Part shown: positions 1 through 61,423 of the stretch, piece after piece | How the letters are laid out: each line of letters opens with the position of its first letter | Numbering within the stretch: the stretch's first letter is position 1 | IMG/VR virus record: IMGVR_UViG_3300043410_001140 | Coordinates: 1 to 61,423 of that record | Source of the DNA: a virus | Taxonomy: Duplodnaviria > Caudoviricetes | DNA: 61,423 nt | Strand: one strand, 5' to 3' | The notes under the pieces: generated by a model | What the model saw: the letters and a program-made list of their open reading frames with translations, nothing else | Database searches by the model: none | Told to the model about the DNA's origin: nothing | Program-made: the position numbers and the translations under genes

Positions 1-354
1 GTAAGTTAAAAGGTTTCAAAGTGAATACTGCAACATGCAATAGCCACTTAAAAACCCACTGCCACGCTTGCTAGGCGTGTTTAGACCATGCCGCATATTC
101 GCGGTTTAGGGCATGCAGTGAGTTATACCGCTTGATTACTTCACCCAAATCAAGAAAAAGTTAGGCCCATAGTATTACCATGTAATACCGACACCACAAA
201 ATTGATTGTTAAAAAGCATTACATCCACAAAATGCACCATGCGACCTATACATGAAAGCGATAGCAAAAGCCATGCGATACGATGCACAGACACAATGAA
301 CCTTGCGTTACCTTACGGCGTGACGCTTGAGATACGATCATCTCAATAACGGGA

Positions 355-409
355 TTGACCCGACAAGGCAGTTTTGCCACCCTGTACTAATGGTTTTGAC
401 CCGACAAGG
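355..409. repeat. 14-bp direct repeat TTGACCCGACAAGG x2, followed by a G-rich tract
   Basis: Copies at 355-368 and 396-409; GGGGTGGGGGGAGGG at about 408-422. Confidence 0.85.
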
Positions 410-534
410 GGTGGGGGGAGGGACACGGACGATGCGACCCCGCGCCACCCTTACGTATGCCGCACATCGCAAGGTCTAATTTTTAGCAATATACATACAT
501 TCGCCACACCTAACCGCAAAAACGCCCCATGCAC

Positions 535-562
535 TTGACATACACACCATAAAATGCACAAT
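535..562 (+). promoter_or_regulatory. Putative sigma70-like promoter for the structural operon
   Basis: TTGACA at 535-540, 16-nt spacer, CACAAT; GGAGG SD before ATG 591. Confidence 0.5.
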
Positions 563-590
563 ACACACGTCACAACATCACGGAGGCCAC

Positions 591-812
591 ATGGCAACCA
601 ACTTGAAGAAACTGTTTGCGGGTAAGGAAACCGCCAAAGAGGAAAAGGGCGAAGCCAAAGCGCTGAAGTCCGGCAAAATTTCCGTTGGCCAGTACATGAA
701 AGGCGAAAAGTCTGAAGGTGAAAAACCCTCGAAGAAAACCGCCGAAGCCATCAAGTCCGGCAAAATGAGCCCTGCGGCTTATGCCAAACAAGACAAAAAG
801 GAGAAAAAGTGA
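591..812 (+). CDS. Small Lys-rich protein with internal repeat (A.A.KSGK.S...Y x2)
   Basis: GGAGG SD; stop overlaps next start. Confidence 0.8.
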   Translation: MATNLKKLFAGKETAKEEKGEAKALKSGKISVGQYMKGEKSEGEKPSKKTAEAIKSGKMSPAAYAKQDKKEKK

Positions 813-991
813 TGTCTAAAAATTGGATCGCTGGCGCCACGAAAAACAAAGGCGCATTGCACAAAAACTTGGGTGTGCCCGCTGGTGAAAAAATCCCAGC
901 CAAGAAATTGGCCGCTGCTGCAAAAGAAAAAGGCAAGGTTGGCAAAGAAGCCCGCTTGGCCGAAACTCTGAAAGGTCTCAAGAAAAAATGA
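809..991 (+). CDS. Small basic phage protein (WIAGA..KGALHK.LGVP.GEKIP type)
   Basis: SD AAGGAG, coupled to neighbours. Confidence 0.8.
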   Translation: MMSKNWIAGATKNKGALHKNLGVPAGEKIPAKKLAAAAKEKGKVGKEARLAETLKGLKKK

Positions 992-1137
992 AGCGCTACA
1001 ACTTCTTTTTGCCAGATTCAATCGTGGGCGTACTGCGCGAAGAAGCACAGCGTTCTGGGCTGACCATGTCAGAGATCATTCGCAAAGTCTTGGCCGTGTA
1101 CACATCGAAAGTGGCAGAGAAGCATGTCGCTGAATGA
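988..1137 (+). CDS. Ribbon-helix-helix (CopG/Arc-like) DNA-binding protein, 49 aa
   Basis: Not in ORF track; manual translation MKRYNFFLPDSIVGVLREEAQRSGLTMSEIIRKVLAVY...; ATGA overlap with upstream gene. Confidence 0.75.
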   Translation: MKRYNFFLPDSIVGVLREEAQRSGLTMSEIIRKVLAVYTSKVAEKHVAE

Positions 1138-1618
1138 CCTTGACGATTTTGCGGAGTACAACGAGTTCGCGCTCTCGCCGAGCGCCGTTGAACCTCATGT
1201 CACTTTAGACATCCCGCCCCAGTTGGTGTGGGAGTGCGCTGCAGGGTTGGAGAACCCGACTGATGTGGCGTCTCGATTTGGTTTCACCGGTGCGAAGTGG
1301 GAGCGCTTACAACAATGGCCTCCGTTTATCAATGCAGTGCAAGCGCAGCGCGCGGAGTTTGAACGCAACGGGATGACCTTCAGGCTCAAGGCTGGGTTGA
1401 TGGCTGAGGAAATGATGAGTCAAATGTTCAAGCAGGCCATATCCAACGACAGCACCATACTGCAAAAACTCAGTGTGTTTAACTCGCTGGTCGACGTGGC
1501 TGGGCTCAAGCCGGACAAAAAAGCGGTGGAGACCAACGTGCAGGCGGCTCCCAAGTTCAGCATTACCATTAACATCCCACAGGCACCGGGGCCAACGCCC
1601 GTAACCATAGATGGCTAA
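1124..1618 (+). CDS. Putative terminase small subunit
   Basis: Size, helical N-terminus, FSITINI C-terminal strand, position upstream of TerL. Confidence 0.55.
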   Translation: MSLNDLDDFAEYNEFALSPSAVEPHVTLDIPPQLVWECAAGLENPTDVASRFGFTGAKWERLQQWPPFINAVQAQRAEFERNGMTFRLKAGLMAEEMMSQMFKQAISNDSTILQKLSVFNSLVDVAGLKPDKKAVETNVQAAPKFSITINIPQAPGPTPVTIDG

Positions 1619-1823
1619 AATCATTCCGTTTACTGGGATTACCAAGCATGACTTGGACCCTGACGTTGTTCTAGAAAACCTTAAAGGAAAACTTGAAGGG
1701 TTTGTGCTGATTGGGTATACACCTGACGGCGAAGAATATTTTTCATCGACTTACGCAGACGGGGGCACGGCGCTCTGGCTGATAGAGCGGTGCAAGAAAG
1801 AATTGTTGAACATAGATGGCTAA
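1611..1823 (+). CDS. Hypothetical protein
   Basis: Overlap-coupled ORF between TerS-like gene and TerL. Confidence 0.7.
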   Translation: MAKIIPFTGITKHDLDPDVVLENLKGKLEGFVLIGYTPDGEEYFSSTYADGGTALWLIERCKKELLNIDG

Positions 1824-3216
1824 CCTAGTCTACACACCACCCTTGTCGGTGGTTCCATTTCTTACATCAGACAAGTTTGCGAACTTCATTGTTGGGCCGG
1901 TGGGTTCGACAAAGACAACTGCGTCTCTGATCAAGATTGGTTACGAAGCCGCGCGCATCAAAGCAAGTCCAGATGGCATCCGCCGTTCGCGCTGCGCTGT
2001 TATTCGTAACACCCGTCAGATGTTGTGGGACACGACGATCCCAGATTTCTTGAAATGGTATCCAGATGGAGAAGCCGGTGTCCTTGAAAAAACCAACTCG
2101 AAGTTCTTGCTCAAGTTTGATGATGTTGAGTGTGAAGTGCTATTTAGGGGTCTGGATGATGCTAATGATGCTAGACGCCTTCTTTCCCTCCAGCTCACCT
2201 TTGGTGTTATGGACGAGTTTCGAGAGATCAATCCTGACATTTATAACGCTCTCACCGGTCGCCTTGGCCGCTATCCTGATAAAACGATGAACGGTGTGGG
2301 TGCGTGCGACGATGCAGGCAACCAGATTCACAAAGTTTGGGGCGCTACCAACCCGCCGGACGCTGATTCGTTTTGGGAAAAGCTGCTCAATGAGCCGCCC
2401 GAGAACATGCACGTCACCATCCAGCCAAGCGGGCTCGCGCAAGAAGCTGACTGGGTTCAATACCTGCCAGACGGGTACTACGAAAACTTGTGCGAAGGCA
2501 AATCGGAGGACTGGATTGATGTCTACGTTCATGGCAAATTCGGCAAATCGCTCTCTGGACAGCCTGTATTCCGAGCTTTTAATCGAGATACACACGTCGC
2601 CAAGCAGACCCTCAACCACATCAAACTACAAACCCATCCTCTCATTATCGGAATGGACTTCGGACTTACACCGGCATGCACAATCAACCAAGTTGATGCC
2701 CAAGGACGACTCCTCACATTCGCAGACCTGACCTCTGATGGCATGGGAACGTTGCGTTTTTGCCGCGAAAAGTTGAAACCATTGTTGGCCAACCGGTTCC
2801 CGGGCATGAACGTGCTGATTATTGGTGACCCTGCCGGGCAGCAGCGTGCGCAGACTGATGAGCGTTCGGTGTTTGATATCCTGCGCGCCGAGGGGTTTCG
2901 GGTCATTCCGGCTAAATCCAACAGTGTTGTGGCACGTGTTAACGCAGTCGATAAGATGCTTACACGTACGGTAGATGGCAAACCCGGTCATTTGATTGAC
3001 CCAAGCTGTACGCATTTAATTGCTGCACTGCGCGGTGGATATAGGTATAAAATCCGTCAAAATGGCGAAGCGGACGACAAGCCCGAGAAAAATTCCCATT
3101 CCCACATTGCAGATGCCCACCAGTATGCTTGCTTGCACGCTGATGGAAACGTCACAGGCGATACGTGGGCTCGCAAAGCAGTCGAAGTAAAACGAGTTGA
3201 CTACGTGTGGACTTGA
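1816..3216 (+). CDS. terL: Terminase large subunit
   Basis: Walker A GPVGSTKT, Walker B VMDEFRE, ATNPP motif, RNase H-like IIGMDFG and C-terminal HIADA. Confidence 0.93.
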   Translation: MANLVYTPPLSVVPFLTSDKFANFIVGPVGSTKTTASLIKIGYEAARIKASPDGIRRSRCAVIRNTRQMLWDTTIPDFLKWYPDGEAGVLEKTNSKFLLKFDDVECEVLFRGLDDANDARRLLSLQLTFGVMDEFREINPDIYNALTGRLGRYPDKTMNGVGACDDAGNQIHKVWGATNPPDADSFWEKLLNEPPENMHVTIQPSGLAQEADWVQYLPDGYYENLCEGKSEDWIDVYVHGKFGKSLSGQPVFRAFNRDTHVAKQTLNHIKLQTHPLIIGMDFGLTPACTINQVDAQGRLLTFADLTSDGMGTLRFCREKLKPLLANRFPGMNVLIIGDPAGQQRAQTDERSVFDILRAEGFRVIPAKSNSVVARVNAVDKMLTRTVDGKPGHLIDPSCTHLIAALRGGYRYKIRQNGEADDKPEKNSHSHIADAHQYACLHADGNVTGDTWARKAVEVKRVDYVWT

Positions 3217-3263
3217 CAAGTAGACTCTGCCCCTATACCCCCTAAGTACAAAGTGACGCGCAT

Positions 3264-5387
3264 ATGCAACTTGGCTTGAACATTACCAATTCAACCGCTC
3301 CCGGTACTACTACCACGGGCGGCATGGTTACTATTAAGTCTCTCAAGGCTTTGCAGGATGAGCAGCGCGCGGCGGCGCAACTGCAGAACTCACAACCAGT
3401 CGTTCAAGCTTTAGCTGGCTACATCCGTAAAACTTGGATGAGCTCAATGCTGGCCAAGCAGCAGACGTCTGAAATCAAAATGCTCAAGTCCGTGCGCGCG
3501 CGTCGCGGCGAATACGATCCCGATAAGCTCGCTCAGCTTCGGGAGCAAGGCAGTTCCACCATCTACATGATGTTGACTTCGAACAAATGCCGTGCTGCAT
3601 CGAGCTGGTTGCGCGACACGCTGGTTACGTCTTCGGATGAAAAACCTTGGACGATCAAACCCGGGGCGATTCCTGACCTGCCCCCCAACGAAGTTGAAAG
3701 CATTTTGCAGCAAGCCCAGCAAGAAGTGGCTCAGCTGTATGCCAGCGGACAGCCGCCTACGGATCAGCAAGTTCGGGAACGCTTGCTTGAGATGAAAGAC
3801 ATTGCGATGTCCCACATGAAGGACGTTGCCCAGCGCACAGCCGAGCGCATGGAAGTCAAAATGACTGACCAGTTGCAAGAAGGCGGGTTCCAAAAGGCGT
3901 TCAGCGATTTCCTTGACGACATCACGACGTTCCCAGCGGCGTTTATCAAAGGCCCGGTTGTCCGCAAACGCCCCAAAATGAAATGGGTTCCCGGCAGCAA
4001 CGGGGACTACAAACTGCAAGTTGAAGACACATTGAGCTTGGAATGGGAGCGTGTTGACCCGTTCAACATTTACCCAGCAGCCGATGCGTCAGACGTTGAC
4101 GATGGCTCATTGATTGAGCGCCACAAACTGCACCGCGCTGATTTGCAAGCGTTGATTGGTGTTGAAGGCTACAGCGACGGCGCCATCCGCATGGTGCTTG
4201 AAGAATATGGTAAGGGCGGTCTGCGCGACTGGATTTACGTTGACATGAACAAAGCCGCTGCTGAAGGCAAATCGACTATGGGTGTGCAACAAAACCCGTC
4301 GGCATTGATTGATGCACTTCAGTTCTGGGGCAACGTGCAAGGCCAGCTTTTGCGCGACTGGGGCATGACCGAAGACGAAGTTCCCGATCCATTGATTGAC
4401 TACCCCATCGAGGCTTGGGTTATCGGTTCTTGGGTCATCAAGGCAGTGATCAACCCTGATCCACTGGGGCGTAAACCTTACTACAAGGCCAGCTATGAAG
4501 AAGTACCGGGAGCGTATTGGGGTAATTCTGTTGCTGATTTGTGTCGCGATGCGCAAGATATCTGTAACGCTGCGGCACGTGCATTGGTGAACAACATGTC
4601 GATTGCGTCCGGCCCGCAGGTCGTGTACAACATCGACAGACTGCCACAAGGCGAAAACATCACTCAGATGTACCCATGGAAGGTATGGCAAGTTACGTCT
4701 GACCCAATGGCGGGCAGCGCTGCCCCCATGCAGTTTTTCCAACCCAGCTCGTTGTCACAAGAGCTCATGGCTGTGTACGAGAAGTTTTCTGTGCTGGCTG
4801 ACGAATATACGGGTATTCCCCGATATATGACTGGCGATTCTGGCGCGGGCGGCGCGGGTCGCACGGCTTCGGGTATGAGCATGCTCATGTCTAACGCTGG
4901 CAAAGCCATCAAACAAGTGATTGCGTCGATTGACGAAAACGTGTTGCGCTTGGCCATCGAACGGTTGTACTACTACAACATGCAGTATGGCGATGATCCT
5001 GACCTCAAAGGCGATGTGAACATCGTCGCGCGCGGCGCGATGTCGCTGATGATCAAGGAACAAGCCCAGATGCGCCAGAACCAGTTCTTGCAGATTGCGC
5101 TGTCTAACCCGATCACGCAGCAGATCGTAGGCGTCGAAGGCATTGCAGAAATCCTGCGCCAAGCCGCCAAAACGCTTGACCTCAACCCAGACAACATTGT
5201 CCCGCCCGTTGAAATCATCAAGCAGCGCATGGCTCAGCAACAGCAAGCCGCCATGGCGCAACAGCAGCAACTGGCCGCAATGCAGCAAAATGGTGGCACG
5301 CCGCCAAACGCGAAACCCGGTGCGACGTTGCAAAATGGAGCCCCTGTTACCAACAATTTTGCGCCACTTCCCGGCGTAGGCTCTTGA
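3264..5387 (+). CDS. Portal (head-tail connector) protein
   Basis: 707 aa directly after TerL; ERVDPFNIYP and RTASGMSML motifs; Gln-rich C-terminal tail. Confidence 0.88.
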   Translation: MQLGLNITNSTAPGTTTTGGMVTIKSLKALQDEQRAAAQLQNSQPVVQALAGYIRKTWMSSMLAKQQTSEIKMLKSVRARRGEYDPDKLAQLREQGSSTIYMMLTSNKCRAASSWLRDTLVTSSDEKPWTIKPGAIPDLPPNEVESILQQAQQEVAQLYASGQPPTDQQVRERLLEMKDIAMSHMKDVAQRTAERMEVKMTDQLQEGGFQKAFSDFLDDITTFPAAFIKGPVVRKRPKMKWVPGSNGDYKLQVEDTLSLEWERVDPFNIYPAADASDVDDGSLIERHKLHRADLQALIGVEGYSDGAIRMVLEEYGKGGLRDWIYVDMNKAAAEGKSTMGVQQNPSALIDALQFWGNVQGQLLRDWGMTEDEVPDPLIDYPIEAWVIGSWVIKAVINPDPLGRKPYYKASYEEVPGAYWGNSVADLCRDAQDICNAAARALVNNMSIASGPQVVYNIDRLPQGENITQMYPWKVWQVTSDPMAGSAAPMQFFQPSSLSQELMAVYEKFSVLADEYTGIPRYMTGDSGAGGAGRTASGMSMLMSNAGKAIKQVIASIDENVLRLAIERLYYYNMQYGDDPDLKGDVNIVARGAMSLMIKEQAQMRQNQFLQIALSNPITQQIVGVEGIAEILRQAAKTLDLNPDNIVPPVEIIKQRMAQQQQAAMAQQQQLAAMQQNGGTPPNAKPGATLQNGAPVTNNFAPLPGVGS

Positions 5388-5411
5388 CAACACTAAAATG
5401 TTGTACATAAT
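5384..5411 (+). promoter_or_regulatory. Putative sigma70 promoter with overlapping inverted repeat
   Basis: TTGACA-16-CATAAT; ACAACA-N6-TGTTGT palindrome spans the spacer. Confidence 0.55.
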
Positions 5412-5436
5412 CACATCAACTTAACGGAGTAATCCC

Positions 5437-5628
5437 ATGAAAGCAATTGAACCCAAAGAGTCACGCTCGCAAGAGTACGCTCAAGAATCTGCCAAGACCG
5501 ATGGTATGTCCAAAGGTCCTGCAAGCCAAGGCAATGGCGGCAGCGACGGCGGCATCTTCGCTACTTTGAAACGTGGTGGCAAAGAATTGAGCCAAGAGTC
5601 TGCAAAGACTGACGGCCTGTGCAAATAA
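5437..5628 (+). CDS. Small hypothetical protein with duplicated QESAKTDG motif
   Basis: GGAG SD; internal repeat. Confidence 0.75.
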   Translation: MKAIEPKESRSQEYAQESAKTDGMSKGPASQGNGGSDGGIFATLKRGGKELSQESAKTDGLCK

Positions 5629-5862
5629 ATGTCAGTGCGAGTTGACGAGCGTACTGCTCGTTGCCTTACACTATTGAAATCCCAAGAGTTCAATCCGCTG
5701 ATAGAATTCTTACAACTGACCCACGCAGACACGCTACAGCGCCTGAGTGAGTCGAAAGACACGAATGAAATGCTACGGCTTCAGGGCCGGGCGTTGCAGG
5801 TGAAGGACCTCCTTGACCTTGTTGATAGTGGTAGCACATTGTTAACTAAACTTCGCCGATGA
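5629..5862 (+). CDS. Small helical protein typical between portal and scaffold
   Basis: RLQGRA motif, synteny. Confidence 0.7.
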   Translation: MSVRVDERTARCLTLLKSQEFNPLIEFLQLTHADTLQRLSESKDTNEMLRLQGRALQVKDLLDLVDSGSTLLTKLRR

Positions 5863-5980
5863 TGGGCCCACCCGCAAGGGCGCTCAGAATCAAAATTAAC
5901 CGTAGTAGCTGACCGTAAGCGTGAGTGGGCACACCGTAACCGGAGCCTTCCAGCGTAGTCGGAGCGAAGGAGATAGAGAT

Positions 5981-6940
5981 ATGGCCTTGCCTCGTGCTGT
6001 TCAACAGCAAGTTGATGATGCAGATGCGTATGTAGCGCAACTCAATGGAACCCAGCCTGTTAACCCGGATACTGGTGAACCTGTAGTACCTGAACCTCAA
6101 CCCGCACTCGAACCACAACCGCAACCAGTCTCGCAAGAGCCTGAACCAAAACCAGTGGTGCCTGAAGCAACGTGGGAACAAAAATACCACACGCTGAAAG
6201 GTAAGTTTGACGCTGAAGTGCCCCGTTTGTATGCGCAAGTGCGCGAGATGAATGATCAAATCAAACAACTCGTCGCAGAAAACGCTGCAGCCAAAGCACA
6301 ACCAGCTCCAACTGTTCCGGTTTCGGATCGTCCTCTTATCACTGAACAAGACAAAGAAGCATTCGGTTCTGATTTGCTCGACTTGATTGATCGTGCGACT
6401 GAGCAGAAATTGGCGGGTAGCCGTCAACTTGAAGCCCAGCTCCGCGCAGAAATCGAACAGTTGAACAACAAATTGGGGAACGTTACTGAGCGACAAGTGG
6501 TGTCTGACAAAGACCGCTACGAGTCTGCCCTGACCAACGCAGTACCTGATTGGCAAGCGATGAACGTGGATCAAGGCTTTTTGGCTTGGTTGGCAGAAGT
6601 AGACCCTGTGTATGGGATGCCTCGTCAGTATGCGCTTAACAACGCTTACGAATCGCTGGACGCCACACGCACGGCCAACATCTTCAATCAATACAAGAAG
6701 ACACTTGCACCTGCAACTCAAGCGCAGCCCAAGCCAAATCTTCAGAGTCAAGTAGCACCGACCCGCTCGCGTACGTCGCCAGCTCCTACGAATCCAAACG
6801 TGGATAAGCGTGTTTATACCCAACAGGATATTGACGCGTTTTACTCCGAATGGCGACGTGGAATGATCGACGAGGCAGAAGCGGTGCAGATTGAAAAAGA
6901 TATTCACGCCGCCACCCAAGAAGGTCGCATTCGCTATTAA
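5981..6940 (+). CDS. Capsid scaffolding protein
   Basis: AAGGAG SD before ATG 5981; P/E/Q-rich N-terminus, coiled coil, ends EGRIRY; directly upstream of MCP. Confidence 0.8.
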   Translation: MALPRAVQQQVDDADAYVAQLNGTQPVNPDTGEPVVPEPQPALEPQPQPVSQEPEPKPVVPEATWEQKYHTLKGKFDAEVPRLYAQVREMNDQIKQLVAENAAAKAQPAPTVPVSDRPLITEQDKEAFGSDLLDLIDRATEQKLAGSRQLEAQLRAEIEQLNNKLGNVTERQVVSDKDRYESALTNAVPDWQAMNVDQGFLAWLAEVDPVYGMPRQYALNNAYESLDATRTANIFNQYKKTLAPATQAQPKPNLQSQVAPTRSRTSPAPTNPNVDKRVYTQQDIDAFYSEWRRGMIDEAEAVQIEKDIHAATQEGRIRY

Positions 6941-6998
6941 GCAGCACCAGTGGGCATGGCGGTAAACCAAACCGTTTTCTAACAACAGGAGTATTTCC

Positions 6999-8021
6999 AT
7001 GTCCACAGTAACCGCTGCAGCAGCGTATCCCATTAACTCCGGTGGTTTCAACACCCCCGGCGGTCAGGTAGCCTATTCCGGCACCGCCTATTCCGGCACG
7101 TTCATTCCAGCCCTCTGGTCTGGCAAGTTGGCACAGAAGTTCTATGCCGCTACCGTGTTCGGTGAAATCGCCAATACCGATTGGCAAGGTGACATCACTG
7201 GTATGGGCGATACCGTGATCATCAACACCATCCCATCCATCACAATCAACAGCTACAGCGTTGGTCAAAACTTGGCCTACGAAGTTCCAGCTCCCAGCAC
7301 CATCACTTTGGTGATCAACAAGGGCAAATACTTCGGCGTCAACGTCAACAACGTGTTGGAACTGCAAGCCAAGCCCAAATTGATGGACATGTTCACCAAT
7401 GACGCCGCGATGCAGATGAAAATCAATATCGACAAAGACGTGCTGTACACCAACTTCAACCAAGGCGACGCTGCCAACCAAGGCGCTACCGCTGGTGCGA
7501 TCTCTGGTGGCTACAACTTGGGCACTGACACAACCCCAGTCACTTTGACTGCTTCTAACATCTTGTCGAGCATCACTGCTTTGTCAAGCGTGTTGGACGA
7601 AGCCAACGTGCCTGAAACTGATCGTTGGTTGATCATTACCCCCACAGAGCGTCAAATCTTGATGCAATCGAACTTGGCTCAAGCCCAGTTCATGGGTGAC
7701 GCTTCCAGCGTTTTGCGCAACGGCAAAATCGGCATGATTGACCGTTTCACTGTGTACGTGAGCAACTTGGTTCCACGTGGTGCAGCCAACAAAACTTGGA
7801 TGAACCCCAACACTGGCACTGACGCTACCGGCACCGGTAACGCCAAACGCCACGCCATCATGGCTGGCCACAAGTCTGCCATCACTTTCGCGTCGCAAAT
7901 CGCCAAAGTTGAATCGTTGCAAAACCCCAACGACTTCGGCACCTTGGTTCGCGGTCTGAACGTGTACGGCACACAAGTTGCTCAACCCAAAGGCTTGGCA
8001 CTGTTGGTCGCTGCGGGTTAA
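6999..8021 (+). CDS. Major capsid protein
   Basis: 340 aa; FIPALWS, GDTVII and VRGLNVYG motifs; strong SD; downstream hairpin. Confidence 0.92.
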   Translation: MSTVTAAAAYPINSGGFNTPGGQVAYSGTAYSGTFIPALWSGKLAQKFYAATVFGEIANTDWQGDITGMGDTVIINTIPSITINSYSVGQNLAYEVPAPSTITLVINKGKYFGVNVNNVLELQAKPKLMDMFTNDAAMQMKINIDKDVLYTNFNQGDAANQGATAGAISGGYNLGTDTTPVTLTASNILSSITALSSVLDEANVPETDRWLIITPTERQILMQSNLAQAQFMGDASSVLRNGKIGMIDRFTVYVSNLVPRGAANKTWMNPNTGTDATGTGNAKRHAIMAGHKSAITFASQIAKVESLQNPNDFGTLVRGLNVYGTQVAQPKGLALLVAAG

Positions 8022-8026
8022 TTAAT

Positions 8027-8046
8027 GGTGGGGGGTTTCCCCCACC
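8027..8046 (+). terminator. GC-rich hairpin after MCP
   Basis: GGTGGGGG-GTTT-CCCCCACC; weak U-tract. Confidence 0.55.
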
Positions 8047-8065
8047 TTCAACCTAGGAGATTGAC

Positions 8066-8317
8066 ATGGCAGTTATTGACGACTTGATCATCGCCGGTCT
8101 TTCGTACCCACAAGCCTTGGCTGTGATTGCGGAAGACACACTTGGCGATAACACCGACGGCCTAGTTGCAGCGGGTTTTTCTGTTACTCAAGCGCAGGCA
8201 ATGCATGCGTACGACGCTAACAAAACTGCTGACAATTTGGACGTGATTGTGCAACAAGGCATCTGGGCTGGTCCTGCTATTACAGCAATCGACGAGTCTC
8301 TTGATGTGACACCGTAA
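8066..8317 (+). CDS. Hypothetical acidic protein (L..AG.S..QA repeat x2)
   Basis: AGGAG SD. Confidence 0.75.
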   Translation: MAVIDDLIIAGLSYPQALAVIAEDTLGDNTDGLVAAGFSVTQAQAMHAYDANKTADNLDVIVQQGIWAGPAITAIDESLDVTP

Positions 8318-8324
8318 GGCAAAA

Positions 8325-9014
8325 ATGGGCACGGTAACAGCAAAAACCATCATCGACAAAGCTACCATTCAGCTTATCGACTTGGCCAACATTCGTTGGA
8401 CGCGAGCCGAGTTGCTTCAGTGGCTCAATGACGGTATGCGCCAAATCGTGCTCATTCAGCCGAGCGCGTCTTCCACAACTAGCGTTATCCAGTTGCAAGC
8501 TGGTACACGCCAATATATCCCATCTGATGGTTGGTTGTTGCTGGGCATTTACCGCAACATGGGCACAAACGGTTCTACACCGGGCCGCGCCATCCGCATC
8601 ATTTCTCGTGAAATTCTGGATGGGTTCAATCCCAACTGGAACACTGATAAAGCTACGGCTGAAGTCCGTAACTACATCTACACAAACCAAGACCAGCTGG
8701 CTTTTTATGTGTACCCCCCAAATACTGGTACGCAGCAAATCGAGATCAACTACTCAGCGCAGCCGACTGATCTGACTTCTGAATCTGAAGTGATTCCAAT
8801 TTTTGACGTCTTCCAATCTGCATTGGTGGACTACATGCTGTATCGCGCTTGTAGCAAAGACGCAGAATACGCCCCCGGATTGCAGTTGGCTCAAGGGTAC
8901 ATGGCTACATTCGTGGCTGCTATCCAAGGCAAGACCCAGTCTGAGGTTACGAACGATCCATCGCAGGCTCTTAACCCAGTTAATCCTGCCGTACGTGGGA
9001 CAACAACAGCATGA
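8325..9014 (+). CDS. Putative head-tail adaptor protein
   Basis: RWT..ELL.WLNDG and ALVDYMLYRA.SKD motifs; synteny. Confidence 0.7.
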   Translation: MGTVTAKTIIDKATIQLIDLANIRWTRAELLQWLNDGMRQIVLIQPSASSTTSVIQLQAGTRQYIPSDGWLLLGIYRNMGTNGSTPGRAIRIISREILDGFNPNWNTDKATAEVRNYIYTNQDQLAFYVYPPNTGTQQIEINYSAQPTDLTSESEVIPIFDVFQSALVDYMLYRACSKDAEYAPGLQLAQGYMATFVAAIQGKTQSEVTNDPSQALNPVNPAVRGTTTA

Positions 9015-9664
9015 CGACTACCGTTTCCTACGAAGCCTTTTTGCCAGAAGTTATGCCGTTTGTGCATGACGTGCCTGAGATCGTGGCACTTCAAGCCATT
9101 CGCAATGCTTGTATTGAATTCTGCGAAGAAACGCATTACCTGCAAGACACGCTTGACCCGATTGCGGGCATCATCAACCAAGGCGACTACGATCTGGATG
9201 CAAACGATTCCAACTACAAAGTAGTGGAGATCATGCAAGCCTATTATGGTGATCAATTGTTGATCCCCAAATCGCAAGAAGAACTCAACCAGATTTACCG
9301 CACTTCCAACTGGCAAAACTTAACCGGCAACCCATACTATTACTTTCGCCCGCGCGCGACAGTGATTCGTTTGGTCACAAAACCTGTGATCACAGAAGCC
9401 AACAAGTTGGTTATTCGTGCGGCATACGCGCCGACTCGTGCATCGAGCACAATCGACAGCGAAATCTTTGAACGGTTCCTTGAACAGATTGCTTTCGGCG
9501 CGCGCGCCCGTCTGTACAACACGCCAAACCAACCGTACTATGACCCCAAAACTGCAATGGAATACACCAAGCGGTTTAACGATGCGCTGGCAGAAGTCAG
9601 AACTCGTGTTTACAAAGGGTTAACCCGCACAGCGGTGCAAATCGAATTCCAGAGGTTCGCATGA
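9011..9664 (+). CDS. Putative second adaptor / tail tubular protein
   Basis: AIRNACIEFCEET motif; coupled to previous gene. Confidence 0.65.
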   Translation: MTTTVSYEAFLPEVMPFVHDVPEIVALQAIRNACIEFCEETHYLQDTLDPIAGIINQGDYDLDANDSNYKVVEIMQAYYGDQLLIPKSQEELNQIYRTSNWQNLTGNPYYYFRPRATVIRLVTKPVITEANKLVIRAAYAPTRASSTIDSEIFERFLEQIAFGARARLYNTPNQPYYDPKTAMEYTKRFNDALAEVRTRVYKGLTRTAVQIEFQRFA

Positions 9665-9993
9665 GTGACAAAATCAAACTTGTAGCCAACGACACTCGCC
9701 CCGCGCTGGTGTGCTCATTGACGGACACCAATACTGGATTGCCAATCGTTTTGACTGGCGCCACCCCGGTTTTGAAATTCCGAGCTGCTGGCACGACCAC
9801 AATCATTGCTACTTTGACTGGAACCGTGACCGATGCGGCAAACGGCGTCTGTGTGTTTTACCCAGCTTCGCAACCCGAAATGCTGCAAGTCGCAGCGGGC
9901 ACATACGAAGGCGAGATTTCCGTCACGTTCAATGATGGCCAGATTCAAACTGTGTACGACACTTTGAAATTCCAAGTCCGTGGAGACTTCTAA
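9661..9993 (+). CDS. Small beta-rich virion protein (BppU N-terminal-like)
   Basis: DTRP.L, GTYEGEI and LKFQVRGDF pattern. Confidence 0.6.
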   Translation: MSDKIKLVANDTRPALVCSLTDTNTGLPIVLTGATPVLKFRAAGTTTIIATLTGTVTDAANGVCVFYPASQPEMLQVAAGTYEGEISVTFNDGQIQTVYDTLKFQVRGDF

Positions 9994-11202
9994 ATGGCAA
10001 TCCCCGTCGGCGGACCGGCGGTTACGGCAAGTTTTGTTGTAATTGACCCTAATGCTTCTGTTGCGCAAGTCGCACCAGCAGTTGTTGCCGCCTACGTCGA
10101 ACCAGTTGTTTCGGTAACTGCAGTTCAGCCAGCCACTTCTGTTTCGTACATTCAGCCCCAAACAGCGGTTGCCTATGTAATCCCAATCTCAGCAATTTCT
10201 TACGTTGAGTTGAATCAGTCGGTTTATCTGGATGATTCGGGTAAATACCAGTTCAAGACCGATATGGTGGCCGTGGTCGATGCCACTGCATTGGCTACCA
10301 CAAAAGCGCTTGATGACTCCGCTGCCGCTTTAGACTTGTGCGCGTTGCAAAACGACAGGGCTTTGGCAGACTCTGTTTCATTCTCAGACGTCTTTACGCC
10401 TACGCTGATTTACATTCGGCAGTTTGATGACTCAGTTTCATTCACTGACGTCGTTGTGCCTTCGCTGATTTACATTCGCAATTTTGCAGACACATTCAGC
10501 CAGACTGATGATACTAATTTCTACATTACACCTGCATACAATGACACATTTGCAGCACTTGATTCAACAATTTCGTTTTACGACAAACAGCTCGCAGATG
10601 CGTTTGGCCTAAATGACCTTGCCGATATTGGCGATGGTATCGCGTTCCAATTTGACGACACTACAAACAACATTGTGTCGGTGGCTGACGACTACGCATT
10701 GGCCACAAGCACCAGCTACACCGATAGCTTTTTTGTTTCGGATTTGGCGTCACTGGCAGCTCAACCAAACTTTTCAGACTCGACATCAAGTAGCGACGAT
10801 ACCGTCCTAGTAACTACGCCAGCGTACTTTGAAACGCTCACAATTTCTGATGCAACGGCAAATGCAGTTGACAAGCCAGCCTCAGATACTTTCTCTGTGG
10901 ACGATAGCCCCAGCGTACTTACGGCGCCTGCTTATTTTGAAACCGTTACAAATTCAGACGACCTTGCTATTTCTTCAGCGCCAGTGTATGCTGACGCAAT
11001 AAGTTTGTCGGATAATACGGCATCCAATGTTGATCGACCACTTTCGGATTCATTCACGCAAAGTGACACCGCATCATTAAACACAAACCCATCAGCAACG
11101 GATGCAGTTTCGTTTTCTGAGTCGGGTCTCATCTTTGTCGAAAACTACGTTGACATCAGCTATTTGGCTGAAGACTATGTTGGGACCGACTACACGTTTT
11201 AA
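9994..11202 (+). CDS. Acidic Asp/Ser/Thr-rich repeat virion protein
   Basis: About 19-20 aa degenerate repeats (D.FS..D); 60-bp DNA duplication near 10369-10487. Confidence 0.75.
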   Translation: MAIPVGGPAVTASFVVIDPNASVAQVAPAVVAAYVEPVVSVTAVQPATSVSYIQPQTAVAYVIPISAISYVELNQSVYLDDSGKYQFKTDMVAVVDATALATTKALDDSAAALDLCALQNDRALADSVSFSDVFTPTLIYIRQFDDSVSFTDVVVPSLIYIRNFADTFSQTDDTNFYITPAYNDTFAALDSTISFYDKQLADAFGLNDLADIGDGIAFQFDDTTNNIVSVADDYALATSTSYTDSFFVSDLASLAAQPNFSDSTSSSDDTVLVTTPAYFETLTISDATANAVDKPASDTFSVDDSPSVLTAPAYFETVTNSDDLAISSAPVYADAISLSDNTASNVDRPLSDSFTQSDTASLNTNPSATDAVSFSESGLIFVENYVDISYLAEDYVGTDYTF

Positions 11203-11215
11203 TCAGGAGTAAACA

Positions 11216-11671
11216 ATGTTTAACGACAACCTCAAGATCACAGGCGATGTGCGTTTAGAAGTTTTCGACGCTGCAACCGGCCAGACCAAAGAAACCCGCG
11301 AGTTCAAAAACTTGGTGGTGACTGTTGGCAAGACCTACATCGCTTCTCGCATGGTTGGCACCGCTGCTACTGCCATGGGTTACATGGAACTCGGTACTGG
11401 TACTACCGCCGCAGCTGCTGGTGACACCACTTTGCAAACAGCAATTTCCGGTTCTCGTGTTGCTTTGTCAAACGGCAATGGCACAAGTTCTGCAAACGTT
11501 GTCACCTACACGGCCAGCTTCCCAGCCGGTACAGGCACTGGCGCAGTTACTGAGGCTGGCATTTTCAACGCTTCTTCTGCCGGTACTATGTTGTGCCACA
11601 CCGTGTTCTCGGTGGTCAACAAAGGCGCCAACGACGGCATGAGCATCACTTGGACGATCACTGTTTCCTAA
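11216..11671 (+). CDS. Putative tail/collar structural protein
   Basis: KNLVVTVG and TEAGIFNA motifs. Confidence 0.75.
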   Translation: MFNDNLKITGDVRLEVFDAATGQTKETREFKNLVVTVGKTYIASRMVGTAATAMGYMELGTGTTAAAAGDTTLQTAISGSRVALSNGNGTSSANVVTYTASFPAGTGTGAVTEAGIFNASSAGTMLCHTVFSVVNKGANDGMSITWTITVS

Positions 11672-11684
11672 TCGGGGCTAGTTG

Positions 11685-12734
11685 ATGACCGCAGCACTTG
11701 TAACCCGACAAACCGCAGGTACAGGGGCGACTGTTAAAGGGTCGCCGCTTACCAACACAGAAGTCGACACAAACTTTATCAATCTTAACACTGCGATTGA
11801 TACGAAAGCTGCGGCTGGTGCTAACTCGGACATCACAAGCCTTGGCGGTGTTACCGGCGGGATCACAACTCCAGACTACATCGCTTTTGATGTAAACCCC
11901 AGCACTGTCCCGACTGCACCGGGTTCCTTGTATTGGGATTCTGCCGATGGTAACCAGACTCTAAGTTTGGTCATGGCTGGTGGCACTGCTACACAGCAGA
12001 TCGGTGAAGAACAGTATTACCGAATCAAAGCTTCCGCTGCAATTTCAAATGGCCAGCTTGTGATGTTCACAGGAACTGTTGGGGCTTCTGGTGCTTTGAC
12101 CGGCGCGCCTGCATCTGGTTTGACTGCGTCAACTGCGTCTTACGTGATGGGCATTGCTACGCAAGATATTGCCAATAATGGCTGGGGCTACATTACATCG
12201 TTTGGCCTTGTTCGACAACTTAACACCAATGCTTGGGCAGCTGGAACAATCCTTTACTATGATCCATCTGTTGCTGGCGGATTGACCAGTACAGTACCTT
12301 CTGCGCCAAACGCAAAAATACAAGTTTGCGCTGTCATTTACCAAAGCTCAACAAATGGTTCTCTATTTGTTCGCCCTTCATTCGGTGGCACTCTCGGGCA
12401 GTATGAAGGCGATGTCGGCATAACTTCTGTTGCCGCAAACGACGTTTTAGTCCGCAATTCCGGTAATACTGCTTGGGTAAACCAAGCGCAAAGCACTTTG
12501 ACGGCTGGAAACGTTTCCGGTGTAGTTGCAGTCCCTAACGGCGGCACTGGCGTAGCCACCCTTGCAGCAAACAACGTGATTCTTGGCAATGGCACATCGG
12601 CTGTACAAGTCGTTGCCCCGGGCGCAAGCGGAAACGTGCTTACTTCAAATGGCACCACTTGGATTTCTTCTACGTCCACAGGCGGCGGAGACCCAGCTGG
12701 CACAGCGGTAGCCATGGCTATTGCACTAGGATAA
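11685..12734 (+). CDS. Tail fibre-like protein
   Basis: KGSPLT..EVD.NF N-terminus; NGGTG and GNVLTSNGTTW fibre motifs; ends AMAIALG. Confidence 0.75.
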   Translation: MTAALVTRQTAGTGATVKGSPLTNTEVDTNFINLNTAIDTKAAAGANSDITSLGGVTGGITTPDYIAFDVNPSTVPTAPGSLYWDSADGNQTLSLVMAGGTATQQIGEEQYYRIKASAAISNGQLVMFTGTVGASGALTGAPASGLTASTASYVMGIATQDIANNGWGYITSFGLVRQLNTNAWAAGTILYYDPSVAGGLTSTVPSAPNAKIQVCAVIYQSSTNGSLFVRPSFGGTLGQYEGDVGITSVAANDVLVRNSGNTAWVNQAQSTLTAGNVSGVVAVPNGGTGVATLAANNVILGNGTSAVQVVAPGASGNVLTSNGTTWISSTSTGGGDPAGTAVAMAIALG

Positions 12735-12737
12735 AAC

Positions 12738-13064
12738 ATGGCAAACACATTCACCCGTTACACCGCAAAAAACGTTGGTACTGGCGCATCGACGCTGGTT
12801 ACGGCTGCTTCTGCAACCCAGACAACTGTTATCGGGTTGACTATTTCAAACACTACGACCAGCCCAATCACAGTCAGTGCGTACGTTACTGCTTCTGCTG
12901 TGAACTACTACATTGTCACAAACGCCACCGTTCCAGTTGGCGGTTCTTTGGCTTTGTTTGGCAGCGACGGTAAACTTGTGCTGAACACAGGCGATGCATT
13001 TAACGTGTCTTCGAGCGCGGCCAGTTCGGCTGATGCAATTTTGTCCGTGCTGCAGATCACTTAA
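12738..13064 (+). CDS. Small virion protein
   Basis: MANTF...KLVL..GD; beta-rich. Confidence 0.75.
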   Translation: MANTFTRYTAKNVGTGASTLVTAASATQTTVIGLTISNTTTSPITVSAYVTASAVNYYIVTNATVPVGGSLALFGSDGKLVLNTGDAFNVSSSAASSADAILSVLQIT

Positions 13065-13072
13065 GGTTCTAC

Positions 13073-14260
13073 ATGAGCTATATCGGCAACACCTCAACAA
13101 CACAAGCTTTCACGCCAGCCATTGACTATTTCAGTGGTAATGCGTCTACGACTGCATTCACGCTTTCGCGCCCCGTTGCTTCTGTTGCTCAAGTTCAAGT
13201 GACGATCAGCAACGTACCTCAAACACCGGGTACAGCGTTTTCTGTCAGCGGCAACACGATCACTTTTACATCGGCGCCGCCCACAGGTACAAACAACATT
13301 TACATTTACTACACCAGCCCGATCACTCAGTTGATTGCTCCAGCGCAAGGTACAGCAGTAACTTCAATTACTGCAGGCCCGGGGATTTCGGTAAGCGCTG
13401 CAACAGGGGCGGTAACCGTTTCAACAAACATTTACACCGCTGCATATTTGGTTGTTGCAGGTGGCGGTGGCGGTGGCGGCGGTGGCCCTTCTACAGGTGC
13501 TGGCGGTGGCGGTGCTGGTGGATATTTATCAGGTTCTGCCACTTTTGTCGCTGGAACAACTTACGCAATTACTGTTGGCGCTGGCGGAGCTGCTGGTACT
13601 GTAAGCGGCGCAAACTCAGGACAAAACGGTGGGGTTGGTAATAACTCTTCCTTGTCGACATTGGCAGTCGCCCTTGGCGGTGGTTTTGGCGCTGGCGGTT
13701 CCGCAACTGTTGGGGGCGCTGGCGGTTCTGGTGGCGCTCCTGTTGCTGCAAATGCGGCTGGCGCTGGAACAGCTGGGCAAGGCAATTCAAGTGGCACATC
13801 ACCAAATTACAGCGGTAGTACCCGTGGTAGCGCGGGCGGCGGTGGCGCTGGTTCTGTTGGCGGAAGCGTAAGTTCTGGGAACACTGGTGCAGGCGGCGGC
13901 GCAGGTGCTGCATCATCAATTACAGGCTCGTCCGTCACGTACGCAGGCGGTGGCGGTGGCGGCGGTGACGCAGGCGGTGCAGGCGGTTCTGGTGGTGCAG
14001 GAGGTGGCGGTGCAGGCGGCGGTGGCGGGCCTTCTGCAGGAACTGCGGGAACTGCAAACACTGGTGGCGGTGGCGGTGGCGGTGGTGACAACTCAAGCAC
14101 AAACTCAGCATCAGCTGGCGCAGCTGGCGGGTCAGGCGTTGTCATTCTGTCCGTGCCAACAGCGAACTATTCTGGTGTCACAACTGGGTCACCAACAGTA
14201 ACCACATCAGGTTCCAGCACGATCATTAAATTTACTGCGTCTGGGAGCTACACAGCATGA
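13073..14260 (+). CDS. Fibre protein: MSYIGN anchor domain plus glycine-rich domain
   Basis: YLVVAGGGGGG...GGSGVVIL glycine-rich domain. Confidence 0.8.
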   Translation: MSYIGNTSTTQAFTPAIDYFSGNASTTAFTLSRPVASVAQVQVTISNVPQTPGTAFSVSGNTITFTSAPPTGTNNIYIYYTSPITQLIAPAQGTAVTSITAGPGISVSAATGAVTVSTNIYTAAYLVVAGGGGGGGGGPSTGAGGGGAGGYLSGSATFVAGTTYAITVGAGGAAGTVSGANSGQNGGVGNNSSLSTLAVALGGGFGAGGSATVGGAGGSGGAPVAANAAGAGTAGQGNSSGTSPNYSGSTRGSAGGGGAGSVGGSVSSGNTGAGGGAGAASSITGSSVTYAGGGGGGGDAGGAGGSGGAGGGGAGGGGGPSAGTAGTANTGGGGGGGGDNSSTNSASAGAAGGSGVVILSVPTANYSGVTTGSPTVTTSGSSTIIKFTASGSYTA

Positions 14261-14598
14261 GCCATTTTGCAAAAGTTCTTGACGGTAAGGTTGTGCAAGT
14301 TATTGTTGCAGAGCCAGAATTTTTCCAAACATTCGTGGATTCAAGCCCCGGTGAATGGATTCAAACGTCATACAACACACTTGGCAACAGACACCCAGAA
14401 AATCGTCCTTTGCGCGGGAACTACGCCGGTATTGGCTACATCTACGACAGAACGCACGATGTGTTTTATGCCCCGCAACCATTTCCAAGCTGGGTGTTAG
14501 ATCAAACAACATGGTCTTGGAATGCCCCGACCCCAATGCCCACTGATGGCAACGCCTATGTTTGGGATGAAAACACAAAAACTTGGGTGAGGGTCTAA
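14257..14598 (+). CDS. Fibre-associated protein / putative chaperone
   Basis: MSHFAKV...RGNYAGIG...PQPFPSW; coupled to glycine-rich gene. Confidence 0.75.
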   Translation: MSHFAKVLDGKVVQVIVAEPEFFQTFVDSSPGEWIQTSYNTLGNRHPENRPLRGNYAGIGYIYDRTHDVFYAPQPFPSWVLDQTTWSWNAPTPMPTDGNAYVWDENTKTWVRV

Positions 14599-15111
14599 AT
14601 GCCAATCAGCTACATCACAAGCGCGGGTACGCAAGGTGTCATCACACAGGGTACTGCTGTGGCTTCGACTTCTGGAACCGCAATCACGTTTACCGGTGTT
14701 CCTTCGTGGGCCAAACGCATAACAATGTTGTTCAATGGGGTGAGTACTAACGGCACAGCAGCTTACTTGGTGCAAGTCGGGTCTGGCTCTTTGACAACTA
14801 CTGGATATACAAGCTATGCGGCTTACGCTGGTGGCGCCAACTCAACAGGGCAAAACAACTCCACGGCTGGCTACATTATTTGGAATAACACAGCAGGTGC
14901 TTTGATCAACGGGTCAATCCGTGTGTATAACGTTTCAGGCAACTTGTGGGTTGCTGATTACACATTTGGGGCTACGGTGTCAGGCAGTTATTTCATGTTC
15001 GGCGGCGGCGGTAACGTTTCGTTATCAGGCGCGTTAGACCGCATTGCAGTTACAACGGTCACAGGCACTCCAACGTTTTCTGCTGGCTCAATCAACATCT
15101 TGTACGAGTAA
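14599..15111 (+). CDS. Putative receptor-binding domain protein, paralog 1
   Basis: STSGT.I.F..PSW.KR...GSINILYE domain. Confidence 0.75.
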   Translation: MPISYITSAGTQGVITQGTAVASTSGTAITFTGVPSWAKRITMLFNGVSTNGTAAYLVQVGSGSLTTTGYTSYAAYAGGANSTGQNNSTAGYIIWNNTAGALINGSIRVYNVSGNLWVADYTFGATVSGSYFMFGGGGNVSLSGALDRIAVTTVTGTPTFSAGSINILYE

Positions 15112-15114
15112 ACC

Positions 15115-16182
15115 ATGTCTTACATCGGCAACCAACCAACACAAGTCGCTTTCTTAGTGGATACGTTCACTGGGAATTCTTCGACCACAGCGTTTACGAT
15201 GTCGGTTGCCCCAGCAAACCCAGCCTCGATCATCGTGGCGATCAGTGGCGTTGTGCAAGACCCAGCGACTTATTCTGTTGGCGGGACAACCCTTACATTT
15301 TCTACAGCCCCGCCCACAGGTACTGGGAACATTTCAGTTCGCTATTTGGGCATTCCGGCTTCTGGCGTAGCCACCACGGCTTATCGCACAGTCACAAACT
15401 TTACTGCCACTGCAGCGCAAACAACGTTCACACCTCCAAGTTACACAGCTGGGTTCATCAACGTTTACCGAAACGGCGTGTATTTGCCCACAGTGGATTA
15501 CACAGCCACAAACGGCACTACGATTGTTTTGAACAACGGGTGCGCATCTGGCGATACTGTTACGATTGAAAGCTTCCTTGTCAGCTCAGTGCTGAACGCC
15601 ATTCCTGCCACGGCGGGATCGGTTGGGTCTACTTACTTGGCATCCAACCTGACACTCACATCTCCAACGATGACCAGCCCAACAATGTCTGGCGCAGTGG
15701 TTTCGGCAATGGCATCGAGTGTGTTGACTTTAGGAACGTCTCAAGCATCAACTTCAGGTACATCCATCACATTCAGTTCTATTCCTTCTTGGGTAAAACG
15801 CATTACTGTGATGTTTAATGGCGTAAGTACTAGCGGTACAAGCTTAATTCAAATTCAAATTGGATCTGGTAGTGTTACCAATAGTGGCTATGTTTCTGGA
15901 GCACATACAAGCAACAACGTAGATTCTTCATCAACAACAGGGTTTATACAACAAGCATCAAATGTTGCGTCTACTACTTATAGTGGAATTGCAATGATAT
16001 TATTATCAGCTGCAAATACTTATACATGCTCTGGTTCTTTACAGCCTCCGGGTGCTGCAGCGGGTGGCAACATGAGCGGTGGATGGATTACTATTGGTGG
16101 AGCGCTTGATCGCGTAGTAATCACCACCGTCAACGGCACAGACACATTCGACGCTGGTTCAATCAACATCCAATACGAGTAA
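15115..16182 (+). CDS. Fibre protein: MSYIGN anchor plus paralog-2 C-terminal domain
   Basis: N-terminus paralogous to 13073; C-terminus paralogous to 14599 and 17419. Confidence 0.8.
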   Translation: MSYIGNQPTQVAFLVDTFTGNSSTTAFTMSVAPANPASIIVAISGVVQDPATYSVGGTTLTFSTAPPTGTGNISVRYLGIPASGVATTAYRTVTNFTATAAQTTFTPPSYTAGFINVYRNGVYLPTVDYTATNGTTIVLNNGCASGDTVTIESFLVSSVLNAIPATAGSVGSTYLASNLTLTSPTMTSPTMSGAVVSAMASSVLTLGTSQASTSGTSITFSSIPSWVKRITVMFNGVSTSGTSLIQIQIGSGSVTNSGYVSGAHTSNNVDSSSTTGFIQQASNVASTTYSGIAMILLSAANTYTCSGSLQPPGAAAGGNMSGGWITIGGALDRVVITTVNGTDTFDAGSINIQYE

Positions 16183-16185
16183 ACC

Positions 16186-16881
16186 ATGACACAAGCAGCA
16201 AACCTTGCACAAATTGGATCGGTCAACCCCGGCACATCCGGCAACGTGATGACTTCAAACGGGAGCGCTTGGGTATCTCAGGCAATCTCAACAGGTCTTC
16301 CCGGTGTGTTGGGTCAGGTCTTTACATCCAACGGAACATTTACAATTCCATCTGGAGTAACAGCAATCAAAGTTACTGTTGTTGGCGGAGGCGGCGGCGG
16401 TTCTGGTGGAAATTATTATTGCTGTCATTTTACAGGATACACAGGCGGCACAGGCGGCACGAGCAGCGTTGCGTCTGGAACTCAATCTATATCAACTATT
16501 TCTGCAACTGGTGGAAGTGGGGGTGTTGCTTCACAAAGTTCAACAAGTACTGCTGTCGGTGGCGCTGGTTCTGGTGGAAACATTAACATAATTGGCACCA
16601 ATGGTAGTAATTCGGTTGGCGCAACTGGAGGCGGTTCTATTTTTAGCGGAGGTTCATCATCTAACAACGGCGGTTCAAATAATAGCCCATCTTATGGAGG
16701 TGGTGGTGGATCAAGTTACAAAGGTGGTGGTGCTGGTGGTGGTGCTGCAATTAGTTATTTAACTGGATTAACGCCCGGCAATACTCTTTCAGTTACTGTT
16801 GGTAGTGGTGGCGGCGCTAGTGGAGGCAACCTTGGTTCAGGTGTTTCTGGTGGTTCAGGTATTGTTATTTTTGAATGGTAA
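16186..16881 (+). CDS. Glycine-rich fibre protein
   Basis: FTSNGTFTIP.GV...VVGGGGGG...GIVIFEW; AT-rich. Confidence 0.78.
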   Translation: MTQAANLAQIGSVNPGTSGNVMTSNGSAWVSQAISTGLPGVLGQVFTSNGTFTIPSGVTAIKVTVVGGGGGGSGGNYYCCHFTGYTGGTGGTSSVASGTQSISTISATGGSGGVASQSSTSTAVGGAGSGGNINIIGTNGSNSVGATGGGSIFSGGSSSNNGGSNNSPSYGGGGGSSYKGGGAGGGAAISYLTGLTPGNTLSVTVGSGGGASGGNLGSGVSGGSGIVIFEW

Positions 16882-16892
16882 TTGGAGAAAAA

Positions 16893-17141
16893 ATGAAAGC
16901 CTTAATTTCTAAAATTCAATCTTGTGAAACTGGATATAGGGTTGCTCAAATTGTTGCTGATGATGCAACTTTTCCTGTTGCTGAAAATCTTGAATGGGTT
17001 GAATGTGCTGATAATGTTGTCGCAGATCAATATTGGTTTGATCCTTTGGACAATACAATCAAAATCATACCTGATTTACAAGAAAATCAACAAAACCTTA
17101 ATAAAAACCAACCAATTTCAACTGGAAGTCAAACATTATGA
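16893..17141 (+). CDS. Fibre-associated small protein
   Basis: GGAG SD before ATG 16893; FPVA..LEWVEC motif. Confidence 0.7.
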   Translation: MKALISKIQSCETGYRVAQIVADDATFPVAENLEWVECADNVVADQYWFDPLDNTIKIIPDLQENQQNLNKNQPISTGSQTL

Positions 17142-17419
17142 TTGATAGAATTGCGCCAGCACATAATGTGACTTATGACGGTGCAACTATTGCAATTTAT
17201 CATGCCAACAAGGGTGAAGGGTTGCCTCGCCACGAACATGCTTATGCGCATTTGACGATGTGTCACGCTGGGTCGATGATCGCCCGCAAAGAAGGCCGTG
17301 AACTGGTCATGACCAAAGATACGCAACCCGTGAACTTGGTGGCCAATGAATGGCATGAGTTGGAAGCGCTTGAAGACGGCACAGTGTTTGTGAATGTCTT
17401 TGCGGAAGGAAAATACTAA
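17138..17419 (+). CDS. Cupin-domain protein
   Basis: H.H...H motif (RHEHAYAH) and WHELEALED. Confidence 0.75.
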   Translation: MIDRIAPAHNVTYDGATIAIYHANKGEGLPRHEHAYAHLTMCHAGSMIARKEGRELVMTKDTQPVNLVANEWHELEALEDGTVFVNVFAEGKY

Positions 17420-17919
17420 TGCCATTAACACAAGTCCAAGGTGGTATGTCTGCCGCATTAGTGCAAGGTACTGCAGTTGCCTCAACTTCGGGCACATCAA
17501 TTGATTTCACCGGCATTCCAAGTTGGGTGAAACGCGTGACTGTAATGTTTAACGGGGTGTCTACAAACAGCACTAGCACTAGACGAGTTCAAATTGGCTC
17601 TGGTTCTGTTACAACATCTGGGTATTCATGCGCATTCGGGTACGCAACTACTGCAGTTGCGTCCGCCACAAGCACCGCAGGTTTTGACTTAATTAACGGA
17701 AGTGCAGCAGAAGTTATCAGCGGTCACATGGTTATTACAAACATATCAGGCAATATTTGGGTTGCTTCGGCTGTGGTGACAACATCTGGCGGAACAGCAG
17801 GTTTGTACTATTCCGGCGGGAACGTAACTTTATCTGGCGCTATTGATCGCGTTCGTATTACCACAGCAAACGGAACAGACACCTTCGACGCTGGCTCAAT
17901 TAACATTCTTTACGAATAA
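17419..17919 (+). CDS. Putative receptor-binding domain protein, paralog 3
   Basis: Same domain as 14599. Confidence 0.75.
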   Translation: MPLTQVQGGMSAALVQGTAVASTSGTSIDFTGIPSWVKRVTVMFNGVSTNSTSTRRVQIGSGSVTTSGYSCAFGYATTAVASATSTAGFDLINGSAAEVISGHMVITNISGNIWVASAVVTTSGGTAGLYYSGGNVTLSGAIDRVRITTANGTDTFDAGSINILYE

Positions 17920-17928
17920 GGAAACATC

Positions 17929-18831
17929 ATGGGCGTTAAATTTACAAACTCTGCATCGGCCACGTTGGCCGGTTCATTGACCACATCGACAACCAGCTTG
18001 ACTTTGACAACTGGCCAAGGGTCTTTGTTCCCCTCGTTGAGTGGGGCTGACTACTTTTACGGTGTGCTTGTCAACTCATCCAACGTGACTGAAATTGTCA
18101 AAGTCACTGCTCGCTCTAGCGATTTGTTGACCATTGTTCGCGCGCAAGATGGCACTGCGGCGCATGCATTCAATGCTGGCGACAAGTTTGAACTTCGCAC
18201 AACAGCTGGTGCCTTATCTACGTTTGGCCGAGTCGATACTGACGAAACAATCGCTGGCAACTGGACGTTCAGTGGAAACCCTACGTTCAGTGGAAACCCT
18301 ACGTTCAGTGGCACGCCTACTTCGACTACACCGACTACTGGCGACAACTCCACAAAAATTGCAACCACTGCATTTGTACAAGCGTCTACTCCGTCGATGG
18401 CAGCAGCGTATCCCGTTGGCTCCATTTACATGAACGCTTCGAGTAACGTCAATCCCAGCACGTTGCTTGGTTTTGGTACATGGTCTGCTCTTGCACCCGG
18501 GCAAATGCTGCTGGGTAACGGCGGTGGATACACAGCTGGCGCCACTGGTGGTTCTGCTACTACCACGATTGGGGTTGCAAACTTACCGCCTCACGACCAC
18601 TCGATTACAGACCCCGGCCATAGCCATACATACCAGCACGCTACTAGCCCACAGATTCAATCTGGTAGCTCAACACCGTGCTACACAAGCACCTACACAG
18701 ACAACACAAGCACTTCTACTACTGGCATCAGTGTCAACACTACCCAGAAAAGCGGTGCGGCGTTTTCTAACACCCCCATGTCAACCATTTCCCCATACTT
18801 GGTTGTTTATATGTGGGTACGTACGGCATAA
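17929..18831 (+). CDS. Tail protein with collar/baseplate-like C-terminus
   Basis: EIVKVTAR...RAQDGT; KIATTAFV; YPVGSIY...PYLVVYMWVRTA. Confidence 0.78.
   Translation: MGVKFTNSASATLAGSLTTSTTSLTLTTGQGSLFPSLSGADYFYGVLVNSSNVTEIVKVTARSSDLLTIVRAQDGTAAHAFNAGDKFELRTTAGALSTFGRVDTDETIAGNWTFSGNPTFSGNPTFSGTPTSTTPTTGDNSTKIATTAFVQASTPSMAAAYPVGSIYMNASSNVNPSTLLGFGTWSALAPGQMLLGNGGGYTAGATGGSATTTIGVANLPPHDHSITDPGHSHTYQHATSPQIQSGSSTPCYTSTYTDNTSTSTTGISVNTTQKSGAAFSNTPMSTISPYLVVYMWVRTA
18265..18311 (+). repeat. 18-bp in-frame tandem repeat ACGTTCAGTGGAAACCCT x2.6
   Basis: Encodes TFSGNP repeats. Confidence 0.9.
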
Positions 18832-18834
18832 CAT

Positions 18835-19599
18835 GTGGACCCAATCAGTCTCTTGCTTATGGCACAAAGCGCAGTCAGTGCGATCCGAACTGGCTGTCAA
18901 ATGCTTTCTGAAGGTAAAGCAGAGATTGATAAATTCAAGAAGCAAGTCGAAGGCGGTGTAAAAGATGCTAAAGCGATATACGCCGAAGTCAAAGGTGTCT
19001 GGGGTTGGATCAAAGGGCTATTTGGAATGGCACAGAAAACGCCTTCTCCAACGCTTAATGTTCAGAAACCTGTTTCAGAAACTGTAAAACAGACAACAAA
19101 ACGTCAACCTGAGCCAGAACTGAGTTACGAGGAGTACAAAGCCAAAGCGGTGCATGACATTTTTGAACAGTTGAAAATTTACTTTGATGTTCAGCGGCAG
19201 CTCAAAGAGCATTGCCTAGAGCTGGAAGCACAAAGCAGCACGACTGACAAAGTGGCAGACAACGCAATTGATTTGATTGAGATTCGTTGGCAAATGCGGG
19301 AAATGACGGTGCAAGTTCGAGAAGCCATGTCATGGACTCCTGAGAGTCTAGGGTTACAAGACTTGTATCGGCAGTTTTTACAAACCTACGATGACATATT
19401 GGAACAACAAGAGTTTGCTCGTCAACTCAAACGTAAGCAGGAAGTGGATGCAAAATGGCGACGCGAGCTCCTCAGAAACCACCGAATAGACCGGGCAGTC
19501 CAAGTAGTAGCAGTGCTAGTTCTGGTTCTGTGGACGTGGGGCTTTCTGCTGTCGCTCAAATGGCAAGAGACGATACACGCTGGTTTGTGGTTGGAGTAG
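18835..19599 (+). CDS. Coiled-coil protein with C-terminal TM helix
   Basis: GTG start MDPISLLL; hydrophobic C-terminus. Confidence 0.7.
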   Translation: MDPISLLLMAQSAVSAIRTGCQMLSEGKAEIDKFKKQVEGGVKDAKAIYAEVKGVWGWIKGLFGMAQKTPSPTLNVQKPVSETVKQTTKRQPEPELSYEEYKAKAVHDIFEQLKIYFDVQRQLKEHCLELEAQSSTTDKVADNAIDLIEIRWQMREMTVQVREAMSWTPESLGLQDLYRQFLQTYDDILEQQEFARQLKRKQEVDAKWRRELLRNHRIDRAVQVVAVLVLVLWTWGFLLSLKWQETIHAGLWLE

Positions 19600-19772
19600 T
19601 TGTTCTGGCTTTGGTGGTAATGTTGGCTTTGCCTGTGACCATGCTGTTAGTCATTGACGATTTGAAAATGAAAGCTGAGCTCCGGTATGAAATGCGTGAG
19701 CTCAAAAAACTGAAAAAGGAATTGCATGAAAAAGCTGCTGCTTCTAAGTCTGCTGATTCTGACGGCATGTGA
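19560..19772 (+). CDS. Small membrane protein (N-terminal TM plus coiled coil)
   Basis: MARDDTRWFVVGVVVLALVVML... Confidence 0.6.
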   Translation: MARDDTRWFVVGVVVLALVVMLALPVTMLLVIDDLKMKAELRYEMRELKKLKKELHEKAAASKSADSDGM

Positions 19773-19926
19773 AGACCGTTATCGGTATACCTGCCAAAAC
19801 CCAGACAAGTTCTACGAAAAAGAATGCCAACATCCAAAGTGCGAGTTCACTCAGATGTGCCCTGAATACCTTGTCGCTCCAATCTTGGAGAAAAAAGTTG
19901 ATCAAACTGCGGAGCAAAAGAAATGA
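19726..19926 (+). CDS. Cys-rich lipoprotein
   Basis: Signal MKKLLLLSLLI, lipobox LTAC, four further Cys. Confidence 0.75.
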   Translation: MKKLLLLSLLILTACEDRYRYTCQNPDKFYEKECQHPKCEFTQMCPEYLVAPILEKKVDQTAEQKK

Positions 19927-20414
19927 ACTGGAGTCTCAAAATACAAACCGTTGAAGAACTTGTCACAGTCATTCAAGTTTTAGCTTGGGCGTTTGTGGTG
20001 TTCGTGGTCATGATGGTCTTTGGAGGCACGGTATTTTCCATGCTGTACTCAGTGATCTTTGTGACTCAGCCAATCAAGTCCATGGCGCCCATTGATCAGG
20101 CGTTTACCAAGATGCTCAATGACATTGTGTTGCTTTTAACCGGCAGTATCACAACGCTTGTGGGTATGTTTGCGATCAACAAAGCAGCCAAAGCAGTAGC
20201 AGAAAAAATTGCTCCGGCAATTCTGGCTCCAACGCCCTGCCCACCTACGCCAACGCCCGCTTCGCCTACAACTGGATTTAACTGGATGGGATTTGTGAAT
20301 CCTGAGCTCGATGAATCATGGACACCCGGCCCGCCCCCGACAACCCCGCCAGAATTCTTGCATCCCGAACGTGAAGAGATTGCGCAAGAACGCGCGCTGA
20401 AAGATGCAGAATGA
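19923..20414 (+). CDS. Two-TM membrane protein, holin candidate
   Basis: Two hydrophobic helices, Pro-rich tail, lies in lysis cluster. Confidence 0.5.
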   Translation: MNWSLKIQTVEELVTVIQVLAWAFVVFVVMMVFGGTVFSMLYSVIFVTQPIKSMAPIDQAFTKMLNDIVLLLTGSITTLVGMFAINKAAKAVAEKIAPAILAPTPCPPTPTPASPTTGFNWMGFVNPELDESWTPGPPPTTPPEFLHPEREEIAQERALKDAE

Positions 20415-20863
20415 ACAAGGCAATCGTTGCTGTGCTGATTGCTGCTGGCCTGTATTTCTATGGCCACCACGTTGGTTGGGCTGAACGAGACGCTGACATG
20501 CAAGCTGAGATTGCTGTCAAAAACGAAGAAGCCCGCAAAGCAGAAAATGCTTTGAAAGACCAGCTCACATCACAATCGTCCAAATTGCAGGAGGCTAACA
20601 ATGCCATTACTCAAAAACAGTCTGCTCTTGATCGCGCTATTCGCTCTGGTAAGTTGCGCCTCCCGTCCGCAGGTTGCGTACAAACCAGTTCAAGTGCCCC
20701 CGCTGCCAACGGAAATCGGGACGAAACGGGAAGCGAATCTGACAGACAGACTCTCGCAGCTATTGCTGCCATCGTCGCCCAAGGCGACAGAAACACAGAA
20801 CAGCTCAACGCCTGTATCTCAGCCTACAACGAAGTAATGGAGAAGATCAATGGTCAACGCTAA
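20411..20863 (+). CDS. Rz-like i-spanin
   Basis: N-terminal TM, coiled coil, QLNACI; contains an embedded lipoprotein gene. Confidence 0.82.
   Translation: MNKAIVAVLIAAGLYFYGHHVGWAERDADMQAEIAVKNEEARKAENALKDQLTSQSSKLQEANNAITQKQSALDRAIRSGKLRLPSAGCVQTSSSAPAANGNRDETGSESDRQTLAAIAAIVAQGDRNTEQLNACISAYNEVMEKINGQR
20601..20837 (+). CDS. Rz1-like o-spanin (embedded in +1 frame)
   Basis: AGGAGG SD; signal peptide, lipobox LVSC, Pro-rich mature part. Confidence 0.8.
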   Translation: MPLLKNSLLLIALFALVSCASRPQVAYKPVQVPPLPTEIGTKREANLTDRLSQLLLPSSPKATETQNSSTPVSQPTTK

Positions 20864-21449
20864 TCAACTGAAACAACTAGGTATTAACCCTGATCTTGCT
20901 CAAGTGTTCAACGACACATTCCAACGCTGGAACATCGACACACCGTTGCGCCAAGCGGCATTTATTGGCCAGTGCGGCCATGAGTGCGGCAACTTCACCA
21001 AGCTGGAAGAAGGTTTGAGCTACGCTGCAGACCGGCTTGTCAAGGTTTGGCCAAAACGGTTCCCCACTTTGGAATCAGCGCAGCCATATGGTAGAAACCC
21101 TCGTGCCTTGGCCAACCGTGTCTATGCTAACCGCATGGGCAACCGTGATGAAGCCTCGGGCGACGGCTGGCGTTTCCGTGGATCGGGCTGGCTGCAATTG
21201 ACTGGTCACGACAACTTTTACCATGCAGGCAAAGCTATTGGTGTTGACTTTGTGATGCAGCCTGACTTGGTGCGCACGCCTCAATATGCAGCTCAAACTG
21301 CTGGCTGGTTTTGGTCTACCCACAACTGCAACGCCAAAGCTGACGCGAGTGACTGGGTTGGTTTGACCAAGGTCATTAATGGCGGCACGCTTGGTCTTGA
21401 CGACCGTATCGTACATACCAACAAAGCATTGGCAGTATTGTCGGCGTAA
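20850..21449 (+). CDS. Endolysin, glycoside hydrolase family 19
   Basis: AAFIGQCGHECG, FRGSGWLQLTG..N, AGWFW and INGG motifs. Confidence 0.92.
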   Translation: MVNANQLKQLGINPDLAQVFNDTFQRWNIDTPLRQAAFIGQCGHECGNFTKLEEGLSYAADRLVKVWPKRFPTLESAQPYGRNPRALANRVYANRMGNRDEASGDGWRFRGSGWLQLTGHDNFYHAGKAIGVDFVMQPDLVRTPQYAAQTAGWFWSTHNCNAKADASDWVGLTKVINGGTLGLDDRIVHTNKALAVLSA

Positions 21450-21457
21450 GCCATAAT
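21429..21457 (+). promoter_or_regulatory. Putative sigma70 promoter
   Basis: TTGGCA-17-CATAAT upstream of 21489. Confidence 0.5.
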
Positions 21458-21488
21458 ATCGCTGTGTTCAACCCCACTGGAGAAAAAA

Positions 21489-21728
21489 ATGGCTTTAAGC
21501 TATGAACAATTTATGTCTGCAACAGGTGCAGATTTGGTCGCTGGCAACATCGTTGTTGGCATCATGAGCGAACGCAAAAAAGTCGGTTCTTTGAGCGACG
21601 AAGGCGTTTTCAACCTGAACGAAGACGGTCTTGCATTGGCTGCTGAAATCGAAGCCGCTGGTGAAAAAGCTCCACGCCGTAAAAAAGCTGAAGCTGCAGA
21701 CCCTGCTGTTGAAGCCGCTGCATCGTAA
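21489..21728 (+). CDS. Hypothetical protein
   Basis: GGAG SD. Confidence 0.75.
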   Translation: MALSYEQFMSATGADLVAGNIVVGIMSERKKVGSLSDEGVFNLNEDGLALAAEIEAAGEKAPRRKKAEAADPAVEAAAS

Positions 21729-21742
21729 TCTAAGGGGGCGAT

Positions 21743-23575
21743 ATGCCAGTTTTGAAGTTAACCAACTTTTCGGGTATCTCGCCCCGTACCGGACCGTCTA
21801 ATCTACAAGACAACCAAGCCCAGACCGCGCGCAACTTAAAGCTCCAGTCTGGCGAAATCCGCGCATGGCGCAATCCCGTTTATACGTACACCACTGGTCT
21901 GCCTGATTCGCAGACTATCTACCAGCTGCAAAACCTATCTACCGGGGCAACCCGTTGGCTTGAGTGGGCGACTGACGTTGATGTTGTCCCAAGCCCCGCA
22001 GCTGACACTACTGATTTCCGTATCTATTACACAGACGGCACAGCGCCCAAAAAGACAAACTGGAACTTGGCCACCACGTCTGGAACCGGTTCAGTCCCCT
22101 ACCCCAATGCATACTTGAACATGGGCGTGCCTGCACCTGCTGCAGCGCCTACTGCTTCGGCTTCTGGTGGTACATCACCCACTGAAACACGCTCGTACAT
22201 TTATACATACGTAAGCACTTTTGGTTCCGTATTAGAAGAATCTGCTCCAAGCGCGGCTGTGTTGGTTACTTGTAACAGTTCAGGCGCCACCGTGACGATT
22301 GGTGGTTTCACCAATGCGCCAACGACAAACTACAACATCACAGCGTTGCGCATCTACCGCAGCGTTTCCGGCACCACGTCGGCTCAATACCAGTATGTTG
22401 GGCAAGTCACAATCAACCCATCGACAGGCGTGCCAACTTCATCGACTTTTGCAGATACTTTGACTGTGGCTCAGCTTGGGATTTCTCTGCCCTCGTTGTA
22501 TTACACGACTCCGCCCAGCGCGCTCAAAGGCTTGATCGCAATGCCTAACGGCATCTTGGCTGGGTTTGTCGGCAACCAAGTCTGGTTCTGTGAGCCCTAT
22601 CTGCCACACGCATGGCCAGTTTCATACATGATGACCGTCGGCGCGCCGATTGTTGGGCTGGGCGTATTTGGTCAGACTTTGGTTGTTTGCACGACCCAAG
22701 TACCTTATCTGATTTCCGGTTCGACCCCCGGTTCCATGACGCAAACCAAGCTGCCATTGCCAGAGCCATGCGTGGCTAAACGGTCAATCGCAAGCGATCA
22801 GTTCGGTGTGTTGTACGCCAGCCCCAACGGTTTGGTTTCAATCGCCCCCGGCACGCAAGACGTTATCAGTCGCCAGTTGTTCACTCGTGACGAGTGGCAA
22901 ACGTATTCGCCTACCTCTATGGTTGGGCTGATTTACCAAAACATGTACCTTGGGTTCTACCAGAACGGTTCGTCAAAGTCCGCCTTGGTCATCATGCGCG
23001 GGGATACGCCGCCTTTGGTTACGCTGGATGTTCCGGCCAAAGCAGTGTTTGTGGCGCGCAACACTTCTAACGTGTACTACGTTTCCACAGCAGACAACGC
23101 GATCTACCAGCTGGATGCAGACACGGTGAACAACACGTTCTTCGAGTGGAAATCCAAGAAATTTATTTCACCCCACCCAGTTAATTTTGGGGCTTTGAAG
23201 CTGCAAGCTGATTGGATTGCGATTGCCAACGTTGCTGCTTACAACGCGATTGTTGCTGGGATCGCCGCTTCGAACAACGCAATTTGGTCTGCTGGTACAC
23301 CGCTGAAAAGCACTCTTGCCAGCGATATGCTGAACGACATGACTCTTGGTGGGAGCATTTTGCAAACCGTGCCTACAGCGCAAGCGGCGTTGAGCGCGCA
23401 AGTTATTTTGTACGCAGAAGGTGTTCCTGTGTACTCGCAAGGTATTACTTCACAAGAACCAATTCGTTTGCCAGCCGACAACAAAGCGTACATCTGGGAA
23501 TTTGGTATCAGCGGAAACGTGCCTGTGCGCGAGTTGGCTGTCGGTACTTCTATTGGTGAGTTGCGTCAAGCATGA
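21743..23575 (+). CDS. Tail nozzle / stabilisation (tubular B-like) protein
   Basis: 610 aa; F.GISPR, EPYLPHAWP, YASPNGLV and WKSK motifs; upstream of ejection genes. Confidence 0.75.
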   Translation: MPVLKLTNFSGISPRTGPSNLQDNQAQTARNLKLQSGEIRAWRNPVYTYTTGLPDSQTIYQLQNLSTGATRWLEWATDVDVVPSPAADTTDFRIYYTDGTAPKKTNWNLATTSGTGSVPYPNAYLNMGVPAPAAAPTASASGGTSPTETRSYIYTYVSTFGSVLEESAPSAAVLVTCNSSGATVTIGGFTNAPTTNYNITALRIYRSVSGTTSAQYQYVGQVTINPSTGVPTSSTFADTLTVAQLGISLPSLYYTTPPSALKGLIAMPNGILAGFVGNQVWFCEPYLPHAWPVSYMMTVGAPIVGLGVFGQTLVVCTTQVPYLISGSTPGSMTQTKLPLPEPCVAKRSIASDQFGVLYASPNGLVSIAPGTQDVISRQLFTRDEWQTYSPTSMVGLIYQNMYLGFYQNGSSKSALVIMRGDTPPLVTLDVPAKAVFVARNTSNVYYVSTADNAIYQLDADTVNNTFFEWKSKKFISPHPVNFGALKLQADWIAIANVAAYNAIVAGIAASNNAIWSAGTPLKSTLASDMLNDMTLGGSILQTVPTAQAALSAQVILYAEGVPVYSQGITSQEPIRLPADNKAYIWEFGISGNVPVRELAVGTSIGELRQA

Positions 23576-23775
23576 AAAAGCCAGCCATTCCAGAAACGTT
23601 CAGTCTGCCGCAAGAAATTGCTCAGATTGTGGAACCTATCAAGACCAACATTGAGTTGATGAATGGAAGCCGACCCGGCTCAGTTGCGTTGACCGCACTA
23701 CCTTCGACTGCAACTTTGTCTGATGTGATTACACAATTGAACGCAATTCTTTCCAGAATCAATCAAAGTGGTTAA
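23572..23775 (+). CDS. Hypothetical virion-associated protein
   Basis: Coupled ORF. Confidence 0.7.
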   Translation: MKKPAIPETFSLPQEIAQIVEPIKTNIELMNGSRPGSVALTALPSTATLSDVITQLNAILSRINQSG

Positions 23776-23784
23776 ACTACGGTT

Positions 23785-24207
23785 ATGAAAACCGTAGTCT
23801 ATGGCCAAGATCAGCGTGTTGCCAAGTGGGTAGGCGCTCGGGTCGATGAACCAAACTTCGGAGATTGTGTAGGTATTGGGCTAGAAGAAAACGGCGAGCT
23901 GATCGCTGGTGTTGTGTACAACATTTTCTCAGGGCCTTCTATTTGCGCACACATTGCTGCGATGCCGGGTAAGCGTTGGATGACCCGAGACTTCTTGTGG
24001 CGAATTCATGCGTATCCATTTTTGCAATTGAAGTGCAATCGGATTACTGCATTGGTACGGCAAGACAATTTGGTGTCTCAGCATTTTGTTGAACACCTCG
24101 GGTTTCGGTATGAGGGCGTGATGCGCCAAGCTTGTACTGATGGACAGAACATGTTTATTTATGGCATGCTCCGCAAGGAATGCCGTTGGCTGGAGATTAA
24201 GCGATGA
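23785..24207 (+). CDS. GNAT-fold acetyltransferase-like protein
   Basis: N..S..F.E.LGF.YEG motif; sits before internal virion genes as in many podoviruses. Confidence 0.8.
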   Translation: MKTVVYGQDQRVAKWVGARVDEPNFGDCVGIGLEENGELIAGVVYNIFSGPSICAHIAAMPGKRWMTRDFLWRIHAYPFLQLKCNRITALVRQDNLVSQHFVEHLGFRYEGVMRQACTDGQNMFIYGMLRKECRWLEIKR

Positions 24208-25127
24208 GCAGATTTCATACACATGAGTGGGATATGTTGCCAGAACGAGCGTTCCAACCGCGCGCTGGTAAGTTTGGCTCCATGACGCTTGAAGGCGGCA
24301 AAGGCAGTAGCTCTGCTCCATCGCCCGACCCGCAGGTTGGCCAAGCGCAAAAACAGCTTGCTCAGTTGTCGCAGGATCAGTGGGACTACTTTACAAAAAA
24401 TGTTGCTCCCCAAATGCTGACTCAAACGCAACAGCAACAAGATAACGCTAACTCCCAAACAGCTATTGCAAATTCCACGCAACAGTTCAATTTGGACCAA
24501 GCCAAGCAAGCATATGCAAACTACCAAGCTGGCGCGTTGCCAGCGATGCAAGCCATCAAGTCTGATGCCGACCAATACAATCAAGCTGGTTACCAAGAGC
24601 AAATGGCTCAACAAGCGTTGGGCGACGTGAACGCTTCTTATGACAACGCGCAAAAGCAACAGCAAATGCAACAGCAAGCCTACGGGATTGATCCAACTTC
24701 TGGTGCATCGGTTGCAAACAACCAATCTCTTGGCGCACAAAAAGCTTTGGCCAGTGCATCTGCCATGACTCAAGTTCGCAATGCAGCTGCTCAACTCGGG
24801 CTGCAAAAACAAGCCAACGTTTACAACATGTACGCTGGTCTGCCTGCACAAGCAAATGCAAATACTCAAATCGGCCTTGCGGCTGGCAACCAAGGATTTA
24901 GCACGGGGCAAGCTGCTTTGGGCAACTACGCTGCTTTGGGTAGCGCAAACAACGCTGCGGCCACTACTGCAATGTCTGGCTGGAACAACGTTGGCAACCT
25001 CGGAGTGGGTGTCACCAATGCCGCTACCAATGCTTGGGGCGCACAGCAACAAGCTAATGCAACTTCTTCAGCTGGCCTTGGCCAATTGTTTGGCACCGGT
25101 ATCGGCGCATACGCAGCCTTAGCATAA
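24204..25127 (+). CDS. Internal virion / ejection protein 1
   Basis: GGKG motif, Q/A/N-rich, YGIDPTSG. Confidence 0.7.
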   Translation: MSRFHTHEWDMLPERAFQPRAGKFGSMTLEGGKGSSSAPSPDPQVGQAQKQLAQLSQDQWDYFTKNVAPQMLTQTQQQQDNANSQTAIANSTQQFNLDQAKQAYANYQAGALPAMQAIKSDADQYNQAGYQEQMAQQALGDVNASYDNAQKQQQMQQQAYGIDPTSGASVANNQSLGAQKALASASAMTQVRNAAAQLGLQKQANVYNMYAGLPAQANANTQIGLAAGNQGFSTGQAALGNYAALGSANNAAATTAMSGWNNVGNLGVGVTNAATNAWGAQQQANATSSAGLGQLFGTGIGAYAALA

Positions 25128-25136
25128 GGAATCATC

Positions 25137-26546
25137 ATGGGATTTAATTTTGGCGCTTTCGCTGGTGGCCTTGCCCAAGGTGGCATGTCTACGTTTAAAA
25201 CATTGAACGACATTGCTGCACAGAAAAAAGAAACGGAGTTGCGCGACGCGCAGCTTCAGGACATGCAAGAAGCCCGTGCAAGCAAAGCGGCTTTGAAACA
25301 GGCTATTGGGGAAATCCCTCAAGGGCAAACTGTTCCAGTTCAGCAATTTGGTACTGGCTCTGGTGGTGTTGATGAAGACCGCCCCATGGTGCAAGAAGCT
25401 ATTCCACAAGCTCAACGCATGGACAATTTCCAACAACGCGCAGTTGCTTTGGGCGCTGACCCCACGGCGGTTCAGCAATACGTGTCTGGGAACTATTCTT
25501 TGAAAGGCGCAAAACGTTCAGAAGAACGCGCGCAAGCTGAAGACGATTTCTCGAATTGGATGCAAGGCGCAGTCACGCAAGTTCAAAAAGACCCTGTTGG
25601 TTTCATCAAAGATCATTTGGCTGAATACAACAAACCAAAACCCGGTGGCCATTTGGACGACAAAATGACGGCTGAAGTTGTTCCCGGCGCGGGCGGGGTG
25701 TATTCGTTTGTTCAAAAGGATGCTAAAGGCAACGTTGTTGCCAGTACTCCAATCACTCCAGACACCGCCATGCAGGGGTTGCAACACATTGCATTCAGCA
25801 AATACCAAGCGCTGCCCGGCAAATTCAAAGAAGCTTCCGAATTGAACCAAGGCGAACGCAAAGCAATCGCCACCGAAACATCTGCTGCTACTGGCGCAAA
25901 AGAGCTTCAAGCCAAAATGGACGCTGGTGTATTCCGAGCTCAAGCAAATCAAGCGAATGCTGCTGCGAATGCTTCTAACGCTCATGCGGCTGTGTTTGGC
26001 AACATGCTACAAGCGGCCAAAGATAACAAAGCAGCTGGCGAGGCGATGAAACCATTCATCGAAAAATTCTCTGCTTTAACCCCAGAACAACAAGCAGGTC
26101 CAGAAGGCCAAGCTATTTTGATGCAAGGTGCTACCGCAGGTGCCAAAGTGTCCAAAGACTTGTCTGGCCTTGTGGCTACCTTACGCAAACCTGACCGTTC
26201 TACTGTGTCACCCGAGCAAGAAAAAGCTGCGTACGCTGCTCTTAACGCCGTTGACCCGAAAAATGCTGATGCAGTAGCTGCGGTTAAAGCTTTGTACCCA
26301 GCTGTGTTTGGCGAAGACCCAACATTGGCCGCGATTCGCAAAGCATACGCAAACAAAACCACAAATACTGGTGCAACTAATAAAGCTGCCACGAATGCAG
26401 CAATTCCTGCTACAGTTGACAAAGATGAAATCCGCGTGCCAGTGGCACCGAGAGCTGTGAACCAAGGTTATGCAGTGCCTAATGGGCAAGCATTGTTGAG
26501 AACACCAAACTACAGCGCGGGCCGCAACACGTTTAATCCTGATTAA
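25137..26546 (+). CDS. Internal virion / ejection protein 2
   Basis: FGAFAGGLAQG N-terminus, Ala-rich helical. Confidence 0.7.
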   Translation: MGFNFGAFAGGLAQGGMSTFKTLNDIAAQKKETELRDAQLQDMQEARASKAALKQAIGEIPQGQTVPVQQFGTGSGGVDEDRPMVQEAIPQAQRMDNFQQRAVALGADPTAVQQYVSGNYSLKGAKRSEERAQAEDDFSNWMQGAVTQVQKDPVGFIKDHLAEYNKPKPGGHLDDKMTAEVVPGAGGVYSFVQKDAKGNVVASTPITPDTAMQGLQHIAFSKYQALPGKFKEASELNQGERKAIATETSAATGAKELQAKMDAGVFRAQANQANAAANASNAHAAVFGNMLQAAKDNKAAGEAMKPFIEKFSALTPEQQAGPEGQAILMQGATAGAKVSKDLSGLVATLRKPDRSTVSPEQEKAAYAALNAVDPKNADAVAAVKALYPAVFGEDPTLAAIRKAYANKTTNTGATNKAATNAAIPATVDKDEIRVPVAPRAVNQGYAVPNGQALLRTPNYSAGRNTFNPD

Positions 26547-26555
26547 AGAACCGCC

Positions 26556-29500
26556 ATGCCAACATTAGCCCAACTTCGGGAAATTGTCCCCGGCTCAGAA
26601 AACATGTCGGATGCACAGCTCATCCAAAACGTAGCTGAAACTGCAAACCTAGACCCTGTAACTGTTGCGCAAAAGTTTGGCTTCAATCATTCTGATAGCG
26701 GGATCACTGGCCAACAGTTTTCATCATCACTTGATCGCTACCAAGCGGGTTTGTATGGAGTTGGTGAAGCTGCTGCGAATGCTGCGGGAGCGACTGGTGT
26801 TGGTGGTTGGCTGTCCGAGCAACGCAAAGAAAACGAACTGCGGGCTGATGTTTCAGCTGCAAAAGCCAAATCACTTGGCGCTGTCGATGAATGGAAAGAC
26901 GTTCACGGCCTGAAAGATTTTGGTAGCTACGCTAAAGGCTTGGCTGTCCAATCTGCTCCATACGCTGCTGAAGCTCTTGCTGGCGGTATGCTGGCTCGTG
27001 GCGCTATGGGCGGTACTCGTGCTGCACTTGCTGCGGCTGAAGCGTCCAACGACGTTAAAGGTATTGCTGACGCCAAACGCGCGCTGGACATTGGCTCTAC
27101 TTTGGGTGGCACTGCTGCCTCATACCCTTCGTCCGTTGGCGACATTCTTGGCAACCAGCGCGAGCAAAATGGTCAAACAAACCTTGGGGCTGCAGCTGCC
27201 TTGGGTGTTCCATATGCTGCGTTGAACGCGCTTGGTGAAACTGGTATGTTGACTCGTGGCCACTTGCCACGTAACCCAATCAGCATGCTGGACAATGTGA
27301 ACGGCCTCAAAGGCATGGCTGCTCGCACGGCTGCTGCTGGCGGTAAAACAGCCCTTGAAGAATCATTGGGCGAAACGGGCCAAGAAGTCGTTAACCAGCT
27401 CGGGCGCATGGCGGTTGACCCCAACGCTACGCTGACAGACCCACAAGCGCTGGAACGCTACAAAGAATCTGCCATTGGCGGCGCGACTCTGGGTGGTTTA
27501 ATGGGCGGTGGCCTTGGTGGCTGGCGCCGTTCGGGTAGCATTTTGCCTGACGCAACCCCCGGTACTCCCGCTCCTGACCAGCCAGTATCGACCAACGATA
27601 TTGCGCAAGCATTCAATGCTAATACTGACACAACTCCTGACGCCATCATCACTGGACTCCTTGGTCGAGCGGCTGATCCTCTTGCTGGGCGCTCTACTTT
27701 GGTTGGCCAAGGTGCATCAGATCAAACCCAAATACCTGCTGTCGCGGGCGGGACAACTGACGTTGCGGTTCAAGCGCAACAAGCACAAGCAGAACAACAG
27801 CAAGTTCAACAAGCCCAGCAACAACAAGTAGCTCGTGAGCAAACTTTCGAGCGTTTGGGCGCTACATACAACCCACAAGGCAACGGTGAGCTCAACATTT
27901 TTGGCCAAGCTGTCCTTGGTCATCAACAAATCAACCAGTTTGGCAACTTAGTCGCTGCTCAAATCTCGCAGTTGCCCGCACAGGCGCACGCCATTACTGA
28001 CGCGATTGTCCAAGCCAACCAAGAAACTGGCGGTAAACTGGTTTCGTTCAAATACAACGGCCAACCAATCTCTGGCGCTAAAGCCTTGATGAATGCGTTC
28101 GCCAAAGTGGCTACCAAGTTTCAGATTGGCCATGTTGCTTCGCCTGAAGAAGCCGCCGCTAACTTGGAAAAACTTTCTACAACCGTTTCTGGTACTCAGC
28201 TTGAGCAGTTGAATGCCATTTACCAAGCCTTAACAGGCAAAGATACATCCGGCTACATTGCCGAACAACAGTCCAAAGCAGCTAAAGAAGGAGCTAAAAA
28301 TGGAACAAAGCAAAACAATGCCGGGATTCGAGAAGTACCAGTCCAAGGCGGAACAACTGAAACAGGCGGAGCAGGAGCTGGGTCTGTACGACCCGCTGAA
28401 GTACAACCCGTCGGAGCAGGAAGTGTCGGAGCGGGATCGCTTGGCCTCCAAGTTGGACAGCCGACAACAAGCGGAGTACGGACAGGAACCAGTCCGAGTG
28501 GAAATTCTGCCGTATCCGAGTCTGGTGGGACGGGGCAAGGGACGGGGCAAGTAAATGAGCAAGCCACCCAAAACGGTGTGGGCGGGGGGCAAGTATCCGG
28601 TCAACCTGAACAAGCCAGCCAAGCCAACGTGGATCAGCAAACTGTTCGAAATGGCCCGCGCGTCTACCCAGTCCCACCCCAATACTACGCAACCGACCTC
28701 AGCCACATCCAAAGCGAACGCCGAGCAGAAATCCTAAATCAGCTCTTTACCACTGCGTTGCGCCCGCTGCAAGAGCGTAGCAATACGGTCTCCGCCGAAG
28801 TTCGTGCTGAAATCATGCGCCTTGCGTTGAATGAGCAATACTCACGAGACGACATTGCTGAGCTCACTGGGCTCAATGTGAAGACTGTTGAAAAGCAGTT
28901 GGAACGCATGCACATCAAACTGGTTAAAGTAAATTCTGAACATTCAGAATACCAAGTGACTGACCCCGCCATTGCCGTGGCCGTGGCCAACGCTGCCCAA
29001 GATTTCCGTTCACCTGAGTTTCCCGATGGGCTTGGCGAAGCAGAACTGACTGCTTTGTACCTCTCGCGCTACGAAGGCGAAGAAACTGGTACGCATGCGC
29101 TGGCAGACGAGCTGCAACAAGAAGGCAAACCAGAAGCCAAACTTGCCGAAGAAATTCATGGCAAAGAAAACGGTGCTGCCAAGTCAATGGGCATCGTGGA
29201 AAAAGGCGGAAGTCAGGGCGCAGTCGAAGCTTTGGCAACAAGCACATTTGATCGCGTGGAAAAACTCCAAGCGCAGTTGGATACACTGCCAGAGAAAGAC
29301 CCACGCCGCGCCAAGCTGGCCAAAGATATCGAAGCCCAATGGGCTGCTTACGCCAAACGCCAAACCAAGTGGGCAACCACTGGCGAAATTGAAGTCACAC
29401 CTACCGAAGAAGGAGAGACCAATGCCGTTCAAGAGCAAAGCGCAAATGAGGGAAATGTTCGCAAACCAGCCCGAGGTGGCAAAAAGGTGGGCGAAGGAAA

Positions 29501-32500
29501 CGCCAAACGCGAAAAGCCTGCCCGAAAAACTGAGCAAGCCAAAACCGAAGTCAACGCCAACGAAGCCGCGCCGGAAGTAAAAACTCCTGAAGAACAATGG
29601 GCTGCTCTTGCAAAAGAGTTTCCGCCCATGGGCAAGTATGCTGATCTCAGCACCGAAACAAAAACCAAGTGGGATGATCTGGCGCACCGTGGCGTTGCCA
29701 ATTTGGCTGCTGCTACCAAACTGCTGGAAAACCCCCTCGCAAGCCAAAGCACTCCGTTCGAGTCACTTTTGGAATTTGACGATCTGGCCTCCCATGTTGG
29801 TGGGCTAGACCTTGTGCGTGAACAGTTTGGCGAAGCTGGTATTGGCGATGCAGTTGATTTGGTTTCTGACTGGGAACTGACTAACGACAAGTCTGAAGGT
29901 GCTGCCCACGGTTCGCTGCGTGTGGTTCAAGGCCGCTACGTTGGCATGTTGAACATTGCCAAGCTGACAAATGCAGGCTACGCCGCTGAAACAGCGCGCC
30001 ACGAATTGGCTCATGCGATTGATATGGCTCCCCACGGCGGGATTTACTCTGCGCAACCAGAGATGGGTGTGGCTGTCGTCAATGGAACGATCACTCCAGA
30101 AGGCCCTGTGGCCAAAGAGTTGTTCAACTTGTACAAAACTGATGAACAATGGGGCAAATTCCTTGCGTACCCATTCGACACGGCTAAACATGCTGACCTG
30201 AACAACCGCACCAAAGTTCAAGTGGAATTGTTCGCGCAAGCGTTCTCTGTTTACACTACCCCCGAAGGCCGCGCTCGTATGGAGAAAGAAGCTCCAGTTA
30301 CGGCTGCATACTTTAAAGAGGTCATCCAAGATGTCAAATCTGCAAAACCGCTTCAAATCCAAAAGGCAGAAACTGCAGCACGCCGCGCCGCAGTTCTCCA
30401 CACTCGACGTGAATCCAAAGGCAATCGAGGCCCGTCTAAATTTCTTAGCTTCGACCAAAGAGTCGACGAGCTCGTCCTCAACAGCAAAAGCCAACAGTTC
30501 GAAGCAAGCAAGCCAGTAGGCCCATTCTCCAAAGCTGGTTCAGTCTTGGACGAGTTGCTGACTCGCCCGAAAGAGGCTTTGCACAAACTCAAACTCGGGT
30601 TCTTGACCCTTGAGCAGTTGGCCGAGTTGGACAAATCCGAAGCACAAGTCGTTCGCAAATACGCCGATGTGTCTACTGCGATGCAGATGATGTCCAAACG
30701 TTCTGTGGAAAAGGCCGCTCAGATCGACCAGCTGTGGGCTAAGTTGGATGCATCCACCTCTAAGGCGTTGTCCAATGTGATGCGCGCCGCCACTCGTATC
30801 GGGTTTGATCCTGATGTCGAAGACGCGAAAACACTGCCACAAAGCAAAGTCACACCTGAGCTGCTTGCGCTGGTCAATGACTACGAGAAGCTGCCAAACG
30901 CCGCCAAGAACGTGTACCGCCGTGTGCGCGACCACTACGCTGCCAACTATGAAGAACGCAAGTCCATCATGGAAGAAGTCGGCGCCAAGCTGGGCGGCAA
31001 AGCTCTTGAAGAAATCAAGGCGATGTACTCCAAGGTCAAAGGGCCTTACTTCCCGCTGGGTCGTACGGGTAAATACTATGCCGTTGGTATGTCTGCCCGA
31101 GTTGCTGAGTTGATGGACAAACGCGAAGCCGGTGAACTTGACCGTAAAGAAGCCGCCGAGCTGGCCAAATTGCGCCGCAACCCAACACAATACCGCACAA
31201 GTTCTTTCTCAACATTGGCCGAAGCCAAGAAAGCCGCCGAACAGTTTAAGAACCAACTGGGCTATGGCTACCACAATGAAGTCAAAGAGCGCTTGTCCAA
31301 TGCAGCGGCTTCGTTGCCAAACTTTGCCAAGATCGAAGAATATGTGAACTCACAGCTGGGTACTGACGTGCGCGATGAAGTTCGCAACATGTTGACTCAG
31401 ATGATGTTTGACATGCAGCCAGAACACAGTGCCTTGAAACGCCAGATGAAACGCGAAGGTATCTATGGCGAAAACGAAGATATGCGTCAGGTGTTTGCTC
31501 AGACTGCGATCAGCCAAGCACACTACATCAGCCGCCTGAAGTTTGGTGAAGTTTTGAATCAAGCCATGGCTGCCGTTGGCCGTGTGGCTCGTCGTGACAT
31601 TGAAATGCGCCAGATCGAAAACGAGCTGACCATGCGCACCAAGATTTCGATGGACAACACACAAAGCGCTCTGATTGATTCATTGGTCAACGCCAGCTAC
31701 TTTGCCCACCTTGGCTTGTCTCCAGCATTCTTGCTGACCAACTTGACGCAGGTTCCGATGATTACCGCCCCATGGCTGGGCGCTCGTCATGGTTTCGGCG
31801 CGACCAAACGTGCAATGGCTGCTGCGGTGGCTGACACGGCCAAGATCATCAAAACCACTTACGAAGGCGGCGATTGGCGCAGCGAGTTGAACTGGAATTC
31901 CATGTTCGCCGATGGCTCCAATGAAGACCGCATGTTCCGTGAGCTGCTTGACCGCAATGTGCTGGACATTACCATGGAGCATGATTTGGCTGCCGTTGCG
32001 TCTGCCAACCGTGGGTTCTTCGATGACAAGATTGCCTCAGCGTCTAAGGGAAAACTCCAAGGAATGAGCGATGTGGTTCGTCTGGTCAATACGCCTGTGC
32101 GTATCACTGAATTGGCCAACCGCGCCGTGACCGCTTTGTCTGCGTACCGTCTGAAGATGGAAGCCTTGGCTTCGGCTGACATGACACCAGAAGCAAAACA
32201 CACTGCTGCTGTGAACTACGCCGCGCGCGCCGTGTCTGAGACTCAGCTGAACTATTCTGAACTGAATGCCCCACGCCACATGCGTCAGCTCTTTGGCTCT
32301 AAGCCACTGGCCAAAATGGTGTTCCAGTTCCGCAAATATCAACAAGGCATGATGTACTTGGTTGCCAAGAACATTGCTGATGCGCTGCCCAATAGCAAAG
32401 CGTCCGCCGAAGACAAACGTATCGCCCGTAGAACGATTGCGGGTCTGTACGCAACGACTGGTCTGCTGGCTGGTACAACTGGCATGCCTTTGATGGGCAC

Positions 32501-33317
32501 AGTGGGTGTGGCTGGGATTGCAAACCTGATCGCTGCTGCGTTCGGTGAACCTGATGAGCCTTGGGATTTTGAAACTGAGTACCGCAACTTCTTGACTGAC
32601 TGGCTTGGCCACGACATGGCGTTGCTGGTTGCTAAGGGTTTACCCGCAGCTTTGGGTGCTGATGTGTCCAAACGAGTTGGCATGGCTGACATTGCCAATC
32701 CAATTCCATTCGTGCAGCGCGGCAACACTGGTTCTTCTACTGTGGCCAATACGATCTACGCTGGACTTGGCGCGCCTGCAGGCATGATAGGTACGATGTA
32801 CGACGGCCTCGTTGACTTGGCCAACGGTAATGGCCTCAAAGGAATCGAGAAATTGGTTCCCGTCAAAGAGCTCAAGGACGCACTGCGTACGTACCGCTAC
32901 TCCACTGAAGGGCTGACCGACAAGCGCGGAAATGTGGTGTTGCCACCTGAAAAATTTGATGCGTGGGATTTGTCTCTGCGTGGTATGGGCTTTACGCCAA
33001 CCATTGAGTCAGAGTATTACGCCGCGAATGCGGCTATGCAGAACGCGAAACAAGCTGCCACTGATGTGCGCAATGGACTGCTGGCTCGATACGCCCAAGC
33101 TAAAGTTGCTGGCGAAGACACAAGCGAGATTTCGCAAAAAGTTTCGGAGTTTAATGACCGCCACCCCGAACAAGGCGTACGTATTACTATGTCTAATTTG
33201 CTTCAAGCTACCCAAGCTCGACGTAAAATGGGCGCCGAAAGAACAAGTGCTGGCTTGCGTGTCGGCAAGGCTCAAAAACCATTTGCAGGCGAAGCTCGTT
33301 TCGCTGAAACAGAATAA
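26556..33317 (+). CDS. Large internal virion/ejection protein (polyvalent-like: HTH, zincin HExxH, PLxRFG-like)
   Basis: 2253 aa; YSRDDIAELTGLNVKTVEKQL; RHELAHAID...ELFAQ; YFPLGRTG. Confidence 0.82.
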   Translation: MPTLAQLREIVPGSENMSDAQLIQNVAETANLDPVTVAQKFGFNHSDSGITGQQFSSSLDRYQAGLYGVGEAAANAAGATGVGGWLSEQRKENELRADVSAAKAKSLGAVDEWKDVHGLKDFGSYAKGLAVQSAPYAAEALAGGMLARGAMGGTRAALAAAEASNDVKGIADAKRALDIGSTLGGTAASYPSSVGDILGNQREQNGQTNLGAAAALGVPYAALNALGETGMLTRGHLPRNPISMLDNVNGLKGMAARTAAAGGKTALEESLGETGQEVVNQLGRMAVDPNATLTDPQALERYKESAIGGATLGGLMGGGLGGWRRSGSILPDATPGTPAPDQPVSTNDIAQAFNANTDTTPDAIITGLLGRAADPLAGRSTLVGQGASDQTQIPAVAGGTTDVAVQAQQAQAEQQQVQQAQQQQVAREQTFERLGATYNPQGNGELNIFGQAVLGHQQINQFGNLVAAQISQLPAQAHAITDAIVQANQETGGKLVSFKYNGQPISGAKALMNAFAKVATKFQIGHVASPEEAAANLEKLSTTVSGTQLEQLNAIYQALTGKDTSGYIAEQQSKAAKEGAKNGTKQNNAGIREVPVQGGTTETGGAGAGSVRPAEVQPVGAGSVGAGSLGLQVGQPTTSGVRTGTSPSGNSAVSESGGTGQGTGQVNEQATQNGVGGGQVSGQPEQASQANVDQQTVRNGPRVYPVPPQYYATDLSHIQSERRAEILNQLFTTALRPLQERSNTVSAEVRAEIMRLALNEQYSRDDIAELTGLNVKTVEKQLERMHIKLVKVNSEHSEYQVTDPAIAVAVANAAQDFRSPEFPDGLGEAELTALYLSRYEGEETGTHALADELQQEGKPEAKLAEEIHGKENGAAKSMGIVEKGGSQGAVEALATSTFDRVEKLQAQLDTLPEKDPRRAKLAKDIEAQWAAYAKRQTKWATTGEIEVTPTEEGETNAVQEQSANEGNVRKPARGGKKVGEGNAKREKPARKTEQAKTEVNANEAAPEVKTPEEQWAALAKEFPPMGKYADLSTETKTKWDDLAHRGVANLAAATKLLENPLASQSTPFESLLEFDDLASHVGGLDLVREQFGEAGIGDAVDLVSDWELTNDKSEGAAHGSLRVVQGRYVGMLNIAKLTNAGYAAETARHELAHAIDMAPHGGIYSAQPEMGVAVVNGTITPEGPVAKELFNLYKTDEQWGKFLAYPFDTAKHADLNNRTKVQVELFAQAFSVYTTPEGRARMEKEAPVTAAYFKEVIQDVKSAKPLQIQKAETAARRAAVLHTRRESKGNRGPSKFLSFDQRVDELVLNSKSQQFEASKPVGPFSKAGSVLDELLTRPKEALHKLKLGFLTLEQLAELDKSEAQVVRKYADVSTAMQMMSKRSVEKAAQIDQLWAKLDASTSKALSNVMRAATRIGFDPDVEDAKTLPQSKVTPELLALVNDYEKLPNAAKNVYRRVRDHYAANYEERKSIMEEVGAKLGGKALEEIKAMYSKVKGPYFPLGRTGKYYAVGMSARVAELMDKREAGELDRKEAAELAKLRRNPTQYRTSSFSTLAEAKKAAEQFKNQLGYGYHNEVKERLSNAAASLPNFAKIEEYVNSQLGTDVRDEVRNMLTQMMFDMQPEHSALKRQMKREGIYGENEDMRQVFAQTAISQAHYISRLKFGEVLNQAMAAVGRVARRDIEMRQIENELTMRTKISMDNTQSALIDSLVNASYFAHLGLSPAFLLTNLTQVPMITAPWLGARHGFGATKRAMAAAVADTAKIIKTTYEGGDWRSELNWNSMFADGSNEDRMFRELLDRNVLDITMEHDLAAVASANRGFFDDKIASASKGKLQGMSDVVRLVNTPVRITELANRAVTALSAYRLKMEALASADMTPEAKHTAAVNYAARAVSETQLNYSELNAPRHMRQLFGSKPLAKMVFQFRKYQQGMMYLVAKNIADALPNSKASAEDKRIARRTIAGLYATTGLLAGTTGMPLMGTVGVAGIANLIAAAFGEPDEPWDFETEYRNFLTDWLGHDMALLVAKGLPAALGADVSKRVGMADIANPIPFVQRGNTGSSTVANTIYAGLGAPAGMIGTMYDGLVDLANGNGLKGIEKLVPVKELKDALRTYRYSTEGLTDKRGNVVLPPEKFDAWDLSLRGMGFTPTIESEYYAANAAMQNAKQAATDVRNGLLARYAQAKVAGEDTSEISQKVSEFNDRHPEQGVRITMSNLLQATQARRKMGAERTSAGLRVGKAQKPFAGEARFAETE
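28300..28554 (+). CDS. Nested +1-frame ORF A (84 aa)
   Basis: AAGGAG SD 6 nt before ATG; globular-like composition. Confidence 0.5.
   Translation: MEQSKTMPGFEKYQSKAEQLKQAEQELGLYDPLKYNPSEQEVSERDRLASKLDSRQQAEYGQEPVRVEILPYPSLVGRGKGRGK
28555..28737 (+). CDS. Nested +1-frame ORF B (60 aa)
   Basis: ATG immediately after the TAA of ORF A. Confidence 0.35.
   Translation: MSKPPKTVWAGGKYPVNLNKPAKPTWISKLFEMARASTQSHPNTTQPTSATSKANAEQKS
29422..29580 (+). CDS. Nested +1-frame ORF C (52 aa, MPFKSKAQ-type basic protein)
   Basis: AAGGAG SD; MPFKSKAQMREMFANQPEVAKRWAKETP resembles stand-alone small phage proteins (recollection). Confidence 0.6.
   Translation: MPFKSKAQMREMFANQPEVAKRWAKETPNAKSLPEKLSKPKPKSTPTKPRRK
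30331..30519 (+). CDS. Nested +1-frame ORF D (62 aa)
   Basis: GAGGT upstream of ATG; same frame as A-C. Confidence 0.3.
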   Translation: MSNLQNRFKSKRQKLQHAAPQFSTLDVNPKAIEARLNFLASTKESTSSSSTAKANSSKQASQ

Positions 33318-33326
33318 GGACTTGGC

Positions 33327-33572
33327 ATGACAGACGCCATTGAAACCGCTCGTGAACTTGCAACCCACGCTGCTGACATCCGGCACCTGCAAGAAGACAT
33401 GGACAAGCTTGTGGCCAGCATGGCCGCAATGAATAAAACATTGAACGACATCAATACCACCTTGTCTGAAGCCAAAGGCGGGTGGAAAGTTCTCATGATG
33501 TTTGGCGGTGCTGGTGGCGTACTTGGCGCGCTGGTCACTCAGTTGATCCACAGCATCCCTTGGCCTAAATAA
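33327..33572 (+). CDS. Coiled-coil plus C-terminal TM protein (XhlA/holin-accessory-like)
   Basis: AAGGA SD; KGGWKVL followed by hydrophobic helix. Confidence 0.7.
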   Translation: MTDAIETARELATHAADIRHLQEDMDKLVASMAAMNKTLNDINTTLSEAKGGWKVLMMFGGAGGVLGALVTQLIHSIPWPK

Positions 33573-33601
33573 AAAACTCCCCGGTTTTTACGCCGGGGAG
33601 T
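33571..33601 (-). terminator. Intrinsic terminator between convergent arms
   Basis: ACTCCCCGG/CCGGGGAGT stem; A6 on the left gives a U-tract on the minus strand. Confidence 0.8.
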
Positions 33602-33626
33602 AAACCCTCTGGAGAAACCAGTATTA

Positions 33627-36608
33627 CTACTGGCCACCGGATGATACAGCGGCTACCTCTAAATTGGCAACAGTTGCACCACTTGTTTTTTCAGTCGCAC
33701 CTTCCATCGCATTGAAGTCAAAGCAGTAACAAGCACATGCGCCCGTTGACTGCGCCGTGCCGCGACCAAGGTTAAACCGTTCAGGTGCTTTGGACAACCA
33801 CTTGTGTTCCTTGGCGTAGTTCAAAACCTCTTTTGGTTCCATACGGTTTTTGGCGCACCAATCGGTGAACTCTTTCTTGGCAATGAACAGCTTGCCGACC
33901 AGCTTCGGATCAACGGACTCAGCGTTCTTGTTTGGGCTACCGAGGATACGACGGCCTGCCACGATTCCATTCACACGAGACAAAGGTTCTTCCGGTCCGC
34001 GCGCGTCAGTTCGCACATCACGGTAGCCAACAGTCACCAAGATTCGGCTGGATAGCTCCCGCACCATGCGGTTAAGCCCTTCGCCGGGGTCTGTAGTGTT
34101 GCCCTTGGAGACCGCAGCCGTCAGGTCTGTCATCAACTGCACAGTGAAATCGGTCAGTCTGTCGAAGTCAAAGTCAACGATGTTGTGGTCGATCAGGATT
34201 CGAGCCGCCACCAATGTGCAGGTAGCGTGGCTACGGAAAAACCGATACTCAGATTGAGGCATCAACTGGCTCATCTTCTGCTCGATCTTGGCGTACAGGT
34301 CAGCCACTTCTGCTTGGTGAGTCACGATGTACTTCACGAACTCATGGCCAGCATTACCCAAGTTGTCGCGCATCGTGTCAATGGCGTTGGACACTTCCAC
34401 GGCTGGATCAATGATCGGCACGTTGTACGTAGCGAAGTTAATCCCAATCATGCGAACCGCTTCGGCCTGTGTGTTGGCGTTGTGCGATGCAAGTTTGGCA
34501 TGCATGTCTTCGTTGGCGGTCAACCCCACAACAGCTTTCCAAGTGTGCTGCTCAGCAAAGCCAACCTTACCGCCAGCAGATGTGAGGCGCGCGCGGTCAG
34601 TACCCTGCGATGTGGTGTACGCCATAGAAGAAACTTCCGCAGCGTCCATGTCAGTCATTTCATCAAACACCACTGGAATGTTTTTGTGAGCACCAACGAT
34701 AGCCCAACGAGCGTTACGAGTCGCACCTTCCTTACCAGCAAAGATCATTTTGTTGGCGTCACAAAGCCCATACAGCGCGGCTCTCCAAACAGAGGTTTTG
34801 CCTTTGCCTGAACTACCGGAGTTGACTGCGACTAAGGCGCCGTTGTAACTGTCTTCGCCGAAAGGGGTGATGAGGGAGCCATACACGCTACAGAAGACGT
34901 ACTGCGCAGCTTGGCTATTTTCTCGGTTGTAGATGTAATTGACAGCAGCACTGTAATCAGCAAGACGCCCGCGAGGCTCAGGATAGGCAGCACGATGGTC
35001 AGCAGCAGCACCACCAATAAAGACTTTTCTGATTGATCCATCTTTGTGATACAGCCTGTCGCCAAGCAGTACTCCGCTCATGTTGTCACGCCAGCCAAAC
35101 GCAGTAAGCGTATCAGTCTCACGTTGTTCGGCCATGAGTTTGCGAATCGAGTCTCGCAAATATGCAGTCATGTGCATAGTGGAATCCTTGTTGTTAGACG
35201 GCATCAGCTCGTACTTAGACAACGCTTTGAGCATATCAGAAGGTGACGCCAGCGCGGACATATCTACTTCGAAATCCCGAACCCGTTGGTCGGGTAAGTG
35301 CATACGAATCGTGAATGCAAATGCACCATCAGACTTCTTGATCCGTTGGATTGGGTAGAACAAGTTGTGGCAAAACGTGTATGGCTGAAGCACACCATCT
35401 TTGTCTTTGATGAAACGAATCATGCGCTCGGATTGGTACTCATACCCTTCCGGCATTGGTGGCACAATCGTTTCCAACTTGGCTTCTGGTACGGCCTCAT
35501 CGACAACTTCGACTACTGCTTCTGCGGGTTCTGGCAAACATCGTCCCAGCACGATTGGTGTTTTGATATTTCCAGAATGGGTACATCCTTCACAGGCGGA
35601 CGGATTGCAGCCCTGAAAGTGTGAACACAAAGTAGGACCAGCGTTCCAAGAATCAAAACGCACCCTAACATCTGTGTTACTGTGGCCAGTAGCTCCTCTA
35701 CGTGCGCTCCAGTTTTCAGCGAGTTCATAACCCTCGACACAGTGCTTGATGATTCCAATGACTCCACGCCACGTTTCATAATCTACGTCCCCCTGTGTGT
35801 CACGCATGATGCGTACTTGGTTGCAATGGTTCGCCACTTCTTCAGCTGACGAGTCGATTTGCGGACCAAGATGCGCCGTAAGGTCGTCATTGATACTGGG
35901 CGCTTGGGAAATCCGGGCTGGGATGACCTCATACTTTGCAACTGCAGCTTGAACAGCAGTGTGGAATGCTTCAGGTGTGATTGGTTTGGTTTCACGTACA
36001 ACCTTTACTTGTCTTGGGTCACGTCCGGGTTTTCGGTTCGTCGATCCAACTGGCCGGAGAACAGACGATAAATCTGCAGTCCGAGTAGGGTCAACAATAA
36101 GTCCAGCGCCAGCGAGAGCTGCTTTAAAACTACTTGCAATGGTTCGCCAAGAGTTTGGACCCACTGTTCTCGTAAGTGGCCAATAGCAGTGGATACCACC
36201 ACCACTATCAACAAGCATAGGGTCAGGGAGATTGTTAGCTCTGCAGAATCCGATGATCGCTGCTGCGGCATCTTTCTTGGTTGCATAGCCTTTACCCTCT
36301 AGGGCTTTGGTTTCACCGCAATCAATATCAGCCCAAAAGGACTTGGCTTTAAACCAGTTTTGCTGACCACGGTATTTTGTTTTTTCGACACCATCAACCT
36401 CAACGGTGAACGATGGTTCTTTGTAAGCAGCGCATGCGTGGTAGACGGTTAAGTTAGTTTGCTTGTCGTATGAAGCAATGGCCTCAGCCATTAACTCCAA
36501 TGATTCATATGCCTTGTGGGCAATGCCAGACGATCCGGCGCGACTTAGACCAACATACTTGTACCCATCTTCCGGCAAGATTGTTTTCAGGAAGGTGAGC
36601 GTGTCCAT
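33627..36608 (-). CDS. Primase-helicase (AEP/RepB-like primase, PriCT-like, DUF927-type P-loop)
   Basis: WADID, DSGGGIHCYW, VLRPVG, Cys cluster, GSSGKGKT, VVFDE. Confidence 0.88.
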   Translation of the reverse strand: MDTLTFLKTILPEDGYKYVGLSRAGSSGIAHKAYESLELMAEAIASYDKQTNLTVYHACAAYKEPSFTVEVDGVEKTKYRGQQNWFKAKSFWADIDCGETKALEGKGYATKKDAAAAIIGFCRANNLPDPMLVDSGGGIHCYWPLTRTVGPNSWRTIASSFKAALAGAGLIVDPTRTADLSSVLRPVGSTNRKPGRDPRQVKVVRETKPITPEAFHTAVQAAVAKYEVIPARISQAPSINDDLTAHLGPQIDSSAEEVANHCNQVRIMRDTQGDVDYETWRGVIGIIKHCVEGYELAENWSARRGATGHSNTDVRVRFDSWNAGPTLCSHFQGCNPSACEGCTHSGNIKTPIVLGRCLPEPAEAVVEVVDEAVPEAKLETIVPPMPEGYEYQSERMIRFIKDKDGVLQPYTFCHNLFYPIQRIKKSDGAFAFTIRMHLPDQRVRDFEVDMSALASPSDMLKALSKYELMPSNNKDSTMHMTAYLRDSIRKLMAEQRETDTLTAFGWRDNMSGVLLGDRLYHKDGSIRKVFIGGAAADHRAAYPEPRGRLADYSAAVNYIYNRENSQAAQYVFCSVYGSLITPFGEDSYNGALVAVNSGSSGKGKTSVWRAALYGLCDANKMIFAGKEGATRNARWAIVGAHKNIPVVFDEMTDMDAAEVSSMAYTTSQGTDRARLTSAGGKVGFAEQHTWKAVVGLTANEDMHAKLASHNANTQAEAVRMIGINFATYNVPIIDPAVEVSNAIDTMRDNLGNAGHEFVKYIVTHQAEVADLYAKIEQKMSQLMPQSEYRFFRSHATCTLVAARILIDHNIVDFDFDRLTDFTVQLMTDLTAAVSKGNTTDPGEGLNRMVRELSSRILVTVGYRDVRTDARGPEEPLSRVNGIVAGRRILGSPNKNAESVDPKLVGKLFIAKKEFTDWCAKNRMEPKEVLNYAKEHKWLSKAPERFNLGRGTAQSTGACACYCFDFNAMEGATEKTSGATVANLEVAAVSSGGQ

Positions 36609-36610
36609 GA

Positions 36611-36862
36611 TTAAGCCTGCGCGATGATTGATTTTCCTGTGGCGTGGGCGCCGATAGTAATGGTGCGATCAATGTGCGCCATAGCAACCTTGACGAGTTC
36701 CCCCGCTTGCACGTTTGTGTCAGCTGCTTCGACAATCACACGAGCCAACAGTTCTGCCAAACCGATGATGATTTCTCCATGGTTGAAATCTTTGTTGCTG
36801 AGTGCGAGGTTCGCTTCGACTACGACACCTGCGACTTTGCGTTGGTCAAGTTGGTAAGACAT
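36611..36862 (-). CDS. Hypothetical protein
   Basis: GGAG SD; coupled to primase. Confidence 0.75.
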   Translation of the reverse strand: MSYQLDQRKVAGVVVEANLALSNKDFNHGEIIIGLAELLARVIVEAADTNVQAGELVKVAMAHIDRTITIGAHATGKSIIAQA

Positions 36863-36903
36863 TGTTTCTCCAGAAAATGAAAGCCCCGAAGGGCTGGAAA
36901 GAA

Positions 36904-36979
36904 TAGGGTACTCGCTAGCTCCACAGGTCCGACTGGATACGGTGCGTCAGGAGCGTTGACACTTTTTAGCTTTCCCCTA
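36904..36979 (-). ncRNA. Candidate structured RNA (loop-E-like internal loop plus pseudoknot)
   Basis: UAGGG/CCCUA, GAAA x GAGUA, GCUA/UAGC, GUGUCA/UGACGC, GCUCC/GGAGC. Confidence 0.45.
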
Positions 36980-36985
36980 AAAAAC

Positions 36986-37915
36986 TTAGTCGTCGAAGTT
37001 CAAGTCGTCGAGATTCAAACCGCCAACATCCACTGTGGTGTCCACGGGAGCTGGCTTGGGTTCTGCTGCTTTGGCTGCTTTGGGTTTGGCAGCGGCTTTC
37101 TCTGCAACGGGTTCAGCCTTCTTGACTTCCACAACTGGCAGGTCTTGTTCTGGTTCTGCCTCAGCTTGAGCTTCAGCTTGTGCAACAGCCATGCCTTCTG
37201 TACCAAGAATGGACTGCACCACGTCAGACGCGATGACTTCTTGGACTTGTGCGTACGCTGTATCGCTCAACAAGCCAGTGGGTTTGAATGTCAGTTTGGG
37301 AGTTGGAGACTCCATATCGAAACCGATACGGGTAACTACCATGTTGTAGCCGACGCCGCGCTTGCCGAGCATCTTGCCGTATTCGCCAAGGGACTTGATT
37401 GATGCTGGTGGAACACGCAACAGGTATGGATCGTTGATCAGATCAGGAGTTGCAATGGCCATACGCACAGAGTCTTGGCATGCTTTACCTTTGCTGCCGT
37501 TGTCACTGACTTTACTGCCCCATTGGTTATGTGGGCACACAGCGCAGGACTTGGCTTGAGGCTCAGCCACAGACGCATCTGGTTTGTCGCCAGTGTTAGA
37601 GAAGCAGTCAGGCTTAACAGCCTCAGCACCTTCTTGGTAGCCCTTGATGTAGAACACTTTGGATGTGCCCTTGTTGGCTTTGACCATGACCACTTCGATT
37701 GAAGGCACTGCGATCATTTCGCCGTCCACTTCTTTGGTCAACACGGTGCGTTCGCCGTCACGAATGACAGAAAAGTTTTTGCCCTTGATGGACATAACAG
37801 GGAAACCTGCACCTGCGTGGGCGGTCAAGTCATCGTTGATGCCTTCACGTTTGGCTTGTTTCAAATAGGCTGGCAGATTGCCAGAGGCGGTATCGAATGG
37901 GATGATATTGCTCAT
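36986..37915 (-). CDS. Putative ssDNA-binding protein
   Basis: PDC.S, C..CP.NQWGS, GKAC, LRVPPAS; acidic DDLNFDD C-terminus. Confidence 0.72.
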   Translation of the reverse strand: MSNIIPFDTASGNLPAYLKQAKREGINDDLTAHAGAGFPVMSIKGKNFSVIRDGERTVLTKEVDGEMIAVPSIEVVMVKANKGTSKVFYIKGYQEGAEAVKPDCFSNTGDKPDASVAEPQAKSCAVCPHNQWGSKVSDNGSKGKACQDSVRMAIATPDLINDPYLLRVPPASIKSLGEYGKMLGKRGVGYNMVVTRIGFDMESPTPKLTFKPTGLLSDTAYAQVQEVIASDVVQSILGTEGMAVAQAEAQAEAEPEQDLPVVEVKKAEPVAEKAAAKPKAAKAAEPKPAPVDTTVDVGGLNLDDLNFDD

Positions 37916-37939
37916 CTTTTTCTCCAATGGTTGAGGGGA

Positions 37940-38320
37940 TTACGAACGTCGAATGTTTACAACGCGCTCACTGCGGTAATTGACACCGGGTGGTACGTCG
38001 TCGTGCTCTGCTTTGTACTGTTCTACGCCAGTCTTAGAGACACGTTTTTCCAGCAAGTGCCAAGCTTCGTTGGCCAACACATACGACATGAATGCGTCAG
38101 GGTCAGCAATCGAAGAACTGGTACGAGTAGAAGTATAGGCGGTGCCGAACTCGGTTTTGACCGAATCCATACCAGATTGCTCAAATGTTTTGAGCAGCGC
38201 CGATTCAATTTGATCCAATACTGAATCCAATTTCTCTACTTTGGCGTCATACTCAGCTTTGAACTGAGCTTTTTTATCACGTAGCTCAATGTATTTGGCT
38301 ACAAGTTCTGAGAGTTTCAT
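37940..38320 (-). CDS. Coiled-coil replication-module protein (Gp157/Gam-like)
   Basis: YIELRD, SVKT.FGT, LLEKRV and PPGV motifs. Confidence 0.55.
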   Translation of the reverse strand: MKLSELVAKYIELRDKKAQFKAEYDAKVEKLDSVLDQIESALLKTFEQSGMDSVKTEFGTAYTSTRTSSSIADPDAFMSYVLANEAWHLLEKRVSKTGVEQYKAEHDDVPPGVNYRSERVVNIRRS

Positions 38321-38378
38321 TGTTTGCTCCGAGGGGTGCGAAGGTTACCATCAAATAAGTGAGTTGGGCTAGTGGTTT

Positions 38379-39944
38379 TTACTGGTCTGATTCAATTCCT
38401 TTCATGATTTCAAGCAGCGACCCTTGCAGCTTTTGTTTGGTCTGCAATCGCTTATAGATTCGCCGTTCAATATCACTTCCAGCTATATGAGCAATCACCG
38501 TTGTACGGGTTTGCCCGGGTCGGCGTACGCGCGCGCAGGCTTGCTCATACACATCGTTGGAATGAATCGGCGCAAACCAGATGATCGTCGTGGCAGCAGT
38601 CAAGGTCAGCCCATGGGACATGGTGGACGGGTTGGCCACAATCACGCGAATGCGGTCAGTCTTTTGGAAGTCCCCAAAGATTTGGTCACGTTCTGTTTTT
38701 GGCGTACCGCCATGGATCGCAGCGCACTCCCAATCGGTAGACAGCTCAGTCATCAGGTGCTCTAGCACACCAGTAAGCGGAACGAACACCAGCACCTTGC
38801 CCTCTGATTCTTCAATCAGTTCTTTGAGCACATCAATGCGTGGCTTGTTTGGAATGTAGATGTGTTCGCCACCAGCGCCGTAGGCAACGCCGCATGCAAT
38901 CTGAACCAACTTGTTGGCCTTGACAGCCTCATTGACCGCCGTAACTTCGCCGCCTTCATACTCCATGATGAGTTTGTCCAGCATAGCTTTATAGGCGCTC
39001 TTTTGCTCTGTGGTCATATCGACATCACGCGAAACAAAAGTCTGTTCTGGCAAGTCAATGCAGTCATCTAATGCAAACCGTACCGCTGGCTGCATGATCT
39101 GTTTCACAACGTCCACTGCGTTGCTGCGTGGAACCCACTTGAATTGGGTCAGTTGTTTCATAACCATATCTCTGAACTTACCAAAGTACTTCGGCACGTC
39201 AGGATTTGCAGGCACTACGATTCGGCATTGTGCCCAAGCATCGGTTGGCTCGTGCGGAGTTGGCGCTCCAGTTAAACCCCATACCCTGCGCGGCGTTTGC
39301 TTGTTGCAGATGTTGTTCAAAATCTTCCAGCGGTCAGTACCAGAATTTCTGAACATGGCAATTTCATCGACAATGATTAAGTCAATGTCGTCACGCGCGG
39401 CCAAGTCATCTTCAATGGTTTTAATACCATCGGTGTTGATGATGTAGACATCCACGTTTTGAGCCAGCATTTTTCTTCTGCGTTCACGAGAGCCATACAC
39501 AACAGCGGTGTCTAAATGTGGAAACGTTTTGAACACTTCATCAGCCCATGTGCGTTCCATCGTGGACAGCGGACAAATGATTAGCGCCTTGCGTACCATC
39601 TTGCATTCACGCATGTAGTCGTACGCCCACAAAGACGTAACGGTCTTACCCAAGCCCATCGAGTTCAAGCAAAAAGCTCGGTCATGCATAGACAAGAAGT
39701 TGGCAGTCTCAATTTGCGCAGCGAATGGCTTGAACCGCCCCGGCCACTTGTAGTAATACTGCATTGGGTCAGGCGCATTGATGCCAAGGTTGCGAAGCAC
39801 CTTAACTTCGTCAGGTCTGTGCGGCACAGCGACTAACGTATCGCCTTCGTGTGATACCAGCTTTGCAGTCGGTACGACAGTGGTTACTCTAGAGGGGTTG
39901 CGCAGTTTGAGGATGACTGCTTTTTTATCTGTTCTGATTAGCAT
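38379..39944 (-). CDS. SNF2-family helicase
   Basis: MGLGKT, IIVDE, LTGAP, HGLTLT, QACARVRRPGQ. Confidence 0.92.
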   Translation of the reverse strand: MLIRTDKKAVILKLRNPSRVTTVVPTAKLVSHEGDTLVAVPHRPDEVKVLRNLGINAPDPMQYYYKWPGRFKPFAAQIETANFLSMHDRAFCLNSMGLGKTVTSLWAYDYMRECKMVRKALIICPLSTMERTWADEVFKTFPHLDTAVVYGSRERRRKMLAQNVDVYIINTDGIKTIEDDLAARDDIDLIIVDEIAMFRNSGTDRWKILNNICNKQTPRRVWGLTGAPTPHEPTDAWAQCRIVVPANPDVPKYFGKFRDMVMKQLTQFKWVPRSNAVDVVKQIMQPAVRFALDDCIDLPEQTFVSRDVDMTTEQKSAYKAMLDKLIMEYEGGEVTAVNEAVKANKLVQIACGVAYGAGGEHIYIPNKPRIDVLKELIEESEGKVLVFVPLTGVLEHLMTELSTDWECAAIHGGTPKTERDQIFGDFQKTDRIRVIVANPSTMSHGLTLTAATTIIWFAPIHSNDVYEQACARVRRPGQTRTTVIAHIAGSDIERRIYKRLQTKQKLQGSLLEIMKGIESDQ

Positions 39945-40174
39945 GAAAGTCTCATTGCAGCGAGTACAGCCAAGATGGTTTCATCTGTGATAACTGACAA
40001 AGTCATTTTATGAACTGTAGAGCTGTCTGTGGTTACCCAGCGAATCCTTCGGTCTCCGTAAAGGTCGTAACTAACATCCACTTCAAATACGTTTGGTGGA
40101 ACTGGATACCCCCATAGCGTGTACACGCCAGAGGGGCTTAACCGTAGTGGGCTACTTTCCGTACTGATTGCCAT
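39938..40174 (-). CDS. Hypothetical protein
   Basis: GGAG SD before MAISTE. Confidence 0.6.
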   Translation of the reverse strand: MAISTESSPLRLSPSGVYTLWGYPVPPNVFEVDVSYDLYGDRRIRWVTTDSSTVHKMTLSVITDETILAVLAAMRLSC

Positions 40175-40415
40175 GGTCTTTTCTCCACCCACGATTGGTT
40201 TCTTTGGTCACTACGCGCATGTTGGACTTAGAGTTTGTGCCACCAGCATCAAGCATCTTTTTGTGGTCAACGTCTTTACCGTCGCCCTTCTTAGCTTTGC
40301 CAGCTTTTTCCATTTGGTAGCGGGCTTTGTTTCGTTCTTCACGCTTCTTGATTTGGTCAGGTGTTGACTCGTAGGCTTTGTCGTAAGCCGCTTTGGTTGG
40401 TCCGCCTTTGTTCAT
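40152..40415 (-). CDS. HNH-like small protein
   Basis: GDGKDVDHK...GGTN..SN.RV....NR. Confidence 0.75.
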   Translation of the reverse strand: MNKGGPTKAAYDKAYESTPDQIKKREERNKARYQMEKAGKAKKGDGKDVDHKKMLDAGGTNSKSNMRVVTKETNRGWRKDHGNQYGK

Positions 40416-40705
40416 AGAATCCCTTTCAAAAAAGTACGTAGTTGTTCGACATCATCCACAACAACAGACCATCCGCCATGGTCTTGGATTTCCTTCAACA
40501 CCCTGTCTTGGTTGGGCGTTGTGTTGTTTCGTTTGCCCGGCGCTTTGGTTTCTATTGCCATAAACTTTCCATTCAAGCAACAGATAAAGTCTGGAATACC
40601 CACAACTCCAAACCCATTTTGCATGGGCATGAAAAACCAAATGCTATGTTCTTTGAGCAGCTTCTTCACTGCCGCTTTGACTTTACCCTCGGGGGTTTGC
40701 GCCAT
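40412..40705 (-). CDS. VRR-NUC nuclease
   Basis: PEGKVK, GIPDF, AIETKAPG, T.NQ. Confidence 0.88.
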   Translation of the reverse strand: MAQTPEGKVKAAVKKLLKEHSIWFFMPMQNGFGVVGIPDFICCLNGKFMAIETKAPGKRNNTTPNQDRVLKEIQDHGGWSVVVDDVEQLRTFLKGIL

Positions 40706-40820
40706 CTTGAATCTCCAGTGCGATTCGTGCAATATTCTTAGCAGCTACAAAGAACCCGTCTGTCGGGAGGGAGGCAATGGCTTCAAGCGCCATTTTTAAT
40801 CTTGCTTCTTGAGGTGTCAT
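40683..40820 (-). CDS. Hypothetical 45-aa protein
   Basis: Manual translation MTPQEARLKMALEAIA...; ATGA coupling. Confidence 0.55.
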   Translation of the reverse strand: MTPQEARLKMALEAIASLPTDGFFVAAKNIARIALEIQDGANPRG

Positions 40821-41470
40821 TTTTTGTCCTTGTAAAAGTCACACGATTTAACTGGACACCAGCCCTTGCACAACCCACTTGGTCGGCATGGCCAAGCATC
40901 GCGCTCATAGGCTGACTCTAGTTTGCGAACACGAGGAATGAACTCGCGCCAGATAGCCGGTACATCATCACGGTGAAACTTTTCTTTGTCAATCTTTTTG
41001 TCTTTGAGCCAAACAAAACCAGTCGTGACATAGTCCACCTGTGGGTACATGGCAAATGTGTAACCAGCGTACAGCTTAAGCTGCTCTGTGGGTTTGCGTT
41101 TACCAGTCTTGTGGTCAAAGATACCAGCCGAGTCATTGTGGATTACCAACAAGTCAGCGATGCCGCGAGACCATGCGGTTGACCAATCCGTTGGCTGAAA
41201 GTTTTTATCCACCGCCATTTTTTCTTCGCACAGCTTTACCCCGGGCAGTGCTGCGAACTTCGAAGCGATACCTTCCCATTGCGTCATTCCCTCGGGCAGC
41301 GGTGTCCCGTCCTTGATCCGGTACTCCATGGCTGAGTGGACTTTCTCGCCCCACTTCGTCGCTTCTGTGGGCGGTTCCTTCACGTCCTTCTTGACTCGAA
41401 CGTGGTAGAACTGGCGGGGGCACGTCTCGAACTTGTCGAGCTGTGAGTATGTCCAAGCGGGTATAGCCAT
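40817..41470 (-). CDS. PD-(D/E)XK (Cas4/RecB-like) exonuclease
   Basis: YSQL..FE.CP, GIADL, DHKTG, QL.LYA, C-terminal C..WCP...C. Confidence 0.85.
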   Translation of the reverse strand: MAIPAWTYSQLDKFETCPRQFYHVRVKKDVKEPPTEATKWGEKVHSAMEYRIKDGTPLPEGMTQWEGIASKFAALPGVKLCEEKMAVDKNFQPTDWSTAWSRGIADLLVIHNDSAGIFDHKTGKRKPTEQLKLYAGYTFAMYPQVDYVTTGFVWLKDKKIDKEKFHRDDVPAIWREFIPRVRKLESAYERDAWPCRPSGLCKGWCPVKSCDFYKDKK

Positions 41471-41508
41471 AGAGTTTCCTTCCAAGGGTCAAAAACCGTT
41501 GGAGTAGT

Positions 41509-43401
41509 TTATTTTGCGTCTGCATAGTTTAAACCAATATCGCCTTCACACGATACGGGTAAATCCTGACACCACTTAGGTGCTACAGACATGGTAGCCA
41601 GCATGAACTCAAGCGCCCATGCACCTGCGGCTTTTGGCACTACGGCCACAACCTCGTCATGCACAGTCAATACAACTTTGTAGCGCGCGTCTGCGTCTGG
41701 GTTGTCGTTCTTGCGCATTTCTATGTCGATCTTGGCCATTTGGTCAAACACCACGATACGAGCCAAGGCTTGCACAATGTTTTCAACCATCTTGCCACCA
41801 TAGATTTTGACGGCGCCGTAGCGACCATCGTATTCAAAGCCGTCAGCAGTCTTGCGCAAGTTGGGGTAGCGAATCATCGTACCGTTTGGAAGGTGTACTC
41901 CCTCTGGCGTACAACGCAACTCGATGCCTACGCCAACCGTTGTCTCAAAACCTGCGGCCATTTTGCCCAATGCAGTGTGGCAAGCTTTCCAGATGTCAGC
42001 GATCTTGCTGAACTTGGCGCGGTACAGATTCACGGTGCGCTCTGCGTCTTTGATGTCCATATCCACGGACACCCCACCCATGCCGATCTTGAGCGTGGCT
42101 TTGAACTTGTCTTTGCCCATGCCATAGCCAAGCCCCAGAATACAGGTCTTACCGACGAAGCCCTCAACCTTGTCTGGGTTGTACTCTTTGCCGTTCTCGT
42201 CAATCGCTTTGGCTTTACGGTCAACCTTGCGGCCATACACATCAGAGGCAAACGACGAGTAGATGTCCACGTTCTTGCGGAAGTCTTCGACCAGATCAGT
42301 CTGGCCTGCCCACCATGCAACGACACGAGCTTCAATCTGAGCCGAGTCAACTGCCACCAGTACGTGGTTGTCAGGAACTTTAATGGCTCGACGCAACGCC
42401 CCACCTCGCGGTAGGTTTTGCAAGTTCATCTTGTCGCCGCCAGACGCTCTACCAGTATGCGCTCCCCAGTAGTTAAGCATGATCGGGAGTGCTCCGCGCT
42501 CTGCAATGCCGAGAAAAGACTCCGTGCGGGTTTCTTCAAGCGTAGACTTAATGCCGAGACGCGCAGCAACGACGGCTTGCACCGCTGGATTTGGATGCTC
42601 CGCCAAATCTTTGAAGGCTTGGTCTGTTTTGCCAAACGCATAGGTTTCTTTCTGTGTGCGTAGACTGACTTTTGTTGGGGGTTCGACTCCGAGTTTACGG
42701 AGCACGTCAGCAAACTGCAAGTTAGACATCAACGCCTCACGACCAATTGTGGTGTCAATGCGGGACATCAGTTTGGTTTTGTTTGCCTGTACTTTTTCTA
42801 AGTGAGCTGTGAGTACTTCTTTGTCCAACTCCAACACAGGGTCGGTGAACATGCGAAGCATCAAGTCTTGGATGTACAGTTCTTTTGCTGGGTTCCACTG
42901 TTTGAACACTTGGTACAAACCGTACGTGAGGTTGACGTCATTGATACAGTACTTGCCGTATGCGTCTATCTCAGCGGCAGAGAAGTCTTTGCGCCGCTTG
43001 CCCATGGCGTTGACCACCTCAGTACCTTTTTCGGCAAGTAGAAATTTCTTGGACAGTGCGGCTAGTGAAACACCAATCGTTTGCCCCGTAATTGGTCTCG
43101 CCATTGATAAGGTATCGAGATAGTACTTGGGGCGCAGTCCATATCGCCACGCGAGGATTGCCCCATCGAAAGCGGTGTGGTGACATAGAAGGTATGAGTT
43201 TGGTATGTCGAGCGATGTAAGTGCCAGCGAGATTCTTTCACTGCTGCCTGTAACCCATGTGGTTTCTCCATCGTCGATTTTGTATCCGAATCCAATGACT
43301 TCGAATCTTTGGTCTCTGATGTATTGCTCAGTTGTGATTTTGGAGAGACTGAAATCTTTGTCATAGTAAGTTTCAAAGTCAAGGGTGATTAATTTTGTCA
43401 T
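41509..43401 (-). CDS. polA: DNA polymerase family A with 3'-5' exonuclease
   Basis: LDFET, FDG, NLQNLPR, motif A DSAQIEAR, motif B KTCILGLGYG, motif C VHDE. Confidence 0.95.
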   Translation of the reverse strand: MTKLITLDFETYYDKDFSLSKITTEQYIRDQRFEVIGFGYKIDDGETTWVTGSSERISLALTSLDIPNSYLLCHHTAFDGAILAWRYGLRPKYYLDTLSMARPITGQTIGVSLAALSKKFLLAEKGTEVVNAMGKRRKDFSAAEIDAYGKYCINDVNLTYGLYQVFKQWNPAKELYIQDLMLRMFTDPVLELDKEVLTAHLEKVQANKTKLMSRIDTTIGREALMSNLQFADVLRKLGVEPPTKVSLRTQKETYAFGKTDQAFKDLAEHPNPAVQAVVAARLGIKSTLEETRTESFLGIAERGALPIMLNYWGAHTGRASGGDKMNLQNLPRGGALRRAIKVPDNHVLVAVDSAQIEARVVAWWAGQTDLVEDFRKNVDIYSSFASDVYGRKVDRKAKAIDENGKEYNPDKVEGFVGKTCILGLGYGMGKDKFKATLKIGMGGVSVDMDIKDAERTVNLYRAKFSKIADIWKACHTALGKMAAGFETTVGVGIELRCTPEGVHLPNGTMIRYPNLRKTADGFEYDGRYGAVKIYGGKMVENIVQALARIVVFDQMAKIDIEMRKNDNPDADARYKVVLTVHDEVVAVVPKAAGAWALEFMLATMSVAPKWCQDLPVSCEGDIGLNYADAK

Positions 43402-43568
43402 GAGGGATTCCGGTCAATACGCGATGAACTGAGAAACCAAAACGCTTCTGTATGTTGGCGTCGGCAGCGGATCAATATGCCTGTGGCAAACGCGCGTTCG
43501 GCGTTCTTAAACCTCTGGTAGGTTTTGATTTCACCAGTCTCTTTGTTTTTTGATTTAAGGTAAATCAT
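43398..43568 (-). CDS. Hypothetical 56-aa protein
   Basis: Manual translation MIYLKSKNKETGEIKTY...; ATGA overlaps on both sides. Confidence 0.55.
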   Translation of the reverse strand: MIYLKSKNKETGEIKTYQRFKNAERAFATGILIRCRRQHTEAFWFLSSSRIDRNPS

Positions 43569-43762
43569 CTTGTAGCCGCTTCTATGGTAACGCGAACTTT
43601 GATTGGCTTGCCCTTGATCTTGAATGCGTCAATGTCGGCCTGTGCCTCTGACTTGAGGTCGTACAGTGAATAGCCAACCGTACTCCATGACGCCTTGTGG
43701 AAAGCACTGTCTTGAATTTCAATTGCCCACAGTTCTTTTGTGGTGCGGTGTGCCTGTCTCAT
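43565..43762 (-). CDS. Hypothetical protein
   Basis: Coupled ORF. Confidence 0.65.
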   Translation of the reverse strand: MRQAHRTTKELWAIEIQDSAFHKASWSTVGYSLYDLKSEAQADIDAFKIKGKPIKVRVTIEAATR

Positions 43763-43920
43763 TTTTTACCTTTCGGTTTCTTAGGAATCTGCCCAATGTC
43801 CAATGGCAGTTCAGCGAATTTGAAGTTCGTCCTACGGTGAGGGCGTGGCTTTGGCGGCATTGGCGCCTTAATCTGTTCAGGTGTGTACCAGACAGCGGGG
43901 TTTGCGATCACTGTTTTCAT
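43759..43920 (-). CDS. Hypothetical 53-aa Pro/Lys-rich protein
   Basis: Manual translation MKTVIANPAVWYTPEQ...; ATGA overlaps. Confidence 0.55.
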   Translation of the reverse strand: MKTVIANPAVWYTPEQIKAPMPPKPRPHRRTNFKFAELPLDIGQIPKKPKGKK

Positions 43921-44384
43921 GCAATCTTTCTGGCTTTCTTGTGGCGCACATCTTTCTCAACAACCTCAAGCGCGCGCTCCATGTCCCACACGGAGCTTTC
44001 TTTCAGCTGGGCATCGTGGATTTCCAGCATCAAGTTGATAGCAGTCAGCTCATGTGCTCTGCAGATAAACCGATTGTCACGAGACACGCCACGAATGGCA
44101 ACTGCAAGCAACGCATCTTGGCCAGCGCGAATTTCTTCAGACCAGTCCCGACCAAGTGAAGCCTTGACTCGAATATAGCCTTCGCACATATTGGCAGCAC
44201 CAATGAGAATGTCCATTGCTTCTTTGTCGGCCTCGCCACGGCGCAACTTATCCATCGCGTCATGGTTTTTAATCATCAGGCTTGTACCTGCACTGATAGA
44301 GGCAACAGTTTTCACACTGGACATTACCCACGAAATGTTGTCTGTGCGTACGCCTTTGGGCTTGTACTTGCTACGCTTTCTCAT
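43917..44384 (-). CDS. Hypothetical protein (MRKRSKYKPK type)
   Basis: Coupled ORF. Confidence 0.78.
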   Translation of the reverse strand: MRKRSKYKPKGVRTDNISWVMSSVKTVASISAGTSLMIKNHDAMDKLRRGEADKEAMDILIGAANMCEGYIRVKASLGRDWSEEIRAGQDALLAVAIRGVSRDNRFICRAHELTAINLMLEIHDAQLKESSVWDMERALEVVEKDVRHKKARKIA

Positions 44385-44701
44385 TGCAGTGCTTGATCCA
44401 CCAGTAATGCAGCGACAGCTTCGGCAAGGTTTTGCCCCTCTGCCACCAAGAAGATTGATGAAAAGATTTGCTCATGGTTCATGTTCCCACGAGGGGGAAC
44501 TGTGTTGTTGCGTTTGACCCATGTTGCTTCCAACACTCTGCCATTCATCGCTGGTCGAATTGTGATACTACAAATGGCCTGCGTGTCGAAACGAGTTGGC
44601 TGCTTAGGCGGATCGCTAGCGAGTTCATACTCACGAACGTTGTTTTCTGGCCGTGTCATCATGGCTATTTTTTTAGCCATTGAATGGATGAATGCTTTCA
44701 T
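44381..44701 (-). CDS. Hypothetical protein
   Basis: Coupled ORF. Confidence 0.7.
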   Translation of the reverse strand: MKAFIHSMAKKIAMMTRPENNVREYELASDPPKQPTRFDTQAICSITIRPAMNGRVLEATWVKRNNTVPPRGNMNHEQIFSSIFLVAEGQNLAEAVAALLVDQALQ

Positions 44702-44985
44702 AATTTAACTCCCGCCACGATTGTGAATTCGCCGTTTGCACGATCAAGTGTTTCAGACACTTCTTTTTGTGCTTTATAAGCGTTGATGATGTCTGGATGT
44801 GCTTTCTCCATCCATTCCATGAACTCCATGCCTTTGTACATAAGGGGTTCACAGTAATTGAGGCGCGAAATTACTCCATTGAGCTCAGTTGTAAGCGCTG
44901 CTAACTGAGATTCAACCCCTCGTTTGAAATTCTGCAGATCGGCGGGAGCGAGTAAGTCTGGCGTTGAATAGTATGTGCCAACCAT
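44698..44985 (-). CDS. Hypothetical protein
   Basis: GGAGG SD before ATG 44985. Confidence 0.7.
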   Translation of the reverse strand: MVGTYYSTPDLLAPADLQNFKRGVESQLAALTTELNGVISRLNYCEPLMYKGMEFMEWMEKAHPDIINAYKAQKEVSETLDRANGEFTIVAGVKL

Positions 44986-44986
44986 G

Positions 44987-45565
44987 TTAGCCTCCGAAAA
45001 TCTTTTTGAGTTGGTCATAGACTTCTCGTGCTTGCAGTACGCTCAAAGAATTGATGAATGCAGTTGTGCTTTGTTGGAACGTAGGCTCAACATTGACCAC
45101 AGGTTTGGCAGCACTTTTTGGTGGACGACCACGTTTGGCTTTTGTTTTGGCCAGCTTTTCTTCACGCTTGCGCTTCATTGTTTCCAAAGATGCTGCTCGG
45201 GCTTCTTGCAGCCGTTTGATTTTTTCTTCCTTGGTGAGGGCTTGATATGGCTTATCAGTCACATAATAGCGACGAGCACTAAAGGAGGCATCAAACACAT
45301 GCTTAAGCAAGCCACGACTGATCAGTTGAGTGATTCGCGTTGACGCCCCATCGCGCAGCAAGTTACACCCTGCCACCACATCAGAAGCAAGGCATCCGGG
45401 ATGTGTCTTGATGAAGTGGTACACCATTGATGTGTAGTTCACTTTGTTGTCTTCGTCAACTTGGACTTGAACGTCTTGTGCGCCAACGTCGTCATCGAAC
45501 TTGAGGCTATCAAGTTTCATTTTGGGGATCACTTTCGTAAATAATTCAGTTTGAATGTCTGGCAT
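44987..45565 (-). CDS. Winged-helix-like DNA-binding protein with AT-hook-like KRGRPPK
   Basis: FIKTHPG...STRITQL..RG; GGAG SD. Confidence 0.65.
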   Translation of the reverse strand: MPDIQTELFTKVIPKMKLDSLKFDDDVGAQDVQVQVDEDNKVNYTSMVYHFIKTHPGCLASDVVAGCNLLRDGASTRITQLISRGLLKHVFDASFSARRYYVTDKPYQALTKEEKIKRLQEARAASLETMKRKREEKLAKTKAKRGRPPKSAAKPVVNVEPTFQQSTTAFINSLSVLQAREVYDQLKKIFGG

Positions 45566-45566
45566 G

Positions 45567-45878
45567 TCACTTCTCCAGTTTGTTTTCCACCATGATCGCA
45601 ACAAACAGGTCTTGCAGTTCGTCCATGTCCTTGCAGATTTTTCGTTTCCCAGCGCAGGAAATCACATAGCCGTTGTCCACTTGTTCGACAGTAAACGCCA
45701 AAGTGGACTTTGTAGCTCTAAATATGTCAGCCGATATTGCGTTTTGAGCGCCGTGTGGCCATGGTTGGTTAGTGCCAAGCATTGTGCTTTGGTTAGTAAG
45801 GTTCCCAGACCCCCCACTGCCAACGGTAGTACCAAAAAACCCTGATTGCGCAGCTGCGTTTTGGAATGGGTGTGACAT
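45567..45878 (-). CDS. Hypothetical protein
   Basis: VEQVDNGYVI motif. Confidence 0.65.
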   Translation of the reverse strand: MSHPFQNAAAQSGFFGTTVGSGGSGNLTNQSTMLGTNQPWPHGAQNAISADIFRATKSTLAFTVEQVDNGYVISCAGKRKICKDMDELQDLFVAIMVENKLEK

Positions 45879-45882
45879 AGCG

Positions 45883-46254
45883 TTACTTCCCTTCTGCTTG
45901 TTTGCGCTTAAGGACTTCGACAAGTTTTTCAAGATAGTGGATACCTTTTCCAATCTCTTGGACTGCTTCATCTTTTGTCCCCATTCGCATTAAGTATTTC
46001 AATGCGCCCGAACGGTACGCACCGATTTGCTGGTCAATCGGCCATGTGTCTACAACATCCCACGGCTGCACTGCAAGTTTTTTGTAGTGATCGCCACCGA
46101 CTTGTCGCAGGCTCGGTTGATTCATGATAGGTGACGGCTCCGGCGTTTGACCTGTAGCCAATCGAATGTTGCGCAGCACTGGACAAACATCAGCCTCGTC
46201 AAACTTACAGCCTGACGCATCGCAGTGGTTCATGTGTTGGTAGTATTCAGCCAT
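45883..46254 (-). CDS. DUF3310 / SaV-like protein
   Basis: QVGGDHYK, QPWD, ALKYLMR, K..HYLE. Confidence 0.8.
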   Translation of the reverse strand: MAEYYQHMNHCDASGCKFDEADVCPVLRNIRLATGQTPEPSPIMNQPSLRQVGGDHYKKLAVQPWDVVDTWPIDQQIGAYRSGALKYLMRMGTKDEAVQEIGKGIHYLEKLVEVLKRKQAEGK

Positions 46255-46271
46255 AGTGTTTCTTGTGTGGG

Positions 46272-46508
46272 TCAAGTCCGAAGTGAATCATTAGTTGGAC
46301 AAGGCGTGACTCGATACGTGCCATCCTCGCTGCGAGTTCGCTGTTGCTCGGGTGTGAGCTTGTCTGCGTACTTTGCGAATAGCCACTTGTCCCCGAGGGT
46401 CGTGACACTCCGCATCCAGTCTCTTTGGTATCGTCTTTTGACATATTGTGGTACTTCATAGGCGTTGAAAATCCGGATCGCTCGTCGAGCAAGTTGGTAG
46501 TTGGTCAT
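46272..46508 (-). CDS. Hypothetical protein (overlaps alternative ORF 46247-46444)
   Basis: YQR.W.RSV..LGDKWL pattern. Confidence 0.6.
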   Translation of the reverse strand: MTNYQLARRAIRIFNAYEVPQYVKRRYQRDWMRSVTTLGDKWLFAKYADKLTPEQQRTRSEDGTYRVTPCPTNDSLRT

Positions 46509-46517
46509 GGGTCACTT

Positions 46518-47171
46518 TCATACAGACAACTTGTGGTTCACTGCTGCTGCAGTAATTTCATCTGTTTTGATTTGAGCCAGCACTTCGGCGGCTCGTGAAA
46601 CTGTTTTGTTGGAAGCCACGCCAGCGTTCACACGAGTGATGTATGTGTCTTCGATGTACAGCGTAAGGGCTGGCCACAGCTTGACCGCTTCGTTCAAAGA
46701 CTTGGATGCCTTCAAGAACTCACGAACTTGCTCTTTGATTTCGCTCCACTTGCTTTTGATTTCGTCAGCCTTTTTCCATTGCTCGATGTACTTGGCGCAA
46801 ATCGTTTGTGCAAATGAATGCGATTCTGGAATGGCGACGGGGGCTGAATCGTAGCCGTTCTCACGTTTGCATGGAACGACGTACTTATCGCTAATTGATC
46901 TGGCGTAGACAGTAATTGTTTTTGTCTCATCGCCAACTTGCGCGTCAATGTGGATGTTGAGCATGCTGACATATTGCAGCCAGCTTTCTGGGATGCGGTG
47001 CCGCAAGTCGATGTGATTGCCCCAGACCAAGTTGGTAATGGCGGGGTCAGACGCCGACATGTTGAATGAGTTTTGCATATCGCCCAGAGCGCGGATTTCT
47101 TTTTCGCACATCTTGTTGATGTTTTCAACTGTGCTTGCGACGAGGGCGGCGGAAATTGCTACGTATGCCAT
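46518..47171 (-). CDS. Hypothetical protein, Nmad5-like C-terminus
   Basis: SLNEAVKLWP motif. Confidence 0.6.
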   Translation of the reverse strand: MAYVAISAALVASTVENINKMCEKEIRALGDMQNSFNMSASDPAITNLVWGNHIDLRHRIPESWLQYVSMLNIHIDAQVGDETKTITVYARSISDKYVVPCKRENGYDSAPVAIPESHSFAQTICAKYIEQWKKADEIKSKWSEIKEQVREFLKASKSLNEAVKLWPALTLYIEDTYITRVNAGVASNKTVSRAAEVLAQIKTDEITAAAVNHKLSV

Positions 47172-47196
47172 GGTTTTCTTTCAGTAAGTGAGGTTG

Positions 47197-47225
47197 ATGA
47201 TACACGAACGTGTGTATGTTTGCAA
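47197..47225 (-). promoter_or_regulatory. sigma70 promoter with UP-like A/T tract
   Basis: Minus strand TTGCAA-17-TATCAT; spacer holds ACATACACAC motif and an imperfect palindrome. Confidence 0.7.
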
Positions 47226-47251
47226 AAAATTTTTTAGGGGTTTTCTCTAGG

Positions 47252-47470
47252 TCATTGTTTACTCCTTGCTCGGATTTCTGCTGCCAATATGTCTGTGATT
47301 GCTGTGTTTTGGTTGTCTAGGTGCTTTGCACACGCCTCACGCTCTTTAGCTGCTACCAACTCGGCAAAGGCTTCAAGGTGTTTTTGTAAACCTTCTCGGT
47401 CAATTATTTCTTGATCCCACCAATCTTCAATACCAGCCTGTTTAGCCAATCCAATGATTTCTTGTGTCAT
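47252..47470 (-). CDS. Hypothetical protein (EREACA...IRAR type)
   Basis: Common small phage protein pattern. Confidence 0.75.
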   Translation of the reverse strand: MTQEIIGLAKQAGIEDWWDQEIIDREGLQKHLEAFAELVAAKEREACAKHLDNQNTAITDILAAEIRARSKQ

Positions 47471-47676
47471 ACCGGTGCGTCCTCATGGTTGTCGGGGTTG
47501 AACTTTGGCGGCTTGTTGCCGTTGTCTTTCGGGTTAGGGAATGCTGGGAATGGCCATGGCCGTTCATTAATTTTTTGCATTTTTAATTCGAACGCTATTT
47601 GTTCAAGCTTTGCGCAAATCCCCATACCAGTTAGAGAAATCACCAGCAGCAACAAATTTAATTGCATCCAAGTCAT
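47467..47676 (-). CDS. Small membrane protein
   Basis: AAGGAG SD; N-terminal TM. Confidence 0.65.
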   Translation of the reverse strand: MTWMQLNLLLLVISLTGMGICAKLEQIAFELKMQKINERPWPFPAFPNPKDNGNKPPKFNPDNHEDAPV

Positions 47677-47687
47677 GTCTTACTCCT

Positions 47688-47873
47688 TCATTTGCTATAC
47701 GGCGCGCAGTATGCTTCCACCGTGTGTCCATTAGCCATGCGTTTGATCTTTTCAGCAGCGTCGGCGCAAGCGTCTTGCGTTTTGAACACTTGCATGCTGA
47801 CTTGTGGGTAGTATTTATCTACACGATAGTAGCTTTGGCTGACAGCGAACCACATTACGATTAACACACTCAT
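47688..47873 (-). CDS. Hypothetical protein (F.T...C...A...YC type)
   Basis: AAGGAG SD. Confidence 0.7.
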   Translation of the reverse strand: MSVLIVMWFAVSQSYYRVDKYYPQVSMQVFKTQDACADAAEKIKRMANGHTVEAYCAPYSK

Positions 47874-47876
47874 GTT

Positions 47877-48233
47877 TTACTCCTTTATGCCGTGGGCGGC
47901 GTCGATTGCATGGTCAATAACTTCATCCATTGCTGCGCCGCGATTTCTCATTGCTGCACGCCATGCGTTTTCCGCTAATTCGGCGTTGGCATTGTTTCGC
48001 AAAAATAGATAACGTTCTGAGTTCTTCTGCTCATCCGTCAGCGGCTTGCGGGGTTGTGGGTGGGTGTAGAGAGGCTCATTGTTTGGTGAAGGCTTACCGT
48101 CAACGCCAATCACAGGGTCATCAAAGTCGCGGTCATTTAATGCATTGCGCAGGCATTTAACAATATTGTTATTCCCAACAACAGCACCAATCTCGATCAG
48201 ATCAATAATTGCCTCTACTGCTTCAATACTCAT
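47877..48233 (-). CDS. Hypothetical mosaic protein (PLYTHP, ERY.FLR, AAHGIKE)
   Basis: AAGGAG SD. Confidence 0.72.
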   Translation of the reverse strand: MSIEAVEAIIDLIEIGAVVGNNNIVKCLRNALNDRDFDDPVIGVDGKPSPNNEPLYTHPQPRKPLTDEQKNSERYLFLRNNANAELAENAWRAAMRNRGAAMDEVIDHAIDAAHGIKE

Positions 48234-48304
48234 GTTTTACTCCTTAAACAATAGCCACATAAAAAGGCAAACGACGATGGTTACGCAGACTGATTGGACG
48301 TCAC

Positions 48305-49141
48305 TCATGCGACCACCTTTTCATAGCCACCGATTAAATCGTAGATATGCGTACGCACAAGTCGTAAGCCGTTGTTGATGCCGCGAGCCAGCATGATTTT
48401 GCGGCGGTCTTCGTCCGTAGTCTTGACCCATTGGCCATTGACGTAGTCACTGTACTGAGGCAGATCAGACATACGGAGTCCCAAATTCACGGTTGCAATC
48501 GCGTCTTCGGCGGATGGGTTTTTGTAGTTGATATCAGCGACTAGAGGCGGCTGCGGGTTTCGTTTCCCATTCAAACGGTTCACAGCGTACTCATCGAACA
48601 CACCGATACGCTCCATCGCATGGATCAACGTGCGAAGAACTTTTGTCTCGGCTTTGGCCTGTTGGATCGCTTCGGATTTCACTAGCGTTTTCATATCCGT
48701 TGGCGGATTGAGCAGCTTCTCGGGCGTACCGTATTTGGCGTCCATCAGGAATTGCAAACCAGACGCATATGGAATGGTTTTGTCCGCTGCTGTTTTCCAC
48801 TGAGGGTTCCCCTTGTAGATTCGGATACATTGCTCTTTGTTGCCATGTCTTTTCGCATCAGAATAGATGTGCGTGTCTGTCAACGCAGATATGCGGCGCA
48901 TTGTTGTTGGCGTTAGCTTTTGAACATGCGTAATTGTCAACAGGTTGTCTTTGTCCATGGTGGCCAGAGACACAGGCTCAAGGCGCTTTCGGTTTTCTTT
49001 TTTCCAGCCCACCATTGGCTCGTACATTATTTCAAACAAACCATTCTCGCGTTGGTACAAGCCACAGTCTGGAAATATGCGTTTCACAGCTGAGTTTTTT
49101 GCGCGTTTCAGGTAGAGCTCATTTAGTTTTTGCCAGTTCAT
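48305..49141 (-). CDS. Hypothetical protein, 278 aa
   Basis: Long coupled ORF. Confidence 0.75.
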   Translation of the reverse strand: MNWQKLNELYLKRAKNSAVKRIFPDCGLYQRENGLFEIMYEPMVGWKKENRKRLEPVSLATMDKDNLLTITHVQKLTPTTMRRISALTDTHIYSDAKRHGNKEQCIRIYKGNPQWKTAADKTIPYASGLQFLMDAKYGTPEKLLNPPTDMKTLVKSEAIQQAKAETKVLRTLIHAMERIGVFDEYAVNRLNGKRNPQPPLVADINYKNPSAEDAIATVNLGLRMSDLPQYSDYVNGQWVKTTDEDRRKIMLARGINNGLRLVRTHIYDLIGGYEKVVA

Positions 49142-49467
49142 GTTTTTCCTTCGTCAGTTAGTCGTTGTGCCACTTGTGAGGCGATGCGTCTTGCAAGCAT
49201 CCTCTTTTCTCTTTCAATCAAGAATCGAACGTACTCTTTGTTTACCCACGAGGGGATTGTTTGGACAGAATATTTAATCTCTCCGTGAAGAAGATACACC
49301 TTGGCCACTTGCAGGTTGTACGGGTTTATTGGGCTGACTTGTTTTAAATAGGATACGGTGGTTGACCGCACCCACTCAAGCCTAAGCCCCACCACCCAGT
49401 CGTTGGTATGCAGCGTATGCTGCTTCTCCGTCTGTGAATGTGGCTCTGTAGTATTGGAGTTCATCAC
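49138..49467 (-). CDS. Hypothetical protein
   Basis: AAGGAG SD; overlaps upstream gene. Confidence 0.55.
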   Translation of the reverse strand: MMNSNTTEPHSQTEKQHTLHTNDWVVGLRLEWVRSTTVSYLKQVSPINPYNLQVAKVYLLHGEIKYSVQTIPSWVNKEYVRFLIEREKRMLARRIASQVAQRLTDEGKT

Positions 49468-49603
49468 TCAGCTCCTTGATTGTTTCGTATCTGTCAAATA
49501 CATCGTTTTCCAAGTCATCTACTTTTTCTTGAAGCTGCCTAATGCTATGCAGAGCATCCGAAAGTTCTTGTTCAAGTTCTTCTACTTGTGCTGCTAACGA
49601 CAT
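49382..49603 (-). CDS. Coiled-coil hypothetical protein
   Basis: GGAG SD before MSLAAQ. Confidence 0.7.
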   Translation of the reverse strand: MSLAAQVEELEQELSDALHSIRQLQEKVDDLENDVFDRYETIKELSDELQYYRATFTDGEAAYAAYQRLGGGA

Positions 49604-49842
49604 GCTTTCTCCAATATGTAGAACGACCACAGCCACGCTTTGGCGTCATCTTCGTTGGTGAAGTATCGAAGTCCTCGCCCGCTGAGTAACTCAGCGTAGT
49701 AAGTCCTTAGCCCATCGGGGTCTTGTAAAACTACTTCGCCTACGATTGTCCTGCCCAATGCATAGCTTGTGTCGCATAGATACCATTGAGCGAAGCCAGC
49801 CCTGTCACGGCCGCCCTCACCTGTACGCCGCCATTGCATCAT
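49594..49842 (-). CDS. Small protein, family B (W...F....AK.W)
   Basis: Pattern shared with 52684, 54611 and 56666. Confidence 0.7.
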   Translation of the reverse strand: MMQWRRTGEGGRDRAGFAQWYLCDTSYALGRTIVGEVVLQDPDGLRTYYAELLSGRGLRYFTNEDDAKAWLWSFYILEKACR

Positions 49843-50942
49843 GCGTCTAGCTCGAAATGGATGTTTTCACCATGGGGCGCTTGGACGTCGGAGGAGATAC
49901 ACCACACGACGGGATATCCGGGATCACTTCCAAAATCTGTGTAACCATCCGTAAGGCAAACAAATACCTCCGGAGCAATACCATGTTCAGCACAGTACTC
50001 AAAGCCAGCAGGCATATCAGTACCACCACCCGAGTAGAACTCCAGTTGAACTTCTTCACCACAATCGAATTCGACATGTTTTTGAACCTCGGTGTCTGTG
50101 TAGAGAACGTGAACTTTGTCAGGACGACATTGCTCGATGATTCGTGATAGGTGACCGTTGTATGCGTTCAACTCTTGGCGTGAGATAGAACCGGACACAT
50201 CGACTTGAACAACAAGCTCACCCATCTGTGGCAACTTGTCTGTGGATGGTAAGTAGTCTTCGAAGCGGCGGTTGCGGCGGCGCCATGTTTGACCTTGAGC
50301 CACGCATGCAGTCATGTGCTTTTCAAGAATGTCGTACCAAGGTGTCTTGACTTCGAGAATGTCAGCCACGATTTTTTCCAACATGCCAGACATCTTGCCG
50401 CGCATCTTGGCGGCTTGGGCAGCTTCGGCGATCTCGACTTTGATCTGACCTTCGATCTCGCGGATTTCGTCTGGGGTCAATGCTTTGCCGTTTGCGCTAC
50501 CATCACCGTAGATGATGTCGTGACCTGTACCACCAGAACCATCGGGGTTGTCGGGCAACTCGTCGTAGATTGTTTCAGTGGTCTTGTCTTTGCTGCCAGC
50601 GATGTTCACTGTGTTGGGAATGCGATCACCAACTCGGCTGTCGTCAAGCGTGTCATTGATCCAAGCGTCACCTGCGTAGTTCCACTTCTTCTTGTCGCGG
50701 TTACCGCAACGCAAAGCATGCTGGCCGATCACATGGCCAACCTCATGGCACAGACCCCAAACGATCTGGGGCACAGTCAAGCCCTCCAAGAACTTCTCGT
50801 TGTAGTAGATGTTGGCACGAGCATCGACTGCCAGTGTTGGCACTTGATCTGTTTTGATGAGCTTGCGGCGCAAAAGAATTGCGGCAAAGAAAGGGTGGTC
50901 CAAAACAATTTGTGCTTTGGCTTTTTCAAGTTTTGTTGCCAT
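49839..50942 (-). CDS. VWA-like plus putative metallopeptidase (DUF2201-type)
   Basis: HEVGH zincin motif, WNYA.D..IN, MIDAS DVSGS, GGGT, LTDG. Confidence 0.88.
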   Translation of the reverse strand: MATKLEKAKAQIVLDHPFFAAILLRRKLIKTDQVPTLAVDARANIYYNEKFLEGLTVPQIVWGLCHEVGHVIGQHALRCGNRDKKKWNYAGDAWINDTLDDSRVGDRIPNTVNIAGSKDKTTETIYDELPDNPDGSGGTGHDIIYGDGSANGKALTPDEIREIEGQIKVEIAEAAQAAKMRGKMSGMLEKIVADILEVKTPWYDILEKHMTACVAQGQTWRRRNRRFEDYLPSTDKLPQMGELVVQVDVSGSISRQELNAYNGHLSRIIEQCRPDKVHVLYTDTEVQKHVEFDCGEEVQLEFYSGGGTDMPAGFEYCAEHGIAPEVFVCLTDGYTDFGSDPGYPVVWCISSDVQAPHGENIHFELDA

Positions 50943-51270
50943 TTGCGGCCTCCAGTTTTTCGTTTACACACATTGCTACTGCTTGAGCAAAAGATACCTT
51001 CTGAACACTGATCGACTGATCTGCCTTGCGGTGCCAGATTTTGTTGTCTCCGTACCCAATGCTGCCCACCGTAACAATCGTGTCTTGGATCAGTTTGAAC
51101 GATGATGCGGGCATCATTAGACTGTGGTCAACCACTACGAACTCGCTCATTTTTTCGTTAGGCTGTTTGCCTTGTGGCTTGTATTCAATCTTGACTTCGC
51201 AGTCACGCATGATGCGCAAGATAGTTCGCGTCGATTTGATTGGCCTGAACACTAGATCAATTAATCTCAT
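50926..51270 (-). CDS. Hypothetical protein
   Basis: GGAGG SD. Confidence 0.6.
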   Translation of the reverse strand: MRLIDLVFRPIKSTRTILRIMRDCEVKIEYKPQGKQPNEKMSEFVVVDHSLMMPASSFKLIQDTIVTVGSIGYGDNKIWHRKADQSISVQKVSFAQAVAMCVNEKLEAANGNKT

Positions 51271-51475
51271 ATGAACCCTCCGCACCTTTTACAACTACCT
51301 TGCCTTCGCTGTCCACCGATGCGCTTGCTTTTTTGTGGGCAATAGCACCGAGAACAAACACCAGCTTGCTAGTTATGTAGTTAGATTTTGCAATGAGCTT
51401 ATGAGCTCTCCAGTTTTGCACGAGCATGATCGCATTGAAGATGATCGACAAAATCAAGAAGTCTGTTTCGTTCAT
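51257..51475 (-). CDS. Small membrane protein
   Basis: N-terminal TM; coupled. Confidence 0.6.
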   Translation of the reverse strand: MNETDFLILSIIFNAIMLVQNWRAHKLIAKSNYITSKLVFVLGAIAHKKASASVDSEGKVVVKGAEGSYEIN

Positions 51476-51699
51476 TTGTTAATCCCATAGATATTGCAAA
51501 GTAACTCATCCAACTGGCGAGCATGTTTTGGAAACAAGCGAAGGACTTCGTCGCTCTGATACAAGTATTCGAGTTGAGCCCAAATTGCGTAGTCAAAGTT
51601 CCCTTCGTTGATGCATTCCTGCATCATCACTAATGTCTTGCTACGGTTGTACAGGGCATAAAGCAAGTCAAGAAGCGTTTCTTTCTCTTTCTTTTTCAT
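51472..51699 (-). CDS. Hypothetical protein
   Basis: Coupled ORF. Confidence 0.6.
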   Translation of the reverse strand: MKKKEKETLLDLLYALYNRSKTLVMMQECINEGNFDYAIWAQLEYLYQSDEVLRLFPKHARQLDELLCNIYGINK

Positions 51700-51801
51700 A
51701 GGAATCCAATCCGTCTGCGTGGTTGTTCAATGACCACTGGTTGAGGACGGCGCTGTGTGAGACGCGCCCTGAGTTCGAAGTACACGATGATGCTTGCCGC
51801 T

Positions 51802-52680
51802 TCAAGCCACCCCATACATACCACCCATGATCTTGGCAAACTCGTCGAACTTCTTGGCCGCTTGTTCACGCACCACAGGTGACTCACGCAACACATCTTT
51901 GTTGTCGCTGTACACGCTGATTGCACGGAGCAAAGTATTGGCCATGTCGTCCACGTCTGCATCGTTGTTGACGTTCAATGCCTTGGCACGTTTGAGCCCT
52001 TCAACCACGTTCTCCACAGCGGTGTCGCGGAAGATCGCACCCTCAGTACCGATTGGTTTGTTGAGCTTCTCGACCAAGTGTTGCAATGGCTCAAGCATTC
52101 CCTTGATGACCTCAGACCGCGCACTACGCGCCACCGTTTCCATCGACTCGTTGAATGTCTGCATGTCGTCATCGCTGATGTCAAACAGAAAGTGCTTCGC
52201 GTCAGGCAGTGGAGTGAACCGAAGATCGAACCCCATCTTGGCTTGGAACTCATCGGAAGTCGGGTAGTCTTCCAGCTTGGCACGCGAATTCGGGTTGAGA
52301 CTTCGGTGTTGCATGTCAAGTTGCACGTACTTGTCGTAGTTGGGAATGTGCAAAGACATCATGGTGTCCATCGCTTGGATGCGTTCACGCATTGCAGTTG
52401 TGTATTCCACATACTGCGTGTTGGGCAGGATGCGAGGGCCTTTGTCGATGTACGGCAGTGTGTGCGCCTTGTGGTATGTGTACACCTCAGACGCTGCAGT
52501 CATGATGCGGTTGATCGGATTCATCTTGTCACGGAACAGTTTGCTGTTGACCACGAGTGATGTGTCATCCAGTTGCTGTTGGATCACAGTCTCGGCCTCA
52601 GTATCCCGCCGTGTCAAGTTGGCGCGCCGCACCGTCAGTTTGACGAGCATCGCCTTGCTTGCAAGTGTTGTCGGTTGCAT
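51802..52680 (-). CDS. Helical protein accompanying the AAA/VWA module (DUF3150-like)
   Basis: AMLVKL, HTLP...G.R.LP, DYPT, IFRD..V.N motifs. Confidence 0.7.
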   Translation of the reverse strand: MQPTTLASKAMLVKLTVRRANLTRRDTEAETVIQQQLDDTSLVVNSKLFRDKMNPINRIMTAASEVYTYHKAHTLPYIDKGPRILPNTQYVEYTTAMRERIQAMDTMMSLHIPNYDKYVQLDMQHRSLNPNSRAKLEDYPTSDEFQAKMGFDLRFTPLPDAKHFLFDISDDDMQTFNESMETVARSARSEVIKGMLEPLQHLVEKLNKPIGTEGAIFRDTAVENVVEGLKRAKALNVNNDADVDDMANTLLRAISVYSDNKDVLRESPVVREQAAKKFDEFAKIMGGMYGVA

Positions 52681-52683
52681 AAG

Positions 52684-52914
52684 TCAGTTTCCTTTCTCCA
52701 TTCTTGCTTGAGTAAATATCCACGCCTTGGCTTCGTCCAAGTCGGTGAACTGCATACGATCAGCAGATTCATGCATCATCCACGCTGTGTAGACGTTGCC
52801 AACCCCTGACTTCATGATGAAGCCTAGGGGGGTAGTACCATTGGTTTCGTAAAGAACCCAATCACACAGAGTGCCCTTCTTCCATTCAACCCAATTAGGA
52901 GAGGACGTTGGCAT
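52684..52914 (-). CDS. Small protein, family B
   Basis: FTDLDEAKAWI...RME. Confidence 0.65.
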   Translation of the reverse strand: MPTSSPNWVEWKKGTLCDWVLYETNGTTPLGFIMKSGVGNVYTAWMMHESADRMQFTDLDEAKAWIFTQARMEKGN

Positions 52915-53899
52915 TTTTCACAGCCCACTGGACAAATGCTTTGGTGTTGACGATCTCAGGCTTGAGCTTCTTGGAGTCCAAAACACACATGACTTGGAAC
53001 TCAGCTGGCATGCGGCCAATGTATTCGCACACACGGTCAAAGTTATCCTTGCTGACACGGTGAGCAATAGCACCAGTCAACGCAAACAACACTGGCATGT
53101 CGTCAGGCACAGCAGCTTTGGCAGGATTCATCAAGATGCCGTCAATGTCAGGCAGCGATTCAAAGATGCGCTTGAAGCCTGTGTACTCAGCCGCCGCACC
53201 CTCGCCCACACAGCCAGCGATGTTGGAGTAGTACAGATCAGTGGACAAGCTGGTATCGACTTCGTTTGCCATAGCCCATGAACGTGGCGTTGGGTTGATT
53301 GTGCGGTTGGGATCGAAGTCAGACAGCATGTTGGGTCGGAAGCGCAAGAACTGCACCATTTCCACAGCGATGTTGTTGTCCAAAGCCCAATCGCACCAGT
53401 CGTCCAAGTTCTCGTCGAACATCAACGTCTGCATACGGTTGCCCAGCTTGGTGCTCATGCGAGTCGCGCCAGACTTGTCTTCGGTACGGTTACCTGTTGC
53501 AATGATGTGCAGCTTGGGATGCAACTTGAGCTCACCCGCGTATCGGTCGAGGATCACACGACACAACGGATTCTGCATGGGGATAGCAGCGTCAGACAGT
53601 TCTTCGAGAATCAATGCACAGGGCTGATCCGAACCATCGTCACGGATGCGGTAGAACTCGGATGGGGGAATCCAGCGTGAGCAATCACCGTCAGTCTTTG
53701 GCAAGCCCATGATGTCCACAGGATCGCGCAATGATGGATTGAATTCTGTGATGCGTTCTGGGGAAATGCCAAGTGACGCAACAATCTCACGAGCCAATGT
53801 TGACTTGCCGCCGCCGGGCTTGCCAATGATGTTGGGCACAAGTTGATTACCCTTGGCGAAGTTAGCGAGAACAGAAGTTTTGATGTCAGAGTATTTCAT
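52895..53899 (-). CDS. MoxR-like AAA+ ATPase
   Basis: Walker A GKPGGGKS, Walker B LILEEL, ATGNR, NR finger, PTPRSW. Confidence 0.9.
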   Translation of the reverse strand: MKYSDIKTSVLANFAKGNQLVPNIIGKPGGGKSTLAREIVASLGISPERITEFNPSLRDPVDIMGLPKTDGDCSRWIPPSEFYRIRDDGSDQPCALILEELSDAAIPMQNPLCRVILDRYAGELKLHPKLHIIATGNRTEDKSGATRMSTKLGNRMQTLMFDENLDDWCDWALDNNIAVEMVQFLRFRPNMLSDFDPNRTINPTPRSWAMANEVDTSLSTDLYYSNIAGCVGEGAAAEYTGFKRIFESLPDIDGILMNPAKAAVPDDMPVLFALTGAIAHRVSKDNFDRVCEYIGRMPAEFQVMCVLDSKKLKPEIVNTKAFVQWAVKNANVLS

Positions 53900-53936
53900 G
53901 GTTTCTTTCAATGAGTGAATGGTTGAGTTGAAGTGA

Positions 53937-54137
53937 GGGGATGGTTAATTCTTCATATGCCCCTCGCATATGTTTAAGGTCGTGCTACTCAGCTTACAAT
54001 CCTATGGGGGAACCGAGTAGCCACAGCGTACAGTCACATTAACCAAGCTAGTACGCCGTGAATGATTTCATCCCCCAAATTCGTGATAGGTGAATTTACC
54101 AAAAGAGTAGGGCTACAAAGAGCAGGAGAAACCCTAC
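53937..54137 (-). ncRNA. Candidate multi-stem pseudoknotted RNA in the AAA ATPase leader
   Basis: Five complementary segment pairs of 6-9 bp; G-U pairs favour the minus strand. Confidence 0.55.
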
Positions 54138-54168
54138 ACACCAGATGATTTTGAATTCAGTCAAGTCT

Positions 54169-54402
54169 TCAGTCGGCGGCATCGAGTACCTTTCTTAGAT
54201 ATGCTGCGACTGATTCGTCGTCAGTGTTGATGAAAACGAATTGGGATTCGCCGTTATCGTCTGTGCAAGCAAGGACTTCGTAACATTCACGTCCGTCTAT
54301 TTGTGGATCGAACATGAACTCGCACCCTCTACAGTTTCGTATTACCTTGACCTTGTAGAAGATTCCGTCACGCCACACACCAGTGAGGTCAACGGGTATC
54401 AT
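54169..54402 (-). CDS. 4-Cys mini-protein, family A member 13
   Basis: CRGCEF...C...C...FVF...ESVAAYLRKVLD. Confidence 0.78.
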   Translation of the reverse strand: MIPVDLTGVWRDGIFYKVKVIRNCRGCEFMFDPQIDGRECYEVLACTDDNGESQFVFINTDDESVAAYLRKVLDAAD

Positions 54403-54614
54403 GCCATGCGCTCATGTGCAAGTGTTCTGATTTGTGGCTCGGGGTAATCCAGCATAGCTTGCACTTGTACTAGAAAAGCATTTGGTCGTTTGTATGCGTT
54501 ATCCCTGTAATAGCCCATCAAGAATTCAAGTGCATCAGCGTGGTCAGAATTCAGCCACTTTAAGACTTGGCCTGCGTCGCTCACTATCAAGTACTGCCCA
54601 TTTTTCGCTCTCAT
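54399..54614 (-). CDS. Hypothetical protein
   Basis: Coupled; ends LAHERMA. Confidence 0.7.
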   Translation of the reverse strand: MRAKNGQYLIVSDAGQVLKWLNSDHADALEFLMGYYRDNAYKRPNAFLVQVQAMLDYPEPQIRTLAHERMA

Positions 54615-54862
54615 GCTTCCTCCAATCGTTTGTTCACAAAGTACGCGATGATGTGTTCTTTAGCTTCTTTGCATGTCTTGAAGCATCCGTGATACGGTGG
54701 CTCAACGCCTCTGTCTTCTGCTTCATTAGCGAACACTCTGAATTCACCCTTGCGCGTGTCATGTCTGACATACGCCAAGAGATTGTTGTCTCTGTCGAGG
54801 TAGTCCCAGAACTCATAGTAGAGTTTGCGCCGTGAGTTACGGCCATGTTTCTTCCACTTCAT
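54611..54862 (-). CDS. Small protein, family B
   Basis: MKWKK...FKTCKEAK...KRLEEA. Confidence 0.72.
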   Translation of the reverse strand: MKWKKHGRNSRRKLYYEFWDYLDRDNNLLAYVRHDTRKGEFRVFANEAEDRGVEPPYHGCFKTCKEAKEHIIAYFVNKRLEEA

Positions 54863-55095
54863 TCTTCTAACATTGAGGAAACTTCCAACGCCACCTCAAG
54901 CTCATCAACGATAGTCCACATGGACGCCATGCGTGTGTCACCCAACATGTAGTAGTGACGTTCGAATTCTTGTGGCGTTTTGAATGGCAAGCCATGAATG
55001 TTTGTGTACACGCCGGTATCGTCACTCATGCTGAATTGCATGCTTGGTTGTGCTTCATCGCGGTCAAACGTCAAACAGTAATTCCACATCATCAT
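54859..55095 (-). CDS. Hypothetical protein
   Basis: AGGAG SD before MMMWNY. Confidence 0.65.
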   Translation of the reverse strand: MMMWNYCLTFDRDEAQPSMQFSMSDDTGVYTNIHGLPFKTPQEFERHYYMLGDTRMASMWTIVDELEVALEVSSMLEE

Positions 55096-55247
55096 TCGTA
55101 TCTCCTGAAAGTTAATGCATGCGCCCAATCGCGGCCTGAGTCGTACGCTCGTTGCAAACCATAGTCGCCATACCATTTGGTATAGAAGCTACGGAACTCA
55201 TACATTCCATAGAAGAATGCTTTGATTCGATACCAGTCGTAGATCAT
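55092..55247 (-). CDS. Aromatic-rich 51-aa protein
   Basis: Manual translation MIYDWYRIKAFFYGMYEFRS...AYDSGR; ATGA overlaps on both sides. Confidence 0.65.
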   Translation of the reverse strand: MIYDWYRIKAFFYGMYEFRSFYTKWYGDYGLQRAYDSGRDWAHALTFRRYE

Positions 55248-55519
55248 TCGACTTTCTCCCCGTTGAATTCAAGGTAACAAGTTGTCCACTTGTATTGCGT
55301 TTGTTTGCGTAGGTATGCCCTAGCGTCGTGTTCTTTGGCGAAGAGATTACGCCAAGGTTTCCATTCGGAGTTGCCTTCGTTACCCCATGAGGTAAAGACA
55401 ACCACGCACCAAGGTTTGTCCACTTTCTTCTTGCGCCCTTTGGGTGCTACGACTTTGGCATCAGTCTGCCCAAGGCGTTTGGATTTGTACTTGTTAACTT
55501 CCTCGCGGTAGTCACTCAT
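55244..55519 (-). CDS. Hypothetical basic protein
   Basis: Coupled ORF. Confidence 0.7.
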   Translation of the reverse strand: MSDYREEVNKYKSKRLGQTDAKVVAPKGRKKKVDKPWCVVVFTSWGNEGNSEWKPWRNLFAKEHDARAYLRKQTQYKWTTCYLEFNGEKVE

Positions 55520-55755
55520 CCTGCTTTCTCCAATCGTTTCTTAACGTACTCCGCAATACCATTTTGTGTTGCGCGTACAAAGATATAGCCTTCGAATTCC
55601 CCGCCAAGGTCGCATGGTCTACCTTGTTGCTCTTCATTTATGCAATGGGACTTATCGAACTCTGTGTGGTCAAGCTGACATCCGATGCAGTCTCCATCTT
55701 CTAACCACGGCATGGGTTTCCAATAGACACCGTTGACTTTGATCTTTGTTCTCAT
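55516..55755 (-). CDS. 4-Cys mini-protein, family A member 12
   Basis: CIGC...C...C...YIFV...IAEYVKKRLE. Confidence 0.8.
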   Translation of the reverse strand: MRTKIKVNGVYWKPMPWLEDGDCIGCQLDHTEFDKSHCINEEQQGRPCDLGGEFEGYIFVRATQNGIAEYVKKRLEKAG

Positions 55756-55994
55756 TACGAATACTCCAGCTTATGTGCAACGTAGTCCGCTATCCCTCGA
55801 TTGGTAGCTGGCACGAAGATGTAATCAGTTGCCATATCATCAACACACATAAGAACTGTGGATGTATTTTGGGGGCACCTGCTACTACTTTCTTTTTGTG
55901 GGAAAAAGCAACAACCAGTGCATGGTGGTATTTTATTGGTCACCTGTTTGCACAGATAGTAGTCACGTGTGCCGATGCGTTTTCGTTTCATCAC
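55755..55994 (-). CDS. 4-Cys mini-protein, family A member 11
   Basis: CTGCCF...CP...C...IADYVAHKLE. Confidence 0.8.
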   Translation of the reverse strand: MMKRKRIGTRDYYLCKQVTNKIPPCTGCCFFPQKESSSRCPQNTSTVLMCVDDMATDYIFVPATNRGIADYVAHKLEYS

Positions 55995-56242
55995 GAATAC
56001 TCCAGCTTGTGTGCAACGTAGTCAGCCAGTCCCTGCTTGGTCGCTGGCACGAAGATGTAATCTGTTAGCAAGTCGGTTTCAATTTCTTGGCATAACATTG
56101 TTGTGTCGGCTCTGGTTGGACATTTATTGCTCCCATTTTCTCGAAGCCCAAGGAAAACACAACCTTCGCAGATGTCCATGTTGTCGTTGTCTACCTGTTT
56201 GAGCAAGTAGTAGTTGCGTGTGCCGATGCGTTTTCGTTTCAT
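55991..56242 (-). CDS. 4-Cys mini-protein, family A member 10
   Basis: CEGCVF...CP...C...LADYVAHKLE. Confidence 0.8.
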   Translation of the reverse strand: MKRKRIGTRNYYLLKQVDNDNMDICEGCVFLGLRENGSNKCPTRADTTMLCQEIETDLLTDYIFVPATKQGLADYVAHKLEYS

Positions 56243-56472
56243 CCTGCTTGCTCCAATCGTCTAATAACATAGGCGGCTATGGCCTCGGGATCGTCCAAAA
56301 CAAACACGGGTGAATCACTTTCACACGCAGCCAACTCGTTTCTGTCAGCACAATCTTTGCCCCCTGATGGAATTAGTGAGCATCCAAAGCATCGGCCAGC
56401 TATTATTGACGGCATCGCTTTGTAGTTTTTCCCTTCGTACACCAATATGTCTCCGACTTCATGCAGTATCAC
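56239..56472 (-). CDS. 4-Cys mini-protein, family A member 9
   Basis: CFGC...C...C...PEAIAAYVIRRLE. Confidence 0.8.
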   Translation of the reverse strand: MILHEVGDILVYEGKNYKAMPSIIAGRCFGCSLIPSGGKDCADRNELAACESDSPVFVLDDPEAIAAYVIRRLEQAG

Positions 56473-56669
56473 AGCGTCACCTCTGCATGGATGTACTCGA
56501 CTTCATAGCCCAGCGCCAAGATGTGCTTGACTGTGGCCATTGTCAGAGTCTTTGTGCCTGCGATTGCCGCAAACAGTTTGGCCTCGTTGTTATGTGGGTA
56601 CAGCGCTTGACTGCCGTAGTTTTGTTTGACCTTGAGTTGTACAAGTTTGTCCATGATGTTTCCGATCAT
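56469..56669 (-). CDS. Hypothetical protein (NYG...YP....AKLFA.IAGTKTL type)
   Basis: Coupled ORF, unrelated to families A and B. Confidence 0.75.
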   Translation of the reverse strand: MIGNIMDKLVQLKVKQNYGSQALYPHNNEAKLFAAIAGTKTLTMATVKHILALGYEVEYIHAEVTL

Positions 56670-56893
56670 CTGTTGGCTTCGTCTAACCGTCTGACCACAG
56701 CGACAACCGCCAATGCGTCAGATGCTTCTATGAATGTTTTGAACCACGGCGACCGGTATCCAAGTGCGCATGCTCGATAGAAGCCTTCGTATTTTTCAAC
56801 CCACATATATAAGTAGTTGTCTTGGTTATCGAATGCGTCCACAACATCCACTTTTAAGATGCCACTGAGTCGCACGTTCTCTTTGAAAATCAT
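56666..56893 (-). CDS. Small protein, family B-like
   Basis: FKTFIEA...VRRLDE. Confidence 0.68.
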   Translation of the reverse strand: MIFKENVRLSGILKVDVVDAFDNQDNYLYMWVEKYEGFYRACALGYRSPWFKTFIEASDALAVVAVVRRLDEANR

Positions 56894-56904
56894 GATAGGT
56901 GGCC

Positions 56905-57111
56905 TTATCCCAGTTTTTCTTTGACGTATTCTGTAATGTCTTCGGGTGTGTCTTCCACGTAGATTTCATCGTTGACACATGCTGCCTCTGTTGGGCATCC
57001 CCCAGCGTATTCAAACGCACACCCTCGGCATCCCAGTAGTTTGTTTTCGTCACCTGAGTCCAAGGCTGTGAGAACGACGTATGTTTTACCCGCAATCGTT
57101 TGGCGTTTCAT
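56905..57111 (-). CDS. 4-Cys mini-protein, family A member 8
   Basis: Start MKRQT; CRGCAF...CP...C...TPEDITEYVKEKLG. Confidence 0.8.
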   Translation of the reverse strand: MKRQTIAGKTYVVLTALDSGDENKLLGCRGCAFEYAGGCPTEAACVNDEIYVEDTPEDITEYVKEKLG

Positions 57112-57320
57112 GTCATCCTTTCGTCCACGAACTTGGCAATGGCTTCGGGTGTGCTCTCGATGAAATATCCACCAACGACTTCTAGGCAGAAAAATTTTTG
57201 CGCTTCTGTGCTCATGTCTTTCGGGCATTCCCCGTCAAGAAAGTAACATGACCTACACGAAAACTTGTTTGGCGCTGTTACCAACAGGAATTCTTTGCCT
57301 TGTGTGTAGTGTTTTTTCAT
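57108..57320 (-). CDS. 4-Cys mini-protein, family A member 7
   Basis: CRSCYF...CP...C...TPEAIAKFVDERM. Confidence 0.8.
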   Translation of the reverse strand: MKKHYTQGKEFLLVTAPNKFSCRSCYFLDGECPKDMSTEAQKFFCLEVVGGYFIESTPEAIAKFVDERMT

Positions 57321-57541
57321 TCCAACCTCAGAGCTACGTAGTTAGCGATGGACTCCGGTGTGTCTGCGATCAACAAGCCGTCATCAATAGACGTACACAA
57401 CAGAGGGCCACGTTCGCCGAATGTTGAATCCCTATCTGGGCAGAGAGTGCCCACGGGTGCAAACACACAATGGTCACACGGATCGTGATTTTTCAACGCA
57501 ACAAGCAAGTACGGTTTGCCATTGATCTCTACCTTGGTCAT
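57317..57541 (-). CDS. 4-Cys mini-protein, family A member 6
   Basis: CDHCVF...CP...C...TPESIANYVALRLE. Confidence 0.8.
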   Translation of the reverse strand: MTKVEINGKPYLLVALKNHDPCDHCVFAPVGTLCPDRDSTFGERGPLLCTSIDDGLLIADTPESIANYVALRLE

Positions 57542-57759
57542 TCCAACCTCGCAGCGATGTATGCGGCTACGGCCTCGGGTTTGTCCTCAATAAACATTCC
57601 ACCTTGGAGCGAACCTTGGAACGTAACGCACATTAAGACACCAGACTCAGTTCTTGGGCACGGCGTTGCGCGCAAAAACGCGCACGTTCCACACGCATTT
57701 CTTTTAGGCGGTGTTTTTACCAGCAGGTATGGCTTGCCCCCTACCTCAATCGGTGTCAT
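57538..57759 (-). CDS. 4-Cys mini-protein, family A member 5
   Basis: Start MTPIEV; CGTCAF...CP...C...PEAVAAYIAARLE. Confidence 0.8.
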   Translation of the reverse strand: MTPIEVGGKPYLLVKTPPKRNACGTCAFLRATPCPRTESGVLMCVTFQGSLQGGMFIEDKPEAVAAYIAARLE

Positions 57760-57971
57760 TCCAACCTCCGAGATATGTATGCGGCTACTGCCTTGGGTGT
57801 GTTCTTGACGTAGATCAAATCGGGAAAGCATGCTGCATTTGTTGGGCATCTGGTATGCACAAACGCACAACCCTTACATCCATCTACTAAGCTGGGGACG
57901 TGTTTGTTTTTGAGTCCGCGAACTAATACGTATGACTTACCATCAATGGTCTGCTCTACTGGATCGTTCAT
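57756..57971 (-). CDS. 4-Cys mini-protein, family A member 4
   Basis: CKGCAF...CP...C...TPKAVAAYISRRLE. Confidence 0.8.
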   Translation of the reverse strand: MNDPVEQTIDGKSYVLVRGLKNKHVPSLVDGCKGCAFVHTRCPTNAACFPDLIYVKNTPKAVAAYISRRLE

Positions 57972-58192
57972 GCGTGTTCCAATCGTTCGAGTGTTTTTTG
58001 CAGGGCTAGCAGTCGTTTCTTACCGCCAATCTTTATGACGTGTCTCGCGTCCGCTTCTTCCAATGTCAGGTTGTTCCACCGCATTGTTGAACCTCTTTGT
58101 GCATGCCACTGTTCTAGCTTCCAAACGACGGTGAACCTACTCGGCGCGCCGTTTGACCAGACCCTCAGCAGCACATGCTTGGGCGCACTCAT
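57968..58192 (-). CDS. Hypothetical protein ending in RLE
   Basis: Start MSAPKH, GAGGAG SD; no Cys. Confidence 0.65.
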   Translation of the reverse strand: MSAPKHVLLRVWSNGAPSRFTVVWKLEQWHAQRGSTMRWNNLTLEEADARHVIKIGGKKRLLALQKTLERLEHA

Positions 58193-58389
58193 TTCATGCG
58201 CTCCTCGGCTACCCATTGGACGAATCGTTGTTCGTATACCCAACTGTCGTTGAACATGTTGCCTCCGCTGTGGCAGTCTGGTAGGCCTTCGCAAATAGGG
58301 CTTCCCGATGGTATGCCTATACATGAACCGCACCCGTCCAACGGGATTAGGTAGATGGTTCTACCTTCGAATGTGGATTGCGTAGTCAT
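58189..58389 (-). CDS. 4-Cys mini-protein, family A member 3 (AEERM subgroup)
   Basis: CGSC...C..LP.C...FVQWVAEERMK. Confidence 0.8.
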   Translation of the reverse strand: MTTQSTFEGRTIYLIPLDGCGSCIGIPSGSPICEGLPDCHSGGNMFNDSWVYEQRFVQWVAEERMK

Positions 58390-58586
58390 TTCATGCGCTC
58401 CTCAGCTAGCCATTTGACAAAGCCTTCTTCGTCCACCCAGCAATCGTTGGATGAATCACCGCCGTGTGTGCATGTTGGTAGGTCTCTACACTCAATATCC
58501 GACCCATCGGTTCCAAGGCATGTCTCGCATCCACGAAACGTCACTAGATAGATGGTTTTGCCGTCCAAGGTTGATTGTTTAGTCAT
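58386..58586 (-). CDS. 4-Cys mini-protein, family A member 2 (AEERM subgroup)
   Basis: Start MTKQST; CETC...C..LP.C...FVKWLAEERMK. Confidence 0.8.
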   Translation of the reverse strand: MTKQSTLDGKTIYLVTFRGCETCLGTDGSDIECRDLPTCTHGGDSSNDCWVDEEGFVKWLAEERMK

Positions 58587-58789
58587 TCCATGCGTTCCTC
58601 GGCTACCCATTTGGCAAACCGTTCGGCATCCACCCAACATGTGTGCCTGTCTTTTCCAACCTCGGCGTATATCTCGCATTCAGGCAGATCACGGCACAGT
58701 TCTGAGTTTCCAGTGGCCACGCATTCGTTGCACCCATTACCAACAATGAGGAACAGTTGCTTGCCTTTGTATGTTGTGGTCATCGTCAT
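58583..58789 (-). CDS. 4-Cys mini-protein, family A member 1 (AEERM subgroup)
   Basis: CNEC...C..LP.C...FAKWVAEERME. Confidence 0.8.
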   Translation of the reverse strand: MTMTTTYKGKQLFLIVGNGCNECVATGNSELCRDLPECEIYAEVGKDRHTCWVDAERFAKWVAEERME

Positions 58790-58798
58790 GATAGGTGT

Positions 58799-58960
58799 TT
58801 ACCCCATGAGCTGGCGATACTGTGCGTTGATCGCATCGTCCAATGATTCCAAGATTTCAGATTCATCAGGTGTGTATGTACACACAAACTCGTCCTCATC
58901 CAAGAAGTCCAAGGGTTGATCTGTGTAGTGCGTGTGTATGATTAAGTGACTGAGTGCCAT
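58799..58960 (-). CDS. Acidic 53-aa protein
   Basis: Manual translation MALSHLIIHTHYTDQPLDFLDEDEF... Confidence 0.55.
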   Translation of the reverse strand: MALSHLIIHTHYTDQPLDFLDEDEFVCTYTPDESEILESLDDAINAQYRQLMG

Positions 58961-59028
58961 ACGAATACCCTTTGGTGTGTATGTTGAATGAGTAAGTGAT
59001 GTGGCAGTTACGGATGCCAGCCGTGTGG

Positions 59029-59463
59029 TTACTTATCTTGTGAGCGTAACGTTTCTACCATTGTTTTGTACTTGGCCGCATGTACTTCGCCAATGAATGA
59101 CGGCACTCGATTAGCCATAGCAACACCAGCATCTTGCAATACTATGGACACTGCCAGCTCTTTGGTTGTTGGGTATCCAGCAGCGTTGACACGCACCGGC
59201 TGAAGAACACCATCGCGGTCTTTAAAGCACACCACTTCAGCACCGTTATAGTCTTCCACTAAGGCTTTCAGTTCTTCATGTTTCTTGGCAATGGCTTTGT
59301 CCAGCGTAGAACCAACAGATGTTGGGGGTGGAAGTTCTCTGTCCATTACATATCCAATATACCCCGACAAGCTACGGCGCATTTCGTTTGCTTTGTCCTG
59401 AATCCGTTTGTGCAGGTCAGCAGGAACGGTGACTAAAATTTTTGCAGACTTTGCTTCTGACAT
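59029..59463 (-). CDS. Arc/RHH-domain DNA-binding protein
   Basis: KILVTVPADLHKRI...RRSLSGYI; AAGGA SD. Confidence 0.75.
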   Translation of the reverse strand: MSEAKSAKILVTVPADLHKRIQDKANEMRRSLSGYIGYVMDRELPPPTSVGSTLDKAIAKKHEELKALVEDYNGAEVVCFKDRDGVLQPVRVNAAGYPTTKELAVSIVLQDAGVAMANRVPSFIGEVHAAKYKTMVETLRSQDK

Positions 59464-59564
59464 GGTTGATCCTTTTTAAACAGTAGACACACAGTATATC
59501 TACTTGGAATAAATTATATCACATCTATTACGTTTACGCAAATGTGAAGCGTATATTAAAAATG

Positions 59565-59756
59565 CTATTCCTCCACGAACTCCAAATCGTCAACAGATGC
59601 ATCATTCTTTTGCATGAGTGCGGCCGGCTTTGTAACTCCGAGGGCATCGAGCTGTTGCATTATTACTGCTGTCATTGAAATACGTTTGACTGATGCGTAG
59701 TTCTTCAGCGCAAGGTAGTCAGACTCGTTTAGCCTTAATGTGATGGTTTTCATCAT
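59565..59756 (-). CDS. RHH-like DNA-binding protein
   Basis: KTITLRLNESDY..LK..A...ISMT.VI. Confidence 0.72.
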   Translation of the reverse strand: MMKTITLRLNESDYLALKNYASVKRISMTAVIMQQLDALGVTKPAALMQKNDASVDDLEFVEE

Positions 59757-59845
59757 GCTCTTTCATGTTCTCAGCATGACACGCAAAACGGTGCATGAAC
59801 TGATTGAATCATTATACAGCATTTAAAAGACTGATTCGTAAGTTC

Positions 59846-60119
59846 GAATTTGTTGTGCGCAAATTCAGTCCACAAATTCAAACCCAATATCCATGCGGGT
59901 TCCAAGAGATTTTGCGAATTTGCTGTGATTTTTGGAGGGTCAGACGGGTTACGCGATGTGTCGCGCATAATCATGCAATCATGCAACGACTCTCCAATCT
60001 TTCTGACTCTAAATACATAACAAATTCACAAATATACAAATGAACCATTGGAAACCCGCATGGATATTGGACTTTTTGAATTTGCTGGAGAATTTGCTAC
60101 TTTTTGGACTCACAAATTC
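59846..60119. repeat. Putative replication origin: 18-bp inverted repeat plus eight CAAATTC heptamers
   Basis: CCAATATCCATGCGGGTT 59884-59901 / reverse complement 60053-60070; heptamers in both orientations; no convincing ORF. Confidence 0.6.
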
Positions 60120-60146
60120 AACGTGTGTATACACATACACACAATC

Positions 60147-60335
60147 TCACAACTTAAACACAATGCGCTTCATGGGATTCCATGCTGATTTGGTTGGGCA
60201 TGTAGCCCAACGTGTGGTCGCGGTGCGATATGGTTGAGGCGGTAAACCGCCTTGGACTTTGCGGCCTACCTCACCATCACGAAGTTTGGGCATTGGGGCG
60301 ATTGACTCGCCCTTGGGTAGCAGATGAACCCTCAT
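60147..60335 (-). CDS. Hypothetical protein
   Basis: ATGA-coupled to upstream gene. Confidence 0.6.
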   Translation of the reverse strand: MRVHLLPKGESIAPMPKLRDGEVGRKVQGGLPPQPYRTATTRWATCPTKSAWNPMKRIVFKL

Positions 60336-60766
60336 GCTTCGATTGTTTCAACGCGAGTCGATTCCAAGATGCGCTCGACCATGCCGTACAGGAAAGCGTT
60401 TTGGCCTTTGAGTTCAAAGACTTTGTCTTTTTGTTGCGCTTTGAATTTCTTGACTTGAACCGATGCATCGACTTGCAGGCACAATGCTTCAAGATGACCT
60501 TTGGACAGAGGGCCAGATTTTGGGATACCGACTTGCACCACTTCAATCACAGCTTTTGACAGCAAAGTGGACGACAGCAAATCATTCACCAATGGGCGAT
60601 ACATGCCGTTTGCAAATTGCTTGACGTACAAATCCGATGCGATGCCAAGACGGGCTTGACGATCACCGAATGCAATTGCTTTGGCGTATGAGCCAGTTTT
60701 GCCAGTTTTGGCCGACAAAACAATGTCGGATTTGTTCAGGTCGATTGTCACGAGTGAGTTAGTCAT
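60332..60766 (-). CDS. First early-arm hypothetical protein
   Basis: GGAG SD before MTNSLV. Confidence 0.75.
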   Translation of the reverse strand: MTNSLVTIDLNKSDIVLSAKTGKTGSYAKAIAFGDRQARLGIASDLYVKQFANGMYRPLVNDLLSSTLLSKAVIEVVQVGIPKSGPLSKGHLEALCLQVDASVQVKKFKAQQKDKVFELKGQNAFLYGMVERILESTRVETIEA

Positions 60767-60777
60767 GTTGGACTCCA

Positions 60778-61423
60778 GTAAGTTAAAAGGTTTCAAAGTG
60801 AATACTGCAACATGCAATAGCCACTTAAAAACCCACTGCCACGCTTGCTAAACGTGTTTAGACCATGCCGCATATTCGCGGTTTAGGGCATACAGTGAGT
60901 TATACCGCTCGATTGCTTCACCCAAATCGAGAAAAAGTTAGGCCCATAGTATTACCATGTAATACCGACACCACAAAATTGATTATTAAAAAGCATTACA
61001 TCCACAAAATGCACCATGCGACCCATACATGAAAGCGATAGCAAAAGCCATGCGATACGATGTACAGACACAATGAACCTTGCGCTACCTTACGGCGTGA
61101 CGCTTGAGATACGATCATCTCAATAACGGGATTGACCCGACAAGACGATTTGCACCGCCCTGCACTAATGGTTTTGACCCGACAAGGGGTGGGGGGAGGG
61201 ACACGGGCGATGCGACCCCGCGCCACCCTTACGTATGCCGCACATCGCAAGGTCTAATTTTTACCAACATACATACATTCGCCACACCTAACCGCGAAAA
61301 CGCCCCATGCACTTGACATACACACCATAAAATGCACAATACACACGTCACAACATCACGGAGGCCACATGGCAACCAACTTGAAGAAACTGTTTGCGGG
61401 TAAGGAAACCGCCAAAGAGGAAA
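60778..61423. repeat. Terminal direct repeat / circular overlap, copy 2
   Basis: See 1-645. Confidence 0.97.

What the first reader, a model, noticed from the sequence alone, without database searches (positions are those of the whole stretch)
28288..30519. Up to four +1-frame genes nested inside the 2253-aa ejection protein gene
Seen: ORFs 28300-28554 (AAGGAG SD), 28555-28737 (TAA-ATG abutting), 29422-29580 (AAGGAG SD) and 30331-30519 (GAGGT) are all +1 relative to 26556. Over ORFs A-C the main frame becomes G/V/R/Q/E-rich linker-like sequence, while the +1 frame reads like ordinary protein (e.g. FEKYQSKAEQLKQAEQELGLYDPLKY). ORF C (MPFKSKAQMREMFANQPEVAKRWAKETP) resembles a small basic protein I recall as a stand-alone gene in other phages (unverified). 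Inference: either real dual coding, or the giant gene grew by out-of-frame read-through of small genes that now act as linkers. Standard gene callers would miss both.
Basis: partly seen in the sequence, partly recalled or inferred. Interest (0 to 1): 0.78.

Follow-up and report, generated by a model that had tools for sequence, protein, structure and literature searches.

The report
Hidden genes inside giant phage gene
Four small protein genes are written one base out of step inside a phage's 2,253-codon virion-protein gene, and dozens of related phages preserve them, so ordinary gene annotation is missing real proteins here.

Summary
Confirmed. ORF length alone is unremarkable (the +1 frame has many 75-176-codon open runs). 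The evidence is comparative. Against 40 other distinct giant genes from uncultured phages, 31 of 437 windows lose the normal codon-position pattern; 30 of them lie over ORF A plus the 5' part of B, or over ORF C. Substitution tests show purifying selection on the small frames (A 0.50, C 0.34-0.47, B first half 0.31, D first 40 codons 0.55; seven control +1 stretches 0.88-1.00). They show none on the giant frame's amino acids over A and C, although that frame stays open in every relative. ORF C belongs to a large family (MPFKSKAQ...) that is free-standing in other phages, nested (+1) in giant genes with no BLAST similarity to this one, or fused to the N-terminus of other proteins. ORF D always trails a zincin-like module (complex prediction: weak support only). 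No expression data exist. This scan has noted the same thing on other DNA; my literature searches found no paper on it.

The parts
26556..33317 (+). Giant host gene, 2253 codons. It is a polyvalent virion/ejection-type protein and the last gene of the tail-fibre and internal-virion-protein block.
   Evidence: ORF, translation. Pfam LPD39 at 67.2 bits (cut-off 27). PHROG DarB-like and giant C-terminal families, E 8e-62 to 6e-64. About 25% identity over aa 1333-2250 to PLxRFG/DarB-like proteins of ~60-kb podophages. Upstream genes are tail fibres, internal virion protein phrog_511 and a virion structural protein.
28288..28293 (+). Shine-Dalgarno AAGGAG of ORF A, 6 nt before the ATG
   Evidence: Sequence. 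GGAG/GAGG lies at -17..-4 in 24 of 29 distinct upstream contexts of ORF A homologues, against 214 of 2721 (7.9%) of all +1-frame ATGs in 39 giant ORFs.
28300..28554 (+). ORF A, 84 codons, +1 frame. An acidic, helix-poor small protein with a basic tail.
   Evidence: Homologues are nested in the +1 frame in 45 of 46 viral loci; the 46th is cut by the contig end. The stop is TAA in 37 of 37. Small-frame NN/NS is 0.50-0.51 [0.40-0.65] and giant-frame NN/SN 1.19-1.33. Only the small and giant frames are open in 37 of 37; the other four frames are open in 2-6 of 37.
28555..28737 (+). ORF B, 60 codons, +1 frame. Its ATG abuts the TAA of ORF A. The N-terminal half is conserved; the 3' half overlaps the start of a constrained giant-frame domain.
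   Evidence: Homologues in 31 loci by tblastn. By motif it is present in 14 of the 40 other distinct giants; the regex missed the window's own copy, which the broadened regex counts (n = 15). First half: small-frame NN/NS 0.31 [0.14-0.62], giant 0.93. Second half: small 0.49 [0.20-1.18], giant 0.22.
28791..28907 (+). Giant frame: helix-turn-helix-like segment (aa 746-784) that follows the A/B linker
   Evidence: Pfam Sigma70_r4_2 E 4.9e-4 at 20.1 bits, below the cut-off of 25.7. This is a lead only.
29410..29415 (+). Shine-Dalgarno AAGGAG of ORF C, 6 nt before the ATG
   Evidence: GGAG/GAGG is present in 21 of 37 distinct nested contexts, against a 7.9% background.
29422..29580 (+). ORF C, 52 codons, +1 frame. 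A member of the MPFKSKAQ small basic protein family: a two-helix hairpin plus a Lys/Pro-rich tail.
   Evidence: phrog_1375 E 4.7e-4. 69 of 81 candidate small proteins score E<=0.01. 398 relatives in viral contigs. Nested copies: NN/NS 0.34-0.43, giant 1.0. Free-standing copies: 0.31-0.35. The 5' extension 29095-29421 is at control level (0.85), so the gene starts at 29422. AF2 mean pLDDT 74.6, helices 6-15 and 17-26.
29775..30338 (+). Giant frame: zincin-like HExxH module (aa 1074-1261) that ORF D always trails
   Evidence: Alignment A7. Pfam ATLF E 5.7e-5 at 23.3 bits, below the cut-off of 27.4; all 9 members match, best 7e-7. The module is present in 11 of 41 giants.
30318..30322 (+). SD-like GAGGT of ORF D, 8 nt before the ATG. 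It also encodes the conserved K-E-V of the giant frame.
   Evidence: GAGG lies upstream of the ATG in 9 of the 11 contexts printed (L118 and L126 lack it); GGAG/GAGG in 4 of 5 distinct contexts.
30331..30519 (+). ORF D, 62 codons, +1 frame. The N-terminal ~40 residues are conserved, and it is tied to the zincin-like module.
   Evidence: All 11 zincin-like modules are followed by an ATG-led +1 ORF of 51-64 codons, and 10 of 11 are homologous. The motif sits exactly 116 aa after HExxH in 9 of 9. First 40 codons: NN/NS 0.55 [0.38-0.78], giant 0.78 [0.55-1.09]; the small frame's third position is the most variable. Complex prediction with the module: weak support.
30546..31040 (+). Giant frame: LPD39 domain (aa 1331-1495)
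   Evidence: Pfam PF18858, E 2.1e-18.
30591..33245 (+). Giant frame: conserved C-terminal region shared with DarB-like/PLxRFG giant phage proteins
   Evidence: phrog_30335 and phrog_10089; tblastn to 31 phage records.

Best explanation
ORFs A, B and C, and probably D, are real protein-coding genes nested in the +1 frame of a giant virion-protein gene. What is shown: the giant frame is kept open through them, but over A and C its amino-acid sequence is not selected, so there it is a spacer between domains. The small frames carry the amino-acid selection, and each has a conserved ATG with an SD in most relatives. What is inferred: ribosomes start internally on the late mRNA at each SD+ATG. B is translationally coupled to A through the TAA-ATG junction. 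The products are small proteins that act with the virion or the giant protein. C is a two-helix module with a basic tail. In other phages the same module is a free-standing head-module gene or the N-terminal module of larger proteins. D is the partner of the zincin-like domain encoded just upstream of it. The most economical origin is that domain genes and the small genes between them were fused into one reading frame. That read the small genes through out of frame and left one DNA stretch serving both as linker and as gene.
For: (1) Codon-position scan of 41 distinct giant genes. Main-frame position 3 is the most variable except in 31 of 437 windows: 22 contiguous at 28266-28670, 8 contiguous at 29421-29570 and 1 inside D (the same result with 15 genes). 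(2) Overlap-aware substitution ratios. Small frame: A 0.50 [0.40-0.61], C 0.47 [0.34-0.64] (core 0.34), B first half 0.31 [0.14-0.62], D first 40 codons 0.55 [0.38-0.78]. Seven other long +1 open stretches of the same gene give 0.88-1.00. The giant frame gives 1.0-1.3 over A and C, against 0.47-0.69 elsewhere. (3) Nested C is as constrained as free-standing C (0.34-0.43 against 0.31-0.35). (4) The start is ATG in 29 of 29 (A), 37 of 37 (C) and 5 of 5 (D) distinct contexts. SD motifs are present in 24 of 29, 21 of 37 and 4 of 5, against a 7.9% background. A ends in TAA in 37 of 37. (5) Both frames are open in 37 of 37 (A), 15 of 15 (B), 35 of 35 (C) and 10 of 10 (D). With random synonymous codons for the small proteins, the giant frame would be open with P 0.001-0.006. 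(6) The C family: 69 small proteins and 398 viral loci. Among distinct sequences, 39 are nested (all +1) and 38 free-standing. It is nested in giant genes that share no tblastn hit at E<=1e-3 with this one (L001, L002, L018, L027, L030, L057, L068, L073). (7) D follows every one of 11 zincin-like modules, wherever that module sits in the giant gene (aa 1037-1679).
Against: There is no direct evidence of translation. No RNA run holds the sequence, and no ribosome profiling or proteomics was available. The substitution statistics are my own simplified OLGenie-like counts on strongly diverged, related sequences. The bootstrap runs over codons, not lineages. ORF A folds poorly (pLDDT 61.3). The C model has no structural match at E<=0.001. 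No function is assigned to any of the four. B is present in only 15 of 41 giants, and its slot holds unrelated ORFs in others. For D the antisense frame that shares its third positions is open in 9 of 10, so the codon-position evidence cannot exclude it. Its SD also encodes conserved giant-frame residues. Codon usage does not show which frame is older.
Confidence: 0.85

Rival explanations
1. The +1 ORFs are chance open frames in stop-poor linker sequence. Their apparent conservation is a by-product of selection on the giant frame or on the DNA/RNA itself.
For: Long +1 open runs are common in this gene: mean 34.8 codons, up to 176. P(+1 open | main-frame protein) is 0.28-0.37 for A-C. Both frames share their nucleotides, so both look conserved in an alignment.
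Against: Seven other long +1 runs show no +1-frame constraint (0.88-1.00), while A, B, C and D do. Over A and C the giant frame shows no amino-acid constraint. C has free-standing and in-frame-fused homologues. ATG, SD and the TAA stop are conserved.
Confidence: 0.03
2. The small frames are reached by programmed ribosomal frameshifting rather than by internal initiation. That would give truncated giant proteins with alternative C-termini, or a C-module joined by a -1 shift to the downstream part of the giant protein.
For: The C module is the N-terminal module of many larger proteins, 100 of the 120 best longer hits. So a C-tagged downstream fragment would have precedents in architecture. The tails are A-rich.
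Against: The +1 frame is closed a few codons upstream of the ATG in most relatives: median 12 codons for C, 3 for B, 4 for D. ATG and SD are conserved. An in-phase X_XXY_YYZ heptamer occurs in only 17 of 40 nested C genes, at varying places, and not at all in the window. Free-standing C genes have the same basic tail and stop.
Confidence: 0.05
3. Assembly or sequencing indels created an artificial giant ORF or artificial nested ORFs.
For: The window comes from a metagenome assembly. The two best DNA runs may be its own source.
Against: The same two-frame arrangement recurs in 40 other distinct giant genes from many contigs and in GenBank phage genomes L001 and L002.
Confidence: 0.01
4. For ORF D only: the conserved feature is not the sense +1 ORF. 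It is either an antisense ORF sharing its third positions, or simply the relaxed C-terminal edge of the zincin-like module.
For: That antisense frame is open in 9 of 10. In the window, a 229-codon antisense ORF at 29805-30494 covers most of D. D's selection signal is the weakest, and its SD doubles as conserved K-E-V codons.
Against: An ATG-led +1 ORF of 51-64 codons follows 11 of 11 modules, with a stop 0-4 codons upstream of the ATG in the relatives. The rest of the antisense ORF lies over sequence with a normal giant-frame pattern. Complex prediction with the module gave weak support: score 0.60, best control 0.01.
Confidence: 0.12

Closest known systems
Lambda Rz/Rz1 spanin genes (embedded architecture). 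Source: PMC5295617, of which I read the passages found by term search.
   Same: A small gene lies entirely inside the +1 frame of a larger same-strand gene, with its own start. The paper states that the embedded Rz1 coding part lies in a ~40-codon, mutationally silent linker of Rz. That is the same division of labour seen here, where the giant frame is unconstrained over A and C.
   Different: Here there are three to four nested genes instead of one. The host is a 2253-codon virion polyvalent protein, not a lysis gene. None of the four products shows a hydrophobic anchor on reading their translations (read by eye, no predictor run). One nested family (C) recurs in giant genes that are not BLAST-similar to this one, and also exists free-standing.
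Polyvalent proteins of phages and conjugative elements (Iyer et al. 2017, PMC5512222). I saw the search listing, the abstract start and the term-search passages.
   Same: The host gene is a multidomain giant protein with an LPD39 domain and a DarB-like C-terminal region. It is encoded in the virion module.
   Different: A term search of that paper gave 0 occurrences of 'overlapping', 'frameshift' and 'linker'. Genes nested in the spacers are not part of its description, as far as those terms show. Its supplementary files could not be seen.
Small free-standing phage proteins of phrog_1375 (the MPFKSKAQ family); distantly Pfam DUF3008
   Same: ORF C has the same N-terminal motif, length and basic tail. 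The nearest named cluster in the ESM Atlas is DUF3008, at score 0.85.
   Different: Here the gene is nested rather than free-standing. Pfam gave no DUF3008 hit at E<=1, so that link is only a lead.
Programmed-frameshift gene pairs of tailed phages, such as lambda G/GT and T7 10A/10B (recalled, no paper read)
   Same: Two proteins are produced from overlapping frames of a late structural gene.
   Different: Those share an N-terminus and need a slippery site. Here each small ORF has its own ATG and SD, and no conserved slippery heptamer was found.
Small internal, ejected virion proteins of T7-like phages encoded next to the portal gene (gp6.7, gp7.3; recalled, not tested)
   Same: They are small and basic and are encoded in the head module. 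Free-standing C genes lie beside portal-like and scaffold-like genes.
   Different: No sequence or structural similarity was tested or shown. This is a functional analogy only.

Membership tests
Nested same-strand overlapping gene (Rz/Rz1-type architecture) | The small ORF lies wholly inside a larger ORF, on the same strand, in another frame | tested here: met
   all four ORFs lie inside 26556-33317 in the +1 frame.
Nested same-strand overlapping gene (Rz/Rz1-type architecture) | Own translation start (start codon with ribosome-binding site), conserved in relatives | tested here: met
   ATG in all distinct contexts of A, C and D; B has 5 ATG and 1 GTG. SD in 24/29, 4/6, 21/37 and 4/5, against a 7.9% background.
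Nested same-strand overlapping gene (Rz/Rz1-type architecture) | Both reading frames maintained by selection | tested here: met
   both frames open in 37/37, 15/15, 35/35 and 10/10; chance openness of the giant frame is 0.001-0.006; purifying selection on the small frames.
Nested same-strand overlapping gene (Rz/Rz1-type architecture) | Both products made in infected cells | not testable with these tools
   No RNA holder is listed, and no proteomics or ribosome profiling is on hand.
Two-component spanin (Rz/Rz1 family membership) | Membrane anchor in the host protein, and a lipoprotein signal with lipobox Cys in the nested protein | tested here: not met
   I read the translations by eye. None of the four small proteins shows a hydrophobic signal segment, and the host gene is in the virion module. 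No predictor was run.
MPFKSKAQ small-protein family (phrog_1375) | Profile match and shared N-terminal motif, ~40-60 aa, basic tail | tested here: met
   phrog_1375 E 4.7e-4. 69 of 81 candidates at E<=0.01, up to 97% identity. Alignments A1 and A5: M1, P2, F3 and Q8 are invariant.
Pfam DUF3008 (PF11450) | Match to the Pfam model | tested here: not met
   No Pfam family for ORF C at E<=1. Only an ESM Atlas neighbour at 0.85, which that tool calls a lead.
Polyvalent protein (Iyer et al. 2017) | Several unrelated domains in one giant polypeptide of a phage, including LPD-type domains | tested here: met
   LPD39 above the cut-off. Zincin-like module, HTH-like segment and DarB-like C-terminal region.
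Programmed -1 frameshift site | Conserved in-phase slippery heptamer X_XXY_YYZ | tested here: not met
   none in the window's ORF C. Present in 17 of 40 nested copies, at differing places and with differing sequences.
M34/ATLF-like zincin (the module before ORF D) | HExxH plus a downstream Glu, and a match to the family model above its cut-off | tested here: inconclusive
   HExxH and E-L-F-A-Q are invariant in A7. Pfam ATLF scores 23.3 bits, below the 27.4 cut-off, though 9 of 9 members match at E<=1. PDB profile hits cover only positions 142-182, E 9e-5.

The most novel reading that the evidence does not exclude
Giant ejection/polyvalent genes of a large group of aquatic phages are 'operons within a gene'. 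They are built from domain cassettes whose spacers are themselves small genes read one base out of step. Each small protein works with a neighbouring part of the giant protein. D would cap or chaperone the zincin-like domain it trails until ejection. The C module would be a general tag or adaptor for virion-borne proteins, used free, fused or nested. Cassettes made of a domain plus its trailing nested gene would be shuffled as units between giant genes.
Probability: 0.3. Interest if true: 0.85.

Novelty: new variant of a known kind. Interest (0 to 1): 0.75.

Why it matters
Gene callers forbid genes inside genes, so these proteins are absent from phage annotation. The two GenBank genomes I looked at do not list their nested ORF. 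If the reading is right, a widespread group of phages carries several unlisted, strongly conserved small proteins in the very gene thought to deliver effectors into the host. The 'featureless linkers' of giant phage proteins would then be coding sequence for something else. This also gives a clean natural system for studying how two proteins share one DNA stretch: one frame carries the amino-acid selection and the other only has to stay open. In all four cases a T-to-C change kills the small gene's ATG while leaving the giant frame's Asn or Asp codon synonymous, so the genes can be tested one by one. Finally, it suggests how giant polyvalent genes grow, by fusing across small intervening genes.

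Tried and rejected
Nucleotide search of the giant gene against 50,697 phage records found no match.

Pfam and NCBIfam gave nothing credible for the four small proteins.

Foldseek of the ORF C model against the PDB gave 0 matches at E<=0.001. The ORF A model was too poor to search (pLDDT 61.3).

The 161-codon version of ORF C from ATG 29095 is rejected. Its upstream part is at control level (0.85).

A conserved slippery site for frameshifting was not found.

The codon-usage test of which frame is ancestral was inconclusive, because both frames score as coding-like.

The tree of C proteins has only 40 columns, and 5 of 74 inner branches are starred. It shows that nested and free-standing copies are intermixed (7 changes; at least 2 forced by starred branches) but cannot order the events.

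tblastn of the giant protein found nothing at E<=1e-5 against 58 loci with free-standing C. It found nothing at E<=1e-3 against 8 distant nested loci. The tool was checked and works.

Neighbours of free-standing C genes mostly have no family. The hits were portal-like or head-tail adaptor, a virion structural protein, and a sub-threshold T7 scaffold match.

No RNA holder was listed among 5 sequencing runs.

Six literature searches and a term search in PMC5512222 found nothing on genes nested in giant phage virion genes.

Genomic context of the database proteins P0002-P0070 and P0191-P0202 could not be inspected. Some of them may be nested ORFs called on short contigs.

Full report
THE OBSERVATION. 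The + strand carries a 2253-codon ORF, 26556-33317. A runs 28300-28554, 84 codons, inside a stop-to-stop stretch that also has a TTG at 28258. B runs 28555-28737, 60 codons. C runs 29422-29580, 52 codons, and a longer version starts at ATG 29095. D runs 30331-30519, 62 codons. All are +1 relative to 26556. The sequence shows AAGGAG 6 nt before the ATGs of A and C. The TAA of A abuts the ATG of B. GAGGT lies 8 nt before the ATG of D. Over A and the 5' part of B the giant frame is 24% Gly plus Gln, Val, Thr and Ser. So the description is accurate.

ORF length alone means little. The +1 frame of this gene has 62 stops, a mean open run of 34.8 codons, and other runs of 103-176 codons. Given the giant-frame protein, the +1 frame would be open by chance with P 0.28-0.37 for A, B and C.

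THE HOST GENE. It closes a block of tail-fibre genes, an internal virion protein (phrog_511) and a virion structural protein. It carries an LPD39 domain above Pfam's cut-off. Its C-terminal ~900 residues match DarB-like and giant PHROG families. They share ~25% identity with PLxRFG/DarB-like proteins of ~60-kb podophages. No phage record is similar at the DNA level. The only DNA holders are freshwater and aquatic metagenome runs.

ORF C IS A KNOWN-LOOKING SMALL GENE THAT ALSO LIVES ELSEWHERE. It matches phrog_1375 (E 4.7e-4). In the large protein collection, 69 of 81 candidate small proteins score E<=0.01, with up to 97% identity over the core.

tblastn against phage genomes found the motif in Streptomyces phages, where it is an annotated free-standing gene (Vorvolakos gene 48). 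It also found the motif in Flavobacterium elemoviruses and in an uncultured podovirus. In both of those the hit is an ATG-led 42-43-codon ORF in the +1 frame of an annotated giant 'structural protein' gene, and it is not itself annotated.

A scan of viral contigs confirmed 398 relatives, of which the best 80 were kept. Over all loci held, I counted 113 such ORFs and 77 distinct protein sequences. Of these, 39 are nested in an open frame of 700 codons or more, always as +1, and 38 are free-standing. In one search no copy was spanned by a long ORF in the other sense frame.

The nested hosts include giant genes with no tblastn hit at E<=1e-3 to the window's giant protein. Two of them fall in other PHROG families of virion or internal virion proteins.

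Free-standing copies sit in head or virion modules: beside portal-like genes, after a virion structural protein, or directly after a 1373-codon gene.

The module also occurs fused in frame. 382 longer proteins score E<=1e-3, and in 100 of the 120 best it is at the extreme N-terminus. It is followed by DUF5661, a GH24 lysozyme, a SET domain or ~1000-residue proteins.

AlphaFold2 models it as a two-helix hairpin (residues 6-15 and 17-26; pLDDT 86-93 over the first 20 residues) with a disordered basic tail. Foldseek found no match.

ORFS A, B AND D IN RELATIVES. ORF A homologues were found in 46 viral loci. 45 are nested +1 in a giant frame and the 46th is cut off by its contig end. None is free-standing. 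A profile search of 1.84 billion representatives found only 12 proteins, all of 55-142 residues, so A is a narrow family.

In 37 of 37 giants that have A, it ends in TAA. In 22 of 37 another +1 ORF of 40 codons or more starts within five codons. That 'B slot' holds the window's type of B in 15 of 41 giants and at least two unrelated small-ORF families in others.

D is tied to a zincin-like HExxH module of the giant frame. The module occurs in 11 of 41 giants, at positions from aa 1037 to 1679. Every time it is followed by an ATG-led +1 ORF of 51-64 codons. 10 of 11 of these are homologous to D, and the D motif lies exactly 116 residues after HExxH in 9 of 9.

WHICH FRAME IS SELECTED. I aligned 15 and then 41 distinct giant genes by their main-frame proteins and measured nucleotide diversity at each codon position.

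Main-frame position 3 is the most variable everywhere, except in 31 of 437 fifteen-codon windows. Of those, 22 form one block at 28266-28670 (A plus the 5' part of B), 8 form one block at 29421-29570 (C), and 1 lies in D. In these blocks main-frame position 1, which is the third position of the +1 frame, is the most variable.

I then classed every site and difference by its effect in both frames, in a simplified OLGenie-type count with a bootstrap over codons.

Control regions gave +1-frame NN/NS of 0.85-0.93 and main-frame NN/SN of 0.56-0.65. Seven other long +1 open stretches of the same gene gave 0.88-1.00.

By contrast:
- A gave 0.50-0.51 [0.40-0.65], with the giant frame at 1.19-1.33.
- The core of C gave 0.34 [0.18-0.60], with the giant frame at 1.0.
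- The first half of B gave 0.31 [0.14-0.62], giant 0.93. Its second half gave 0.49, giant 0.22, so there the giant frame takes over.
- The first 40 codons of D gave 0.55 [0.38-0.78], giant 0.78.

Nested C (0.34-0.43) is as constrained as free-standing C (0.31-0.35). The stretch upstream of ATG 29422 in the long version of C is at control level, so C starts at 29422.

BOTH FRAMES ARE KEPT. Over A, the small and giant frames are open in 37 of 37 giants, while the other four frames are open in only 2-6 of 37. The figures are similar for B. For C the giant and small frames are open in 35 of 35. With random synonymous codons for the small proteins, the giant frame would stay open with P 0.001-0.006. 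Among free-standing C genes that frame is open in 17 of 48. So the giant frame is under selection to remain open, even where its amino acids are free.

STARTS. The start is ATG in every distinct context of A, C and D. GGAG or GAGG lies at -17..-4 in 24 of 29 (A), 4 of 6 (B), 21 of 37 (C) and 4 of 5 (D) contexts. The background is 214 of 2721 (7.9%) of all +1-frame ATGs in the giant genes. The +1 frame is closed a median of 12 (C), 3 (B) and 4 (D) codons upstream of the start. No conserved slippery heptamer exists, and the window has none. This argues for internal initiation rather than frameshifting.

CAVEATS. There is no expression evidence of any kind. ORF A folds poorly. For D the antisense frame that shares its third positions is open in 9 of 10, and the SD doubles as conserved giant-frame codons. 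D therefore rests mainly on its fixed position after the module, its conserved start and length, and its N-terminal motif.

The complex prediction of D with the module gave only weak support. The score was 0.60 (runs 0.85, 0.57, 0.60) and the best of 3 controls 0.01. The mark was reached by 58 of 80 solved complexes and 2 of 110 mismatched pairs. But at 0.60 or under it was reached by only 7 of those 80 and by both mismatches. The runs agree in at least 75% of contacts, and the partner's pLDDT is at least 59.

The module's likeness to the ATLF/M34 zincin family is below Pfam's cut-off. Codon usage does not show which frame is older. The C tree is too short to order events.

MECHANISM, WITH STATUS. 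Shown:
- Two frames are maintained.
- Amino-acid selection is on the small frames over A, C, the 5' part of B and the 5' part of D.
- Starts and SDs are conserved.
- C is a member of a family with free-standing and fused forms.
- D is linked to the zincin-like module.

Inferred:
- Initiation is internal, on the late mRNA.
- B is coupled to A by the TAA-ATG junction.
- The small proteins act with the virion or with parts of the giant protein.
- The origin was fusion of domain genes across small intervening genes. This is favoured for C and open for A.

COMPARISON WITH WHAT IS KNOWN. The closest architecture is lambda Rz/Rz1. There Rz1 is entirely embedded in the +1 frame of Rz, and its coding part lies in a mutationally silent linker of Rz (PMC5295617, passages read). 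The present case differs in the number of nested genes, the host gene, and the recurrence of one nested family across giant genes that are not BLAST-similar to one another. The host belongs to the polyvalent proteins of Iyer et al. (PMC5512222). A term search of that paper found no mention of overlapping or frameshifted genes. Six literature searches found nothing on this arrangement.

EARLIER NOTES OF THIS SCAN. Look-alike first-reader notes exist for three other genomes. A word search listed 145 findings in at least 140 genomes, with follow-up reports reaching similar conclusions. Some propose that a small gene trailing an enzyme domain is that domain's partner. That proposal is what led me to run the D-module complex test. 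My own co-occurrence counts were made before I read it.

VERDICT. This is real, multi-gene dual coding in a giant phage virion gene: a new variant of the known nested-gene kind. The products' functions are unknown, and translation is still to be shown.

Noticed in passing
L017, L088, L089, L090 (ORF directly after the ORF A homologue); L005 171-452, L095: The slot after ORF A holds other, unrelated small +1 ORF families in some relatives. One is shared by L017, L088, L089 and L090, and another by L005 and L095. The nested genes therefore look exchangeable like cassettes.
   Followed up: partly
L001 5605-5637: In the Flavobacterium elemovirus giant gene, a second MPFKSK start lies 396 nt upstream of the nested C gene. 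It stops after 10 codons and may be the remnant of a second copy.
   Followed up: no
P0071, P0084, P0127, P0130, P0178, P0095, P0159: The C module is the extreme N-terminus of many longer proteins (100 of the 120 best longer hits). Partners include a GH24 lysozyme, a SET-domain protein, DUF5661 proteins and ~1000-residue proteins. P0071 has a copy at each end, and P0159 has one at the C-terminus.
   Followed up: partly
window 29775-30338: The giant frame holds a zincin-like HExxH module with weak, sub-threshold likeness to the ATLF/M34 peptidase family (Pfam 23.3 bits against a cut-off of 27.4). It moves between positions aa 1037 and 1679 in different giant genes, together with ORF D.
   Followed up: partly
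window 28300-28320: Most ORF A homologues begin with a pair of cysteines two residues apart, just after the start. The window's copy lacks both (alignment A6).
   Followed up: no
window 28791-28907: Right after the A/B spacer the giant frame has a helix-turn-helix-like segment (Sigma70_r4_2, 20.1 bits, below the 25.7 cut-off). It is conserved in many relatives.
   Followed up: no
window 28230-28712 and 29805-30494, minus strand: Long antisense ORFs (160 and 229 codons, TTG starts) overlap the nested genes. Over A the antisense frames are open in only 2-6 of 37 relatives, so they are chance ORFs there. Over D one of them is open in 9 of 10.
   Followed up: partly
L066 85-4372; L081 7059-10177: In two unrelated contigs a free-standing C gene follows directly (3-8 nt) after a 979- or 1373-codon gene. 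This is what an unfused precursor, or a fission product, of the nested state would look like.
   Followed up: partly

Follow-up and report, generated by a model that had tools for sequence, protein, structure and literature searches.

Locus and neighbouring genes

The window, i.e. the whole stretch of DNA analysed here, is a complete virus record of 61,423 bases; the genes of its right part, from about 33.6 kb onwards, lie on the minus strand. In the order of transcription, this block begins with many small early proteins and continues with a MoxR-like AAA+ ATPase and a DUF2201 metallopeptidase/VWA-like protein; a DNA polymerase, a helicase and a primase/helicase come after these two. No RNA polymerase was found among the ten large ORFs of the window that were examined. 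The sequencing runs listed as containing the window are DNA runs labelled freshwater or aquatic, two of which may come from the source sample, and no RNA run was among them; a blastn search of positions 53000-55000 against a phage collection gave no match. As a side observation, the MoxR-like ATPase occurs here in the same phage as the DUF2201 protein, and the PHROGs label of the latter ('HNH endonuclease') is unsupported by its Pfam domains.

The element described below lies upstream of the ATPase gene (Table 1), in a space between ORFs of at least 40 aa that extends from 53900 to 54168. An earlier reading made from the sequence alone had taken this space for a non-coding gap of about 260 nt. 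Its non-coding character was borne out, and no reading frame is conserved across the element; its length was overestimated. Since a 28-aa ORF at the upstream side is conserved as a peptide, the true non-coding gap measures about 196 nt (53900-54095). This small ORF, which overlaps the end of a 77-aa ORF by 14 nt, reads MPPTEDLTEFKIIWC followed by a hydrophobic tail; its version in relatives (..KPTDDLTEFQIIWC.. and a hydrophobic tail) is found directly 5' of the RNA element. Judged by this composition, the product is probably a small membrane protein of a kind that gene callers would miss. In the window, its stop codon is located 19 nt before S1, the first strand of the element.

Table 1 Features at the locus and parts of the RNA element (positions in the window; all on the minus strand)
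Feature	Position	Strand	Description
DUF2201 metallopeptidase/VWA-like protein	49839-50942	-	
MoxR-like AAA+ ATPase	52895-53899	-	Gene downstream of the element; phrog_1297 'ATPase', E 1e-67
ATPase start codon	53897-53899	-	ATG, read in the sequence
Spacer	53900-53934	-	From the element to the ATPase ATG; C/A-rich and G-poor; unpaired with the element in every fold
Whole RNA element	53935-54076	-	142 nt, read 54076 to 53935; boundaries are the outermost covarying helices
S1 (PK1 5' strand)	54072-54076	-	GGGGG; pairs with CCCCC in loop B
Linker	54071-54062	-	10 nt
Hairpin A	54021-54061	-	11-bp stem (54051-54061 with 54021-54031); 19-nt near-invariant loop (54032-54050)
PK2 5' strand	54038-54045	-	Eight bases in loop A, UGGUUAAU; pairs with 53942-53949
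Hairpin B	53985-54020	-	Stem 54013-54020 with 53985-53992; 46 distinct helices
PK1 3' strand	54006-54010	-	5' part of loop B; pairs with S1
Junction	53984-53973	-	12 nt
Hairpin C	53954-53972	-	6-bp stem, loop CGAGGGG; 29 distinct strand pairs
PK3 5' strand	53960-53965	-	GAGGGG in loop C; pairs with 53935-53940
PK2 3' strand	53942-53949	-	AUUAACCA, first part of the 3' tail; pairs with 54038-54045
PK3 3' strand	53935-53940	-	CCCCUC, second part of the 3' tail; pairs with GAGGGG of loop C
Upstream 28-aa ORF	54096-54182	-	Outside the RNA element, occupying part of the gap; peptide conserved in relatives

A short motif, CACCTATCA(C/T)GA, was observed in five copies in the window (46124, 50144, 54083, 56892 and 58788), all on the minus strand and hence in the sense of the genes. 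For comparison, 2.6 copies are expected on both strands, and 12 of 100 shuffles reach five. Two copies overlap start codons just after stops and one is situated 7 nt upstream of S1; the motif also precedes the element in relatives. A role as promoter or translation signal is conceivable.

Architecture of the element

The fold consists of three successive hairpins (A, B and C) that are tied together by three pseudoknots (PK1, PK2 and PK3). From the 5' end, the strands follow one another in the order S1, A5', PK2-5', A3', B5', S1', B3', C5', PK3-5', C3', PK2-3', PK3-3'. A covariance model of the family, R1, which was built on 30 sequences, has its sole match in the window at 53933-54083 (98.7 bits, E 1e-26).

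The sequence-only reading had proposed a pseudoknotted multi-stem RNA with a closing stem and one pseudoknot, and all the sequence pieces that it quoted are present at their plus-strand positions. The general proposal stands and the inner helices were recovered. The hairpin CATATGC/GCATATG (53954-53972) is hairpin C, the stem of AGCGTAC (54025-54031) with GTACGCC (54051-54057) is hairpin A, and the pseudoknot of ATTAACC (54038-54044) with GGTTAAT (53943-53949) is PK2, which joins loop A to the 3' tail; all three covary. The stem of GCTACTCAG (53984-53992) with CCGAGTAGC (54013-54021) corresponds to hairpin B, which likewise covaries, with many complementary variants in relatives.

The closing stem of GGGGAT (53937-53942) with ATCCCC (54070-54075), in contrast, had to be given up, as relatives put its two strands into two other pseudoknots. 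In 19 of 30 relatives the 5' flank finds no partner in the 3' tail (energies weaker than -8 kcal/mol). Only the other 11 sequences would allow S1 to pair with the tail, as against 30 of 30 for the pairing of loop C with the tail. The real partner of the 5' strand is loop B, with at least seven different complementary sequence pairs. Apart from the closing stem in those 11 sequences, no conserved alternative pairing was found. With three pseudoknots in place of one, the revised architecture also leaves out two distal hairpins of the original proposal. The one at about 54077-54097, an inverted repeat rich in A and U that surrounds the motif CACCTATCAC, does not occur in relatives, and that at 54107-54137 is located inside the conserved 28-aa ORF, with a nucleotide sequence that relatives do not keep. 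A terminator scan gave a weak site in the latter (54137-54122, minus strand), with two sites against 1.5 expected in the region, and the sequence of relatives differs here too.

Folding of the single minus-strand sequence reproduced the hairpins proposed earlier with a z-score of -2.39, and 4 of 200 shuffles were as good; the plus strand gave a z-score of -1.95. Taken alone, such evidence is suggestive and not decisive, and the case for an RNA rests on comparative data.

Occurrence of the family

A search with the ATPase protein led to 32 related phage loci. Upstream of the ATPase, the ten closest relatives have the element, and paired changes are obvious among them; the others carry a different sequence there. 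R1 detected it in 10 of the 32 loci and reached no more than 11.8 bits (E 0.21) in any of the remaining 22. A 21-nt pattern derived from loop A was found in 55 viral contigs, of which 38 carry true copies by inspection and 17 chance matches in coding regions, and a stricter pattern was found in 62 metagenome contigs. When these were pooled, 94 instances could be parsed, with 66 distinct cores. R1 gave 74 matches in 74 representative sources, one in each, and 73 of them scored at least 74.7 bits.

The remaining match (L149:1793-1949, minus strand, 21.8 bits) was not counted as a member; it has a perfect loop A motif and poor complementarity in PK2 and PK3, and is a doubtful case that may be a decayed copy or a chance match. 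Two copies that seemed to lie on one metagenome contig (L120 and L126) proved to be one place seen twice, through an overlap of the contig ends.

Members are about 140-160 nt long and their carriers, all of them virus or metagenome contigs, are uncultured freshwater phages. Two pattern scans of prokaryotes, covering one genome for each of 185,579 species, revealed no member; the first gave no match and the second five chance matches, none with the loop A motif. Judging from these scans, the element appears to be confined to phages.

In the distant ATPase relatives without the RNA (L011-L020, L023-L028 and L031), short tandem repeats and small hairpins were observed within the 100-200 nt that precede the ATPase start, examples being GGTCCAAC repeated three or four times and ACGCAGTACC repeated four times. 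This region may be regulatory or origin-like.

Covariation of the helices

Column counts were made for stems A and C, PK2 and PK3 together, on a model-guided alignment of 73 distinct sequences; hairpin B and PK1 were left out because their positions shift between groups. It was found that 94.4% of 1813 cells are paired, compared with 77.7% in shuffles (0 of 500 reach the observed value), and that the proportion drops to 37-49% when the partners are slid by one to three columns. Double-sided changes were counted in 317 cells, against 103 expected, and 15 of the 25 pairs show them. An independent MAFFT alignment gave the same covariation figures. This alignment had been fitted to stems A and C and not to PK2 or PK3, and the latter two were still 96-97% paired. 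The column pairs with the highest mutual information are predicted pairs, those of PK2 among them. RNAalifold, applied to the MAFFT alignment, recovered nothing beyond the base of stem A and PK3, a consequence of the misaligned hairpin B.

The individual helices were compared among 65 distinct full-length sequences. Stem A occurs as 41 distinct strand pairs, all of them complementary, with double-sided changes in five of the six pairs counted. Stem C, whose variants are counted in Table 1, has 95.9% of its cells paired and four of five pairs changing on both sides. For PK2, 13 distinct strand pairs were seen, with 96.1% of the cells paired and double-sided changes in four of eight pairs. PK3 occurs as six strand pairs, which include GGAGGG:CCCUCC, GGGGGG:CCCCCC, GAAGGG:CCCUUC and GGUGGG:CCCACC, and 97.0% of its cells are paired.

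Hairpin B was assessed by the energies of cognate and non-cognate strand combinations; its 46 distinct helices, seen in the same 65 sequences, give a cognate mean of -14.3 kcal/mol against -7.8 kcal/mol for non-cognate strands. PK1 was assessed by reading complementary runs, as mononucleotide shuffles and cross-matrices of the long flanks were too noisy. Its variants are GGGGG(G):C(C)CCCC, GGAGGG:CCCUCC and UCUGCC:GGCAGA, and further CCCGUAGUGG:CCACUACGGG, UAGCCAAGU:ACUUGGCUA, CUAGGGCA:UGCCCUAG and GCAGGGGGU:GCCCCCUGC. In one clade (G6, see below) and in locus L063, PK1 is short, A/U-rich or unclear.

The covariation also identifies the functional strand. The claim that mismatches turn into G-U pairs only on the minus strand was upheld: when read in this sense, stems A and C contain 130 G-U pairs and three A-C single mismatches, and the sense fold is the more stable one in 50 of 65 sequences. 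This asymmetry speaks against an element that acts at the level of DNA, such as a replication origin, a single-strand DNA signal or a protein-binding site, as does the lack of a turning point of the GC skew near 54 kb. Moreover, we know of no duplex DNA site with three covarying pseudoknots and invariant loops. The single copy per locus within a replication module would suit a DNA signal, and so would the tandem repeats at the same position in distant ATPase relatives; on balance, we regard such a signal as exceedingly unlikely. It is almost certain that the minus strand from 54076 to 53935 encodes a genuine RNA, conserved and pseudoknotted, that represents a new family, and the search for covariation in homologues, which the sequence-only reading had put forward as a check, came out strongly in its favour.

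Conserved unpaired bases

About 20 unpaired bases are near-invariant. They comprise UAGC and G(U/C)(G/A)ACU in loop A, (G)AC in loop C and GA before the tail; loop A as a whole reads C-UAGC-N-[PK2 strand]-GUGACU-G. As the first search pattern had itself imposed the loop A sequence, two further patterns were used to check the invariance. The pattern with a free 5' half of loop A retrieved 26 loci, all previously known. That with a free 3' half retrieved 31, of which five were new, and these differ from the first pattern at one position of loop A, reading GCGACU or GUAACU. The ten copies that had been reached through the ATPase protein, without any pattern, also fit the loop A sequence.

Genomic context

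The element is always oriented in the sense of the neighbouring genes and is positioned in the early or replication gene block. The flanking genes differ between six groups of carriers. In G1, the group of the window, the element is situated between the small membrane peptide and the ATPase. A DUF3310 protein lies upstream in both G2 and G5, and is followed after the element by a weak Hjc-like nuclease in G2 and by a family A DNA polymerase in G5. In G3, the upstream ORF ends in an acidic ..DDIPF tail, a motif which we take to resemble the tail of SSB, and the downstream gene encodes a 112-aa protein of no known kind; in G4, a small Cys-rich ORF precedes the element and a small basic protein follows it. 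In G6, the element comes after the last gene of an operon, whose stop codon is 43-117 nt away, and is followed by a convergent 560-aa gene, either directly or after a terminator hairpin; such a hairpin 3' of the element was found in members L052 and L085.

The packing is tight in most loci. Of 69 loci with enough flank, 55 have an upstream stop codon that ends 16-33 nt before loop A, which puts it within S1 or 0-3 nt away; in G4 the stop codon UAG of the upstream ORF lies inside S1. The next start on the same strand is mostly found 8-41 nt 3' of the element (66 loci with enough flank), and the downstream genes of G3 and G4 have Shine-Dalgarno sequences of their own. Replication-module proteins elsewhere in the locus are common to several groups. 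Within the fetched flanks, which are short, no protein family is common to all groups, the widest being present in four of six. Judging by their genes, the carriers are mosaic phages related to one another, with the RNA placed at different junctions.

Two observations were made beside this survey. In locus L093, an extra 190-aa ORF with CxxC motifs and no Pfam match (4536-5108, minus strand) lies 110 nt after the element and may be an inserted gene. In the G6 clade (L052, L085, L087, L114, L128, L144 and L147), about 17-23 copies of the palindrome GTTTAAAC (searched as TTTAAAC) were counted per 11-15 kb, in genic and intergenic positions and far above chance; with some 20 copies per locus, the copy beside the element was ruled out as a specific promoter.

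The position in the window had suggested a link to the ATPase gene, and a riboswitch or protein-binding leader that controls this gene would fit an element which ends 35 nt upstream of the ATPase start, keeps this place in ten close ATPase relatives and has a complex conserved pocket resembling an aptamer. The link did not survive the comparison of loci. The element is lacking in 22 of 32 ATPase relatives, it elsewhere precedes a DNA polymerase, a nuclease-like gene and small genes of no known kind, and in G6 there is no downstream gene at all. Furthermore, neither a terminator nor an anti-terminator, a helix sequestering the Shine-Dalgarno sequence or a conserved alternative fold was found 3' of or within the element, the spacer and the ribosome site being unpaired in the folds. 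A leader of the ATPase gene is hence very unlikely. A classical riboswitch is likewise unlikely, in view of the absence of a terminator-like site after the element, the unpaired spacer and ribosome site and the lack of a coherent set of downstream genes. Given the different junctions and the operon-end position in G6, the element is to be seen as an autonomous RNA module and not as a leader tuned to the ATPase gene.

The close fit between stop codon, element and next start raises the possibility of translational coupling or re-initiation, in which a ribosome that terminates upstream melts PK1 and the fold hands it over to the next start. From the known footprint of the ribosome, a terminating ribosome would have to open PK1 wherever the stop codon abuts S1 or lies within it. 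Flush packing is, however, to be expected anyway in compact phage genomes. Moreover, in G6 there is no downstream ORF and the stop codon is remote, in G3 and G4 the downstream genes possess their own Shine-Dalgarno sequences, and in the window itself the upstream ORF ends well before S1. Coupling of this kind is considered highly improbable.

Proposed function

An autonomous fold that acts on its own RNA, or is released from it, fits every context. We tentatively propose that the element is a knot which serves as a processing or decay boundary of the transcript, and hold this as a real possibility rather than as a probability. The module would act in cis, on the polycistronic transcript of which it forms part. 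With both ends buried in pseudoknots, it would form a compact knot that RNA-tracking enzymes pass with difficulty, be it the 5'-end-dependent RNase E or RNase J arriving from upstream, 3' exonucleases arriving from downstream or possibly Rho. It would thereby mark a boundary of processing or decay, give the neighbouring cistrons stable ends and uncouple their fates, whereas the unstructured C/A-rich spacer and the ribosome-binding site of the next gene would stay free. This proposal is based on the buried ends, the static-looking fold, the position between cistrons or at the end of an operon and the free ribosome site of the next gene.

Several points weigh against a decay boundary. Known bacterial and phage mRNAs make do with simple hairpins as barriers to exonucleases, and the many invariant unpaired bases point to something more specific, for instance catalysis, a ligand or a partner. 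A barrier on the 5' side would protect nothing useful in the G6 clade, so that only a role at the 3' end fits there, and the weakness of PK1 in this clade and in L063 is also at odds with the proposal.

Catalysis would mean a self-cleaving ribozyme of a new class, whose cut in the polycistronic transcript falls at the element or within it. The compact pseudoknotted core with its near-invariant unpaired bases, the lack of a consistent gene association, the single copy per locus and the absence of an expression platform would all suit this explanation. Small ribozymes typically show features of this kind, and they are common among phages; one report on small ribozymes in phages is PMC10879173. 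On the other side, four diverse members gave no match to an Rfam ribozyme even at E values of up to 10, and no conserved base precedes S1. The HDV-like fold is a nested double pseudoknot with the strand order P1-P2-P3-P3'-P1'-P4-P2'. An HDV-like ribozyme was rejected, as the order of the helix strands in the element differs, the partner of S1 being enclosed by hairpin B instead of following a closed P3 hairpin, and as no Rfam HDV model matched. A cut at the 5' edge, of the HDV, hatchet or glmS type, is disfavoured because the UAG stop codon of G4 lies inside S1 and messages without a stop codon would result. We consider a self-cleaving ribozyme unlikely.

A partner, on the other hand, would suit a trans-acting non-coding RNA that is cut from the early transcript and serves as a decoy or partner of a conserved factor of the host or the phage, or assembles with itself through the strands assigned here to pseudoknots. 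For such an RNA any genomic context would do, including the end of the operon in G6 with its terminator hairpin, and a single copy per locus among small early genes would be sufficient; the invariant loops would lend themselves to recognition by a conserved partner. As regards self-assembly, covariation would look alike for pairing within a molecule and between identical molecules. Against this explanation, an own promoter or terminator was not seen in five of six groups, the next ribosome site follows within 8-41 nt, and no protein family shared by all groups was found in the short flanks that were fetched. A trans-acting RNA is thus judged to be improbable.

If the element does act as a decay boundary, a knot that works without protein would be a novelty in bacteria and could serve as an insulator part. 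The element may, in addition, reveal how the fate of long early transcripts is shaped in lytic phages without an RNA polymerase of their own. RNAs with several covarying pseudoknots and some twenty invariant unpaired bases are rare, and those found earlier have mostly proved to be ribozymes, riboswitches or precise machines of another kind. The element is abundant, with 73 distinct sequences from lake viromes and metagenomes, and moves between junctions as a module; at 142 nt, it is a well-defined and experimentally tractable candidate for a new RNA function. A bolder claim is that it represents the first member of a new functional class, either a new ribozyme or a phage counterpart of the exonuclease-resistant xrRNAs, which has spread as a mobile module among freshwater phages. 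Such a counterpart would be a protein-free topological knot that stops RNase J, RNase E and Rho. We regard this claim as possible, though on the unlikely side.

Comparison with known RNA families and systems

The statement that the element fits no known riboswitch, ribozyme or tmRNA was corroborated. The 4227 models of Rfam 15 gave no match in the whole window at the gathering threshold; with E values of up to 10, three weak and unrelated matches of at most 15.2 bits, against cut-offs of 35-60 bits, were obtained for positions 53700-54400, and three other family members gave only other unrelated weak matches. ARAGORN detected no tRNA or tmRNA gene in the window or in 10 related loci.

The RNase III processing hairpins between the early genes of T7-like phages are presumed to define and stabilise mRNA ends. 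Like the element, they are intercistronic in an early phage operon; they are, however, simple and irregular and occur several times per genome, whereas the element is a single-copy pseudoknotted domain with invariant loops. The glmS ribozyme comprises about 150 nt with several pseudoknots and resides in a 5' untranslated region that has neither a terminator nor a Shine-Dalgarno switch. In these respects, and in the strand at the 5' edge that is locked into the core, the element resembles it. The two differ in helix order and conserved bases, the Rfam glmS model is not matched, and the element lacks a link to one gene.

Literature searches brought up no description of such a phage RNA. The closest survey, that of Fremin and Bhatt in 2023, reported 10,006 candidate structured RNAs of viruses from IMG/VR contigs, among them covarying intergenic motifs, some of which are within 25 nt upstream of genes (PMC10690425). 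The element was compared with the motifs named in the main text of that paper, which are other ones, situated upstream of GP20, GP32, terminase and others; no function is assigned to the candidates there (PMC10690425). The element is accordingly regarded as a new RNA class with a well-supported structure and a putative function.

The nearest analogy is provided by the xrRNAs of flaviviruses, which are described as directional roadblocks (PMC5760640, PMC12081666). In both, the 5'-terminal strand is held by a pseudoknot (here PK1, whose pairing in G6 and L063 is weak or hard to make out), the loop of a hairpin pairs with bases located 3' of the fold (here in PK2 and PK3), and untranslated RNA adopts a compact, protein-free fold with many invariant bases. 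The xrRNAs measure about 70 nt and are built on a three-way junction; in the element, three hairpins in series and three pseudoknots take up about 145 nt. Neither the sequences nor the Rfam models show a match between them, and the hosts of the element are bacteria with different RNases. The resemblance is to be taken as an analogy only.

What the first reader, a model, noticed from the sequence alone, without database searches (positions are those of the whole stretch)
54169..58789. Array of 13 paralogous four-cysteine mini-proteins with constant ends and hypervariable centres
Seen: 13 minus-strand ORFs of 66-83 aa share one architecture: N-terminal strand (G-K/R-x-Y/F-x-L-V), CxxC (often followed by xF), two more Cys separated by loops of very variable length and sequence, a hydrophobic strand, and a C-terminal helix (P)E-A-I/V-A-x-Y/W-V-x-x-R-L/M-E. 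Starts are at 58789, 58586, 58389, 57971, 57759, 57541, 57320, 57111, 56472, 56242, 55994, 55755 and 54402. Almost all are ATGA/TAATG-coupled in one early operon, and they form at least three subgroups. Inference: a metal-binding (probably Zn) scaffold with variable loops, expanded and diversified like a binder repertoire against host or defence proteins. I recall lone phage hypotheticals with similar CxxCxF patterns, but I know no described system with this expansion.
Basis: partly seen in the sequence, partly recalled or inferred. Interest (0 to 1): 0.88.

Follow-up and report, generated by a model that had tools for sequence, protein, structure and literature searches.

The report
Phage array of four-cysteine mini-proteins
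An uncultured freshwater phage carries thirteen back-to-back genes for small, related four-cysteine proteins of an uncatalogued phage family with no known fold; their function is untested, but they look like a diversified set of metal-stabilised binders made early in infection.

Summary
All 13 minus-strand ORFs are at the stated starts and are 66-83 aa. Four Cys columns are invariant.

Ten ORFs (57971 to 54402) are clear paralogs, with HMM E 1e-16 to 1e-30. The three at 58789/58586/58389 are a divergent branch. Their link was weak at first. It rose to hhalign probability 87.5%, P 3.6e-6, once a relative from another phage was added.

The family is real and wide: 185 cluster representatives at E<=1e-3, all seen so far in uncultured phage contigs. 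No Pfam, PHROG, NCBIfam or PDB sequence match was found. AlphaFold gives a confident model (pLDDT 90.9): beta-hairpin, Cys4 loops, strand, C-terminal helix. No fold match was found.

Related ~60-kb phages hold 2-4 copies, always upstream of the same ATPase and DUF2201 peptidase/VWA genes. Thirteen is therefore an expansion. Most window copies belong to old subfamilies shared with other phages.

"Constant ends" is only half right, because the N-terminus is barely more conserved than the centre. Function is inferred, not shown.

This scan has noted other Cys mini-protein arrays in other phages. The kind of feature recurs, but this family is new.

The parts
58583..58789 (-). m01, 68 aa, group A (divergent branch), 5 Cys
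   Evidence: hhalign link to the main family; AlphaFold pLDDT 68.5 with hairpin / Cys region / strand / helix
58386..58586 (-). m02, 66 aa, group A; ATGA-coupled internal start of a longer ORF
   Evidence: 150-row HMM E 0.0024
58189..58389 (-). m03, 66 aa, group A, 4 Cys
57756..57971 (-). m04, 71 aa, group B; nearest paralog m08
   Evidence: E 2.1e-20
57538..57759 (-). m05, 73 aa, group B; the member modelled
   Evidence: E 6.8e-26; pLDDT 90.9
57317..57541 (-). m06, 74 aa, group B; sister of m05
57108..57320 (-). m07, 70 aa, group B
56905..57111 (-). m08, 68 aa, group B
56239..56472 (-). m09, 77 aa, GTG start, group B; best relative lies outside this phage
55991..56242 (-). m10, 83 aa, group B; orthologs 56-74% identical in nine metagenome proteins
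55755..55994 (-). m11, 79 aa (GTG; ATG one codon in), tandem duplicate of m10
   Evidence: sister pair, support 96
55516..55755 (-). m12, 79 aa, group B; member of a widespread subfamily
54169..54402 (-). m13, 77 aa, group B, last gene before the ATPase; weakest member
   Evidence: E 1.8e-16; external relative 1.3e-19
54399..58192 (-). Eight interleaved small genes that are not family members: 57968-58192, 56666-56893, 56469-56669, 55244-55519, 55092-55247, 54859-55095, 54611-54862, 54399-54614. They are translationally coupled with the members.
   Evidence: Orthologs of four of them (56469-56669, 55092-55247, 54859-55095, 54611-54862) occur in related loci. None scores with the family HMMs.
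52895..53911 (-). ATPase gene directly downstream of the array; this position is conserved in related phages
   Evidence: phrog_1297 ATPase, E 4.6e-68; orthologs 39-88% identical just downstream of family members in 4 other genomes
49839..50942 (-). DUF2201 protein (putative metallopeptidase plus VWA-like domain), further downstream in the same direction
   Evidence: Pfam DUF2201_N 3.8e-38 and DUF2201 1.9e-21; orthologs in 4 of 4 related genomes; weak complex support with m05

Best explanation
The array encodes 13 members (10 certain, 3 probable) of a phage-specific, uncatalogued family of about 70-aa proteins.

Each member is built from:
- an N-terminal beta-hairpin (G-K-x-Y...V);
- a loop region holding four invariant cysteines, C-x-G-C-x-F, then 6-12 residues, then C(P), then 8-12 residues, then C;
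- a third strand;
- a C-terminal helix (T-P-E-A-I-A-x-Y-V-A-x-R-L-E).

Shown: the genes, their homology, the conserved cysteines, the confident common fold prediction, the wide occurrence in uncultured phages, the conserved position upstream of an ATPase, and the higher copy number here.

Inferred:
- The four Cys hold one metal ion, most likely Zn. This staples two sequence-variable, length-variable loops onto a small sheet-plus-helix core.
- The genes are made together, as one translationally coupled transcript, before the replication genes.
- Each paralog uses its own loops to bind a different target in the host cell, for host takeover or counter-defence. That would explain why phages keep several old subfamilies and gain, lose and duplicate copies between conserved neighbouring genes.
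For: Family and fold:
- There are 185 representatives at E<=1e-3, and 17 at E<=1e-10, among 1.84 billion proteins.
- Of 156 single-domain sequences, 111 have exactly 4 Cys and none has fewer.
- In 150 sequences the Cys columns are 99-100% conserved, while the columns between them have 3.4-4.2 bits of entropy.
- The AlphaFold model has pLDDT 90.9 and pTM 0.78.

Phage-only so far:
- The nearest Atlas clusters are 67-100% viral.
- Every locus with context is a phage-like contig of 58-63 kb or a fragment of one.

A metal site that tolerates His: divergent members in two related phages have H-x-x-C in place of C-x-x-C. By general knowledge, this swap is common in Zn sites.

Protein binder rather than DNA binder: 65% of 156 members have pI below 6, and the median net charge is -3.4.

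Accessory, fast-turnover behaviour:
- Copy number is 13 here. By the 150-row profile, related records hold 4, 1, 4 and 2. G002 reaches 2 with a divergent H-x-x-C copy, and G005 reaches 3 with one group-A member found by tblastn. Two fragments of 2.3 and 7.2 kb hold 4 each.
- The nearest relative found has an ATPase 87.5% identical, yet its matching members are only 35-37% identical. Its early block is about 2.2 kb, against about 5 kb here.
- In a syntenic fragment, members differ between conserved non-member anchor genes.

Operon: 18 of 21 junctions are 4-nt overlaps. No convincing internal terminator or promoter was found.
Against: - There is no experimental datum of any kind, and no RNA run holds the stretch.
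- The metal is not identified and I could not read the model coordinates, so the Cys geometry is unchecked.
- dN/dS cannot show diversifying selection, because synonymous sites are saturated or nearly so. Variable loops between metal ligands are also what relaxed constraint would give.
- Several subfamilies are conserved across distant phages. That fits fixed conserved roles as well as it fits an arms race.
- Four of the 13 are basic (pI 8.4-9.0 for m04, m05 and m11), and m10/m11 carry a K/R-rich N-terminus. Some may therefore bind nucleic acid.
- 'Early' is inferred from position only.
Confidence: 0.45

Rival explanations
1. The mini-proteins work with the conserved downstream machine, an ATPase plus the DUF2201 metallopeptidase/VWA protein. 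They could be adaptors that bring targets to it, or its substrates, or its regulators. The constant C-terminal helix would be the docking handle and the variable loops the target end.
For: - In 5 of 5 genomes with context (window, G001, G002, G003 contig 41, G005), family members lie just upstream of the ATPase on the same strand. This holds across 39-88% ATPase identity. All four other genomes also carry the DUF2201 protein.
- An unrelated early family (54611-54862 and relatives) shares only the last 13 residues, the helix end, with the Cys family.
- Complex prediction of ATPase + DUF2201 protein + m05 gave weak support. The score was 0.49 (runs 0.49, 0.51, 0.26) and the best of 3 controls was 0.10. 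The score fell to 0.10 when the DUF2201 chain was replaced.
- In the tool's calibration the mark was reached by 58 of 80 solved complexes and 2 of 110 mismatched pairs. At 0.60 or under it was reached by only 7 of those 80, and by both mismatches that passed.
- The runs agree in at least 84% of contacts, and the partner's pLDDT is at least 71.
Against: - By the tool's own calibration, a pass this weak is more often wrong than right. The alignments for two of the chains had only 4 rows, and the job differed from the calibration.
- The DUF2201 protein occurs in 582 cultured phage records, mostly N4-like, where it sits beside an AAA ATPase. The Cys family was not found in cultured phages. tblastn with one member found no match, 0 of 150 members hit any PHROG, and phage Rollin has neither. 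So the machine does not need this family.
- Gene order in phages follows timing, so adjacency is weak evidence.
- The R-L-E codons also carry the next gene's ribosome-binding site, which can explain part of the shared tail.
Confidence: 0.15
2. The four Cys hold an iron-sulfur cluster, or the C-x-x-C is a redox pair, and the proteins act in electron transfer or redox sensing.
For: - C-x-G-C-x-F, and a Pro after the third Cys (80 of 155 sequences), recall HiPIP and ferredoxin ligand motifs. That resemblance is recalled, not tested.
- There are sub-threshold Pfam hits to Fer4_21 (m04, E 0.0045, 17.5 bits against a cut-off of 35) and LRV_FeS (m08, E 0.04).
Against: - Only 1 of 150 family members touches Fer4_21, even at E<=0.01, and none touches a HiPIP model.
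- No Fe-S protein appears among the 22 chains with Z>=2 except two sulfite reductase chains at Z 2.4-2.6.
- Thirteen divergent electron carriers in one early operon have no obvious use.
- The loops around the ligands are hypervariable, whereas cluster environments are usually conserved (general knowledge).
Confidence: 0.1
3. They are small nucleic-acid-binding regulators of phage or host transcription, translation or DNA.
For: - m10/m11 and their orthologs have a K/R-rich N-terminus.
- Three members have pI of 8.4 or more.
- Faint fold resemblance to PC4-type ssDNA binders (Z 2.1-2.2) and eIF1/SUI1 domains (Z 2.2-3.1).
Against: - Most members are acidic: 65% have pI below 6 and the median charge is -3.4.
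- The fold scores are far below the level the tool calls meaningful, where a typical best chance Z is 7-8.
- No helix-turn-helix or known DNA-binding motif was found.
Confidence: 0.1
4. The copies are largely redundant or decaying products of cassette duplication, driven by the repeated gene boundaries. They have no individual function.
For: - Junction DNA is repeated: four copies of a 20-nt boundary at 85-100% identity, and 87-nt boundary repeats at 61-75%.
- m10/m11 have lower synonymous divergence at their ends (pS 0.46 and 0.35) than in the centre (0.88). That fits exchange at the ends.
Against: - All 13 frames are open, with all four Cys kept.
- The core positions are conserved across 150 relatives.
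- pN is well below pS in the C-terminal part of all pairs.
- For m09, m10, m12 and m13 the best external relative scores clearly better than any paralog here.
Confidence: 0.05

Closest known systems
Other tandem arrays of small Cys-rich proteins in phages, as noted earlier in this scan: e1-1991448, seven four-Cys proteins in an N4-like phage; e1-5374971, 31 eight-Cys proteins in a huge phage
   Same: Small proteins with metal-type Cys patterns, many diverged copies side by side, reused gene boundaries, copy number varying between relatives, and function untested (the scan's own AI notes, which I did not check).
   Different: - The motif order differs. Here C-x-x-C comes first and is followed by two single Cys; in the N4-like family C-x2-C comes last, and the huge-phage family has two Cys4 sites.
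- I did not compare sequences with those families.
- This family has a sheet-plus-helix core and a conserved C-terminal helix.
C4 zinc ribbon / rubredoxin-type zinc knuckle domains
   Same: Four Cys, the first two forming a C-x-x-C turn straight after a beta-hairpin; small size.
   Different: - There is no second C-x-x-C knuckle. The third and fourth Cys are single and mostly 8-12 residues apart.
- No zinc-ribbon Pfam model matches any of 150 members.
- The only such chain in the fold list is a 43-aa ribosomal protein at Z 2.5.
High-potential iron-sulfur proteins (HiPIP) and 4Fe-4S ferredoxins
   Same: Size of about 55-85 aa; C-x-x-C followed by an aromatic residue two positions on; a Cys-Pro ligand (motifs recalled from memory).
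   Different: - There is no Pfam hit to HiPIP. Fer4_21 is touched by 1 of 150 members, below its cut-off.
- No HiPIP or ferredoxin chain appears among the fold matches with Z>=2.
- The family is cytoplasmic, phage-encoded and multi-copy.
DUF3310 (PF11753) phage proteins
   Same: One metagenome protein (P0112, 191 aa) joins two copies of this Cys domain to a DUF3310 domain (E 3.3e-14). The domain therefore also occurs as a module in larger phage proteins.
   Different: The window's 13 are single-domain. DUF3310 itself is of unknown function and is not in the array.

Membership tests
Any Pfam-A, PHROG v4 or NCBIfam family | Score at or above the family's threshold | tested here: not met
   - Pfam on all 13 gave nothing above cut-off.
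- Pfam on 150 relatives gave 5 different families, each hit by 1 member at E 0.002-0.007.
- PHROGs gave 0 of 150, and only phrog_10421 at E 0.0096 for m02.
- NCBIfam gave 0 of 150.
C4 zinc ribbon | Two C-x-x-C (or C-P-x-C) knuckles, each on a beta-hairpin | tested here: not met
   There is only one C-x-x-C. In 155 sequences the third and fourth Cys are separated by 2-25 residues, with a mode of 9.
C4 zinc ribbon | Fold match to solved zinc ribbons | tested here: inconclusive
   The best Foldseek PDB E-value is 2.9. The best VIA Z is 3.1, and one small ribosomal protein scores Z 2.5.
HiPIP | Sequence match to the HiPIP family model | tested here: not met
   No HiPIP hit for the 13 or for 150 relatives at E<=0.01.
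HiPIP | HiPIP fold around a 4Fe-4S cluster | tested here: inconclusive
   No HiPIP chain appears among the 22 chains with Z>=2. The model carries no cofactor and I could not read its coordinates.
4Fe-4S ferredoxin (Fer4 clan) | C-x2-C-x2-C-x3-C-P ligand motif and a family score | tested here: not met
   The motif is absent from the alignment. Fer4_21 scores 17.5 bits against a cut-off of 35, in 1 of 150 members.
Metal-binding Cys4 protein (generic) | Four invariant Cys | tested here: met
   The Cys columns are 99-100% conserved in 150 sequences and invariant in the 13.
Metal-binding Cys4 protein (generic) | Bound metal and its identity | not testable with these tools
   This needs purified protein (ICP-MS, UV-visible spectroscopy) or a solved structure.
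The family defined here (group B profile) | Full-length colinear profile match including the four Cys and the C-terminal helix | tested here: met
   - m04-m13 score E 1.8e-16 to 8.2e-30.
- For m01-m03 the link is met only at profile-profile level, with probability 87.5% and P 3.6e-6.
- The HMM search alone gave E 0.0024, 0.0035 and 0.61, beside a wrong-frame ORF at 0.0016.

The most novel reading that the evidence does not exclude
The early operon encodes a modular targeting system. Many small proteins, both the Cys family and unrelated ones, carry the same short C-terminal helix as a handle. The handle docks on the conserved downstream DUF2201 metallopeptidase/VWA protein, which works with the ATPase. 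The hypervariable metal-stapled loops pick different host proteins. The phage would thus own a repertoire of adaptors that hand chosen host proteins to one unfolding and cleaving machine.
Probability: 0.1. Interest if true: 0.9.

Novelty: new variant of a known kind. Interest (0 to 1): 0.6.

Why it matters
- If the reading holds, this is a compact natural scaffold of about 70 aa. One metal site and two free loops sit on a fixed core, and phages have diversified it into many specificities. That is useful for finding new host-takeover or counter-defence targets, and as a small binder framework.
- It adds a well-defined, widespread family (185 or more clusters) with a confident fold prediction and no solved relative. 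That makes it a good target for structure determination.
- Copy number changes from 2-4 to 13 among related phages with the same backbone. This gives a natural experiment on what drives such expansions.
- The conserved position next to the ATPase and DUF2201 pair gives a first testable partner for that pair. The pair is also present in hundreds of N4-like phages and has no known function.

Tried and rejected
**Searches in named phages**
- DNA searches of the array found no match: megablast and blastn.
- tblastn with one family member (P0019) at E<=0.01 found no match. Only one of about 150 members was tried, so the absence is not proven.
- Pseudomonas phage Rollin has the best TerL match (43%). 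It has no family member at E<=1 and no DUF2201 protein.

**Locus searches**
- A first search with the m10-type alignment found none in IMG/VR and one 2.3-kb metagenome contig.
- Group A alone has no external relatives by the word-based search. With the G005 member added, one more appeared (P0172).

**Fold searches**
- Foldseek against PDB: best E 2.9.
- VIA-align against 48,161 chains: 22 with Z>=2, none with Z>=5, best 3.1, an eIF2D SUI1 domain.
- BFVD: best E 0.13, to uncharacterised phage proteins.
- These do not prove that the fold is new.
- The PDB sequence profile search found nothing under E 1.

**Selection and tree**
- dN/dS by region: synonymous sites are saturated in most pairs, so I make no claim of positive selection.
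- The careful tree search did not finish. I used the quick tree, in which only 7 of 155 branches are well supported.
- I left m01-m03, the five multi-domain or repeat proteins, and near-copies of window members out of the tree.

**Other checks**
- Homology of the non-Cys neighbour family (54611-54862) to the Cys family is rejected: only 13 C-terminal columns align, at probability 17.6%.
- The wrong-frame ORF 25669-25842(+) scores E 0.0016-0.0033 with the family HMMs. I judge it a chance Cys pattern, since it lies in another frame inside the 25137-26546 gene.
- Sequencing runs: no RNA holder is listed. Two runs of one freshwater sample hold the stretch and may be its source.
- The promoter and terminator scan gave fewer sites than shuffles.

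**Papers**
- I ran four searches and saw listings and abstract starts only. I read no paper.
- None described this family or a function for DUF2201.
- Supplements were not consulted.

**What I could not do**
- I could not read model coordinates, so Cys-Cys distances were not measured.
- Pfam gave no family for the ATPase at E<=0.001, so I do not call it MoxR.

Full report
**What is there**

The window is a complete 61,423-bp virus record. It looks like a podovirus:
- portal/adaptor, major head protein, a 2253-aa internal protein, DNA polymerase A, helicase and primase-helicase;
- a large terminase (TerL) at most 43% identical to that of any named phage.

Neither megablast nor blastn found the array in 50,697 phage records. 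The only runs that hold it are from one freshwater metagenome sample, which may be its source.

On the minus strand, from 58960 down to 54169, I tiled 22 small genes:
- 13 are the reported ORFs, at exactly the stated starts, 66-83 aa long;
- 18 of the 21 junctions are 4-nt ATGA/GTGA overlaps, one is a 1-nt overlap, and two are gaps of 9 and 11 nt.

The block runs into an ATPase gene (52895-53911, phrog_1297). Further on lies a DUF2201 putative metallopeptidase/VWA-like protein (49839-50942), followed by the replication genes.

**Are the 13 related?**

- Ten of them (m04-m13) clearly are. Pairwise blastp gives 1e-5 to 1e-31. A ten-member HMM scores each at E 1.8e-16 to 8.2e-30 among 1177 six-frame ORFs of the window, and the next ORF scores 0.0033.
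- The first three (m01-m03) are close to each other (3e-16 to 3e-25), but the ten-member HMM misses them (E 0.74-7.7).
- Profile-profile comparison gave P 0.0012, and 2e-4 with a 150-row profile.
- A 150-row HMM puts m02 and m01 at E 0.0024 and 0.0035. That is no better than a wrong-frame ORF at 0.0016.
- The link became good only after I found a group-A relative in a related phage (L009:2069-2290). hhalign then gave probability 87.5%, P 3.6e-6, over 59 colinear columns, with all four Cys and the C-terminal helix aligned.
- An AlphaFold model of m01 from its own three sequences is only moderate (pLDDT 68.5). It has the same order of elements as the main family.
- I therefore read the array as one superfamily: ten certain members and three probable ones.

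**The family beyond this phage**

- A full HMMER scan of 1.84 billion representatives with the ten-member profile found 185 proteins at E<=1e-3 and 17 at E<=1e-10.
- Nearly all are 64-120 aa and match end to end.
- Four are tandem forms with 2-4 copies of the hairpin/Cys/strand unit. One of these is joined to a DUF3310 domain.
- One 413-aa repeat protein looks spurious.
- Of 156 single-domain sequences, 111 have exactly four Cys and none has fewer.
- The spacing is C-x2-C, then mostly 6-12 residues, then C, then mostly 8-12 residues, then C. Pro follows the third Cys in 80 of 155 sequences.
- In 150 aligned sequences the Cys are 99-100% conserved. Other well-kept positions are G25 (77%), F28 (79%), I57, T60, A65 (91%), Y67 (88%) and L72.
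- Columns between the Cys carry 3.4-4.2 bits of entropy and many gaps.
- No catalogue knows the family: Pfam, PHROGs (0 of 150), NCBIfam (0 of 150) and PDB sequences. The sources give no names. The nearest ESM Atlas clusters are viral hypothetical proteins.

**Fold**

With the 150-row alignment, AlphaFold gives pLDDT 90.9 and pTM 0.78 for m05: strands 2-6 and 9-15, a Cys-loop region, strand 54-58 and helix 61-72.

Nothing solved matches:
- Foldseek against PDB: best E 2.9.
- VIA-align against 48,161 chains: best Z 3.1, none at 5 or above.
- BFVD: best E 0.13, to uncharacterised phage proteins.

For so small a protein this does not prove a new fold. It does mean that no function can be borrowed from a known structure.

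**How constant are the ends?**

- Among the ten, identity is 25% (N-terminal part), 20% (centre without Cys, with about 10 gap differences per pair) and 39% (last 19 columns, no gaps).
- Among 150 members it is 24%, 16% and 41%.
- So the strand-plus-helix end is the constant part. The N-terminus keeps only the G-K-x-Y...V pattern.
- Part of the tail's constancy is at the DNA level. The R-L-E codons and the stop form the Shine-Dalgarno sequence and the overlapping start of the next gene, and the same 12-nt word ends m04, m05 and m06.
- Boundary DNA is repeated across junctions.
- An unrelated neighbour family (54611-54862) shares only the last 13 residues with the Cys family.

**History**

- The window's copies do not form one clade. 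On a quick tree of 158 sequences the ten need 8 label changes, against a shuffled mean of 9.8.
- Only m10/m11 (support 96) and m05/m06 (85) are sisters, and the tree is poorly resolved.
- For m09, m10, m12 and m13 the best outside relative clearly beats the best paralog here; for m05 and m11 it does so by a narrow margin.
- The array therefore mixes several old subfamilies with a few local duplications: m10/m11, m05/m06/m07, m04/m08 and m01-03.
- Synonymous sites are saturated in most pairs, so selection in the loops cannot be measured.
- m10/m11 show lower synonymous divergence at the ends (0.46, 0.35) than in the centre (0.88). That fits exchange at the boundaries.

**Relatives and copy number** (family members at E<=0.01 with the 150-row profile)

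| Record | Size | Copies |
|---|---|---|
| G001 | 60.6 kb | 4 |
| G002 | 58.1 kb | 1, plus one divergent copy with H-x-x-C in place of C-x-x-C |
| G003, contig 41 (in a MAG) | 62.7 kb | 4 |
| G005 | 59.6 kb | 2, plus one group-A member |
| G004 (fragment) | 7.2 kb | 4 |
| L001 (fragment) | 2.3 kb | 4 |

- G005 is the nearest relative, with an ATPase 87.5% identical. Its members are only 35-37% identical to the window's, and its block between the first small gene and the ATPase is about 2.2 kb, against about 5 kb here.
- In all five genomes with context, the members sit directly upstream of the ATPase. All four others also carry the DUF2201 protein.

**Mechanism**

- I commit, at 0.45, to a metal-stapled (probably Zn) mini-scaffold whose variable loops bind different targets in the host, made as one coupled operon ahead of replication.
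- Zn is favoured by the single C-x-x-C turn, by the His-for-Cys swap in divergent members, and by the lack of any family-wide Fe-S signal (1 of 150).
- The acid bias (65% with pI below 6) argues for protein targets rather than DNA targets.
- The main rival (0.15) ties the family to the ATPase/DUF2201 pair. A complex prediction gave weak support:
  - score 0.49 against a best control of 0.10;
  - the score was lost when the DUF2201 chain was replaced;
  - the mark was reached by 58 of 80 solved complexes and 2 of 110 mismatches, but at 0.60 or under by only 7 of those 80 and by both mismatches that passed;
  - the runs share at least 84% of contacts, and the partner's pLDDT is at least 71.
- Against this rival, the pair occurs in 582 cultured phage records, mostly N4-like, where I did not find this Cys family.

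**Known or new?**

- Arrays of small Cys proteins recur in phages, and this scan has noted at least two other such families (unchecked AI notes).
- This family, its fold prediction, its range and its fixed place upstream of the ATPase are in none of the catalogues I searched. The four paper searches I ran turned up nothing on it (listings only).
- I rate it a new variant of a known kind, with interest 0.6.

Noticed in passing
window 54399-58192, gene ends; e.g. 57756-57770, 57538-57552, 57317-57331: The conserved R-L-E (or R-M-E/K) tail codons plus the stop form the Shine-Dalgarno sequence and overlapping ATG of the next gene. The same 12-nt word ends m04, m05 and m06. A 20-nt boundary word recurs 4 times at 85-100% identity, also at junctions of non-family genes.
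   Followed up: partly
window 54611-54862; L009:1074-1325, 2349-2594, 2591-2812; L001:1792-2055: A second paralogous early family without Cys has three copies in the related phage G005. It shares only its last 13 residues (the helix end, ...R-L-E) with the Cys family (hhalign probability 17.6%, 13 columns).
   Followed up: partly
window 52895-53911 and 49839-50942: An ATPase and a DUF2201 metallopeptidase/VWA-like protein are conserved downstream of the array in all four related genomes. The DUF2201 protein has about 30% identical relatives in 582 cultured phage records, mostly N4-like, where it sits beside an AAA ATPase and is often labelled 'HNH endonuclease'.
   Followed up: partly
L003:9139-9561 and L004:6436-6855: Divergent family members in two related phages have H-x-x-C in place of the C-x-x-C, plus extra His next to the other Cys. 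This suggests a Cys3His-type site.
   Followed up: no
window 25669-25842 (+): A wrong-frame ORF inside the 25137-26546 gene scores E 0.0016-0.0033 with the family HMMs. I read it as a chance Cys pattern. It sets the noise level for weak hits.
   Followed up: partly
window 55755-56242: The tandem pair m10/m11 has much lower synonymous divergence at both ends (0.46, 0.35) than in the centre (0.88). This would be expected if the ends are homogenised or the centre was replaced.
   Followed up: partly
window 59029-59756: Two small genes upstream of the array look like ribbon-helix-helix proteins by eye. One gets a Pfam DUF6290 hit at 25.7 bits, just under the cut-off of 27.
   Followed up: no
L009:856-1077: The related phage G005 has a different small protein with two C-x-x-C pairs at the head of its early block. 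It has no counterpart in the window's array.
   Followed up: no
window 26556-33317: The C-terminal 700-900 residues of the 2253-aa protein match PHROGs of giant phage proteins, one of them labelled DarB-like antirestriction (E 8e-62).
   Followed up: no
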